The position numbers and the translations under genes were made by a program. Below the pieces are notes generated by a model. That model saw only the letters and a program-made list of their open reading frames with translations. It searched no databases and had not been told where the DNA came from. From positions 34,038,001 through 34,102,000 of the forward strand of contig CM068746.1 of the NCBI GenBank assembly GCA_035084275.1: a DNA stretch of 64,000 bases. The letters are read 5' to 3'. This stretch comes from Hydrolagus colliei (lineage: Eukaryota). Of this stretch, positions 1-64,000 are shown in pieces (within the stretch, counting starts at the first letter, position 1; every line of letters begins with the position of its first letter).

Positions 1-867
1 TGTTTCGGCGCGTGGGGGGGTGAGGTAGTGGTGGAGTCTGACAATACTATGGAGGTGGTGGAAGGCTGTACAGGTCATGGAGCGGATATGAGGGAGAAAG
101 GAGAGTTCGGGGTCAAACAAGACGCCCAGATTCCTGAATGGCTTCGAAAGGTGGTTCATTAACTCTATTGCTCTCCTCTGCACTGCCTCTAGGGTATGGG
201 CAGCCCCCTTATGATACAGTGACAAGAACTGTTTTGCAGTAGTTCAGGTGTAGACTGACAGCCTGAGTATGATGTCCGGGGATCTAAAATCAACTGATTT
301 AGCAATAAACCAAGACCCTATCTGTGCCTGTTCAGGTGGATGTTAAAGATTTCATTGTGCTACTCGAAAAGAGAAAGGAGTTTCTCTCTCCTGGTATCCT
401 GGATATCACTAGCCGCAGATAACATCAGCCACTCACCGCAAAGCTGCTCGTGGGGCATTGCTTTGTGCTGCTGAGTTTGTCTACAAAATTCACGCTTTAC
501 ACTTTATAATAAATCCTGTAAATCGCTTTGAGATATCATCCCAACATGAAAAGCACTGTGTCAATGTAAGGATTGTTATTGACTGTTTCCTTGGGCAAAG
601 TGCGGCGAGTGATTAGACTGATTGGGGTCTTCTGAAGATCACCGCATCAGTAGTGTATTGCAGCCTTGCCTTGGATAGCATTGGAACAGCTGCAATAACC
701 AGCAAAGGTCAAGGTTGAGAAATAGTTTCTATGAGAAAGCATTTGGTAATCTTTTTATCGCTTCACATGGGATACTCTGTGCCACAGAAGCAGAGTCCTT
801 TGGGATGTGTTCATGGAAAATAGATATTGCATAGGAAGAGCATGCTCATAATTCTTACATTTAATAT

Positions 868-1500
868 AACACAACAACAACTTTGATTTATATAGCGCCC
901 TCCACGCCGGGCGGAGTCTCAGAGCGCTTCACAGTAGTGGATCCCGGGACCGAGCCAGGGGCAGGGGTAGAAAGGTGAGCAAAGGCACAGTCGTAGAGAA
1001 AGGTCTTTAACTGTGACCTGAAACTGGGAAGAGAGGGGGCGAGGCAAAGTGAGTGTGGAAGGGAGTTCCAGAGCCTCGGGGCATAGGGGCTGAAGGCACG
1101 GGTGCCGAGGGCGGAGCGGAGGATTCGGGGGATATGGAGGAGGCCAGACCCGGTGGAGCAAAGACAGTGCGTGCTGGTTTGGGGGGAGAGGAGATCAGAG
1201 AGGTAGTGGGGTGCAGAGGAATGGAGGGATTTGAAAACAAGGGTGAGGATGTTGAATCGATCCTCTCAGGGACAGGGAGCCAGTGATGTCTGGCAAGGAC
1301 TGGGGTAATGAGGGAGCGAAGCTTGGTGCGGGTGAGTATACGGGTGGCAGAGTTTTGAATTAGCTGGACTTTGTGGATTGTGGTGGCGGGGAGACCGGCG
1401 AGGAGGGCGTTGCAGTAGTCCAGCCGAAAGGTGGCAAAAGCATGGACCAAGGTTTCAGCGGCTTTCGGGGTGAGGTATTGCCGGAGACGGGCGATCCATC
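868..1500 (-). mobile_element. L2 LINE 3' fragment (different tail subfamily)
   Basis: Translates to IARLRQYLTPKAAETLVHAF..LDYCNALLAGLP..HHWLPVPERI; (caa)n tail at ~868-880. Confidence 0.88.
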
Positions 1501-1977
1501 GGATACAGTACCTTTCAGTACCTTTTGATAGGAAGTCCCAAAGCCCTTGATAGGATTCACTATAAAGTGGAGTGACTGTGTGTTTTGTAGGTGAATGCAA
1601 GGTTCATTATTGTTAACACAGAACTTTCAGATTATGTTTTTAATGCAAGAATTATTAATATTATTATTGATACAGAATATTCTAATTCCCAGCTATGATT
1701 TCATTGTAAGAATGATAACGATTACAGAGGCAGGTGAACTTCCTCTTACGCACTTTGTGTATTGCTGCTTTGAATCCACTATCAAATCCAGTTAATGATT
1801 GTTTGCTGAATGCTCCAAGGTTCATTGAAGATTCCATTATAAAATAATATCTGAGTGATTACCATTAAAAGCACTAATACCTGGACCTCCGAGTACAGAT
1901 GAACTGGTAACAACAGTGTTTACAAAACATTCTTCTTTGTTCAAACTGGGGAACCAGTCTCAGGGAAGTCTTTATGT

Positions 1978-2355
1978 GTCAGCCTGGCTCCGTTGGTAAC
2001 ACTCTAGCCTCTGAGTTAGGAGGTTGTGGGTTCAAGCCTGAAGTTTGGACTTAGAATCAAATAGTCTAAGCTGTCACTCCAATACAGTGCTAGGGTTTGG
2101 TTGGGGGTGGGGTGCAGGAGTGTTGCTTTGTGGTTGGGGTGTTAACCATCTTCAGATGAAAAGTTAAACTGAAATCCCATATTTGCCTGTTCAAGTGGAT
2201 GTTAATGATCCCATGACGCTATTGAAAAAGAGAGGGAAGTTTCGCTCTCCCGGTGTTCCTGCCAACAGTCTCCCCAGATAAAATCAGTCTTCGCTTCACA
2301 GCTGTTTGTGAGACATTGCTGTACGCAAATTAGCTGCTGCGTTCATCCACAAAAT
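1978..2355 (+). mobile_element. tRNA-derived Deu-domain SINE (family A), representative copy
   Basis: A-box tggctccgttgg, B-box ggttcaagcc, central ttcagatgaaaagttaaactga..ttaatgatcccatg..ggtgttcctgcc resembling the DeuSINE domain. Similar copies (approx.): + 310-583, 3870-4270, 4674-4940, 14020-14305, 21063-21320, 24090-24450, 30897-31290, 45745-46040, 52075-52320, 57720-57950; - 4980-5200, 12040-12405, 27880-28100, 36085-36235, 44000-44330, 44590-44960, 46150-46395, 47950-48210, 51050-51320, 55600-55750. Confidence 0.8.
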
Positions 2356-2470
2356 TATCCCGATATCCCTTAATCCCTTTATCCATAAGAAATCTATCAA
2401 TCTCAGACTTGAATATGTTCAACGACTGAGCATCTACAGCCTTTTGGGGAAGAGAATTCCATACATTCTC
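2355..2470 (-). mobile_element. CR1 3' fragment
   Basis: ORF 2330..2554(-) includes NVWNSLPQKAVDAQSLNIFKSEIDRFLMDKGIKGY, the classic CR1 ORF2 C-terminus. Confidence 0.85.
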
Positions 2471-2767
2471 ATTCAAGACCCAGGTCAGCATATGTGTTTC
2501 TATATCTTGATATTTGCAAAAAAAAAGACAACTTTCATTCCTAGTGCCCATCATTTAGGATAGTGTCTTGGAGGGCTGAACAATGATGGCATCGATCTAT
2601 CAAAAAAGGTGTAGGTTATCACATTACTACTTTCTTGTATTCTGTCCCTCGACAAAACAATGCAACTATTTTAGATATCAAATAAGTCTCACCAAGGTGA
2701 GTTGTTGTTGTTTTCTCAAACAATGGCTGGGATTTATGAGGCCCTACAGATTAGCTCGCAACATCGC

Positions 2768-3572
2768 CTTCACACATCAGGCACTGGCAGCATCAACCTC
2801 CATGGTTGCTCACTTGACCTCACCAAGCCAGTCAGGAATCTAGGTGTCTTGTTCGATCCTCAACTGTCTTTCCTTCCCCCACATCCAAGCAATAACTCGC
2901 TCTGCCTTCACTCACCTCCACAATATTGCCTGACTCCCCCATTACCTTACCCCCAAGGCCGCTGAAACCCTCATTCATACCTTCATTACATCACGGCTTG
3001 ACTATGCGAACGCCCTGCTTGTCAGTCTTCCCAATTCCTTCCTCCACAGGCTGCAGATAATCCAGAACTCAGCGGCCCGTGTCCTCTATTGGTCCAAGCT
3101 TCGTGACCCCATCTTCCCCATTGTCGCTCGACTCCATTGGCTCCCCATCATCCAGAAGATCCAATTCAAGATCCTGATCCTCACATTCAAAGCCCTCCAC
3201 AGCTTCGCTTCACCCTACATCTATAACCTCTTAATCCCCTACCAAGCTGCCCGCCCCCTCTGCTCAACAGGCTCTGGCTTGCTGCACATCCCCCGAGCCA
3301 CCCGCTCCAACATTGGCGGGCGAGCCTTTAGCCACTCTGCCCCTAACCTCTGGAATTCCATCCCACAGTCCCTCTGCCTCGCCCCCTCCCTGGACTCCTT
3401 CAAATCCCTCAAGACATGCCTCTTTGATGGTCCTATTGGTCACTCTAAATCCCACCTTTCCCTCCACCCTCCCTGTCCCCAGCTTGGGTCTGAAACAATG
3501 ACTGTCCAGCATCTTGGGACGTCCTCCTGACATGAAAGGTGCTAAACAAGTATAATTTTGTTGTTGTTGTTT
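2768..3572 (+). mobile_element. L2 LINE 3' fragment, frameshifted
   Basis: LTKPVRNLGVLFDPQLSF, GGRAFSHSAPNLWN; tail gggacgtcctcctgacatgaaaggtgct...(ttg)n. Confidence 0.88.
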
Positions 3573-5271
3573 CAGGTATTCTTGAACCCTAAGTGAGCTT
3601 TTTATTTGGAATGAAACCAGCCTAGAGGAGATAAATTTAAAGTGAGAATGAAACAGTTGAGGACTGAGAAAAAGAAGCGAGTTCTTCTCCCAGTGCTCCA
3701 TCTGAATGTGGAACTCACATCAGCAGAACACCATAGAGGTGAATCAGATACGGATTCAAGAGCAATTGATAGATACTTGGCAAACATATTTCCTTAGTCA
3801 GCCTGGTGTCTCTGACACACACAGAAACCCGCCAGCATGCTTTGTAGTGTCCAGGCCAGCCTGAATTGCTAACTGGCTCAGTTGGTACCACTCCCGCCTC
3901 CCGAGTCAGAAGGTTGCGAGTTCAAGACCCAGGTCAGCATCTGGAACCTGTATAGTCTTCTAATCTGACATTTCAGTGCGGTGCTTGGGGAAGTGCTGTA
4001 TTGTCAGACGTGCTATCCTTTGAATGGCATTAAACCAAGGTCCTTTCTATGACTGTTCAGGTGGATAGCAAAAATCTCAAAGATCTCTTGGGAAAAGAGA
4101 AGGGAGTTTCTCTCTTCCAGGTGTCCTGGCCAAGTATCCCCCAGGTGAAATAGTCACTTCATGAATATTTGTAGCATATTGCTGGGTGCAAATTGGCTGC
4201 TGTATTTATCCACAAAATGCAGTCACCACACTTTACAGTATTATGCTGTGAATGCTTTGAGAGGTATCCCAGGGCATGGGTGATCGCAAGGTGGAGAGGT
4301 GGAGAGATTCCAGGAATGAGGGGGAAAGCAAAGGTTGGTTCCAAGGAGCTGAAAGGATTTGGAGGAATGAAACTATTGATCCGACTCATAATTCTCTGAG
4401 AATTGCCGTGTCAGCTGTCGATAACTCTGTGTTTATTTAACTAATGTTTTGTTTGCAGTTTTACAGTTCACAAGAAGCAAGAGCCAAATCATTTGGCTTC
4501 AACTTAAGACAAAAGGAAGTACAGTACATTCTATTCTGCCATCAAATTGTGCACAGCAACATCTTTCAAACATCATTTCCATGGGTGGGGGGAATAATTT
4601 GGACAACTCCAGTGAATAATCCTTGACCTCTCCCCCCCATTTTACAAATTCACACTACATAATTTTAGAGACTCAGTCTGGCTCAGTCACTCGCACGCTC
4701 ACATTTAAGTCAGAAGTTTGTGGGTTGAAGCCCCACACCAGGACTTGGAATCACATAGTTTAAGCAGGTGCAGTGCAGTGCTGGGGGAACGTTGAACTGT
4801 CTGAGTTGTCATTAATCAGATGAAACGTTAATCCGAGCTCCCCACTGTGCATGTTCAGGTGGATGTCTAAGATCCTGCCACACAATTGGAAACTAGAACA
4901 GAGTTTCTCTCTCCCAGTGTTCTGTTCAGAAAATCATCAAAGGCTCAGCGATTGGGTGGAAAAGATTTGTATTCTCCCAATCGGATTTGTTGTCGTTGCC
5001 CTCCATTCACACTGTCAGGATGTCTTAAAGTGCTTCACAAGATATACTGCAAAGTGTAGTGATGTGTATTTTGTGGGTGAGTGCGACAGCCAATTTGCAC
5101 ACAGCTATGTCCAACAATTCTTTGGGGAATTGTTGGCCAAGCCTTCAGGAGAGGGAACTCTTCTCTTTTTGGGTGCATTGAAACAATGAATGCCCACTGA
5201 TACCACATTGTTAACATCAAAGCGTCAAAGCATCTCAGAATATTTCATCCTTGCAAGCACACTATCCAGTC

Positions 5272-6338
5272 CTCGACAACAACAACAACAACAATTTACA
5301 TTTATATAGCGCCTTTCACGTCGGGAGGACGTCCCAAGGCGCTAAACAAGAGGCGTGTGACCCGAGCTGGGAGGGGAGTGTTTGGGAAGGGGTGAAACAC
5401 GAAGGGGAGGTAAAAGAGTTCGGGGTGGAACAAAAGGCACGATCGAAGAGGAAAGTCTTCAAATCGGCCTTGAAAGAGGAAAGGGAAGAGGCGAAACGGA
5501 GGGATTGAGGGATGGCATTCCATAAGGTGGGAGCGGAGAAACTGAAGGCCCGGCCTCCGATGGTGGGGCGGTTCGGGCGGGGGGCTTGGAGCAGGCCAAG
5601 TCCTGTTGAACGGAAGGTTCGGATGGGCGTGTAGGGGGAGAGTAGATCGGTTAGGTAGGATGGGGCAAGGCCGTGCAAGGCCTTGTAGGTGAGGACGAGG
5701 ATCTTAAATTCGATCCTCTGGAGGATGGGGAGCCAGTGGAGACGGGCGAGGGTGGGGGTTATGTGGTCACGGAGGCGGGTGCGGGATAGTACACGGGCTG
5801 CAGAGTTTTGGATGGCCTGCAGCCTATGAATGGAGGAACTGGGGAGGCCGATTAGGAGAGAATTTCCATAATCCAGCTGGGAGGTGATGTACGCGTGCAC
5901 GAGTGTTTCGGCAGCGCGGGGGGTAAAATAGTTGCGGAGCCTGGCAATGTTGCGCAGATGGAAATAGGTGGTGCCGGTCAAGGCGCGGATGTGGGGGAGG
6001 AAGGAAAGTTTTTGATTGAACATGATGCCGAGGTTCCTGATTGGCTTTGTGAGGTGCAGAGTACAGCCTTGGATGTTGAGGCTGGCAGCGCCCGATGTGC
6101 GGAGGCGCTGGCTTGAGCCAATCAGGAGGGCCTCGGTCTTATTCACGTTCAATTGCAAAAAGTTGTCCCTCGTCCACGATTCGATGTCAGACAGACATGC
6201 TGTCAGAACATCGATCGTCTGGGGGTTGAGGGATGAGGCAGAAAGGTACAACTGGGTGTCATCCGCATACATGTGGAAATTTACCCCATGTCTGCGGATG
6301 ACGTCGCCCAGGGGGAGCGTGTAAAGGGTGAAAAGAAG
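5272..6338 (-). mobile_element. L2-clade LINE, 5'-truncated, with intact reverse transcriptase C-terminal part and 3' tail
   Basis: ORF 5316..6362(-) includes LLFTLYTLPL, FHMYADDTQLYLS (YADD), LQLNVNKTE, LDYGNSLL, HITPTLARLHWLP, GGRAFSFSAPTLWN; tail hairpin and (TTG)n end at ~5275-5345. Confidence 0.93.
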
Positions 6339-6994
6339 GTTACACTGACTACACTGGATCAATTACAAGCTCCCCACCCTCACCTAAAAATGCCTCCCAT
6401 GTATCTATCCAATCTCCTCTGCTCATCCCTTCATCAGAAAACCTCAATTCCCCCTGCCTCTCTGAGCTACCATTGGAGGCTGAGGCTATAGTCCCTAATC
6501 CCCTAACATCTGAAATCCCCTCCCTCTACCTCTTTAACTGAGATTAGGGGCTTGAGTATGGGGAGAGATGACAGGCAGAGTTTGAGGAGGGGGTGAGGGA
6601 AATAAGTCCTGTGGGGGGATAAGGGAATAAGTCCTGCGTTGACCGGCATTACCTGGATACTTAGCTAGACCAGGTTATCTATCTGCTCCAGCATGCCTCA
6701 GGACTTGCTGGGCCAGGTGGGCATGGAACAGGGGAGCCGAGTTGAGGAGGGGAGGCACAGAGGTCAGAACATCCGAGAACATCCAACTCTCATCCAGTTG
6801 ATAAACCAAAAACTGGGGCATTCTTTGTGGAATATGAGAAATGGGTTTGCAAGAGTTACCAAATGCTCAACAGAATCCAAGGCTAGAACTAGTTGCAACA
6901 ACAACAACAAAATTACACTTGTGTAATGCCTTTCAAGTCAGGAGGACGTCACAAGGTACTGTTACAATAAAGATCTGCCTATTATCATAGGAGT

Positions 6995-7197
6995 GTGAAA
7001 GCAAAGCTCAGATAAGCTCCAGTTATTGTTTAACTCAACCTGCAGTGGGATTTGCTGCCTCGAACTGATACAATTGAAGGTGAGAATTTCCTTAACCATT
7101 AACCATGTCTTAGTCGCTGCAAGAGTTTGGACGATAAATAGCTGCGAAGAGCCTGTGACTCTCTGCAGACAGACAGGCGCTGGCCTCATTCTCAGTC
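6995..7197 (+). promoter_or_regulatory. Candidate slc13a1 proximal promoter / 5' UTR
   Basis: Repeat-free sequence before the ATG with GATAAG (7011-7016), two HNF1-like palindromes GTTATTGTTTAAC (7022-7034) and CTTAACCATTAAC (7091-7103), and a TATA-like GATAAATA near 7133-7140. Motif matching by eye only. Confidence 0.5.
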
Positions 7198-7296
7198 ATG
7201 GGCTTCCTTGGGATTCTTAGGTGCTACACCAAGCTGATCATCCTGGTGCTCACACCACTGCTGCTTCTCCCCCTGCCACTCGTCATCGGGACTAAA
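7198..7296 (+). CDS. slc13a1: slc13a1 coding exon 1 (MGFLGILRCYTKLIILVLTPLLLLPLPLVIGTK)
   Basis: ATG in gtcATGg context; hydrophobic LLLLPLPLV typical of the SLC13 N-terminus; donor AAA|gtaagg. Confidence 0.92.
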
Positions 7297-10200
7297 GTAA
7301 GGACCATTATTGCTGAGATTATCTACTTAGTCATTATTAATAATAATCATGGTAATAATAATCCTTGCATTTGATACAACGCGTTTCACGTTGGGAGGAT
7401 GTCCCTAAGCTCTTCATTGGAGTTTTACAATGAAGTTAATGATTGTGTATTTGTGTGTGAATGTGGCAACTAATTGTTGTATGCTTCAACTGAATGAGAC
7501 TTAATGTCCCCCAAACAGCCATGAAATAAAGGAGGAATTTTATCTGAGGGATTATTGGCCAGGATACCAGGAGAGAGAAACCCTTTTCTCTTTTTGAACA
7601 GTGCTGTAGGAGTTCAACTCCTGACCTGGTTTAAATGTCCACCTGAACTGGACTTCAGTTTAACGTCTCAACCAAAGGATAGCACCATTTGAAAACATAG
7701 CACTCCTTCAGTACTGCACTGTCACCTTGGACGATGAACTTACTCCCCTATGATGGTTCCAATACCTTATGACTCAGACGGAAGAGCTACTGGCTGAGCC
7801 AGGCTGTCACCTGTCATACACAAGCCATGATATAATTTTTATATCTGATTACATTAATTATTACAAAGAAGGTTGGAGAATAAAATTTATAATAGAAATA
7901 ATTCTTGCATTTGGTGCCCTACCCTAGATAGGCTGGGGCTTTTTTCACTAGAGAAGAGATGTTTAAGTGGGGAACCTATCAAAAGGTCAGCATAAGTTGA
8001 CTATTCCACTGGTTGGTGAGGGGGCACAATTATAAGATAAGTGACTAGGGAATCTAAAAGGGAAATTAGGAGGAATTACTTGTTGACTGCAAGTGGATCA
8101 ATCTTACATTATATTTACAGTACTTTAAATAAATTGCTGCAATTTAACTATTAATTTTTAGATTTCAAGCACCAAGATAATCAAAGTCATAAACAACAGG
8201 CATTTTGTTTTAAAGATGATGCATGTTACAGAAAGGTAAAACCACCAAACTTGGAAATAGTTTGTCCATGCCATTTTACCCACTTGAGGCTGCTTTAATT
8301 TCTACTGGTTGGAACCCAATATTTATATCAGAATTTCCTTTGATCTTGTGCTTACGCTGTAAGCACAAAATCAAATCACTAGATCAAATCACAAGATCAA
8401 ATCACAAATCACAAATCACTTTTCTCCCATCAATCACTTTTCTTCCATCATGTCACAAAATCGCAATCTTTGTTTTCGCTTTGTCTCATCATAAACCCAA
8501 CATTATAAACTTTCCTTTATCTGCATGTGACCGTATCAGTAAAACAAACAGATAAGCACATCCTATTTCTTTAAACACAAATCATCATTTGGTTGAATTG
8601 GTTTGTTTTAAGACATCACTAAGTCTTAAACTATATGTGATACATCATAATGAACAACCAGGGAAAGATGACATATTTCAACCACTTAACTTGTCAAACA
8701 GTCTGACATCAAATACAGGGAAAAGTGTGACAGTTTTCATTAAAGCTTTACAAAAATATTTCTTTAATAGACTTTATTTTAAACAGAGTAAACCATTAAA
8801 ATGTTAGAAAACTTCTAAAAGGAAAATGCATACTAAAATAGAATACTCATTTTAATAAAATATGAAAAGTGTTAAAATGCTAAGAATTACCACTACTGTA
8901 TATCCTTTCTATTTAATAAATGTTAACCAGAATGTATATTCACATCCAATAATGAATTATTCCTATGTGAAGAACAATTCACCCAGAACGCTTCATACTT
9001 CACACCGAGGGCAGTGAGATTGTGGAACCTGTTGCCTGAAGTGGTGTTTGAATTAGATAGTATAGATGCATTCAAGAGGAAGCAAGACATGCACGGGAGG
9101 GAGAAGAGAACAGAAGGGTATAGGAGAGAGTGAGGAACAGGTGGACACTCAAGTGAAGTGTTGGGATATCCCAACTGTAGTTTAAACACTGGCACAGACT
9201 AGTTGGGCTGAGTGGCCTGTTTCCTTGTGTGCGTGCCTTACAGTCTTTGGAATTTTTTACAGAGCTGATAGCTTAATGGTTTGTTGTTGCAAACAAGACA
9301 AACAGATATTGCTCATTGCCGTGTCTCATCACCTTATCTCGACAAGTACAATAAAAGCCTCTAATCTACAGCAAGATGATGTGCTGAGTTAAGCAAGCGA
9401 TTGCAGAGTGCTCCATCGGAAGCAATCATCTCCATCATCCCAGGGTTACATCATAGCTGTCCCACATGTGAGATACAGATTTCATGTTCACACTGAATTC
9501 ACCATTTGGCTTATCGTCACTCTGTTCCTCACCCATATTCAAATCACACCTGAAGATCTTCCTTGTTGATTGTGCTATGGTCACCTCCCCTCTCCCTCTG
9601 GTTTGGAGTTAAATTTTGATTTCTTAAGCTCTCTGAGATGCTATATTGTAATTTTGTTGCTATTGTTGTCATTTAATGTCCAGCTGAACAGGCACAGACA
9701 GGACCTGATTTAAAGACTGTTATAAACCTCTGACAATGCAGCAACCCCCCTCGCCAGTGTTGTTGGGGGAGTTGTTGGGGACCTGCCAGTTTTATGTGTC
9801 TGCTTACTTTTGTGCTGTGTGTGATTTTTCCAGGAATCAGAATGTGCGTACATAGTGCTGGTGGTGGCTATATTCTGGCTGAGTGAAGCCCTGCCACTTG
9901 CAATCACTGGCCTCATACCAGCCTTGATGTTTCCTCTCTTTGGCATCATAAAAGCCAAAGATGTGAGTATGATCTGCTACACAACGGAGAGGGCTTTGGT
10001 GTTCAATTCATACTGCTGTTTATCAAGCGGGTGGTTGGGTGGGGTGGTGGGGGGGGGAGAATGGTAAGAGAGAGCAGAGAGGGCATGGGGCAGAGAGAAC
10101 ACAGAGAGGATAGGGGTACAGATAACAGGGGCAGAGGGTTTGTGTGGAAAGGGCAGAGAGGACAGAGGTATGATGGGCCCAAGAAACGGGAAGAGGAGGG

Positions 10201-13200
10201 GGAATAGATGGCACATGGACGAGGCCAGAAAGGACGGAAAGGAGGAATGGAGAGGTCAGGGTGTGAGCACAGGGTGAGGGTATTCTGAAAGTTTTCTAAA
10301 GAGAATTTGGTAAAGAGTGGCGGGGGGTGGGTAACAGGTGGGGACCCAGATGGTGGGGATGGAGCAAGTGAGCAGAGGTGCAGGGTTGGGGAGAGTGACT
10401 TTAACGGAGCCTCAGTTGGTGGGGAGGCAGGTTAGGAGGGTTCGGAGTTAATGGAGTGGCAGATTGAGTGACTGACTGCACGACAGATGGCCGGGGATTG
10501 ACGGCTAGCTATTGTCGATGGCTGTTTTCAGGTGGCAAGTTCGTACTTCAAAGATTTCCACCTGTTGCTGGTTGGAGTCATCTGTTTGGCCACCTCGATA
10601 GAGAAATGGAACCTGCACAGGAGAATTGCCCTGCGGCTGGTGATGATGATGGGTGTCGACTCTGGCCGGTGAGACCCAGCAACAACAGGAGGCCACTCTC
10701 CCACTGATCGCTTGTTCCTTCACTGAAGCCAACCAGCCCAATCCAAATTCTCTGGTCTTTCTCCTTCCACACTAATCTCAGTCCCCTGCTCTTTCCCTGT
10801 TTCCTCTAATTCCAATTACCTGCTCTTATTCCATCCCTTCTGATCTAGAGCTCTGACCTGGAGCTTCTCCGCCTCCCCACACCACCCCCTCTTCCCCACC
10901 ACCCCACGTCCTTCAAAATTTGTCTCAAGAACTTCCACTTTGACTGTGCCTTCGGTCATGTTGCCACCCCCAGCCCCCTTACACTTGCCCTCTGATGCAA
11001 ATTCTTCACTGTACAGCCTCTTGAGACATCCTCCTAATGTGAAAGACTACGCAAATGTAATTTGTTGTTGTTCCTCTAACCACATACTGTCTGTCTGCTC
11101 CTAGGTTAATGATGGGCTTCATGTTGAGCTGTGCCTTCCTGTCCATGTGGCTGAGCAACACATCCACGGCGGCCATGGTGATGCCGATCGTGGAGGCAGT
11201 CACCCAGCAGATTGTCAACGCAGAAACCGAGGCTGAAGCCTTGCAGGAGAACGGGGTATCCAACAGTGGTTTTGAGCTGAACGGTAAAACACAACAACAT
11301 TCATACAGCACCACCCAACTCTTAGGGTGATGTCTCAGAGAACTGAACAGGGATGGAGTTGGATACCGAGCAAGGGAGAAGGTGGAAGAGGTTGAAGAGA
11401 TAGGTTTTAATGTGGGATTTAAATAGAGGGGGGCAAGGTAGAGGGGTAGAGGAAGATAGCAGTAGAAGTTAGAGGTGTAGTGGCTGATGGTACAGCCATC
11501 GATGGTGCTGCAGAGGTCGTGGAATGTGCAATATGCCTGGGAATGGAGCAAGAAGAGGAGTGGGGCATGAGCAGATCAGGGAGGGAGAGAGGTTCTTTGG
11601 CATGAAGGAATTTGTACGTGAGAGTCAAGTTCTTGAAATTGATCCATAGGAGATAGGAAGACAGTGGAGCCTAACGAAGATTGGTGTGATGAGCTTGTGG
11701 ATTTAGTGCTTGTGAGGATTAGGGCAACAGAGTTTTGGACTAATTGGATCATGTGGATAGTGGAACTGAGATACAGCCTTCAGGTCCAACCATAGAGCAA
11801 ACTGAGGTCCAAATCTTTGCTTTGAGATTATTGTTTGCTAAGGTTACTCAGCCCACAAACACAATCTGACGTTTGCTCACTTTGGAGTGTAGGTGATTAC
11901 TGCCTGTGTCCAGTCATCCTGAGTTGTTAGTGCTGAGACCTTCTCTCCAGCTGCTTACAGTGATATTGCAACCCCCAACTGCACCACCATCACTACCACC
12001 AAAGTGTCTATGGGCGAGTTATTATCACCATTTTTAGGCATTTCACAGCATTTAAAAGGATTTTACTGGTAAGTGTAATAACTGTATTTTGAGGTTGCAG
12101 TCAATTTGCTCACAGGAATGTCCTTAAAAAGCCCTGAAGTAAATGAATGGTTTTATTTAAAAGATTGTCGGCCAGGACACTGGGAAAACTCCTTTCTATT
12201 TTACAATAGTGGGATCTTCAACGTCCCCTGAACAGGCACACGTGGGACCTTAGTTTACCATGTATTCTGAAGGACAGTGTCTCTGAAAATGTTGCACTGA
12301 CCCAGGGCTGCACTGGCTTGCCAGCTTGGAATGTAAACTCAAAGTCATGATCTGGGGCTTGAACCCACTCAGAGATGAGAGTGTTATGGACTGAGCCAGG
12401 CTGACAACAATTGTCTGTGTGGAGATGTTGAAGGATGGGGAGAGGAAAACATAGAGATGCACTTGACGACGCTGGTCTTATTCTCCTGGATTTCTGTTTT
12501 TTGGTCAGCTGAATGTGTGACACATATGGAAATCCATCACTCAAGAATATGCAAAAAATATCCTACCTACACACAGAAATTCCAGAGATGTTGATTGCGA
12601 TGCAATATGCACTCTCTCAATGGAGAAAATTATCTTATTTACCTAATTCCAGGAAAGTATTAGGCACAGGCTGGAAAGAGCCAACATTTGGCTCATTCCA
12701 ACCAACCCCGGGTATGTTGGAGTCTAAAACAGCTAAAACCGCATAGGTTGCCATTGATATCACTGTCTGGCAAGCTTTCCTTCTTATCCAGCTAGGAATA
12801 TCCTATCCACTTGGGTTTTGGTTTGCAGAGTTGACAGGAGCTAAGCCAGGCAGGATTGTAATCAGCAGTGTCCTGGAGCACTGGGGACCCGGTGTGGATC
12901 AGGAATCAGATTGGAGACCATCACAGAGAGCTGGCTCAATTTTGACATTGCATTGCCAACAGTTCAGCTCCAAGGAGACCCTCTTACACCATTCACCTAG
13001 CAGTATAGTCTAGCAAAAATCACAGAGCAGAGAGATGATAGAGCTACACTCACAAACCTCACTTTCGTTGAGCAATTCAACACGCAAGAGAATTACAATG
13101 TGGAGGAGTGACACATGCAAAGAGTGACACAGAATGGTGTGCTTCTCAATGTTGTGTTAATGCTTCTTGTGTCTCTTTTTGACTAAAGAAAAAGAAGATA

Positions 13201-16200
13201 AGATGAAGAATGAGGAAGGAAGAGAAGGGCAAGAACAGAAGAAAAATGACCAGGCGGAGAAGGACCCACCAGATGGGAAGAAGCTTGATACCGTGAAGCA
13301 GGAAAGGCAAGATCTGGAGAAGTAATGTCTTGACAATTTATACTTTCCATCTGATCTCTGCCCAATTTAACCCATTACACTCACTAGAGGCCTTCAATGC
13401 CCTAATGCCTCCCAATCTCTTTGCTTGTATCCCATTCCTCTGCCCAGTCCCTTGGCTGCATTTCACATCCTGCGTGCAGGGTGCTGAATAATTGTTGGTT
13501 GTTGTTTTCTCCTGAATGGAACCAAAATCCAGCAGAAATCTGAGATTTCTAACCATGTGAATATGAAAATCAGGAGTTTATGTTGAAATTGCGAAGTTCT
13601 TTGTTTGTGTCCCATCTGGACTACCTGGTCAAAAGCGTCATCTTTACTGCCACAGGTTGAGGAAGGTAAAATATCTATTTGTATGTGAAGCAAAATGATG
13701 GAATCTTTATTATGTGCATCATATTGGAGAGATATTAGATGTCTCAAATAATAGGAGGGGCGGGAGTGGGGGGAAAAAAAGGAGGAAAAACTCAATTTAA
13801 AACCCTTTTAGGATTACGCTTAAAAGAGCCAATGCAAATCTGATTGAGCAAAATGGTTACCTTTTGTGCTAGAATTTATTTCCATGGTTAAGATCTGACT
13901 ACTGTTTCTTTTATCACTCAGCTGCTGCAATAATGTGGATGTCCACTCTTACAGGATCGAACCAGAGGAGGTATGTTCTTTTATTATTAGAATTTTATTC
14001 TGTTATATTAAAATGTTCACGCAGCTTGTCTCAGGCTCCCACACTCTCTCCGTGTGGTCGTTAGCTTGAGGGTTCAAACCTCCCCTGCCCATTCCCATGT
14101 TGGGGACTTTGAGCTCGCAGTGCAGGCTGACTCTCCAGTGCAGTGGTAGGGTTGCATTGTGTTGTTGGAGATTCCGTCCTTCGGGTGAGCTGTTAAACCG
14201 AGGTCTTATCTGCGCCTGTAAACATGGAAGTTAAATATCCCGTGGCACTGTAGGAAAAGAGAAGGGAGTTTCTCTCTCCCAGTGTCCTGGCCAACAATCC
14301 TCTGTGACAAGACTGTGTTAAATGACTGGATGATGAGATTGAGTGACAAGCTCCCACGATCTTAGGTGCCCAGCTGGCTGAGGAAAACATGAAATTTGTA
14401 TGTTAGTTGTGTTATATAGTTATACAGTGACGTGTTTTCTTCCCCATGTCAGGCTGCTAAACAAAAAGTGACCAAATACAAGAACAAGAAGGATCATAAG
14501 CTGTGCAAAGCAATGTGCCTATGTGTGGCTTACTCCTCCACCATTGGAGGCCTCTGCACCATCACTGGCACCTCCACAAACCTCATCTTTATTGAGCAAT
14601 TCAACACGTAAGCGAATTACAATATGGAGCAGTGGCACATGCAAAGAGTGACACAGAGAGGTGTTTAATGATGCAGCAAGAAACAGGCCACTCATCTCAA
14701 CCACTCCATGCCCATATTTATACTCTTCAGATACCCACAACCCTCCATTCCCCTCTCCTATACCCCTCTATTCACCCTTCCTGTACCCATCCATTCCCCT
14801 CTCCAGAACCCTTCTATTCCCCTCTCCAGAACCCTCCTATTCCCCTCTCCTATACCACTCTATTAGATTACAATACAATGCAAAATTATATTTGCCTTTC
14901 ATGTACCAAGGAAGGACATACCAAGGAGCTGGACAGTCAGAGATTTGGACCTGAGCTGGGGGTTGGGATCAGAGAGGGTGGAGTGGAGGGAGGGTACGAT
15001 GGTGGCTAAAGTTACGGTCGAAGAGGAGGATATTGAGACAACGCACCTTGAAGGAGGTAAGAGAGGGAGTGAGGCAAAGGGAATGTGGGATGAAAGCCTG
15101 AAGGCTCAACCACCGATGGTGGGATGAGGGACGAGGAGCAAGACACAGCCTGCCGAGTGGAGGGAGTGGACAGGTTGATATAGGGTCAGCAGGATGCAGA
15201 GGCAGGAAGAAGCAAGGTAATGGAGGGCCTTGAAGGCGAGGACGAGTATTTTGAACTCTATTCTCTGGGAGACGTGGAACAGGCAGACTGGGTCATGGCA
15301 CTGATGTATGGAAGAAAGGATAGTTGAGGGTCAAACAATACACCAAGGTTCCGGACTGGCTCAGTGAGGTGGAGTGTGCATCCATGGATGGTGATGCTGT
15401 CAGTGCCTGAGATTTCCCTCTCTGACACCCTCTTTCCCTCTCTATTGCCCTCTGTCTCATGTATGTATCAAGTTTTATCTTAAACACGTTGATGCTTTTA
15501 GCTTGAACCACAACTTCCAGCAGCGAGTTTCACATTTTCTTTCTGTTTCCTTTTGTCGTAGGCGTTACCCAGAAAGTAATGATGTGAACTTTGGCTCCTG
15601 GTTTGTTCTTGTCTTCCCCATGTCACTCATTATTCTCATCTTGTCCTGGGTCTGGCTCCATATCATGTTCTGTGGCTTTAAGTAAGTCCCTTTTACATTT
15701 ATCCACCCATATTATAATCCCAAGATCACATGATAGGTCTGGATATAGAATGCCTTTCCGCACATCTGATCTAATTTCTCCATCACACCTTCCTTACCAT
15801 CTCTCCATCACAGTATCAAGCTGCTTTATAAATGAATTACGGTGTCCTGACCTCAACCAGCATCCTGCTAACCTGAGCTGAAAAAGTCCATGATTCTATT
15901 TATGAGAAGAGAGCCGGGAGTGGGATTGACTTTGAATAGCTCTTTTCAAAGAGCTGGCACAAACTCGATGGGCCAAATGGCCTCCCTTTGTGCTGAACAA
16001 TTCTATGATTCTATTCCCATCACTAATTAAAGAAAATCTTCCTGATGTCTGTCCTGAAATTGCCTTTATAACTCTAAACAAGCGTCCCCTTGTTCTACAG
16101 TTGTGTTGCATCCTAAAGGATTGACCTGGGTTTAAATTCTCACAACACATTTAAAATTTGGGGATTGAAAAAGTAAATCTTGACCAATATTTTAGAGTGT

Positions 16201-19200
16201 AGATTGACGCCGCTGCTGACTGTGTCACTCATTTGGACTCAACTACAGTGGAGTCCTGTAGCATAGTGGTTAAAGCACTTGCTTTGCAAGTGAGAGGACC
16301 TGGATTTGATTCCTGGACAGTGTAAAATATTAGTCAAGTTTCCGTACGCCACACCTCTGTTTACCTAACACAAAGTAGGATCCCCGTTGTTAGTCAATTA
16401 GCGGATTGCTTTTCTGGGGGTAATAATCCATTGAAAGATGGAACTTTTAAACAAATTCACTACTCAATCTATGACTGATTGTGAGATACCACTGTGTGCA
16501 ATTGGCTGCCATGTTTCACTCAAAAAATATACAGTCCATTCATTTTACAGTATATTCTATAAAGCATGTTGAGATGTCTCAAAGACATGATCAGGCATTA
16601 TATCAAATGCAGGGTTAATAGAAGCTGAGTGGGAGGAGTTCCCTCCAGCAATGGCTGGTTTGCCTTTCCAAGTCCTGCCAATGAGCCAGCCTGCTGTCAA
16701 CAGCTGTGACCTGGAACACCGCGCACCCGCCTGGTTCAGGAATCGGAAAAGAGAGAGCCACAGAGGATGTGATCCCACATTCCATTGATAAACATGTTAC
16801 CTTGGACCCGTTCATCCCTGAGTAGACCCCACTTACCTCCCATCGAAGGCCGTGAGCAACAGACATCACATAAAGGCTGTCCAGCACACAGGAAAGCAAT
16901 ATAAACATTCAGTACATTACGGGGCTCATTGTGGCCGGAACTGTATTTCTGACTGTCTCTGTGAAACCTTGCAGCTTTAAAAGGACGTTAACATGCAACA
17001 AGACCATGAGCAACAAAGAAAATGCATCTATGAAAGTCATTCAAAACGAGTACAAGAAACTAGGAGCCATGTGGTAAGAAATCTTTCCTGTTGCCTTGCA
17101 GCTGTGTCCAATACAGATGTGTGTCTGCAGTGATGGTGCTCCCATCCCTATACTCTATAAGCTGCAGATCATCGAGAACTCTGCAGCCTGTGTCCTCTCC
17201 CACACCAGGCTCAGCAAACCTATCACCCCCATCCTTGCCCGACTCCAATGGCTTCCCATCACACAGAGGATTCAATTAAAGTTCCTAATCCTTACCTTCA
17301 AAGCCCCCTGTGGCCTTGCCACCCCCCGATACCTCAGTGCCCTTCTAACCTCTGGTCTGCTCTATGTCCCCCTCACCCCTCCATTGTCAAGCGAGCCTTC
17401 AGCCACTCTGCCCCCAACCTTTGGAATGCCATCCTGTAATTCCCCCCACCTCACCCCCTCCCTAGCCTTCTTCAAGTCCCACCTCAAGACCCTCCTTTTT
17501 GACCATGCCATTGTTCACCCACACCCCCTTTCCCTCTGCCCTCACCAATCCCGACCCCAGCTTGGGTCCAAATCACTGACTGTGCAATGCCTTGGGATGT
17601 CCTCCAGATGCGAACTGTGCTACACAAATATAATTTTGTTATTATTGCATACAGGAAGAGGGTAGGGAGTGCAATCAAATACATTTGTAATCCACCCTTC
17701 ATGTGCAATATAAAGCAGAGGCCCCTTCCATGCCTAGTCAAGTGGATGGTAAAGGTAAAGAGATTTGCAAGGATCCTGGTGGCAGAGGTTTGGATGAGTT
17801 GGAAGTCTAAGGGTGATAGAATGATGGGAGACCAGTGAGGTGTGGGTGAGCAGTGTCTAGGCAATCGAATAGCAAACACTCACTGAGAAAAATTGTGATT
17901 GTGTTGTAATTGTAAGTGTGTCAGCAGAGGGGTTGAGCAGCAGAGACTGAGGAGTATATAGTATACAGTATATAGATATATATATAGCTGAAAGTTCTTT
18001 GTTTACCTCTCAGTTATCAGGAGATCATCACCCTCATTCTGTTCTGCTTAATGGCATTACTGTGGTTCACAAGAGAGCCTGGCTTCTTCCCAGGCTGGGC
18101 ATCTCTCTTCCCAGAGTAAGTATTGATACACGAGGGAATTATTCCACTCTGGGTGGGGGTGGGGAGTGTCTAAGTGGAACTGAGAGACTGATCTAAACTA
18201 GACAGAGTTCCACATTCGTCTGCCATCAGTGGTTAGAGCATTCGCCTTACAAGTGTGAGAGTGTTCGAATCCAGGCAGATCAGGGCGAAACCATGGACAA
18301 GTTTCCTTACTTCACATGCCTAATAATAACCGTCAAAAAAAAACACAATAATAAAAATTGGTCATTTTCAATTCATGGCAATGGATTTGTAGGACACTGC
18401 TGCGTGCAATTGGCTGCTGCATTTCACCCACAAATATACAGTCAATTCACTCTACAGTATATTCTGTGAAGCGCTTTGAGACATCGATAAGATGTGAAAA
18501 ATGCTATATCAAATGCAAGGATTATTATTATTATCTACATATGAAAATGTCCCTGTCTCTGGAATGAATTGCTCACCCTACTTAATTCTGGAGATTATTA
18601 GGGTCAGAATGGCAAGAGCCAAGGCTTTGGGACTCCATAGATTACCAGCATTTAAGGACTGATGGAACCTACACAGCTAAAATACTACACATCTTAACAT
18701 TGAGTGTAATATCTGGGAAGCCTCCAGCTACTGATCCAGCTGGTACCACCCTGCCTGTTAGGGTTTGGACTTGCAGAGTTAACAGGAACTGAGTGTTCTT
18801 CCAAGTCCTGCTGATGAACTGGGCTGAGCTGTCATCAGCAGTGATTGTAGCACTTTGGACCCACCTGGCTCGAAAACTGGACTGGAGACCACCGCAGATG
18901 GTGGACTCAATTCTAATTCAGCTTCAAGTAGACCCTACTTACCTTCCACATGAGGAGAATGGGACACATTATATTGGAAAAGAAACATTTGTTTGGAAAG
19001 GTATAAATTGGGGTTAGCCCTGTAGCTGAGTGGTTAGAGTACTTGCCTCACAAACAAGAGGGGTTTGATTCCTGGATGTAGCAAAAGATTAGGCAAGTTT
19101 ACTTACTTTACATGCCTCTTTTTACCTAACGGTAAGTAGGAACCTGGTTGTTAGTTAATAGACGGATTCCAGGGGTAATAATCTTTTTTTAAAAAAGAAT

Positions 19201-22200
19201 AATAATTTGGTCACTCAATCCACAACTGTTTGTGGGACACTGGCTGGGTGCAATTGGCTGCCACGTTTCGCCCACAATATACACATTCAATTCACTTTAT
19301 GCCCCAAAGATGCGATATGGCGCTATACATTAAATGCTGATGATTGCTAAATGTGCTATATTAAAGGATGATGATGATTATTATGATTATTGAATTTCGC
19401 TGTCTCTCTCTTCAGCAGGTATGATGGCTATGCCACAGACTCCTCGGTGGCTCTGTTGGTGGGTCTCCTTTTCTTTATTCTGCCTGCTGGCAAGGCCACA
19501 TCATCCCCAACAAAGAGTTGAGTGGTTGCTTTTGATTTTTGAGCTTCTTTCTGGTTTTAGCTGCTGTCGAAGGCTTCCGCCTTGGAGCAGCATTGCACAA
19601 CTTCCCTTCCTCATCCACACCCACTCCCCGATTTCAGAGCTCCTAGAAGCTACCCTGCCTGAAGGGTGCTTTATAAATTATCAATCCAAATTGTAGTTGT
19701 TGATGCAGATGAGGTAGATGCCAAAACAGCTTGCATTCGCACGGCGGCCATCGTACAAGGCAATATCTTGAAGCATTTAACAGGGACCTTGGTCGGACAA
19801 TGAGGAAGGCAGAGAGAGGGAGGTGGCCATAGGTGTGGTTGAACAGGTACATAACATAAGAAACTAAACATAAGAATATAAGAACATAAGGTAGGCTGTA
19901 AAGCAGGAGTTAAAGACTGAGTAGGGGGGAGTTCCAGAAGTGGAAGGTTAGAAGAAGAGGGTTCCTGAGGTTAGAGGACTGGGATGCAGAGTTTGGTGTG
20001 GGTGAGGATGGGGGTGGTGGGGCTTTAGAGGGGCTGGCAATGCGCTGGTGTGGTGTGAACCAGTTGGCTGGGTTGCCTGTCAAGCGATCCAGGCTTTCAT
20101 TTCTTGGCAGTTCTATTTTATAAATCACCTCTAGATGTTTATTGTGACATGACAGGCAGTGCACAATGCAAGTTGTTATAACTCAATTAACCATTGTCAA
20201 CCTGTGTGGTGACATAGCCTAGTTAAAGTCACTGGTTGGGTTAGCCAGGACATGCCAAACACACTTCTCTCTCTCACTCTCTTTCTCTCTCCCTCTCTCT
20301 ATTTCTCTCTCTCTGTCATTCACTTATTTTTGTCTCAGTGCCTCACCTCGAAACCCCTTCATGTCCTGGCAGTCTCTCCCAGTTGTCCTATCTCCTCCTG
20401 TCCCACAGGCTAACCAAGCCTTGCTGAGGAACCCCCCTGTTCTATAAGATGCTAAGTAAACACAAATTGTTTTTGTACTCTCTCTTTCTCTGTCTCTCAC
20501 TTTTTTTTCTAGCTCACGCTGCATTTTTCCCACTCTCTCAGAATCCCTCTAACTTTTTATCTCTCCTCTGTGACTCTCTCTGACACAAAGCATTCACAGA
20601 ATAAGTGTATAAAAGACTGGCCTTTTACCCGCTGGCCAGAATGTAAGGTAACTGAGCCACAGTTTCCTCGCTCATCCCCACATAGCCAAGGCATGTGCTT
20701 TTTATGCTGGTTTCTCCCAGCCTCACATCCACCGGAGCCCAATGTGGATTAGTGGGCATGTGAATAGCCAGCGTAGTGTAGAGCCTGGTTATCACTCTGG
20801 GATTTTGGAGCCCATTGCGCCACCCAAGAAACCAATAGCCGCTTGGGTCTGTGTTCTCTTCTGTGTTACAGAGAAAGGCTACGATGCTCTTATCACATGG
20901 TCAGAGTTTAATGAGCACGTGCCTTGGGATATCTTCTTGCTGGTCGGTGGAGGCTTCGCTCTGGCAGAAGGCTGTGAGGTGAGGCAACTGGTCCAAAGGC
21001 ATCTCAATTCCAGTGTGCCTGGACCAACTGGGCATCTTTACATCCATTTCCAAACAGGTCTCAACCTGGCTCAAACTCTCACACCCTCACCTCAAGTCAG
21101 AAGCTTGTGGGTTCAAGTCACATGTCGGGGACTTTGAGCTCACAGTCCTGGGGGAGTGCTACAATGTCGAAGGTGCCGTTCTTTGGATGAGACACTAAGC
21201 TGAAGTCCCGAGTGTGCCTGTTCAGGTGGATGTTAATGATCCTATGGCATTGTTGGAAAAGAGAAAGAAATTTCTCTCTCCCTCTCTCCCAACAATCCTC
21301 TGGATAAAATTGGTCATTCACTCTGGAGTCCTGTAGCATAGTGAGAGGACCAGGATTGGATTCCCAGGTGGTGCGAAACCTTAGGCAAGTTTCCTTAATC
21401 AAGGAACATGGTTGTTAGTTGATTGGCGGAAATGCTTTCTGGGGGTACTAATTTCTCCCCAAAATTCACTCAACCATGACTGTTTGTGGGACACAGCTGT
21501 GTGCAATTGGCTACTGTGCTCACAAAATATGGTCAAATCGACCAAGGTTCACAATATATTGTGTGAAGTGCTTTGATACATCTCAACAACCTGATATCAA
21601 ATGCAAGGATTATTATTATGGACCAGGAGGATTGTTGAGCCCTGTAACCATGTGGTATCTCTTTGGCTGTTACAGCTCTCGGGTCTCTCTGTCTGGGTGG
21701 GTAGTAAACTGGAGCCTCTGAGATCGCTGCCACTGTTGGTCATCATCCTGATCTCTTGTCTGCTTGTCACCACAGTGACTGAGGTTGCCAGCAACCCAGC
21801 TACCATCACCATCTTCCTCCCCATTCTTGCTCCCTTGGTGAGTATCCACCCATATATCTCTCCACTGTTCTTCTCTCCTGTAAATTCTGTGTAGCATAGT
21901 GGTTAACACACTTGCCTCCTAAGTGAGGGAACTTGGGTTTGATTTCTGAGTGGGGTGAAACCTTAGGCAAGTTTCCTTACTTTACAACATCTCTGTTTAT
22001 TTAACAGTAAATAGGAATCAGGTTGTTAGTTGATTAGGTGAACATCTTTCCAGAGGTAATAATCCCTCTTTTAAAAAAAAAACTGTGGTCACCCAATCCA
22101 TAACTATTTGTGGGACAATGCTGTGTGCAATTTGCTACCCCATCTTGCCCACAAACTACACAGTCAATCCACTTTACAACAAATTCTGTGAAGTGCTTTG

Positions 22201-24987
22201 AAATGTCTCAATGATGTGATAAGGTACAGTATTATATCAAATGCAAGGGTTATTATCATTATCGCCAATTTCTTGAAGAGATCTCAGATCCCAATGGAAC
22301 TGTGGTTCGAAACCCACTGTAGTCTTTACAGCAACAGCCACAACTTACTTTTATATAGTGCCCTTCATAGAGGATAGTCTTGAATGCTGTACAGGCTCAA
22401 ATACTGAACTAGGGAAAAGGGTGGGGAGGGACCATAGGGAAGGTCAAAGTGGTAGGTCTTCAGATGGGATATAAAGATCCATAAAGAGGGGGTGAGGTGG
22501 TGGGATAGAGGCAGATGGTTTGAGAGGTCTTTAGTGTTCAGCATAGGAATATAGGAACAAGAGAATTTGAATCAGAAGTTTGTGGGTTGAAGCCCCAATT
22601 GGAACTTGGTGAGGAAAACAGAATGCAGCCCAGTAGATGGGGTTTGATCATGGCACCACACAATACAGCAGTGTTTGGGCAATGTAACCTATGTACGACT
22701 AACTTGCTTGTTCAGAACCATGTTCTGTGATGGGCAAGTTCAAACGTCACAAATCAGTTCAACCTCTCGCTGTTGCTTGATACACAGTGGCCTTCCCGTG
22801 TAAGAGCCTGTCACGATAGTGGGGACAAACAGTGAGCATGGGGAGAGGGAAACGTGACTGTAGATGTGGTCAAAGAGATAGGGCTTTCAGATTGATGATG
22901 GGTGTGGGGGTGGAAAGATGGAGACGTCGAGTGAGGGACTTTCAGAGACTAGGGGTATAGAATGAGAAAACTTGTCAGCGATGACGGGGCGGAGATTGGG
23001 GTTGAGACGAGCAGCCGCAACAACAACTTGCACTTATGTAGTGGCCATCACGTGGGTTAGCATCTCAGAGCAAGTCTAACACAACAAGAGTTAACTTTGT
23101 TTTGTGCTTCTCTTAGGCTGAGGCCATTCACGTCAATCCTCTCTATCTGCTGATACCTACCACTCTGTGCACCTCCTTTGCTTTCCTCTTGCCTGTCTCC
23201 AATCCCCCGAACGCAATTGTGTTTGGATATGGCCACGTGACAATGATGGATATGGTGAGTTTCAGTTGTTCCAATGTCTGGTGGTGGAGTGAGCCGGAGG
23301 GATGAAGGAAGTGATCATACTCGAAGAGGAACCTCTTCAGTCGTGATTACCTAAAAGAAGGGAAGATGGGGTGGTGGGGGCTGGAGGGGGTGGTGGCAGG
23401 GGTTGTTGGGGCGGCAAGCCCAAGGGATTGAGGGAGAGTTCCAAAATTTCAGGCTGAATGCACGGCCGCCTATGGTGGATTGGAGGGGATAAGAACGAGG
23501 AGGAGCCAACCGAGCAGAGGCAGTGGGTTGTGAAGCAGGAGATGCCAGCGCTGGCAGGTATTTGTAGTCAAGTGAGATGGTTTATATTGCATGAGTGAGA
23601 ACTCAGCCAGAAAAATTAGTACTAATAAGGGTGTGTGTTTCCGTTCCGTGACTAACTCACCTGTTTTGGTTACATGCTCTGTATCTGCTGAGTCACAGTA
23701 TGTGACACCAGAAAACCATGGAAATTTATGGTGCTGATTGAAGATTGCAAAGAAAGATCTTCAGATTGTTTTGAAAATGGGGAGGGTGTGAGGTGGATAG
23801 ATTCTAAGCTGGAGATCCAGAGAGAAGGGGTGGAGTGGCTCCTGAATTATAGTGGGCAGGCTAGGGAGAGAGGGCATGAAGCAGGCTGAGCGAAGGGAGC
23901 AGCCAGCGTGATAAGATTTCAGGAGGTCAAAGAGATCACTCTCTCCAGGATTAGGTAAGTAGGATACATCCCTCCGGTGTACATTCCATTGTAAACACAG
24001 GGACACTTCCTCATGTGGCTGGTTTCCATGTGACAGACACCGACTGTGGACCTGGGTACTTGCTGAAGTTCTTTGCTTGACCAAAGATGTCAACCTGACT
24101 CAGTCAGTAGCACTCTCGACTGTGAAGCCCAAAGCCTTAGTTCGGGGGAATGTTACATTGTCAGAATTGTCATCCTTCAGATGAGACGTTATACCAAGGT
24201 TCTGTCTGCCTGTTTAGGTCTACCTTAAAGACCTCACTATTGAAAAAGAAAAGGACATTTGTCTTTCCTGGCCAGTCCCCCAGATAAAATTGGTCACTCA
24301 GTTCAATGACTGTTTGTAGGATGTTGCGAAGAGCCATTTGGCTGCCAAGTTCTCCAATAAAAAAACCGTCACAGTTTACTGTATCCCAGCGAAGCGCTTT
24401 GGGATGTCCTCCCGATGTGGAGGTGCTATATAAAAACGTAAGGTTGTATTTGGATTATAAATCGTTGTGTGCCTGTTCTGGTTTCAGGAAACGCAGTCTG
24501 GCTTTATGCCACAGGGATGGCAGGTCATTATAAATCAATTGTCTCCACCTTTAATGGAAAGTTCCCAGAGACTGCATTCAAAATGCAGCCCTGAGGTTTC
24601 CGCTGCTTACAATAATAAATATAAGCACTAATTAGAAATTATAACACCAATGCCTCTTTTCCACGCAACTCGTTCAGTGTGCAAATTGGCTGCTGGGTTT
24701 GCCTACAGAACACACAATCACTAAAAGTGAAACGCACTTTGTGAAGTCTTTCTGAGGTGAAAGGCGTCAAAAGTAAAGGTTAGGATTATTCTCATTGTTA
24801 TGAAGTATATGCGTTGATCCATCATGGATGTGCTGTTCTCCTTTAGGTGAAAGCTGGGCTGGGAGTGAACATCATCGGAGTTGCAGTTGTGATGCTTGGC
24901 ATCTCTACGTGGGCAGTGCCTTTGTTCAGCTTGGATGTCTATCCCTCATGGGCTCCCGACCTCAGCAACACAACGACTACCCCCTAA
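7198..24987 (+). CDS. slc13a1: Solute carrier family 13 member 1 (Na+/sulfate cotransporter NaS1), spliced CDS of 15 exons, 615 aa
   Basis: join(7198..7296,9834..9962,10532..10668,11105..11283,13189..13321,13922..13970,14453..14607,15562..15681,16975..17073,18014..18115,19419..19516,20872..20978,21676..21837,23117..23254,24847..24987) = 1848 nt, open frame ATG to TAA, all introns GT..AG. Contains YFKDFHLLLVGVICLATSIEKWNLH (SLC13A1-type), LSMWLSNTSTAAMVMPI and TEVASNPAT (the two SNT-type motifs), ITGTSTNLIF, LPVSNPPNAIVF and a C-terminal N-glycosylation sequon NTT. Confidence 0.93.
7355..7810 (-). mobile_element. Family A SINE, near full length, intron 1
   Basis: aataatccttgcatttgatac tail ... 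gactcagacggaagagctactggctgagccaggctgtc head. Confidence 0.8.
7930..9225 (+). mobile_element. CR1 LINE 3' fragment interrupted by a 915-bp insertion (CR1 parts 7930-8080 and 8996-9225)
   Basis: ctggggctttttcactagagaagagatgtttaagtgggga..attaggaggaattact // tcacaccgagggcagtgagattgtggaac..ttgggctgagtggcctgtttc; the two halves rejoin into the CR1 ORF2 end. Confidence 0.8.
8081..8995. mobile_element. Solo-LTR-like insertion (TG...CA, 4-bp TSD TACT)
   Basis: TACT(8077-8080)|TGTTGA...CTTCA|TACT(8996-8999); removal restores the contiguous CR1 sequence; AT-rich, non-coding. Confidence 0.7.
9834..9962 (+). CDS. slc13a1: slc13a1 exon 2 (ESECAYIVLVVAIFWLSEALPLAITGLIPALMFPLFGIIKAKD)
   Basis: tttttccag| acceptor, |gtgagt donor, 129 nt, EALPL motif. 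Confidence 0.96.
10532..10668 (+). CDS. slc13a1: slc13a1 exon 3 (VASSYFKDFHLLLVGVICLATSIEKWNLHRRIALRLVMMMGVDSG)
   Basis: gttttcag| acceptor, CG|gtgaga donor, 137 nt, EKWNLHRRIAL motif. Confidence 0.96.
10840..11072 (+). mobile_element. Degenerate L2 3' end in intron 3
   Basis: ttcaaaatttgtctcaaga..tttgactgtgccttcgg; tail gagacatcctcctaatgtgaaagac..(ttg)n. Confidence 0.65.
11105..11283 (+). CDS. slc13a1: slc13a1 exon 4 (LMMGFMLSCAFLSMWLSNTSTAAMVMPIVEAVTQQIVNAETEAEALQENGVSNSGFELN)
   Basis: ctcctag| acceptor, G|gtaaaa donor, 179 nt, first SNT motif. Confidence 0.95.
11340..11765 (-). mobile_element. Degenerate L2 fragment in intron 4
   Basis: Reverse-strand similarity to the 5272-6338 element (LTLTYK, gcaacagagttttgga). 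Confidence 0.55.
13051..13140 (+). pseudogene. Decayed duplicate of the slc13a1 exon 7 3' end plus intron 7 start
   Basis: Aligns to 14575-14664 with about 10 differences in 90 nt; donor ac|gtaagc changed to ac|gcaaga. Confidence 0.85.
13189..13321 (+). CDS. slc13a1: slc13a1 exon 5, charged loop (EKEDKMKNEEGREGQEQKKNDQAEKDPPDGKKLDTVKQERQDLE)
   Basis: Pyrimidine tract + tttttgactaaag| acceptor, AA|gtaatg donor; 133 nt, phase 1 in / phase 2 out as needed to join exons 4 and 6; purine-rich open frame. No motif-level homology, so less certain. Confidence 0.72.
13922..13970 (+). CDS. slc13a1: slc13a1 exon 6 (CCNNVDVHSYRIEPEE)
   Basis: ttttatcactcag| acceptor, GAG|gtatgt donor, 49 nt, restores phase 0 for exon 7. 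Confidence 0.78.
14453..14607 (+). CDS. slc13a1: slc13a1 exon 7 (AAKQKVTKYKNKKDHKLCKAMCLCVAYSSTIGGLCTITGTSTNLIFIEQFN)
   Basis: catgtcag| acceptor, AC|gtaagc donor, 155 nt, AYSSTIGG..TGTSTNL motif. Confidence 0.95.
14872..15410 (-). mobile_element. Degenerate L2 fragment in intron 7
   Basis: Tail motif near 14885-14930 and ggccttgaaggcgaggacgagtattttgaactc matching L2 ORF2. Confidence 0.7.
15562..15681 (+). CDS. slc13a1: slc13a1 exon 8 (RYPESNDVNFGSWFVLVFPMSLIILILSWVWLHIMFCGF)
   Basis: ttttgtcgtag| acceptor, AA|gtaagt donor, 120 nt, NFGSWF motif. Confidence 0.95.
15895..16150. mobile_element. CR1 fragments in intron 8 (short + strand tail followed by - strand ORF2 piece)
   Basis: gatgggccaaatggcctccctttgtgctgaacaattctatgattctat (+ tail); HNCRTRGRLFRVIK (-). 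Confidence 0.65.
16251..16615 (+). mobile_element. tRNA-derived SINE family B (CORE/Meta-like centre, same L2-type tail as family A), representative copy
   Basis: Head gtagcatagtggttaaagcac..ggatttgattcc; centre caagtttcc..cctctgtttacctaac..agtagga. Other copies (approx.): + 18225-18533, 19017-19340, 21324-21620, 21888-22262, 37780-38050, 38595-38860; - 40553-40710, 50700-50990. Confidence 0.72.
16975..17073 (+). CDS. slc13a1: slc13a1 exon 9 (FKRTLTCNKTMSNKENASMKVIQNEYKKLGAM)
   Basis: ccttgcag| acceptor, TG|gtaaga donor, 99 nt, EYKKLG motif. Confidence 0.93.
17130..17645 (+). mobile_element. L2 3' fragment in intron 9
   Basis: KLQIIENSAACVLSHTRLSKPITPILARLQWLPITQRIQLKFLILTFKA; tail at ~17590-17645. 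Confidence 0.88.
18014..18115 (+). CDS. slc13a1: slc13a1 exon 10 (YQEIITLILFCLMALLWFTREPGFFPGWASLFP)
   Basis: cctctcag| acceptor, GA|gtaagt donor, 102 nt, LWFTREPGF.PGW motif. Confidence 0.95.
19419..19516 (+). CDS. slc13a1: slc13a1 exon 11 (YDGYATDSSVALLVGLLFFILPAGKATSSPTK)
   Basis: cttcagcag| NAGNAG acceptor; ATDSSVALL..LLFFILPA motif; 3' end uncertain (weak donor A|gttgagt, see findings). Confidence 0.85.
20872..20978 (+). CDS. slc13a1: slc13a1 exon 12 (KGYDALITWSEFNEHVPWDIFLLVGGGFALAEGCE)
   Basis: tgttacag| acceptor, GAG|gtgagg donor, 107 nt, PWDI.LLVGGGFALA motif. Confidence 0.95.
21676..21837 (+). CDS. slc13a1: slc13a1 exon 13 (LSGLSVWVGSKLEPLRSLPLLVIILISCLLVTTVTEVASNPATITIFLPILAPL)
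   Basis: tgttacag| acceptor, TTG|gtgagt donor, 162 nt, TEVASNPAT motif. Confidence 0.96.
23117..23254 (+). CDS. slc13a1: slc13a1 exon 14 (AEAIHVNPLYLLIPTTLCTSFAFLLPVSNPPNAIVFGYGHVTMMDM)
   Basis: ttctcttag| acceptor, ATG|gtgagt donor, 138 nt, SFAFLLPVSNPPNAIVF signature. Confidence 0.96.
24847..24987 (+). CDS. slc13a1: slc13a1 terminal coding exon 15 (VKAGLGVNIIGVAVVMLGISTWAVPLFSLDVYPSWAPDLSNTTTTP*)
   Basis: ctcctttag| acceptor; VKAGLGVN and YPSWAP motifs; TAA at 24985-24987. Confidence 0.95.
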   Translation: MKAGLGVNIIGVAVVMLGISTWAVPLFSLDVYPSWAPDLSNTTTTP

Positions 24988-25429
24988 ACTGGGGAGCTGA
25001 GCACCCGGATGGGAGGCCTGTTACGGACTGTGTGCAACATGAACTGACTCGATTTGACCCACCGAGTTGGGACAGCATTCACCTCGCTGGCATGCGCAGA
25101 GTAACCGCTGGTAACTGAGGACATGCCAGGCCTCACTAAGATGGCGGGATAGGTAACCCTGACTCAGCCAGTGAAAACGCCAGATTGAATTCGCAAATGA
25201 GGGACATTGTTTGGACATTGCCAGGGTTTGTATCATGGAAGTCTCCTCTCCATAGAATCTTATACTGTATTGTGCATCAACAGTTCATTACACAGAGTTA
25301 TGCAGACTGTACAGCACACAAACTGGCCTTTGGTGTTTATAGTCCACATAGCCTTCCCGTCTACCCCTCTATTTCGTTGTTTTCCCCTTCCGTACACCCA
25401 TTTATTTTCCTGTTCTCTACCCCTAAATT

Positions 25430-25995
25430 CTTTCTCCACCACCCCTCCATTCTCCTCTCTACCCTTCTATCCCTCTTTTACCTCATGTCTGTATTGTTTC
25501 CTCTTAAATGTTTTGATGCTTTTGCTGCAACCATAGATTCTGGCAGTGAGTTCCACACTGTCTGAGTGAAGAAGTTCCTTCTAAATTTCCTATTAGATCT
25601 ATTACCGAGTCACTTATATTTATACCTTTTAGTTATGGACTCAGTAACTAATGGAAACAACCTATGAACGTATTATCCACCTTATCAAATACTTGATAAT
25701 CATATAACCCTCGACCCAGTCCCCTCTCAATCATCTCAACAGGATATTAAATGGGATTGAGAAAGTAAATCCAAATCAATATTTTAGATTGCACCGAAAG
25801 TAAAACAAGAGGACACAGGTTTAGAGTTGAAAAGGGCAATTTCAGGACAGACTGCAGGAAGATTTTCTTTATCCAGAGGGTAAAGAAAGACTGGAATAGG
25901 AAGGGTGGTTGAGACCAGGACACTGGGACTCATTTAAAAAGCAGCGTGATGTTTTGATGGAGAGAAGAGATCAGATGGGCTGAAGTGACTGCTAT
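25430..25995. mobile_element. Two oppositely oriented CR1 fragments in the probable slc13a1 3' UTR (-: ~25430-25740; +: ~25741-25995)
   Basis: gagttccacactgtctgagtgaagaagttcc (-); aaaacaagaggacacaggtttagagttgaaaagggcaatttcagg (+). Confidence 0.7.
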
Positions 25996-26137
25996 TCTCT
26001 AGATTATAATGTGAATAGCATTGCTTTTTCATTCTTTTTAAAAATGAGTCAGCAAATTTTTATATCAAAATATTTCTTGCAAGTTTCTTTACCAGTTTCT
26101 GAACCTGGTTTTATTGCCGCACAGAGGAGAACATTTG

Positions 26138-26245
26138 AATAAAAATACTGACCACCTCCCCACAAACATACATCCCAAGTTTCAAATGTTATAAAAACTA
26201 CCTTTATTTTTAAATAAACATTTTGCACTTTTGTTTGTCTTTAAA
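26138..26245 (+). terminator. Candidate slc13a1 polyadenylation region
   Basis: AATAAA at 26138-26143 and 26213-26218, the second followed by a T/GT-rich tract (ttttgcacttttgtttgtcttt), ~1.2 kb after the stop codon. Confidence 0.55.
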
Positions 26246-26302
26246 AGACCTTTGTCTCCAAATAGCAGCCATTCCTCGGCCTAGCTGTGTCTGGTGACTG
26301 GT

Positions 26303-26682
26303 GTTAGCCTAGCTCAGTTGTTAGCACTCTCGTCTCTGAGTCAGATTCAAACTCTTTATGGAGACTTTGAGCTCATAGTCTAGGCTAATGCCCCAGTGCA
26401 GTGCTAGAGATACATTGCATTGTCGGAAGTGCTGTCCTTCAAGTGAGATGTTGCTTGTTCAGGTAGACCTTAAAGATCCTGTGGCACCACTTGAACAGAG
26501 AAAGGAATTATTCCTAGTGTGCTGTCTTAAATCCTCCAGACAGAATCAATTATCACTTAATGGCTGTTTGTGGGACATTGCTATATGCAAATTGCCTGTC
26601 ATGTTCATCTAATGCAGCAAATCCTGTGAAGCTGTTTTGTATCTCCTCTCAATGTGAAAGGCTCTGTACCAAATGTGATTAT
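26303..26682 (+). mobile_element. Family A SINE
   Basis: gttagcctagctcagttgttagcactctcgtctctgagtcaga head; Deu-like core; L2-like tail. Confidence 0.8.
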
Positions 26683-26958
26683 GATTGAGACAATCTGGCT
26701 TCTAACCTATGCAGACCATACTTTCCTGCATCTTTTCTGTGCGCCTTGTGTCTGATACATGAGGAAGATCTAGTTTGGATACTCTATTGCATGGTGCTCG
26801 AATTCTGCTTATCATGGTGATGGATTTCCACATGTATTGGACACATGGCTAATCACTGATGAGAAGTTGATGAGTTTCAGCATGTTTCAGTGTCATGCAT
26901 TTTGTTGAATGGAATCGGGGAATTTCACAGTGCGGACAGAGGCCTTCAGCCTCCTTCA

Positions 26959-27021
26959 GCTGGTTCAGTGTCAGGGCTGGTTCAGTGTCAGGGCTGGTTC
27001 AGTGTCAGGGCTCGTTCAGTG
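26959..27021. repeat. Minisatellite, 17-bp unit gctggttcagtgtcagg x ~3.7
   Basis: Three identical units plus a partial variant unit. Confidence 0.9.
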
Positions 27022-27316
27022 CAGCTGCTGAAAAAAGAATAGCTACGTAGGACAAAGCTCCTTCTTCCTTGTCTCACCTGGCAACCCAAGGTAAGGGCCA
27101 CCACTAGGTAGAGACATATTAAAGATGCAGCTCTCTCATAGATTGTTGATGTAACAGTGCCGCATTGAGGTAATCAGAATCAGCTCATGCGTGTAGTAAC
27201 CAAAGACGGTCCCAGCCCACAAACAACCATCGAGTGGCTGGGAACATGCCGACTCACACGCACATAATTTTGATGTTGAAATAAAGCCAAAGAAGAGGTG
27301 TAGCTAAGCTATAATA

Positions 27317-27605
27317 TAGACAGAAATCACTGGGAACAGCAGATCAGACAGAATCTGTGGAGCAAGAGGAACGTGAGTTAAAGTTTCAGGTCAATAACCT
27401 TTCGTCAGAACTCAGAGTAAAAGGGAAAAAACAAAAGTCACGTCGAAGAGAAGAGCAGAACTTCAAGGTAATCATTCCTGGAAGAGAAGTGGGGGTGAAT
27501 TAAACATTAAACAAAACGCAAAATGCTGCAGATGCTGGAAATCTGAAATAGAAACGAAAGTCGCTGGAAACACATAGCAGGTCAAGCAGCATCTATGGAG
27601 AGATG
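27317..27605 (-). mobile_element. Two tandem Penelope-like pseudo-LTR fragments
   Basis: 27317-27413 and 27505-27605 both match the 35647-35858 arms (aatgctgcagatgctggaaatctgaaa..cagcaggtcaagcagcatctatggag). Confidence 0.7.
27375..27413 (-). ncRNA. Degenerate minimal hammerhead ribozyme motif
   Basis: Minus strand GAGUU-CUGACGA-A-AGGUU AUU GACCU-GAAAC-UUU-AACUC; stems I and II pair fully, but GUU is changed to UUU. Confidence 0.5.
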
Positions 27606-27702
27606 ACAGTGTGTGTAAAATGGGGTACTGCTGGAGTCTAACCAGCTGTTAGTTGGTCTGCAGAGAGAGTGGGTTGCAGATTTGATCATTACATTGCGGT
27701 TG

Positions 27703-27721
27703 TGCTCCACCAGAGGGCAAC
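27703..27721 (+). promoter_or_regulatory. CTCF-like motif
   Basis: tgctCCACCAGAGGGCAac matches the CTCF core CCACCAG(A/G)GGGC. Confidence 0.5.
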
Positions 27722-28234
27722 AAATATTCATTCTGCGGTTCGAAGCTGCAACCAGTCAGTGAAGCTGGTCTCAGCGTCCGACTGTCTGTGGGATCACATG
27801 ACTGTCCACATGCTCCCTCCTCAACATCCCATCTACGTTGGTCTTCCTGTAATTAATAAACAATAGGGTAGCGCTCTTATTTCTCAAATGATATCGCAGG
27901 ACCTTCATCGTCCGTCTGAACAGGCAGAGGCAGGAACTGGATTTCACATCTTACCAGAAGAACGGCACCTCCAACAATGTAGATCTCCCCACAGCAGTGC
28001 ACTGGAGTGTTAGCCTAGACTGTGAGCTCAAAGACCCAATGGAGGGGCTGAAACCCACAACCTTCTCTCTCAGAGGCGAGAGCGCTGCCTACTGAAGGCG
28101 GCTGCTGCTGACCTGGGTGCAATATTTGCCTACAAAATCCACAAACATTGCAATTAACAGTGAAACGTTTTGTGGTTGCTTCTGTTGGTGGTCTACGGAA
28201 GGAGTGGTTTTACGCAGTTTGACTCATGCCTTCT

Positions 28235-28268
28235 TGCAGTTACAGTCGCTCTCCACAGGAGGGCAGCA
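28235..28268 (+). promoter_or_regulatory. CTCF-like motif with upstream module
   Basis: TGCAGTTAC-agtcgctct-CCACAGGAGGGCAGCA. Confidence 0.4.
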
Positions 28269-28321
28269 AATGTCCATTCTGCAGCATTTAATAATAATAA
28301 TCCTTGCATTTGATACGCAAC

Positions 28322-29075
28322 ATCAACAATAAAATTACATTTGTATAGCGCCTTTCACGTTGGGAGGATGTCCCAAGGTGCTGGACAGTCAGTGTTTTGG
28401 ACCCACTGGGGGCTGGGATTGGGGAGGATGGAGGGCAGAGAGAAGAAGGATGATCGAAGGTACAGCCGAAGAGGAGAGTCTTGAGGAGGGTCTTGAAGGG
28501 GGCAAGGAAGGAGCCACAGGGGAGGGATTGTGGGATGGAGTTCTACAGGGTGGCTGGAAAGTGGCTGAAGGATCACCTGTAAATGGGCGGGTGAGGCTGT
28601 CAGCGCCTGAAGTGTAGAGGTGCTGATGGGAGCCAATCAGGAGGGCCTCGGTGGAAGTTGATTCCATGTCTGCGGATGATGTCACCAAGAGAGAGAGTAT
28701 AGATGTTGAAGAGAAGGGGACCCAAGGACAGAGCCCCGAGGAACACTGCACAAGATAGTGAGAGGGTGCTAGAGGAGAAATCATTCGTGGATATGAAGTG
28801 GTATAAGAGGTAGGAACGGAACCACTCAAGGACAAAACCATGAAGGTTGAGGTGAGAGGAGAGTGATGGATAAGAATAGAGTGGTCAACAGTGTCGAAGG
28901 TTGCAGAGAGGTCAAGGACGATGAGGAGGCAGAGGGAGCCCTGATCGCAGATAGACAGAACATAATTTGTCACATTGGACATTGGAGAGGAAAACAGGTT
29001 GGCAATGGCTCAATGGGTGATTGAGAGCAGGAATGTGTCCCGGGAAGGTTTATTAAGGATAGGAGTGATGACAAA
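28322..29075 (-). mobile_element. L2 fragment with internal deletions (RT region joined to 3' tail)
   Basis: ORF 28389..28982(-) has LLIVLDLSATFDTVDHSIL (RT motif) and TEALLIGSHQ; L2 tail at 28322-28400. Confidence 0.85.
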
Positions 29076-29829
29076 TGTTTTTGATGGTTCCAGTGCACAG
29101 TGTGGCTGGTTGTCCCATTGTGAGAGACACCACGTACCGACTCAGGATCAGATGGCAGGCGCAATCCAAGAGCGGGATTATGAAATATTGAAATGTCATT
29201 AATAACCTCTGAATATTTATTCTCTCCCAAATGCCAAGCAGTTCCCATATCATCGTGCTGCAGTTGACTCAGAGACCACGTAACTGCTTCTTTTGATGAT
29301 ATCAGGAAGCCTTGAACAATGGATGCTTTGATGTCGGGCAGAGACATTGAAATTCATTTTCTCTTTTCCCAAATGCACACAAATTGGCTGCCGCATTCAC
29401 CTGTGAAACACGCAGTTACTACACTTGTGAATCTTGTGTGGCGCTTTGGGATGTCCCTCTGAAGCGCTATCACACACAAGGAATTTTTTTTTGTTTGTTT
29501 AAGAAATTTGATTTCTGTTACAATTGCTCAGAAGGGGTGTCCGATCGACAACTTAATTGTAAAGCCATCTCGCAGGGTAAAAATGTTCAGATATTCAGAA
29601 GCAGCTGTGAGCAGTACATTTCAGAAGTTCATTTAATCGCTTCAGTTCTGTGGAATATTGGGGAAGGAGGTAAAATGTGACAACACACGATGAGCTTGAA
29701 TTCTGAGCGGTGATGTGTAACAGTCTGCATTTAAGCTGCACCTGAAGCTTTATGTGGGACCTTTGTGCTATGCTTAAATTAACAGTTCTGTAAACAATTG
29801 CTACAGTTTATAGTATACACTGATCTTGT

Positions 29830-30240
29830 GATAATTTCTGCATTTGATGCAATACCCATATAATATAAACTATCTCAGAGTGGTTACAGGACTTGCTGCA
29901 AAGTGCACTGACTATGGATTTTGTAGGTGAATTCAGCAGTCGATTTGCACACAGCAGTGCTGCATGAACAGTGAAAGTCCAATTTTATCTGGGGGAATGG
30001 TCAGCCAGGAATCTCCTTTCTGTTTTCGGATAGCGCTGCGGAGTCTTTAATGTCCTCCTGAACAGGGCGCAAATGGGGCCTCGGTCTCAATCTGGAGCAT
30101 GGCATCTCCAATAAAGGGGTTTTCCCCCAAGCTCCTCACTGGAGCGACAGCCTAGGCAATCAACTCACAACGTCCCCTGAGAAGGGTTTGAATCCACAAC
30201 CTTCTGACTCAGAGGTGAAAGTGCTGCGACTGAGCCAGAC
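29830..30240 (-). mobile_element. Family A SINE
   Basis: cacaaccttctgactcagaggtgaaagtgctgcgactgagccagac (head, reversed). Confidence 0.75.
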
Positions 30241-32374
30241 TATTTCCTAGTTGAAGTAGAGGAATCCCCACCTTCCTCTTGCTCAAGTTCAATCAGCAAT
30301 AAACAGAGGAACAGGGAAGGAGAACTATCATTGGGTGCTTGTGGGGCTGGACGCAACGAGGCATCGGAGACCACAATTACTAAATGATTATCATCACAAA
30401 CAGATACATTCGGGCATTGATGAACCAGTACAGGTAGAGTTTTACTTCAGTTCGGGTCATTTATTCATTGGGCCTTGAGTCCATCTCCTCCTCCGAAAAT
30501 AACATGGAATGCTCAGAGTACAGAAAGGGTTAAATGCACTATGAGGCAAGGGAAGAGTTGAACTTTGCTGGGAGGGCAGCACATGTTCACTTTGAGAGAA
30601 AACTAATTAAGATAAATGGGACCTGTGATGCCCGATAGTGTGTGGAAAGCAATTAAATAGACTGTTTGGTGGCAGCCCAGCCCGTCAAGGTTGACTGTTA
30701 TTCGGTGCAGCAAATTAGACAGGTCTGTTCATTTTTCTAGGTGTGAGGGGAGAGAGAGAGAGACGGAGTGAGGAATGGCTAATAATAATTATTACTTTTG
30801 ATAAAACCCCTTTTATATCAATCACAAACCATCTCACAGAATATTTTGTAGGCTACAGTTACTTCACAACCAAAGTACAGTACATCAATAAAATGCCCGC
30901 CTCAGTCAATAACATTCTCCCTTCTGTGTCCGAAAGCTGTGGGCTCAACCCCCAGGTCTGGGTCTCTGAGCTCACAGTCCAGGCAGACACTTCAGGGCAG
31001 TGCTGGGAGGAGCGCTACATTGTCAAAAGCACTGTCCTTCAGATGAGATGTTAAACTGAGGTCCTCACTGTGCCTTTTCAGGCGGACGTTAAAGATTCTG
31101 CCATACCGCTAAAGAAGAGAGTTGCTCTCTTCCGCTGACCTGACCAAAAATCCCTCAAATAAAAAATAGTCATTCACTTCATGACACTATTTGAGGGACA
31201 TTGCTGTGTGCAAATTGGCTGTTGTGTTCACGTTGAAAAATACACTTTGCACTAGATTCTGTGAAGCGCTTTGAAACATTTTGAGGGCATTATTGGGCAC
31301 TATGGACTATGTCACTCTCTTCCTTAACATTCAAGGTCCATCTCAAAACCTGCCACAGTGACCATGCTTTTAATCACCTCTCCTCACCACCCACCACTTG
31401 AGTGACACAGTCCATTGTGAAGAGCTTGGAGACATTCTCTTGACATAGGATATAGTGTAAAGTGGATTGACTGGGTATTTTATGAGCAAAACACAAAAAA
31501 ATACAGTTAAACATAAAGAAAAAAATATAGTGCAATCACAACACCAACAGGCCACTGCCAGTGTTCGCTCCTGACTCTTGCCTGCACCCCTTTCCCACCC
31601 AGTTTGCTTTGCTCAGTGATGTTGAGTATTATTTGATCATTTCAGTAACAGTGAGGCTGATTTACAACTGGTATTTGGAACGCAAATCTATCATTTCACT
31701 CTGGTTCTCAATTTCCCAAGTTGAACGTTCAACAAAACAAATCACTTGTCTCAGAAATCTGTTTCTCTACACATGGTCAGGAGGGTGTTGTGAAGGGATG
31801 AGATTGCATGGGCTGAAAGGGCTTCCTCATCCAAGCCAATCTTGTGAGTCAACAATTCTCGCACTATCTGGGTCCTGATGATGTGAGTGGAACTCAGTGC
31901 GGTCATCAGAGTCACAGAGAGAACAGCTTTGATGCCAAAAAAACTCTGAGGTGTTTTTGGTTGACGGTGGTCGCTAAACTCTGGTGGAGAGTTTAAAAGC
32001 AACAAAGCGGAAGCTCTTTGAATAAGAAACCTTTTGCAGTGATATCGATTGACAGTGCAGTGAAAGATTATTTTCGTATATCTCGTTCATTTGTTCAGTG
32101 TTGCTTGATTGACATCCAAGGCGATTGGTTTCGAGCAACGAGCGGTCTTGGACACGATACAATACATCTTACATTTACGCAGCTTCTTTCACATCGAGAC
32201 GACGTCCCAAAGCCAATTTGCGGTTCTTAATAGGCACCAAAGCACTTAGAGGTAATTGCAGAGCAACAGCCTCATTCACAACTGTCTATTTTTATGATAA
32301 CTCATAATAACATTTTAAGAATGCTTTTTTGTATTGTTTCATAATAAATGTTTATTCCACATTAAATAATTTTT

Positions 32375-33510
32375 TATAATAATAATAATCCTTGTATTTG
32401 ATACAGAGACTTTTTATATTGCTAGAACATCTCAAAATACTTAGCAGGATTTCAGTAAAGTACAGTGACTGTGTATTTTATAAGTGAACGTGGCAGTCAA
32501 TTTGCGCAGAGTAATGTGCCACAAACAGCCATGAAGTCAGTGACCAAAGTTAGTTGGGAGTTGTTGGCTAGGAAACCAGGAGAGATAAACTCCCTCTCTT
32601 TTCCAATATTGACAGGATCTTTAGGTTCACCTGGACAGGCACAGACTATCCACCTTGTTTAAAATTTCATCTGAAAGATGGCATCTCTGACAATGCAGCA
32701 CTGCTCCAGCCTGGCACTGGAGCATCAGCCTAGACAATGCGAGTTGCGGGATTTGAACCTGCAGAGATTCAGGCGGGAAAGCCTGAGGCTGACACATTGC
32801 ACTTGCCGAAACAGGAAATGTCAAGTCAATTGGCATTCAAATCGAACAGCTGAGGAAATGTTTTTTTATATATGAAGAAAAGATCACTGGTGATGTGAAG
32901 CAATGGCAATTGCATAATGAATGCTGCTCACTGCAGCATTTTTGTCAGCTTTGACTCAGCACTTAGTTGAGAGTCTGCATCTCCCTGGAGTGGATCGGTG
33001 AAGAAAGCGAGAGAGAAACTCGGAATCGAGCTAAGCTGCCCTCTACAACGGGCTGTTAGTGTGCAAAAAGCTCGCTGAGTTGAATACAACAATAACAACA
33101 CAATTACATTTGAAATAATAATAATAATCCTTGCATTTAATATGGTGCCTTGTTATGTCATCAAAACGTCTCAAGTGACTTCACAGGATATACTGTAAAG
33201 TGGTTTGATTGAATATTTTGTGGATGAAACTTGGCTGTCAGTTTGCACACAGCAATGTCCCACAAACAGCCACGGAGTGAGTGATCAATATTATCTGGGG
33301 GATTGTTGGTCAGGAGAGTAGGGGAAATTGCCTTCTCTTTTCATGAAATCTTTATCCACCACCTGAACAGGCAAATGGGACCTCAGTTTAACATCTCATT
33401 CAAGGGACGACACCTCCAACAATGCAACACCCCACCCTGCCCCCAGCACTGCATTAGAGTGTCAGCTTAGACTATGTGATTCCATGTCCTGATGTGTGGC
33501 TTGGAACATG
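32375..33510 (-). mobile_element. Two family A SINEs (32375-32800, 33115-33510)
   Basis: (aat)n-ccttg(t/c)attt tails and tttaacatctcattcaaggga-type cores on the reverse strand. Confidence 0.75.
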
Positions 33511-35628
33511 GTCTCTCTCCTTCCTCACAAATACAGTTGTAGTTGGTTAAACACAACACACACAATTTGGTGTCCCCAGCATTGGCTCTTGCCAACCTTA
33601 ATTGAAATACTTTGCATAATTAGACACAGGTTGGTGAGCAATAGAGTCCAACCAGCAAAGAAACACATTGTTTACGATTAAGAGCTCTGTGTGACAAGCT
33701 TTCCTGCTGCGTATCCTGTTTGGGCTGTGGTTTGTTGGGTTATCAGGACCTGAGTGGGAACAATCCCTACCCTGCAGTGTGTGCTCTGTCTGCAAGCCAG
33801 GCTGGTTGGTCTGTCATCAATAGAGCGCTGGAGTACTGGTTAACAAGCAGCAACCTCCTGGTCATTCTTAAATGGAATCATTTTGTTTTAATGGTCCACA
33901 CAGAGGATACTTAATTCACTGTAAATTGTCTCTCATTAACACCTTTATAAATGATAATACTAACTGGGTCAGTTCATCATCCTATTAGTTATTGGCTATC
34001 AAGAATGTCCCTGTGGAACTATCATCCTGTACATTGTCCTCAGAACCTGCTATTTACTGTCCCCGGTGTCGTCTCTCATCGGAAAACATTCTGCTCTGTC
34101 ACACATACTCACTCATGGTGAATTCTCCATCTCTCAGGCCCATGTGGGAAAGAGGGACTCTCTCTGTGATAATCGTTGTATTTCAGATTGAGATGCCGCA
34201 TTAGCCAGGTGGACTTTAAGCTTTTGATTCACTCACAGCTTTTGATTTGGTAAAGCCAGGTGACTGATGCGTGTAAAAACCCACTACAGGCCTTAGAGAC
34301 TCCAAACCAGGCTGTGAGTTCCATTGCATTAAAGCTAAACGTGGAAATCTCCTTGTGTCAGGAGTGGAATACAGGCTCTTCCTCCTTAGAGGGTTGACCC
34401 CTGCTTACCTGGAAGACATCTGGAAGATATTAGGCACAGGTTGGCAAATGCCATGGCTTGGAGACTCCAAAGTGTACTTCAACAGCAAAGCAGGTGATGA
34501 CGGTGTCCTGTTAGATTTACATGTGTCCATTATCAAGCCTATAAATATCTGTCTGAAACCAAAGTGCTCATGAACCCATTCCAAGAGTGAGCATTAAACA
34601 TGACTCTTTGCGATGCTCTTCTTTGTAAGCATTGATTTATAGGCCAGCATTCACTTTAAACTCTCTTACATTCAGGGGCAGGAAGGAGATCAAGATTTAG
34701 AATACAGTTTAAACATTTCACAGAGAGTAGAGTCCGGACTCTGTCAACAGACTGGAAGCATGTTGATGGATAATAATAATAAAATAATAGCATTTTGCTA
34801 CCTTGCCTTTCACTTCAGGAGGATGTCTCAAAACCCTTCAAGGGATTCACTGTTAATTGTCGTGTTTGTGTATATTGTGCAGCCAATTTGTGCACCACAA
34901 TGTCCAACAAACAGCTATGATGAGAATGGATTAAATTTGAATTCAGAGGATTTAAATTGAAAATCTACAAACCTGTTGGTGCCCTGTCCACTCCCTCCCT
35001 CTCCGACCTACTTACTCCCCACTCTACCACCGATTACCTCTACTCGGTTGGCTCCTGCTTGTCCCTTATCCCCTCCGCTCCAGCATCAATGGCTGTGCTT
35101 TCAGCCACTATGCCCCCAACCTTTGTAATTCCCTGCCATAAACTCTCGGCTTTGCCTCCTCCTTTCCCTTTTTCAGATCATGCCTGAAGATCTTCCTCTT
35201 CAACTGGGCTTGCTAAGGTCACCTCCCTCCTCTCCAGTTAAGCATGACAGACTCTGTCACTGCATAAAGTATTCTGGGACACAACCAAGGCTGCGATATA
35301 AATATGTTGTTTATATGTTGGCCAGTATACCGGAAGAAACTCTCTTTTCCAATAGTCTAATATGTCAGCCTGGAAGCTACAATCGACTAACTTGAGGAAA
35401 AAGGCAATTGATAGCGCTCTCCCGTCTGCCAAGAAAATATCAGATTCAAGCCCCCACATTAGGACTTGTAATTTATATTGTCTAAGTTGACTCCGGTGCC
35501 TGCGGTTTGCTGCACTGTTGGAAGTGCCATCCTTCAGATGAGACATTAAAACCAAGTCTGCCATTACAGATTAATAAACATTACATGAAAAGACAATGGA
35601 GTTTCTCTCTCCCGGTCTCCAAGCCAAC

Positions 35629-35872
35629 AATCCACAAATTAAAACAGAAGTTGCTGGGAAAACTCAGCAGGTCAGGCAGCATCCGTGGAGAAAAGAAAGT
35701 GAGTCAACGTTTCGGGTCCACGAACCTTCATCAGAACTGTTCTGAAACGTTGACTCACTTTCCTTTCTCCATGGATGCTGCCTGACCTGCTGAGTTTTCC
35801 CAGCAACTTCAATTTTTGTTTCAGATTTCCAGTATCTGCAGTATTTTGTGTTTCATTTAATCCACAAATTAA
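35629..35872 (+). mobile_element. Penelope-like element remnant: inverted pseudo-LTR pair with 14-bp TSD, inserted into a SINE
   Basis: TSD aatccacaaattaa at 35629-35642 and 35859-35872; arms 35647-35713 and 35744-35810 are reverse complements with 2 differences. Confidence 0.75.
35705..35739 (-). ncRNA. Minimal type I hammerhead ribozyme motif
   Basis: Minus strand AGUU-CUGAUGA-A-GGUUC GUG GACCC-GAAAC-GUU^GACU: conserved core, stem I AGUU/GACU, stem II with one mismatch, palindromic ACGU stem III. Confidence 0.62.
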
Positions 35873-36799
35873 GATTGGTCAATCACTTCATGGCTGTTAG
35901 TGGAACATTGCTTTGCATGAATTGGCTGCATGTTCACCCACAAAAAACACAGTCACCACATTTTACTGTAAATCTGCCGAAGTGCTTTGAGTCATCCATC
36001 TGACATTAAAGGTGTTGCACTCAAATACAACGATGAACATATTCACATGAGATGTTAAACCGAGATCTGTGCTGTCTACCAGTACAGGCACAGATCTCGG
36101 TTTAGCTTCTCATGCGAAAGACAGCACCTCTGCTTCCCCACCACTGCCCTGGAGTATCAAGTTGGACCATGAGCTCAAGGTGAACCCATAACCTCTGACA
36201 CAGAAGCAAGTGTATTATCGACTGAGCCAGGCTGAATCCATTGTACAAAGAGAATAGTTTGTTGGTGTAAAGTGGCAATTGAGCACACAATTCACTGTAG
36301 AGAGACGTGTGTGTTTGTCAGATTAAAATTGCTTTCTGCTAATTGAATGCTTGGGGCCAACTGTTGTAGAGTGAAAGTTTCCAAGTCTAACAAGATCAGT
36401 TTGAAAGATGCTGGAGGTGAAGGAAGTGAATTGACAGTGGATTTGTTCGTGCGTTAACATTATTCAAGTGAAGGGAGTAGAATTGTTCCTTCATCCGCAA
36501 TGAAGGAAGGGCTCTGTGCATGGATTGTCAGTTAGAGTGTTAACCATGTTAAGGAGCCCAAAGTCCATCAATAATGCTGGACTGGAATTTGTCACTGGCC
36601 TGGCCAGGGTTTATATAAATACTATGTGTTGGTCACTATTTGACTGCCATGTTTGCCTCCCAAAATACACTGTTAATTCTCTTTGCAATATATTCGGTGA
36701 AGCGTTTTCAGATGTCTCAACAATGTGATAAGCGAAAGATAAGGTGCAATATCAATTGCAAGGATTATTATTAGTAGTAGTACAGTATTCTGTTAAAAT

Positions 36800-37240
36800 G
36801 TCAGCTTGGTTCAGCCAGTCGCTCTCACCTCTGAGTCAGAAGGTTGTGTGGGCTCAACCCACACATTGAGGACTTAAGCTCAAAGTCGAAGCTGATGCTC
36901 AAGTGCAGTCCTGGGGATATTGCTGTTTTGTCTGAGGTACTGAGGAGATGTTACACTGAGATCCCGCCTGTGCCACTGAAGATCCCGTGGCACGATTGGA
37001 AAAAAGAAGTGAGTTTCTCCTTGTATGCTGTGCAACAATCATCCAAATAAAATTGATCATCCACTTCATGGCTGTTTGTGGGACATTGCTATGCACAAAT
37101 TGGCTGTCATGTTCACCCACAAGTTTTGCAAAAAATAAAGTCACTACAACTTAACTTTATAATGAATCCTGTGAATCACTTTGTGGCATCCTCCTGATGG
37201 GGAAAGGCACTGTGTCAAATGCACGGCTTACTGTTATCAT
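36800..37240 (+). mobile_element. Family A SINE, near full length
   Basis: gtcagcttggttcagccagtcgctctcacctctgagtcagaaggttgtg head; tail gaaaggcactgtgtcaaatgca. Confidence 0.8.
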
Positions 37241-39129
37241 TTTACCAACTCCTGCTGGGATAGCTTTCAAAAGACATCAATTTTGCTCTGTTATTCATCT
37301 ATCAATGTGTGCTGTCAACTTCCTCAGTTATTCCCTCTGTTTCAACACCCTTCAGGGCTTTAAATCTATCAACCACTTCCACTCCTTTAAACCACACTCA
37401 GTTTTCACTGGAGGGCCTTCAGGTGATACTTAGTAGGCTTCCTGGAGGAATTATCATACAGATCTTCCTTCATTTTGCCCTGTCTGACTCATGCCCCTTA
37501 TGAGGCATATTTTTGCCCTGAAGCTAAAGCATGAAGCCTTCTTCACCCCCAATCAGACTTTTCAGCAGTTTCTCAGATCGATTAACAGTGGTGGAGACTG
37601 ACACTTTGATCAGACGTGTGCCTGACGCAACCCATCACCGTGCTTAAGAGTATCCAAACCCAAACTAACAATTCCATGTATCCCACCTACACATGGAAAC
37701 AGATTGTTGGAATGGAATTTGAACATTGAGGGATACATCTTGCTCACCTAATTCCTGATTCCTGCAACTGCAGTTGCCATGCAAGCGAGAGGCCTGGGTT
37801 TGATTCCTGACAGGGTGGAATATTGCTCAAGTTTCCTTACTCCAAACGCCTCTATTTACCTAACAGTAAGTCGGAACCCAGTAGTTAATTGATTGGCTGT
37901 TTCCTTTCTCGGCTGAGATTGGCTGCTGCGTTTCACCCACAAAATATATATATTCAATTTACTTTACAGTATATTCTGTGAAGAACTTTGAGATATCTCA
38001 AAGTCATGATAAGACAGCTATATCAAATGCAAGGATTATTATTAGTAGTAGTATTAGGCACTTGTTGCCTTGAGCCAAGGTTTGGGAACCCAGAGTGCGT
38101 GTTGGTGTCTAACCAGCTAAAACCGCATCGCTTGCCATTGATATCACTGTCTGGCAAGTGTATCAAAAAGTATTAAATCAGAGATTTACCACAGAAGAGG
38201 TGGGAGCAGCAATGCCGACTTAAATAGAAATCTGACAGGATAGGCACGGAGGAATCGCGAAACGAGAAAATTGATAGACTGTACATGACGATTTGACAGC
38301 CTTTCGAAACGTTTTTGATTCTTAAAAATAAGTCATTTGTCTGGACTCCAATGCGCCAGGACATAGTGTATTAAAAGGGAGAACAGTTCAGAACCAGGTG
38401 AATGCTTTTCTTCACAACCCGTCAGACTGAGAATGACTCAGAGCGTGGGGTGTCAGATCAGATGATAATGCTTAAATTTGAATCAGAAAAGCATTCACTT
38501 TAGGAGAACATCTCAAAGTGCTTCACAGGAGAAAAAGAAAAGAAGGGATTTCTCCTGGTGTACTGGAGACCGGAAGTTTAGTGATTACAGGATTTGCCCC
38601 ACAAGCGAGAGAGCCTGGGTTCAATTCCCAGGCAGAACAAAATGTTGGGCAAGTTTCCTTTTTCACATGCCTCTGTTTACCGCAGTAAGTAGGAGTCCAG
38701 TGGTTACTCAGTTGGCAGAACACTTTTCTGGGAATACTAATTGCTTACAAAAAATTGTTACTCAATACACCACTGCTTGTTGGATACTTCTTGATGCAAT
38801 TGGCTACAACATTTCACCCAGATAATCTAGTCAATTCATTTTACAGTATATTCTATAGGGACATCAGTTTAATATCCCATTTGAAGGATGGCACGTATAA
38901 CAATACCAACCCCCCACCCCACCACAGCACTGCATTGGAGTGTCACCTTATACAACGTGCTGCCAAGCCCCAGCATGGGGCTTTAACCCACATCCTTCTG
39001 ACTCAGAGGATTGTGCTATCATTGCGCCGGGCTTTCTGCCTTGTCAGTAAGTCTGTCAGCCTTCAATTGTACAGTATGTGATTCTGATGAATCTCTTGCT
39101 CATGAGCTTTAATGTCCTTGTTTCAAGAC

Positions 39130-39720
39130 TCATAGAATCATAGAAATTACAGTGCTGAGGAGGCTATTCAGCCAGACAGATCTTCCCTGGCTCTCAAAGC
39201 AAGCTGTTTATTCAATCCCGATGCTCTGCCCTTCAAGCCTCTGTCCTTCATATACCTGCCTGCTTTCCTTCCTTACACCCACAATGAACTTCAGCCTCCA
39301 CTAACTTACTTGGCAAGATGTTTCACATCCCAACAACCCTGAAAACCTTTTTTTTTAACTGAAGCTCTCCTTTTCCTCTATCTTGTGACTATCATATAGC
39401 GCTCTGAGATGCCGTCCGGCGTGGAGGGCGCTATATAAATCAAAGTTGTTGTTATATAACAATGGCCAATTGTCATTGACTCAGTGGAAACAGCTTCTCT
39501 TTCAGATCTCCTCTCAACCTTCTCTGCTCCAATGGAAAATGATCTAATTCCTTCAATCTTTCCTCATGACCAAAGCCCCTCATCCCCGCTATCCTTCTCG
39601 TAAACCTCCTCTCCCCAAGCCTTAACATTCTTCCTGAAGTGAGGTGCCAACAAGTGAATGCAATCTTCCAGCCACAGACTAGCCAGTGTTTTGTGCTCTT
39701 CTGGTCCTTTTATGCTGATC
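39130..39720 (-). mobile_element. CR1 fragment with a nested L2 tail (39392-39453, +)
   Basis: catagaatcatagaa tail; ccaagccttaacattcttcctgaagtgaggtgccaa = LEDCIHLLAPHFRKNVKA on minus. Confidence 0.75.
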
Positions 39721-39899
39721 AAAAGCCAGACCCCAGCAGGGCATCCGGTCACCCTCCCTATTGTCAGCGAGTGGTGGTTTGTTCCACTTTTTCCCAATAT
39801 CATTTGCAGACACAAACACAGCCAGTCACCGAAGTCAAGTGACGACTCCCCACAATAGGGTTGTGATGTTGTTGATGCCACAACAAAATGTGAAGATTT

Positions 39900-40335
39900 T
39901 GCCTGTCTCAATCATGAGCACACTCATCTCTGAGTCAGAAGGATCGTGGATCAAGCCTCACATCGGACACTCTTTAGTGTAAGGTTCAGGGAGCGTTGCA
40001 GGGTCGTAGTCACAGTTCTTCAGATAAGAACGTCGCCTCTTACGTTGGAGTACTTTTTAAACTGAGCCTCCATCGTTGCCTGCTCAGGTGGTCATTAAAG
40101 ATCCTGTGGCATTTTTTCAAAAAGAGAAGAGAGTTTCTCTCTCTTGGTGTCTTGATCGACAATCCCCCAGATAAAGTTGCTCCTTCACTTAATGACCGTT
40201 TGTAGAACGTTGCTGTATGCAAATTGATTGCTGCATTTGCCCACACTACAGTCACGACAATTCACAGTTAAAAAGAACCTTGAGAAGTCTTAATGATGTG
40301 TAAAGGCACAGCGTCAAATGGGAAGATTGTTATTG
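39900..40335 (+). mobile_element. Family A SINE
   Basis: tctgagtcagaaggatcgtggatcaagcc; ttaaagatcctgtggca; gagtttctctctcttggtgtc. Confidence 0.75.
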
Positions 40336-40949
40336 TAGCAATGAGTGTTTATGAAGTGCCATTTTCTTGAGGTGGTATCTCAGAGTGTTTAAATTATCAT
40401 AATACTATATATCGTCCCTCACCTCGTTCAAGTTCCATCTTGTGATCTAACTCTGTGACTGCACTTTGGATCACCTATCCTATCTCTCCCTGTTCCCCCT
40501 CCCGTCCCCAGTTCAGGTGCCCAGCCAGAATTTTTAAGTGCCTTTACCAAGGGATTATTACCATGGGAAAGCCATCCGCCAATCGACTAACAACTGGATT
40601 CCTGCTTACTTCTAGGTAAACAGAGGCATGTGGAGTAAGGAAACTTTCCTAACAGTTTGCCCTGCCCGGGTCTTGTCAATTGCGAAGCGAGCTCGCTAAC
40701 CACAACGCAATGGGATTCTGAGAAACAAATGTCCAGGTTGTGGCAGATGGACAGCCATGGGTTGTGTGTTGTTGGCTCCGAGTACGGTGTCATATTCCGC
40801 TCAGACACCAGCAGTGCCAGTTAGTGTTATTAACTCCACGGTGCTCTTCAACCTGTGTTTTGTGATATTGGTTATCTATACCTGCAACTCACAATTGTAA
40901 TAATAATAATCCTTGCGTTTCATGTGTCACCTCCGCTCACCTCACCTTC

Positions 40950-41375
40950 AGTTCGTCCTCTCTCCCTTCTGCTCTTCCCTCTCCTATCTCCTTTCCCCTA
41001 CTCTTACTCTCTCAGCCTCCCATTTTCTCTTTCTCTTCATTTCTCCACTCTCTCACCCTCTGCTTTCTACCTTGCCCCTCTCTCCACTCCTCTCTCCATT
41101 CCTTCTCTATCTCATCTCTGTCTTTCACCTCCCTCCATCTCTCCTTTTTTCTCACCCACTGCGCTCTCTCTCCTCTGTTTCCACCTCTTCACTCACCTCT
41201 TCTCTCACCTTTCTTTCCACCTCCTCTCCCCTCTCTCTCTGGCTCCTCTCTTTTCCATTCCACTCTCCTCGTCCGCCTCTCTCCCTCCTCTCTCGTTTCC
41301 ACCTTTCCTCTCCACCTCTCTCTCTTCTCTCTTTCCTCTCTCCTCTCTCCCCTCCACTCATGACCTCCCATTCCT
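40950..41375. repeat. Long degenerate CT-rich (polypyrimidine) low-complexity tract
   Basis: Almost entirely C/T on the + strand; gives spurious L/S/P-rich ORFs. Confidence 0.9.
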
Positions 41376-42754
41376 CTGCCCATACAGTTCTGCCATTGTC
41401 GACTCTGTCCCTCTTTCTACTTGGCGCTGCAGCTCCTCTATCTGACAACAGAAGCTGGGCAGAATTGCCATGTAATTAATGTACTGAGACAGTCGTCGTT
41501 CCGAGTCCACCTTTGATCATTTTATAACAATCACAGAGGGTGGTGAGCACTGCTGTTCACATGCGTTTTCAAGAGAAAAAAAAATTGTTGGTTATTACTT
41601 TGACTAATGGGCGACCTTTAAATCCATCCCAATGGCTTTTATGTTTTACTAAAAAGACCCTTCAGAACCACAAATCAAGTTGATGTCGATGCAATGAAGG
41701 GGAGACTGAGTGCCAGCGCTGCATGAAAATTAAGAAGTCATTATGTTCCAAAAAGAAACCATAAGAGCAAGCAACAGCTGCCGTCATTCATTGCTTAGAC
41801 ACAAGCAGGAGCTGCTTCACATGAAAATCCGTCCGTGACAATGGAGGTGGAGGGGTGGGGGTGGTGGGAGCTAATCAGCCACAGACACAATGAATGGTGT
41901 TCATCTGAAGTGCACACAACAGACTCCAAATAACAAGAATGATCCCTGCATTTGATACGGTGACTCAGCACGTCTTGAAGGCATCTTAAAGAGCTTTGCA
42001 GGATATATTGTAAAGCACAGGGATGTTGTTGCTGTGTGCAAATTGGCTGCTGCGTTTGCCTACAAAATACAGTCACGACATTTCTCTTTACAGTGATATC
42101 CTACGAAGCACTTTGAGATGTTTCACCAATTTGAGAGGCGCTGTATCAAATAGGATTCTTATTATTCCTTATTAGTAACTAATAAGGTATTTGGTCGATG
42201 GAGGACCAAAAAATAATAATAAATCATAATCTTTGCATTTGATATATTGCCTTATCACGTCATTGAGACATCTCAAAGCACCTCAAGGAATATATTGTAT
42301 CATGGAGTGAGTGTATATTTGTATGTCTGTCGGTTTCTCTCTCTCTCTCTCCCACTCTCTCTCACATCATGTTTTCCTCAGTGGAAGTTCCTGTTTGCCT
42401 CCTTGTTCCGTGGAGTGGGTATGGCAGATTGTGTTGGAAACATGGCGGAGTGCTTTTTGAGTATCTTTTTGGTTCTTGTCTTATAGTTGATGATGATTTA
42501 GCTGCAGTCAGATGTCAGGTTCTCTGGCTGGATCCAAAAGAGGTGGTGTGTGGTGAGGTGTTTGCACTCTGAAATGCCAACCACATTAATTACTTACACA
42601 GTGACATGTGTTATTGTAGTAATGAAGTTGGACACAATGCGGTTCAATTGCCTTTGAATGAAAGGTTCAGTAGTTCATTCTTTAATTGGTGTTTGAGTTT
42701 GTCAGAGCTGTGTTACATTGTGAACAACACTGAATCCACCAAGTAGAACCATGG

Positions 42755-42935
42755 AGAAGAAAGAGGTAGAGAGTGAGACAGAGAGAGAGAGATCACACGA
42801 GAGAGACATGGTCAGGGAGAGAGAACAAGACGGAGAGTGTGAAAAAGAGGCAGTAAGAGAAGGACAGTGACAGAGAGAGAGAGAGAAAGAAAATGAGAAT
42901 GAGAGAGCAAGAGAGAGAGACAACAACAACAACAA
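42755..42935. repeat. Degenerate (GA)n tract ending in a (CAA)n L2 tail
   Basis: gagagagaga blocks, then caacaacaacaacaaaattacatttg. Confidence 0.85.
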
Positions 42936-44761
42936 AATTACATTTGTGTAGAGCCTTTCAAAGTCCTGGGATGTCTTCCAAAGATGGGGGAGAGATGGAG
43001 AATCAGAAATGAGAGAGAGCACACAAAGGACAGCACCAGTGACAATGTGACATTGCCCCCAGGAATGCACAAAAGCATCAGCCTGGACTGTGATCTTAAA
43101 GTCTCTGACCTAGGGCTGGTCCCCACAACCTTCTGACCCAGAACGATGGGGGCAAGCGACTGAGCCAGGCTGAGACCGAATTGTGGTGAATGAATTATGG
43201 ACGATAATAATTGGGTTATGCCGGCTTGATCAACTTCATCTTCCAAAGTCCTCGGGTGAGGTATTGAGAGCACCATGTGCATTGCGAGCAGACTTGTCTG
43301 TTTGTGCAGGGAGCAGACTGAGATTTGCAATTATCACGATCGAACCTAATGGTCCAGAATAAATCCATTTAAATTGATTCAATTGGTTCAGCAACTGGTT
43401 TGTAACACTTCACTCGTTTAATTATGGATAATATTTACTTTTCAACCTTTCTGTCCCACCCTCCGGAATTCCATCCCAGAATCCCTTCTCACCCCTTCTC
43501 TTATGTCTCAAGTCCTTGCTTTTTGATCACATCTTTGGTCATCTTCACACCCCCATTCCCCTCACTCTCCATCCCTCTTGACTCCAACCCAAACTCAGAT
43601 GCAAATCTTCACGGACAGGTGCTATATACATGTAATTTGTTATCTTCAAACCGAGGGGAGTGGGGGATTGAGGGGAGGTGGTGGTAGGGGCTGGGATGAT
43701 ACACACTCGGCTCTTGTTAATCTCCATAGAAAACTCTGACAATTGGCAAAGTGGGGGGGGGGGGGGGGGTGGGATTGAGAAGATTTTTTGCCAGATCATG
43801 ATATCAATACGAAGCTATGCAGTTTCAGCTGCTTGGGCTCCTGTAGTACCCCCAACACACACTGTGGAAACTCCTCTCAGCAATTAGGTAAACAGGGTAC
43901 ATCCCACCAGGGGGAGAGCGCACATTCAATTAAAGACATATATACATTTCAATATGCAGGTGGGATGCATGGAATACTCAGTTTGGCTTGGATACACTTA
44001 ATCATGGCAATGTAATGTAGAATGATTGTGTGTTTTGTGGGTAAACGGAGCAACTAATTTGCATGCAGCAACATCCAACAAAAAGCCATTAAGTGAGTGA
44101 CTGTTTTTTTAGAGGGGGGAATTATCCAGGGGTACATATGAAGAAATTCCTTTCTCTTTTTGACTAGTGTAGCTGAATCGTTAACATCTACCTGATAGGA
44201 CCTTGGTTTGACATCTAACCCAAGAACCGTCACCTCTGATAATGCAGATCTTTCCCTAGCATTGCACTCCAGTGTCAGCCCAGATTATATGACTGTCAAA
44301 GGCCTGACATAGGGTTTGAATATCGACAGATGGATTTGGAGGGGCAGCCCATTCTGTCCTCACTACCCTGAGCTCAGACCACAGCCCCCATCTAATTTAT
44401 TGATAGAATCTGACTGTCTGTTCTGTTTCCCAGACCAGATCGTCCTTTTGATCTGCTCCCAGAGAGACTAATTATAGTGTGTGGTTTTTTTTTTTGTGGG
44501 CTTGTTTTCACTGGGAATAGAGGGTGAAATAAGCTTCATGTTGAAATCTTCACAACCATAAATGACAGAGACATCTCATAAATAAGAATCACGATTCTTA
44601 TATATGATACAGCACCTTATCACGCTGTAACATCTCAGAGCACTTTACGGGACATACTGTTAAGGGCAGTGACTGTGTGTTTTGTAGGCAAATGTGGCAG
44701 CCAATGTCTTAATGTCCCACGTACAGCCATGAAATGAATGATTTTAATTAGGTACGGGAAC

Positions 44762-44800
44762 CGGGGTGTGGGGTGGGGGGGGGGGGGGGGGGCAGGGGGT
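44762..44800. repeat. Poly-G / G-run tract (G-quadruplex-capable); a similar run lies at 43753-43773
   Basis: ggggtgtggggtgggggggggggggggggggcaggggg. Confidence 0.8.
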
Positions 44801-47800
44801 GAGACTTGGCCAGGTTATGAGGAGAAACTTTGTCCACTTTTCAAATAGTGACATCTTTAATATCTAGCAGAACAGGCATAGATGTGACCTCTGGTTAATG
44901 TCTTATCTGCAACAATGCAGGACACCTACTGTACTCTATTTGACTGTCAAACTTGAGTTTCAAATCCCCTCAATGGACTTGGAGGGACCAAACTTCCCAC
45001 TTGGCTCCTGTTAACCTTGCAAGCCCTAATGGGTTGGGTGGTGTGAGTTAGTAAGCTATGGAAATCTTGCTAGATTGATAGTGTGCTCAATGGTAAGCTA
45101 AGCGTTTTTTAGTGGTAAAACTGCAGCAATTATCTAAACAATCGTTCTGAGATTCCCAAACCTTGGCTCTCGCTATCTTATGCTTATTTTTTTCTCCAGG
45201 GAGAGAGTGTCCATTGCATTTCAAAACACAGGGAAATTTCCAGATGCAGATGGTGTACTTATGTGGAACTCAGATTTGGAGACTATTGAGCTTGGGGATG
45301 GGTTTCAGATACCTGGCTGACAAACAAAAATCTCACAACCACGTCATTTAGAGGTCACAATGCTACAGACCAACCCTGAGCAAGGCTGAGGGTAAGAGAT
45401 GATTAGGAAGATTAAAATTTCAGAAGATTGAAATTGTGAACAAAATGCGGCCAAGTGTGCTGAGGTTAATCAAATTCTCATATAAAGATATATGAGCCAT
45501 AATTTGAGCCTAAGGATTTAAAGATTGAAATTATTAGTACCATTAAGAATCAGTGTCATTCTCAGTCGCCCCAAAATGATGATATTGATCTGGTTTTATG
45601 TGTTCCTGGTATTGATCTGATATTGTATATTCTTAAAATACCCAGCACTTCTTGGTATAGTTTTTTCTTTGTCCTCATAAAGTGATTTGAAAGTGATCTT
45701 GGAGGTTCAGCAAGTCTTTGCAGTAGCACTCAGTCACGTAGATATCAGTAGCATTCTCACTTCAAGTCAGAAGGTTGTGGAATCTAAGCTGATGCTAAAT
45801 ACAGAGCTGTGGGGAGCACTCATTGATTCCGTGGGACCATCTTTTGGATAAGAGGTCAAACCGAGCCACTGTCTGTGTCTGTTGGATTTTAAAGATTTCA
45901 ACACACAATTAGGAAAGGGAAGGGGGTTTTTCCCAGGTAAATCCCCCAGGTAAAATTGATTTTTCATGGCTGTTTGTGGAATATTTCTGTTGAGCTCCCT
46001 GTGACTCGTGAAGGGAGCTGTATAATGCAAATTATTGATGTTGTTATTACTGTGCATAAATTGGCTGACTCAAACATCACAAAATACACAGTCACTTCAC
46101 TTCACAGGATATCATATGAAGTGCTTTGAAACATCCTCCTGACATGAATGACTGATTATGTCTGGGGGATTGTCAGCCAGGACACTGGGAGAGAAATTCA
46201 CCTATTCTTTTCAAATTGTGCAGCCTGATTTTTAACATCCACCTGATTTAGGCAAAGATGGGACCTTAGTTTAATTTCTCATCTGAAGAACAGCACCACA
46301 GCACAGACTGGGAGTATAAAGGCCCAATGGGTGGGTTAGAACTCAAAACTTTCTGTCTCAGAGGCTAGAGTGCTACCGACTGTGGCAGGCTGACAACTAT
46401 GAAATAAAGCATTGAAAGCCCACTGCACAGCCTGATTAAATATTTACATCAGTCAGTCCATTGAAATGGGCTGCGGGAACATATGATCAGTGAAGCAGAG
46501 ACTTTTTTTTCAATAGAGACAAGGTTGTTATTGTCTTCATTTGCCATTATTTACTGACAACTCATCTTGACCCTGTGTTGGACAGGACTGATTCAATTTG
46601 ACTGATTCTCATATTTGTCTGAAAACAAAGCATTGGTGTCAGCCTGGATCAGCGCTCTTGCATCAGAGTTAGAGGTTTATGGGTTCAAGCCCCAAGCCTG
46701 GACTTTCAACCCACAGTCCAGGCTGATGCTTCAGTGCATTGCTGTTGGCAAATTGGCTGCCACAAAAATACACAGTCACTACACTTTGCAGTAACATCCA
46801 GTGAGGTGCTTTGAGACAGCCTCCCGCTAAATTTACAAAGGTTTACATAGACAATGATGTCCCTCGAACCCGTGAAGGATTGTGTCAAATGCAAGAATAA
46901 TTATTGTTTTTATGGGAGAAGTGTACAGGTTGTCTTCTTCAGTCTTCTTGAGCTTTTTTCCTCAAGAGCGTCTGTGCCCTTTGCAATCTGAAAACTGGCA
47001 AACGTATAAAACCCATTGAACTTGCCGAGCAGTTTAGTGGGAAGCCAGATTTACTGGGGCAGTCCCTGTACAAGCCTCTCATTCCAAAGACTTGCTGAGC
47101 ATTGCTCTCCCTAAATCATGAGTTAAAGGGGGGAACGGGGTCTTCCATTCATCACAAGCAGAGCTTGGACTCTCTTTCAATCCTTTATCAAAGATATGAT
47201 TGCAGGGAAACAGGCCATTTGGCCCAACTAGTCTATGCCAGTGCTTATGCAACACACAAACCTCCACCCCTCCCATTCCCCTCTCTTATACCCATCTATT
47301 CCAATCCCTATTCCCCTCTCCTACTACACCCAAATGTTTCTCTCTCCTATACCCTTCTATGAACAACCATGAAGTGAATTTTCCCTAAGGGATTGTTGGC
47401 CAGGACACCAGTTTGCTGTTTTTGTTGTTGTATATAGTGTAATGCAACCCCCAGCACAGCACTGCAATAAAACTCTTGTCTCAAGCATTCATTGTTTGAG
47501 AAAAATTAGATATTAAAAGTTCATGACTGAACATTATTATTTAATGTCCTTTATAGCTGAATCCTGGTTTCAGAGAGATACCAGATGGCTCCATTATTCT
47601 GCAATATATTTGTGTTGGATTTGGGTCTTGCAGCATAAAACACTGCTTCTGTGCAGATTGAATAATAATCCAATTCTAGCGTGATTTAAAGGTCACTCTC
47701 GGCTCTCATCATTTGTGTGAAGGATCAGTGTGCTTGCTCCCAGGCTCGCACTCATCTGTGATTGTCTCTGTGATCCCTTTGCTTACTGTTAACTGGCTGG

Positions 47801-48289
47801 TCACATCTGCAATGCTCCTGGTGAGACACAGATATTCTAGGTGAGCATCTTAAAATTGATGCCTCCTGCGATAGGGAGCCAATGGAGCCTTGGAACTACT
47901 GGGTTGAAAGAAGCGCGGAGTTTAGTATGAGTGAGGATATGGGCAATGGATTTTCAAATTAATTTGGGGGGATTCTTGGCCAAGAACCTATTTTGTTTTT
48001 GAGCAGCACTAAGGGATCTTTAGCATCCACCTGAAGTGGTGCAGACGAGATCTCAGACTAACGTTTCCTCCAAGGAACAGAGCTAACAATGCATCACGCC
48101 CCAGAATTGCACTGAAGCCTAAACTTGTAGGTTTAAAATCCCAATGTGGGACCTTGAACCCGACAACCATCTGACTCAGAGGCGAGAGTGTGATCGACTG
48201 AGCCAGGCTCGCTCTTTTACAGCATGTTTGATGGATGTGGTGGTTCACTTGTTCATGTGGCAAAACTAGTGCCAGAGCCAGAAAATTGG

Positions 48290-48650
48290 GTTCTTGCCAA
48301 GAGTCGCATTGGATAGAGAGCAGTGTTCATTTACAGGGATGTTCCCAGGAATGAGTGGATTCAGTTATCAAGAAAGATTGGCCAGATTGGAACTTTCCTT
48401 TCTAGATTGAGAATTGATCGATCAAGGATTTAAAGAATTTAATAAAGTGGATGTTAATAGGCTTTTTCCACTTGTTGGTGAGTCCATAACTAGGGGGCAT
48501 AAACATAAGATAGTGAATAACAGATCTAATAGGGAGTTTAAAGGGAATTTCTTCACACAGAGAGTGTGACACTCCTCGCCGGAAGCTGTGGTTGAAGCAA
48601 AAAGCTTCAATGTATTTAAGAGAAAACAGACAGGAGTGAGAGCAGCAGAA
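48290..48650 (+). mobile_element. CR1 ORF2 3' fragment
   Basis: tttccacttgttggtgagtccataactagggggcataaa..aatttcttcacacagagagtgtg. Confidence 0.8.
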
Positions 48651-49864
48651 TAGGCTGAATCAGCAGGAATATGGGAACATAGGAAGAAAATATTTGCAGC
48701 TACTCAGAAAGAACTAGAGAGGAAGAGAATGTTCATATTGGCTGTTGGCACTATGGGTGAACAGAAATTACAAAAACATTCACAGCCTACTTAGAAAACC
48801 AAAATTACAATGTCAGAGGATGTAGGGAACACGGAGTTCGAGTAATTCTAGCTTTGCATCAAGGTTTACTCCATTCTCAGTCCTTTGCTCATCCTTAAAA
48901 GATTTACGAAGCTTGTTTTGAGGAAAAAACTATACTTTACAATATATTCTACTTTACAGTATATTCTGTGAAGCGCTTTGGAGACATCCAGAAAATGTGA
49001 AAAGCACTACATCAAATGCAAGGATTATTAATATTATTATTATTAAAAGTAAAGTTTTGTTCCATGTAGAGAGGCTTCCTACTAAAATCAGAGTCTTTAT
49101 TTTTGGGGAAAACAGCAGTGAGCTAAAATCATCCCACTAAGTGGTTCAGGGCTCCTGTTATATCCATAAACTGAAACACTGGTTTATTTGAAATGGGTTC
49201 TAACTGTAAAATAATAAATTGTTCACTCAATCCACGACTGTTTGTGAGACACTGCTCTGCGCAATTGGCTGCCATGTTTCGCCCACAAAATATGCGTTGG
49301 TTCACTTTACAGTACATTCTGTGAAGCGTTTTGAGGCATGTGATAAGATGCTATATCAAATGTAAAGTTTATTTATTATCATTTATTTATGTAGCAGAGG
49401 GAATAGTGGGGTATAGAAGGATAATAGAGGAGTGATAAATAGGAGAGGAAAATAAGGGGATGTAGGGGAGGGGACGAGGAGGAGTGGGGGCTAATTGGGC
49501 TGATCAGCCTTTCTCTGTGCCAGATTATTTTCTTACTATTAATTACTTATTATTATCAAGGTAAGCCCTTGAGTGGATGATATGAAAATGGTATGGTTTG
49601 GTAGGGGGCTGTTTAGGTGTGGAGTTGACTGGGTTTTAGATCATCAGTGCAACTTGTTTTGATCTGTGCCTGAATGAAGTGGAACTTTGAGTCCCTGTGC
49701 TGGTTGGCTTTAAAATCTAACCATCAAACCTCACTCTTTAACGAACCCTCTTCAAAACTAAAATGGATTCTCTCCTGACAACTGCACCTGACGTAATTTC
49801 CTCACTAAGTAGTAGTGAGGGCACCGAGGGGGGTGGAGGGCTGGGGCGAGGCGGAGGAAGTAGT

Positions 49865-50295
49865 GCTAGCCTGGCTCAGTGGGCAACACTCTCATCTTTG
49901 AATCCCAAGATTTGGAGTTCAAACCTCACATCAGGGCTTTGAGTTCATTCAGTCTAGGCTGACACTCCAATGCAGTGCTGGGGGAGTGCTGCATTGCCAG
50001 AGAATGGTGGGCATTAAAGATCCTACGGCGAAAAAAGAAGGAACTTTCTCTTGGATCTTAGCCGACAATCCCCCAGATAAAATTAATCATTCACTTTATG
50101 GTCGTCTGTGGGACAATGCTATGTACAAATTGGCTGCTGCTTTTGCCTACAAAATACACAGTTCCCTTTTATGTTCACCTACACTCATAGAACACCTCAC
50201 TACATTTCACAGTGAATCATGTGGAGCGCTTTGAGGCGTTTTTCTGTCACGAAAGGTGCTGCATCAAATGCAAGGATTACTGCAGTGTTATTACA
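49865..50295 (+). mobile_element. Family A SINE
   Basis: gcctggctcagtgggcaacactctc..gttcaaacc; tail gaaaggtgctgcatcaaatgcaaggatt. Confidence 0.8.
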
Positions 50296-52369
50296 GTATT
50301 AGGATTGCTTTTGCCTTGTAATATTTCTGTTAAGGTTTTCATTCTGGTAATGTAAATCGATAAATAGCTAAGTGGAGAGGAGGTCTGCACTCGGTGGCTG
50401 TTTTCAAACAGCTTAATGGCTGCGATAAAAGCTAATTGCGCAGCTCTGCTGCATATCAACAGTTTCCCTCGGGAAAGAACCTATTGGACATTTGAGAGAT
50501 GAATGTTTTGTCTTTTCTCGCTATGTGTAACTTAGTTTTTTTAATTTTGAGTTGAGTGAAAATATTTAAATTTTCCAAACTCTGCCCTATTTTAATTGAA
50601 TCACCTTTATTTCTATGTTCATTTTATTATAATAATAATACAGGGTCTAATAATTCCTGTCAGGAGGACATCTCAAAACATGGATTTTATAATAATAGAA
50701 ATAATAATAATCCTTGCATTTGATATAGTACTTTTCACGTCTTCTAGACATCTCAAAGTGCTTCACACATTGTACACTAAAGTGAATTAACTATATATTT
50801 GTGGGCAAAATGCGGCAGGCAATTGCACACAGCAGTGTCTCACAAACAGTTGAGGATTGAAATGACCAATTGCTTTTATTGCTTTTTTTGAGGGATTATT
50901 ATTAGGCGTGTGTGTGGAGCAAGGAAACTTGTCCAAGGTTTCACCCTGCCACGCTTGTAAGGCGAGTGCTCTCACCACTGAGCTACAGCCAAATATACAG
51001 CTTTACACAAGCAACATCTGACAAACAGATGTGTGGTGAATCACCAAATTTTGTCCAGATTGTTGGCCAAGACACTGGAATAAAACTACCTTCTCATTTT
51101 CCATAATGCCACTGGATCTTTCACGTCCACCTGAACAGGAACAGGCTAGACTTCAGTTGAACGTCTCAACCAAAGACCGGCAGTTCTGACAATACAGCTC
51201 TTCCCCACCACTGCAGTCTAGAGCAACAGCCTGGATTGTCAGCTGAAGATCCTGATATGTGATTTGGACCCACAACCTTCTGGTTCAGAGGCAAGAGTGC
51301 TAGAGATTGAGCCAGGCTTACGGGAAACCTGTCAGTGGAAAGCTTGCCAGATAGAACTCTGAATGGCAAGCTGTGCGTCTTGATTATACTCCAGCACACC
51401 CCAGTCTTGATACCTTGGCTCTACCAACCTGTACACAATTGTCTCTGTCATTGAATAAGCAGGGTACATCCTTTCAGGGAGGGAGGTATCTCAGGAGACG
51501 CCAGAACCATGCAGAGAAGTGTTCTCGTCCCCAGGTTTGCAGTCGCTCACATCTCAAAACCCCACCTCTCTCATATACACACCTATATAAATGCTGTGGG
51601 TAAAATGCAGCAGCCAATTGCACACAACAGTGTCCCACAAACATTTTTGTCCCACAAACAATCGTGGATTGGATATAAATGCAATCTGTCGTTGTTATTT
51701 TAGAGTGCTACTGACAAAACAAGACTGAGTCTAGATTATTGATTATAGTCATCTGGGTTGAAGAACACCATCTATTCAGTGTGTGTAAAAATATAGATGA
51801 AAGATTTTTCACATTAAGGCTCAGCAGAAGATTGGTATTGGTTTAGTGGTTTGCATTCTGGACACAGCACATTCAAGTCAGGAGCAGATTAATGGCTTCT
51901 CTTCTCACATTTACAAATGCTAACCTGTTAATTCTTCATTTAAATGGATTGTGTTTCACTTCTCATTATTCTCTGCTCAGCCAGGATGCATCCTCTCAGC
52001 TCAAACTCTCTCAAGCTGTCCTTTTATAAACACTATCCTGTTTCACCAGTCCTCATTTTTCCATCTTCTGTCAGAGACAGTCTAAGTGATTCAGATACGA
52101 GAATTCTCGCATCTGAGTCAGACAGTTTGGGCTTCAAGCCCCATGATGAGTCTTTGAGCTCATAGTCTTAACTGATGACCAGCATAATGCTGGGGGGAGC
52201 ACTGCATTGTCGGAGGTACCAATCTTCAGATGTGGCATTAAACTGAGCTAACATCTGAGCCTGTTCAATTGGAGGTTAAAGATTCCATGGTGCTATATGA
52301 AAAGAAAACTGTCCCGTGGATAGAATTTGTCATTCATTTCATTTCACTACTGCCCCTTCCTTTCGCTAA

Positions 52370-52660
52370 GCGGCCTCCGGCCTGCTTCACGACCCCCGAC
52401 CCACCAGCCCCACCATCAGCGGATGAGCCTTCAGCCACTCTGCCCCCAACCTTTGGAATTCCATCCAGCAATCCCTCCTCCCCACCCACTCCCTAGTCTC
52501 CTTCAAGTTCCACCTCAAAACCCTCCTCTTTGACCATGCACTTCCCTCCACACTCCCCAATCCTGACCTAAGCTCGGGCTGAAACACTGACTGTCCAGCG
52601 CCTTGGGACGTCTTCTCAATGTGAAAGGCGCAATACAAATGTAATTTTGTTGTTGTTTAT
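52370..52660 (+). mobile_element. L2 3' fragment
   Basis: gagccttcagccactctgcccccaacctttggaattcc..; tail ccttgggacgtcttctcaatgtgaaaggcgc..(ttg)n. Confidence 0.8.
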
Positions 52661-53199
52661 GGATCACTGGTGTTTGCAAGTTGGCTGTGGTGTTCACCTA
52701 CAAACTACAAAATCATAACCTGCGGGTATGTTATCACTCAAATTGATTAGCAACCTTTGGATGAGTCATTCAAATAAAGTCCCATATGTGCCCGTCCAAG
52801 TGGACATTAAAGATCCTATGGCACTTTGAAAAAGAGAAAGGATTTCTCCTTGTGTCCTGGCAAACACTTGGGCAGTGTTTGTGGACACTGGATCCTTTGC
52901 CTACAAACGGACAGTCAACGACAAAATATTTTTTGTAAAGTTCTTTGAGACAATGATAGGCAATACCAAATGCAAGGATTATTATTTTATTACGGGTTAT
53001 TTTTCGCATTGGGGCTGGTGGGGAGGGGAAGGGGGAGGGTGGCGGGGGCTGGGTTTAAAATGTATTAATTGAGATGAATTTGAATGTCACTGAGTGAATA
53101 GATCTGTATTTTTGCTGATTAAAAGGAACCAGATACGAAGTTGGTTTATCTTTAGGCGGAAGGAAATGAACTGCTGAACCAAAAAATAAATAAATAAGT

Positions 53200-53850
53200 A
53201 AATCATCATGTCCTGAGATCAGTCGATGTGAGAAAATAGGGCATTCAACCCATCTAGTCTGCATTCCTTGATACTCCATAGCAGCCTCCAATCCTTTCTC
53301 CAAGATCCCTTGATTCCCCTCTATTTTCCCCTCCTCGAGCCCTCCCTAGCGTCCTTCATCCTACCTCAAGTCCCTCCTCTTCTTGCCTCTATTCCCTTCT
53401 CCCAAACCCCTCTGTTCTCTTATATCCACCCCTTCCACATTTCTGCATGAAGTTTCCTTTTCAATACTGTGATGCTTTTTGCTTCAATCACAACTGCCAG
53501 CAGTGAGTGCCACACTCTCACACACTCTGTGTCAAGAAGTTACTCCTGAACTACACATTAGTTACTGACTCATTTATATTTATACCCTCTAGTTATGAAC
53601 TCAAAAATAAGTGGAAACAACCTATGAACATCCATCTCATCAAATCCTTTCATAATCTTAAACCCTTCAATCCGGTTGTCTCTTAATCATCTCAACTCCA
53701 GAAAGAAAAGCTACGACCTAACCAGTCTTTCCTGATAGCTGGATCCCCTTATCCCTGGGAACAATAAATCTACACTATCCTCTCTCCAATGCTACAATCT
53801 TCTTCCTGTAGAATAATGACCAGCATTGATTGTGACGCATCATAAGTGTG
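53200..53850 (-). mobile_element. CR1 ORF2 3' fragment
   Basis: Reverse complement of the motifs at 48290-48650 (ataccctctagttatgaactc, gtcaagaagttactc). Confidence 0.75.
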
Positions 53851-54534
53851 TTTTATATCTCCAGGCAAGGAAGTGTATTGGTGCAACACACAATGTGAGC
53901 AGTAGATCCAGATTAGCTGCTGTGTTGCTGATGGTTTATTTTTTGCAGTGCTGACAGCAGCGATGAGCATTATTCATGCGTCCGGAAAAGCATTCATGAT
54001 GGTAATATTAATACATTCGAAATTTGAGCCCTCACAGAAAATTTGAAATAATAATCTTTGTGTTTGTTATAGAACCTTTCATATTAAAGTGCTTTTCAAG
54101 AAATACTGTTAAGTTTTGTGACTGTGGATTTTGTGGGTGAACACAACAGTCAATTTGAGCACAGTTATGTCCCCAAGGGAGGAACAGAGGATAGATATGC
54201 TCGGTGGAAAGTGTCCAGTTTGAGAAGAGCAGCCTCATTTGTTCAGAATACGATCCAGCAAAGGTCATTTCAAGAGCAAAAGAAATGAGAAGCGAGATAT
54301 TGAAATACTCATTCGACGAACTTTGAAAGGGAAGCCTTTTAAGCTCATCATAAAAAGCAGGATGATCACTTGACGGTCTGGTTGTGTTTATGTAAATGGT
54401 TGTTTGAAGCAAATTTGACAAAGCAAACCCATTTCTTGCGGTTTAATTTCACAGCTGTTACTGAGAGATTGAATTTCCTGGGGTTCTGGCTGGCAAACCC
54501 CCAAGGTGAATTGATCATTTATTAAAACTAATAT

Positions 54535-55010
54535 TACAGGTATTAATAATCCTTGCACTTGTTATGGTGCTTTCGTGTTGGGAAGGTACACCGTTACAAG
54601 ATTTGCTGTAAAGTGTAGTGAAAGCATATTTATAAGCAAAGGCATTAGCCAATTGGTGCACATCGACGCCACACAAATAGCCATGAAGTGAAGGAATGAT
54701 TTTAATTCCCTCTCTTTACGAGTATTGTCAAAGGATATTTAACGTTTAGCTGAACAGGTAACAATGACAACAGCTTACATTTATAAAACACCCTTCATGG
54801 AGTGGGGGAGGGGTAGCATCTCAGAGTGCTTCAGGACAGTTAGGATCTCAGTTTAATGTTTTATCCGAAGGACAGAGCCTCCGAAAATTCAGCGCTCTCC
54901 CAGCATCTCAAGCATCAGCGTGGATACTAAGCTCAAAGTCCCTGATGTGGGACTTAAACCCACAACCTTGTGACTCTGTGGTGAGAGTGCAAGACACTGA
55001 GCCAGTCTGA
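54535..55010 (-). mobile_element. Family A SINE with a nested short L2-like tail
   Basis: cccacaaccttgtgactctgtggtgagagtgcaagacactgagccagtctgaca head (reversed). Confidence 0.7.
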
Positions 55011-56051
55011 CACCAATGTAGGTATATACAGCACCAGAAAAGGCCTGCTGTGAGCCAAGTGGCTAGATCCAAGATACAAATATGGTGTCGCATTGATCTG
55101 CAAAACACAATCGCTGCACTCGACAATATATTCTAGAAGTGCTTTAAAAAATCCTTTCTTTGTGAGTAGCATAAAATGAAATGCAAATATTATTATTATG
55201 TGATGCAAGTGTTGACTTCCTGACGTATTGTTGAGAGTTGTTGTTAGCCTCTTGGCTTGGGTGGTTAGCTCTTGTAGATGTGAGTGAGGTCAATCAGCAT
55301 CTGAGAAGACGCTGCCATCAATGGGTCACAAGGACTGAAGCTGCAAAGTCTCAGACCCTGGGTGGACAGACGGTTGTGAACATTAAAGGAATGAAAGAAA
55401 TCAAGGGAGAAAGATGCTGGTAAGATTGGCAGACTTGCAGCTAACAATGTTCACTTGTGGTTAAATTTTCATATAAATCACTTTTTATGCTTGGGGTGTG
55501 CCATTGAATGTTAGCAAGCAACAGCTACCAAGCAGAAAGGTGCTCAGCTGTCCTCGTACAAACAATTTCACTGTATTTAAAAACCGGCAAGAATACAAAC
55601 AGCTGTAAAGTAGATGACCAGTTTTACCTGGGGGATTGTCAGCCAAGACACTAGTAGAGAGAAACTCCTTTCTCTTTTCCAACAGTGCTGTGGGGTCTTT
55701 AACATCCAGCTGAACAGGCACAGGTGAAACTTCAGTTTAATGTCTCAAATAAAAACATTAACTACTTTGGTTGCAGGGTTAATAACAAAATGACACTTGC
55801 GTCGCACCTTTCCCATCAGGAGGACAGCCCAAGGCACTGACAGGAACCAAATGGGAAGAATTTTTTCTCCCAAAGACTGCCCTGTATCTCACTGCCTTGC
55901 TGACAGGTGGGCGGGCAACAGCAGTGCCCTGGAGCATTAAGCATTAACCTGGTTGAGAAATGAAACCACTATAGTAGATTGACTTGATTCCTTTGCCAAG
56001 CGCATCACCTTAGAGCTAGCTTATTCAATAAGATAGCCAGTTGCCACTTGA

Positions 56052-56121
56052 TACAAAAACAGAAATCACTGGCAACACTCAGCAGGTCAGGCGGCATCTA
56101 TGGAGAAAGGAAAAGTGAGTC
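56052..56121 (-). mobile_element. Penelope-like pseudo-LTR fragment
   Basis: caaaaacagaaatcactggcaacactcagcaggtcaggcggcatctatggagaaaggaaaagtgagtc matches 35641-35706. Confidence 0.7.
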
Positions 56122-57064
56122 CCAGGACTTCTTCTGTAGATTGTGACTGAGCTGAGCTCAGATACTCCCATCTGCATGGTTGCAATAAAAATAATAATAA
56201 TGATGAAATAAGTAATCTTGGACATCTTATTAATTGAATGAACACCTTCTACAACAGCCAGTGTGATCTTGAAGGGTCAAATGGCCTCCTTCTGTGCTGC
56301 GCATTTGTATAATACATTAAAACTCACATCATTCTTATCTCTATAAATTGTGTAAACGTGTAAGTCATACATTCACCCGAGTCCTGTACAGTTTCCTATC
56401 AAAGCCACTTAGCACTTGTCCTTCTTACCAGCTACCTTGAATTGCGAGAAATAATATCCTGACCAGTCAACGCATGTGTAATTACCAGACGGTTGCATTG
56501 AATGGTGGGAAACATAGACTTAATCCGTCAAACATACGTAGAGATGAACTTCCATCAATTCAATGCGATTTCAATGCACATGGAGTGATGGGTTAAGATG
56601 CACTGAATTACAGGTAATGCATTCTTGACCGACATCACACGCTTCACCTACCCCAGTGACGAAGTGCTGAATGTGCACTTTCCAGCTGCGTAAACTTACC
56701 TCGTGCGCAGTGTAGATTATTCATTAAATAGGGTTTTCCACGATTAATACAATTTGCCTGCAACTTGGACTTAACGTAAGTCATATGAAATTTTATGGTT
56801 CACAAGGGAACATAATGGCTACAGCTGTCCATGTAATCTGGGAACACTAGATATTGAGTGCAAAACAATCCACCGTGACCATTTCTCTCCTCTGTGTTCT
56901 ATTCTTTCTGTCATCACAAGACATTTCTCCTGTGCAAATTCTGGTATGTCAGATACTTTCTTAGACATGACACCCACCCACCCCCCTACCCCCACACCCA
57001 CCACCCTGATGCATGATGATCGAATAATTTACAATGACTTACAAATAATTTACAAAGATTTACA

Positions 57065-57560
57065 AAGAATGTAGAACACAGAAACATGCCACTCAGCCCA
57101 ACCAGTCTGTGCCGGTGCTTTTTCCACACAAGGCTCAACTTATTCCTTACTCCCTCCCATACCTGTCTCGTCCTCTCTCTCTCATGTGATGGTCTAGGTT
57201 CCTCTTGAATGCATTGACACTACCGATTCAACCATCGTTTCAGGCATGGAGTCCCACAATCTCACTGCCCTCTATGTGAAGTAATTCCTCCTAAATACTT
57301 TTTTTTAGATCCCCTAGACACTATCATATACTTGTGTGCTTGCTTACGAACTCATCAGGCAGAAGTAACAGCCTATTTATACTTGCCTTGTCAAAATTTA
57401 TAGCTTTAAACACTTCTATTGGGAAAGAGGGAGAATTTTCTTCTCTAACGTAAAAAGGCCAAACTAAGCTTATCTCTCCCGATAGCAGTAATCTGTCAGA
57501 TCCTCATCTCACTTGGTAAACCTATGCTGTATTCTTTTTATCACTTCTTGTTGTGTTAAA
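57065..57560 (-). mobile_element. CR1 ORF2 3' fragment
   Basis: gaacacagaaacatgccactcagcccaaccagtctgtgccggtg; cccacaatctcactgccctctatgtgaagtaattcctcctaa (reverse of the 8070/9000 junction sequence). Confidence 0.8.
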
Positions 57561-58018
57561 CTCATCAGGACAGAACACATGTTAGCCACCTTTGGAGAAA
57601 GGTTTTGGTTGAAAGATGCTATTTACTCTGAGATCCATTATTTTGATGCCGCTTTGAATTCATTTAAAGTCAAATCTGATTGTTTGGAGTTTTGGTGTGC
57701 TCTGGTTGAGGCTAGATGATAAAGATCCCACAACACTATTGGAAAAGAGAAGGGAGTTTCTCTCTCCCAGTGCCTTGGCCAACTCCAGATAAAATTGGTT
57801 GCTCATTTCATTTTTTATTTGTGTGGGACATTGCAGTGTGCAAAATTGGCTGCCACATTGACCTACAAAATACAGTCATTGCACTTTTCCACGTACAGTA
57901 CCTATCAAGTGCTTTGATATATTTTGACGGCATGAGAAAGGGATACATGTGAAGGTTGTTACTGGGTATTGAACGGATGGCTTGAGCCCAGTTCAGAGCT
58001 ATCTTGTGCAATCCTATA

Positions 58019-58059
58019 TCTGAGGAGGAGGGAATGCACTGCATTCCCTCCTCCTCAGA
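58019..58059. repeat. Perfect inverted repeat, 20-bp arms with 1-nt spacer
   Basis: tctgaggaggagggaatgca-c-tgcattccctcctcctcaga. Confidence 0.95.
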
Positions 58060-60114
58060 CAAATGTTCGAGATGCACTGCTTTGCCTTAAAGAACACAAC
58101 TGAAGCAATTTGTTAACTTTGTTCATTGACAGCCCCTGTGGATTGTTGAAATTGGCCAATTAGAGAGAGTGGGGAGAGCCATATGCGCCACTATTCACAT
58201 TAACCCGGAATCAAAGTAATTCATTTAGCTCCAACCACTTCATATTTAACTTGAAAATATGACTGAAGAAATGTCATTTAAGCTTTCAAAGTTGCCGCAG
58301 GTTCTTGTCAGCACTTAGCTTTTCAAAACTGCAATGCAGAGTGTCGGAGAGAGCTCGTGAGTTGCTTGTTGAGGAGATCACAAGGTTAGTCTGGCTGAAG
58401 AAGGTGCTTTGGGCCAACTGATCTCATCCCTCCAGAACACCCACCCTACTGTCCCCCCATCATAATGTAAATGTGTCCCAGTGTCCTGGACTCAATCACC
58501 CTTCCTGCTAACCAGTTTCCTCTGGGTAAAGAAAAATGTCCTGATCTCTCCTGAAATTACCAAATCTTCTTTTGTTGTGGTAATGTTCTCCAGACTGGTT
58601 CCTGAGCCAGATGGGTCCGCAGGATTCCAGGGCACTGATATTACCAGCCCAGCCTGGCTCATTGGGAGGCATACATGTCCTTCCCACTCAGCTCCCATTA
58701 ATCCTATAAACCAAAGCCCTCAGGGTCCGATTGGACCTAGGACCTGGTCCTAACTGGACAAGCAGGGCAAAGCTTGCCAGGCAGTGCTCTCAGTGGCAAG
58801 GTGAATGGGATTAGCTATAAGGTTCCATCGGTTACCCCCAATGATCATTCTGGGGTTTCTAAGCCTTGTCTCTCCCTAACATGCATACTGCACACTCTGG
58901 AATTAGGAAAGCAGATGTATCCCTCCAGAGAGAAATTTCCAGGTGCGGATGGCATTCCACATGTGTTGAACTCTAAGTCTGGTCTTCAGAATGGTGGCAG
59001 GTTTCGGCATGTGTCATCACCTGGTTGAATGAAAAAAATGTAAAGAAGAACAAAAAAGAGGGCCGGAAGATGAATTAAAAACACAGCAAGTTTAGAAAAA
59101 AATACAAAAGAAAGAGATGACTAGGCACTGATCCCATTGAAGGTTTCTCTTAATAAAATGAAATTAAGTGGCGCAGGTATTTTCAGTTGAATTTGAAACC
59201 ATAAACTATTCCAGACCAGCGATCCACCAAAATAAATAAAAAGTTATTCACTTTTAGGGAATTTGCTCTCTGCAAATTCACTGCAACGTTCCTCAACAAA
59301 ATACCAAGTCACTACAATTTATTGTATTGTTTGTTTGAACTCCGTGTGCATATTGGCTGCTCCTTTCCCCTACAAAATATACAGTCACTTTACTGTTTGT
59401 GAGATACTACTGTGTGCACATTGGCTGCCATGTTCACCTACAAATGCAGTTACTAGGCTTTACCATAAATCCCGTGAAACGTGTTGAGACATTCTCCTTA
59501 CAAGGTGAGATGTGATGTCAAATACAAGGATTATAATATTGTATGCAGGTTATTTTTATCGTTTTTATTTTAAAAAACTGTCAAATTTCACATTACTGTT
59601 TCTGAACACTAAAACTAGTTTTATTCAAAATATAAAGCAGCTTGCAAGAGTGATATTTAATGGATTCATAAGGATCATCACATTCTCTCTGTTTAAAGCT
59701 GACTTCAGTGTAAATTGACAAACAGACCTGCAGGAAATGGTGAAAAGCCAAAGTGAAGCCTTATAAGTGAGGAGAGGTGAGGAGAGCCGCAGGGAGTGAG
59801 AGGTAATTATAATTATTGCATTTGATTTAGACCTTTTCACGTCTTCTAGACGTCTCAAACTCCTTTGCGGAATATACCGTAAAGTGAATTGACTGTATAT
59901 TTGTGGGTAAAACACACTTTTTAAACTTACGTGAGATAAATTATATGCGATAACATATTCACCATGACCCTCGTTCTTCCATTTGTTTGTCTTGTTAATT
60001 GTGTTAGGGTCCATCTTCCTTGTGATTATTGTGGATGTCACCATTGTGTCATCACAATTTCCAAAAAACACAGAGGCGTTCTAGCTCCCTGTCTGGTTTA
60101 CACATGGAATGCAT

Positions 60115-60520
60115 GTCAGCCTGGTTCAGTCACTTGAGCTCTGCCCTCTAACTTCAAGCCCCACATCAGGGATTTTGAGCTCACAGCTTAGGATGACGCG
60201 ACAGTGCAGTACTGGGGGAATGCTACATAACGGAGGTGCCTTCATTCGGGTGAGCGGTTTTACCGACGTTAAAGATTCTGCAGTTCTATTAGTAAAAGAG
60301 AAGGCAGTTTCTCTCTTTCAGTGTTCTGGCTGACAATTCTCCCAGATAAAATTGATCACTCACTTCATGGCTGTTTGTAGGTCATTGTTGTCTGAAAATT
60401 GACTGCTTCGTTCGCACATAAAACAGTCACTGAGTTGACAGTGAAATCCCGTGACACACTTTGAGACATTTCGACGACATGATAAGGAGTTATATCAAAT
60501 GCAAGAATCATATTGTTATT
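60115..60520 (+). mobile_element. Family A SINE
   Basis: gtcagcctggttcagtca head; cgttaaagattctg; tail gataaggagttatatcaaatgcaag. Confidence 0.75.
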
Positions 60521-61394
60521 TCTTTCCCCTCGAATCTTCACTCACCCCAGATTCAGATGAATGTGCTACTCCTCTCATTGTTTACCTGGAGTTGTTGGCG
60601 CAGAGCCAGCCGCTGTGATTGCCTGTGCAACCACATTCATTTTCCCAATTATATTTTGTGAAGTGCATTGGGACGTTTATTTCATGTGAAAGGGACTATA
60701 TAAATGGTAATAAATGCAAATCACCCCTGCTCCCAGATTCCAGGGTGCAGGAATATCTTGGCACAGATTCCAGGGATAATGCAGCATCGCTGGAGGTAGA
60801 AGAGACTGTCTATTCTCTTTTAAATATTTCACTGGTTCCCATATGCATTTAATGTATAAACAAGAATTGTGACTATCCCATTTTAAAGCATTAAATACCA
60901 CTCTTGCCACCATGTTTATGTTTTGGATGAAATTGCTGATATTATTCATCAGTGAAACCTGATGTATTTTTTTAATGAACTAGATAATTGGCTGTCTGGC
61001 TGTCACCTCGTCATCTTTACAAGATCAGATTGACAGCTGGCTACGGAATATGACTCCAAGAATGTTATAGTGCAGAAACATACTGATCAGTCAAGCACAG
61101 CTGTCCTGTGCTTTTCCCCTAGGGGCGAACACGGCAGCCAGTTTACACACGTTAATGTCCCACCAACAAACATGACGTGAATGGCCAGTTTTATTTAGTG
61201 GGATGGTTGCCCAGGACACCAGGAGAGAGAAACTCCTTTCTCCTTTTATGTAGCGACGTGGAACAACAAAAATAACAACAAAAACTTGCATTTATACAGG
61301 ATCCCTCAAGCAGGCTAACATATCAGAGTGCTTCAAACAACTGAACAGGCACAGATATTCAGATTTACCTCATCCAAAAGAAAGCATCTCCAAG

Positions 61395-61845
61395 TCAGTA
61401 CCCACCACTATGCTTAAGAGTATCCAGATCAAACAAAGTTCCATGCATCTAATCTATATTTAGAAATGTTCCTGTGTCTGGAATGGAATGCACACTCTCT
61501 CCCTGGAAGAGCGAACCTTGCCTAACTAATTCCTGAGAGTATTATCCCCAGGTTGACAAGAGGCAAGGCTTGGGGACCCCAGAGTGTGCATTAGGGGTAA
61601 CAGCTAACGTTTAACCAGCTAGAACTGCAAAACTTTCTATTGAGAGCACTGCCTGGCTTGTCCACCTAGGATCATCCTTATCTGTTAGAGCTTTCACTTG
61701 CATGGTTAACAGGAGCCGAGTGGAAAGAATCCCTGTCATCATTAACCATTCTGCCTCTCCAAGTCCTGCTGATGATTCAACTTGGCTTTGCTGTCATCAG
61801 CAGTGCCCTGGAACAATGCAGACCCGCCTGTATCAGGAAAGCACT
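61395..61845 (+). repeat. Unclassified interspersed repeat (longest copy)
   Basis: Shares blocks with 12635-12930, 16612-16760, 18535-18900, 34400-34480, 37630-37760 plus 38053-38160 (+) and 58595-58970, 63900-64000 (-). Confidence 0.6.
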
Positions 61846-61949
61846 GAATCACCTGTTTGTAATTCTTGAGACAGAACTTGGACAAGATGAGGGAGTTGAA
61901 GAATGTAGGTCAGATGGGCTGTAATGTGCTGGCCCCAATGCCTTGGTTA

Positions 61950-62165
61950 GGCATTCAGCCTTTCTGCCCCCACCCCCTGGAACTCCTTCACTGAGCCTCT
62001 CTATCTCAACCCTCCCCTGCCTTCTTCAAGCCCTGTCTCAACACCTTCCCATCCCCACCTCCTTGCTCTCCACCCTTCTTGACTTTCAGGTGCAAACGCT
62101 TCTGTCCAGTGCCTTGTCCTCTTGATGTGAAAGGCATTATATAAATATAATTCGTAGTTGTTTTT
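61950..62165 (+). mobile_element. L2 3' fragment
   Basis: gcattcagcctttctgccccca..; tail gatgtgaaaggcattatataaat. Confidence 0.65.
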
Positions 62166-62599
62166 CCCACATCCTGAATCCATGATATCTTCTGGCATCC
62201 ATGAAAGGCTGTTACTTGGCCACCCAGGATTGGGAACTCCAGCTTCGTCTTCAGTTTTGATGTAGTGGTCTTTTTGCTTGTAATTAATCTCTGTGTCACT
62301 GTATTAATAATCAGCGGCTGTCGCGTTCGATGAGACAGATCTGATGATTAATGTGCTGTAGTGGGTAATTATGTACACAATTTAACACTCATGTTGTGAG
62401 GGGTGTTGGCATGTGTGAACTATGGGTACAATAGGCAAAGTCGGGGCTTGTAAATCAGAACAGGTTACATAGAACACAGCGTGGGGGCCAGCTCACAGCT
62501 CCGTTACCAGAGAGCAGCTGAAACCTTTCCATTCTCAACTTGTGACAAATCGCTCTTGTTGCTAAGGGCAACAGATTTGAGAGTGCGCCAATAATAATG

Positions 62600-62997
62600 A
62601 ATCATACTCCTTACATTTGCTACTGTATCTTTCGGGTCAGCAGGGCGTCTCACAGCGCTTCACAGGGTTTCCTGTAAATTGTGATTGTGTATTTTGTGCA
62701 GCTCATTTGCACAAAGCAATGTTGCCACGAACAGCCATCAAGTGAATGACTGATTTTATGCGATTGTTCGGCAAGACATCAGGACAAACTCCCTTCTCTT
62801 GTGCTTAGGACTTTAATGTCCACCTAAGCAGGCAGACAAGTGTCGTGTTCAATGTCGCATCTGAAGTATGGCACCTCCGACATTGCAGCGTTCCCCCTAT
62901 CACTGCACTCGAGTGTCAGCCAAGAATGTGAAGAGATTGAACCCTCAATCTTCTGACTCGGGCACAAGAGTAATACCAACTGAGCCAAGCTGACACC
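62600..62997 (-). mobile_element. Family A SINE
   Basis: ttctgactcgggcacaagagtaataccaactgagccaagctgacac head (reversed). Confidence 0.75.
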
Positions 62998-64000
62998 AAG
63001 CTGGTATTTACAATACGATTTCACTCCACATGGCAACAAAAAATCCCCTTTTCCAAAAATATCAGAGTTCCTATAGTGCTACAGAAATACTGTACAGATT
63101 TCAAATGAGGAATGAATATGGGTGGATGTCAGACAGCAGAGATTAGTTACTCAGAGGGTATATTAATGATTGGCACAGGTTGCCAGGAAGAGGCAGGACA
63201 CTGGGTCTATTTTAAAAAGCAACGTGATGTTGTGATGGTGGACAGTACACTGGGTTTTCTGAGGGATGAGATGAAATGTGCCAAAGGGTCTTCTTCATCT
63301 GAACTAATGTCTCGGTGATAAATAATGTTAAATTAGTCACCATCAAAGCTTATTTTACAGTGATTTTCTCTGTATTTCAAATTAACCTCTAGATCCTGCA
63401 TTTGACCATACTCAGTGGTAGACCTCTCACTTCTGATTCTGTTGCGTTTGCCCACAGAATACACATTCGCTGCACTTTACAGTGAAATGTTCTGAGCCAT
63501 CATCCCGACGTAAAAGGAACTGTATGTTATGCAAGTATTATTAAATCGTGATAGATCCTGTATACTGGCTTGAGGCACTAAGATTTGATAAATTGACATA
63601 TACTGTGACTCACCGAATGCACATGGGCAAAGTTAATTGCAGAACAATGGGCGAGTGTCAGGAACAGAGAAGTCTCATTTGCTGCCTGAAAGAACAAGGA
63701 ATTTTGTGCAGTTTTGTTTGCAAAATAACTTAAAATCACTGTGTTAGTCTGTTTGTGTCTTTGAGGCCGAGTAAAAATATTCATATTTCATAACCATTCA
63801 AATTCACTAAAGGTGATGTGCTTCAGCGCTTTGGAACGTCCTCCCGACGTGAAAGGCGCTCTATAAATGTAATTTTGTTGTTGTTGGCAATAGCAAGTCG
63901 GTATCTAGCCTGTGGTGGTCTCTAGTTCGGTTCCAGAGCTAGGTCGGTCCACAGTACTCCAGGACACTGCTGATGAGAGCCAAGCCCAGATGGGTTGTCA

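Follow-up and report, generated by a model that had tools for sequence, protein, structure and literature searches.

The insertion at 35629-35872 of the window, which is the whole 64,000-nt stretch of DNA that was analysed, is probably a truncated insertion of a Neptune-type Penelope-like element (PLE). Two copies of the element's end repeat (pLTR) stand head to head between target-site duplications (TSDs). In the reading that we favor, the element protein started cDNA synthesis on each of the two nicked target strands, and the RNA that was copied, up to its 5' end, had not been cleaved. Insertions of PLEs with an endonuclease (EN+) are described as carrying an inverted 5'-truncated copy and a one-sided tail of 30-40 bp (available text of PMC8557442; Adineta Pen2a_Av, available text of PMC3846280), and the window insert is an extreme case of this published layout.

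Layout of the insertion

The insert (35643-35858) measures 216 bp and lies between exact 14-bp direct repeats, as seen in Table 1; a length of about 215 bp with repeats of this size had been predicted. When the flanks were joined without the insert, the join aligned to 13 other copies of the host repeat in the window at 65-77% identity. Therefore, the direct repeats represent a genuine target duplication. The host had been called a SINE, and a SINE-like repeat with 13 other window copies was indeed found. It may resemble the Deu-domain SINEs of cartilaginous fishes.

The fold-back was recovered with the counts of the original prediction, with two mismatched positions in the outer 67-bp arms, and two further differences lie immediately outside. 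The inverted repeat within the insert spans 78 nt and is 92% complementary. The arms are unequal in length, the right one being about 37 nt longer by the PLE 'tail', and the copy has the predicted inverted-pLTR layout, with no tail on the left arm and one on the right. The absence of 19 nt at GA in the right arm was also seen, with a break that is ambiguous across a short microhomology that includes GA. On the minus strand, the insert had a predicted fold of -143.7 kcal/mol (z = -17.5), equalled by 0 of 200 shuffles, which agrees with the long RNA hairpin expected if the locus is transcribed. A separate small fold-back, with 31-nt arms that are 90% complementary, was seen at 36042-36118, just beyond the host repeat.

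Table 1. Features of the insertion and its host repeat, in window positions. pLTR positions are counted from hammerhead C3, which is 0.
Feature	Position	Strand	Basis or remark
Left target-site duplication, 14 bp	35629..35642	+	Last 2 nt also readable as left-arm end (arm alignment reaches 35641)
Tail-less (left) arm	35643..35738	-	pLTR -4 to about +93; 92/96 nt as in family majority
Minimal type I hammerhead motif	35702..35738	-	4-bp helix I, core, extra A, 5-bp helix II (one U-C mismatch), palindromic ACGU
Palindromic head-to-head junction	35731..35745	.	Ends of both arms lie at the family hot spot (-4/-3)
Tailed (right) arm	35739..35858	+	pLTR -3 to about +131; 19 nt absent at GA microhomology 35744-35745
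'Tail' extension, about 37 nt, one arm only	35817..35853 (approximate)	+	Two 3'-end classes among 129 arms
Right target-site duplication, 14 bp	35859..35872	+	Exact copy of left repeat
SINE-like host repeat, older, split by insertion	35508..36034 (approximate)	+	13 window copies aligned across empty site; flank matches

The hammerhead motif at the site

A regular-expression search returned a single hammerhead in the 64,000-nt window, which was the predicted minimal type I motif with a palindromic ACGU on the minus strand of the left arm. The motif was thus recovered by pattern but not by Rfam, since a scan of 33000-38500 gave no hammerhead family match. The miRNA matches in that scan were far under their gathering scores and were rejected as generic hairpin resemblance.

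The core bases and the cleavable triplet are conserved at the site in the left arm only, with the predicted cut between 35706 and 35705 on the minus strand. Helix II of the window copy has a U-C mismatch at 35724, where the family majority has G-C. In isolation, the hammerhead fold was predicted at -1.5 kcal/mol for the window copy and at -8.2 kcal/mol for the family majority. Enforcing it within the insert gave -110.8 kcal/mol compared to -135.9 kcal/mol unconstrained, a cost of about 25 kcal/mol. Given the stem II mismatch and a hammerhead that would be hidden within the hairpin, we predict no activity for the ribozyme here. Metazoan PLE minimal hammerheads are reported to cleave poorly, and as dimers (available text of PMC4209133). 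Conservation of the core among copies held in part: it was intact in 22 of 70 family arms and not in the remaining 48. The losses are mainly at CpG sites, as expected for decay.

The parent element

A genome search gave 2,281 first-look candidates, of which 40 were scored, and an exact 27-mer of the arm had 2,150 matches in the genome. In some copies the sequence continues past the hammerhead in the upstream direction, and these led to disrupted ORFs in which YIDD, a CxxxxCxxC linker and a GIY-YIG domain were recognized. YIDD and CxxxxCxxC were read directly in parent copies, the latter in several. The same pLTR lies downstream of the ORF in 23 of 30 ORF-anchored loci, with the left arm 78-92% identical. 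In Pfam searches of the parent ORFs, the best E values were 4e-6 for RVT_1 and 2e-4 for GIY-YIG, all under the curated cut-offs, and a PDB search with one RT fragment gave 0 matches. Every parent copy seen has a broken ORF, and no intact full-length parent was present among the loci retrieved. The Penelope-like origin that had been predicted for the arms, and the GIY-YIG and RT parent to which they were expected to lead, were thereby supported. Judged by its sequence, the parent of these short insertions, or stubs, is an EN+ PLE with RT and GIY-YIG domains.

The CxxxxCxxC linker points to Neptune or Nematis as the clade of the parent and fits both alike, as a CX2-5CxxC linker between RT and EN is common to the two (available text of PMC8557442). 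We infer the Neptune label for this vertebrate element. At two loci (L243 and L248), the pLTR and tail also lie upstream of the ORF in direct orientation and continue into its 5' part, and thus the stub sequence is the element's 5' leader. The parent ORF seems to begin downstream of the tail and not within helix II.

Two further observations were made among the retrieved copies. In L243, a pyrimidine tract and AG (oriented positions about 580-625) lie immediately before a candidate start codon past the tail, suggesting a 5' UTR intron like that of Drosophila Penelope. Also, eight copies of a PLE ORF fragment (L232-L238 and L240) lie at G000:C38:4.15-4.33 Mb with 22-33 kb spacing and near-identical flanks, a large tandem array that carries the fragment; clusters resembling this one were seen on C40 and C48.

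Structure across family copies

The family was sampled from 98 of the first 100 listed 27-mer matches on contig C1, which collapsed to 84 loci. An inverted partner was present at 45 of the 84, a sample that was chosen blind to junction structure, favors young copies and slightly over-counts hairpins. The 3' ends of the 129 arms fell into two classes, 89-105 and 125-131, with only 2 in between. Among the 45 pairs, 40 joined a tailed to a tail-less arm, 3 had both arms short, 2 were intermediate and none had both arms tailed. One-tailed pairing was thus found in 40 of 43 (p = 3e-9), and the single arms divided 20 to 19 between the two classes. The one-sided tail was independent of which arm is longer on its 5' side.

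This pairing bears on a different origin of the second arm from the same parent, in which one cDNA, or an antisense RNA, folds back, primes itself and is copied. Self-priming on an antisense template has been proposed for palindromic PLE junctions (available text of PMC3846280), and the window junction is a near-perfect palindrome. The arms of a pair also usually share subfamily letters, for example in 41 of 44 pairs at one site compared to 57% expected, but this is also expected if one source is active at a time. Fold-back leaves unexplained why exactly one arm has a tail, regardless of which of the two reaches further at its 5' side. It is also countered by single arms bounded by TSDs that end at the same place as the hairpin arms (see below), and by deleted arms that often have a partner lacking sequence that they hold. 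We therefore consider fold-back quite unlikely and continue with priming of both target strands.

When TSDs of 10-17 bp were scored, tolerating one mismatch, 30 of the 39 short hairpins had them and 0 of 39 controls did. The junctions of these short hairpins were all distinct (39/39), and therefore each insertion generates its own hairpin, which does not spread by itself as a unit. Three long copies (L137, L132 and L123) share this layout but enclose about 2 kb of ORF, and copy sizes form a continuum from 100-bp single arms to 2-kb copies. The original prediction was of a non-autonomous, ribozyme-bearing insertion; the distinct junctions indicate a truncated stub formed at insertion, not an element that spreads as a unit.

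If the hairpin were a MITE-like or retrozyme-like non-autonomous element, copied as a whole and making use of its hammerhead, this would account for the high copy number, the TSDs, the lack of an ORF and the hammerhead motif, and PLE-derived non-autonomous retrozymes do exist (available text of bioRxiv 10.64898/2026.07.22.740005). Such an element is largely refuted, and we hold it to be highly improbable. The distinct junctions and the size continuum argue against it, as does the absence of a tandem array, and the window's exact junction occurs once among the 17 matches to its deletion. Its hammerhead fold is also 25 kcal/mol less stable than the hairpin, the cut site shows no excess of ends, and the core is intact in only 22 of 70 arms and is lost mainly at CpG sites. 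Two defined candidates were rejected separately: a MITE-like unit requires a homogeneous sequence with a fixed internal junction, and a non-LTR retrozyme requires two or more intact hammerheads in directly repeated tandem units, where the insert has an inverted pair with one motif.

Five loci (L069, L071, L072, L256 and L263) have junctions with short repeated pieces of the 5' part of the hammerhead, consistent with repeated run-off and template switching.

Where the arms stop at the 5' side

The 5' ends of 54 of the 129 arms fell at -7 to +2, just upstream of the hammerhead core. The stopping rate there was 10% per base, compared to 0.6-1.5% upstream and 0.3-1.9% downstream, and arm ends were spread over about 10 nt. 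A smaller rise in 5' ends at +13 to +22 fits stalling at helix II. Genome-wide, patterns for ends matched 661 times at -4 and 914 times at -3, and of 60 matches that were inspected, 56 proved to be true ends and not point changes. The predicted cut site gave 17 matches, compared to 23 at a control two bases away; the patterns for these two were stricter than those for -4/-3, so that the contrast between the sets is approximate but large. The cut site was accordingly rejected as a junction. With no excess of ends at the cut site and a cluster upstream of the core, the templates were mostly uncleaved. Hammerhead-cleaved RNA might exist but fail to integrate.

The single arms bounded by TSDs end at the same 5' hot spot as the hairpin arms. 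No common upstream exon was found in them, the element beginning directly after the target, and 11 of 16 were joined through 1-4 nt of microhomology. An untemplated base was present in 2 of the 16, and both were G. By hand count, G preceded -4 in 52 of 100 matches (27% expected). This is at most suggestive of a G derived from the RNA cap, with some of the G contributed by the partner arm or the target. The bases around -4 resemble an initiator consensus. Penelope itself has an internal Inr-type promoter in its pLTR (available text of PMC2377424). As the stub corresponds to the 5' leader of the element, the hot spot is most simply explained by run-off where the RNA begins, and -4/-3 is likely the transcription start of a pLTR-promoted RNA.

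It is unlikely that the hot spot instead marks a splice acceptor or a processing site, or that it is a microhomology favored in end joining. A pyrimidine-rich tract ending in CAG does lie before helix I, and in D. virilis one end of an intron coincides with the 5' boundary of helix I (available text of PMC4209133). However, a splice acceptor does not agree with single arms that begin directly after the target with no shared exon, and many ends retain bases upstream of the putative acceptor. The microhomology in most of the TSD-bounded single arms favors end-joining, but microhomology alone should not give an about tenfold stopping rate at one place. Run-off at a transcription start thus remains our preferred explanation.

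The deletion in the right arm

The 19-nt deletion covers the rest of the core box and all of helix II. The exact 17-mer that it creates had 17 genome matches, 16 of which are element copies. They include tailed and tail-less arms of more than one subfamily and, in L065, a long arm that reaches far into the upstream pLTR. At no fewer than 7 loci, that is at least 7, the partner arm cannot have been the template of the deletion. The original prediction looked for copies with both the hairpin and the deletion; the deletion recurs in 16 element loci, but the window's hairpin junction is unique among them. No deletion of this kind was present in the 84 sampled loci, and it is an uncommon by-product that has arisen repeatedly. 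What it takes out is precisely the helix II hairpin, which lies between two GA dinucleotides, and this fits a hop by the RT. A microhomology deletion during repair is an alternative (available text of PMC3846280).

Surroundings and age of the insertion

An SLC13-like sodium:sulfate/carboxylate symporter gene (Pfam PF00939) has exons at about 11060-24985 on the plus strand, and its final coding exon ends near 24,985, about 10.6 kb upstream of the insertion. Read-through from this gene would carry only the core-less arm in sense.

Each arm departs from the family majority at 4 positions, out of 96 in one and 110 in the other (about 4%), and copies of the host repeat are 23-35% divergent. In a related organism, one contig spans the tail, TSD and flank (35813-35992) with 6 differences. 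Since the same tail-TSD-flank junction is present there, this single contig indicates that the insertion probably predates the split from that organism. The predicted 'fairly young' age therefore holds relative to the host repeat but not in view of the shared junction. In another organism, one contig begins at the right TSD copy without an adjacent tail, a weak hint of an empty site.

Two other copies of the family were seen in the window. An older one at 27320-27614 (minus strand) is a direct partial tandem of pLTR +30 to +131, followed by about 100 nt that resemble the element's post-tail leader; its second pLTR starts at -4 with G before it, and it may record a template jump after run-off. 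The other, at 56049-56121, is a third, tail-less single arm (+29 to +100, 88% identical to the majority).

A proposed origin

The window insert could have formed in five steps. Staggered nicks about 14 nt apart would yield two primers. One cDNA would start at an inner site (about +97) and the other at an outer site (about +131), leaving a one-sided tail. Both would stop at -4/-3, where the pLTR-promoted transcript would start. In the tailed arm, the RT would have hopped over helix II through the GA microhomology, and the two cDNA ends would then be joined and filled in. The product would be a dead passenger with a hammerhead predicted to be masked by the hairpin.

This scheme is carried over, by analogy, from PAc (Poseidon of Anolis carolinensis), which belongs to the Poseidon clade and has its ORF start inside the hammerhead. 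PAc nicks and extends both strands, starts reverse transcription at two sites that bound the tail, uses uncleaved RNA in vitro and is predicted to be dimeric (PMC11167929). For the family as a whole, it is quite possible, short of probable, that the thousands of 100-135 nt stubs are products like a 'strong stop'. A dimeric PLE protein would prime both target strands at once, with one subunit for each initiation site in the 5' leader, and an uncleaved transcript would be copied by both cDNAs until they ran off at its capped 5' end. If so, the stubs would be an in vivo genomic record of the transcription start and of an asymmetric use of two initiation sites. They would also record occasional RT hops over helix II, and cleaved RNA would be an unusable template.

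The integration step of PLEs is still described as unresolved (available text of PMC8557442; PMC11167929). The window locus itself is ordinary, and the inverted-pLTR-plus-tail layout is already known, but the family is a large natural record of how PLEs integrate and the population pattern is modestly useful. The strict one-tailed pairing, the sharp 5' stop and the lack of a cut-site excess give precise predictions for 5' RACE and for in vitro TPRT. These data also suggest that in genomes of this kind many of the minimal hammerheads and miRNA-like hairpins are debris left by insertions and have no function as RNAs. In the literature, by titles and the starts of abstracts, neither run-off stubs at the pLTR start nor this family in cartilaginous fishes was found; most subscription papers, Repbase/Dfam and supplements lay outside this scope, so novelty is unproven.

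Comparison with known systems

The comparisons below, other than those with PAc, draw on the available text of the cited sources. The stubs resemble EN+ PLE insertions in their head-to-head inverted pLTRs, tail at one end, TSD, palindromic junction and microhomology deletions. They differ in that the window insert has no ORF, both of its copies are cut to about 100-135 nt, and the ends of the family cluster at one position. The window TSD of 14 bp is also longer than the 8-10 bp of the rotifer PLE examples.

Like metazoan PLE minimal hammerheads (PMC4209133), the motif has a short helix I, an extra base before helix II, a G-C first pair and ACGU, and dual motifs on opposite strands within 100-700 bp are known from that group as well. 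In contrast to them, the window copy is mismatched and its partner arm lacks the core. Helix II is 5 bp in the window, compared to 7-8 bp in the Schistosoma families (PMC4209133). Non-LTR retrozymes (bioRxiv 10.64898/2026.07.22.740005) are likewise non-coding, PLE-related and equipped with a type I hammerhead, but they consist of units repeated directly in tandem and hold two or more intact motifs, whereas the insert is an inverted pair with one.

PAc (PMC11167929) shares two 3'-end classes that bound the tail, a hammerhead upstream and evidence for uncleaved templates. Unlike PAc, the parent of the stubs has a Neptune-type linker, and its ORF appears to start after the tail. PAc is known from biochemistry, whereas the stub family is known from sequence.
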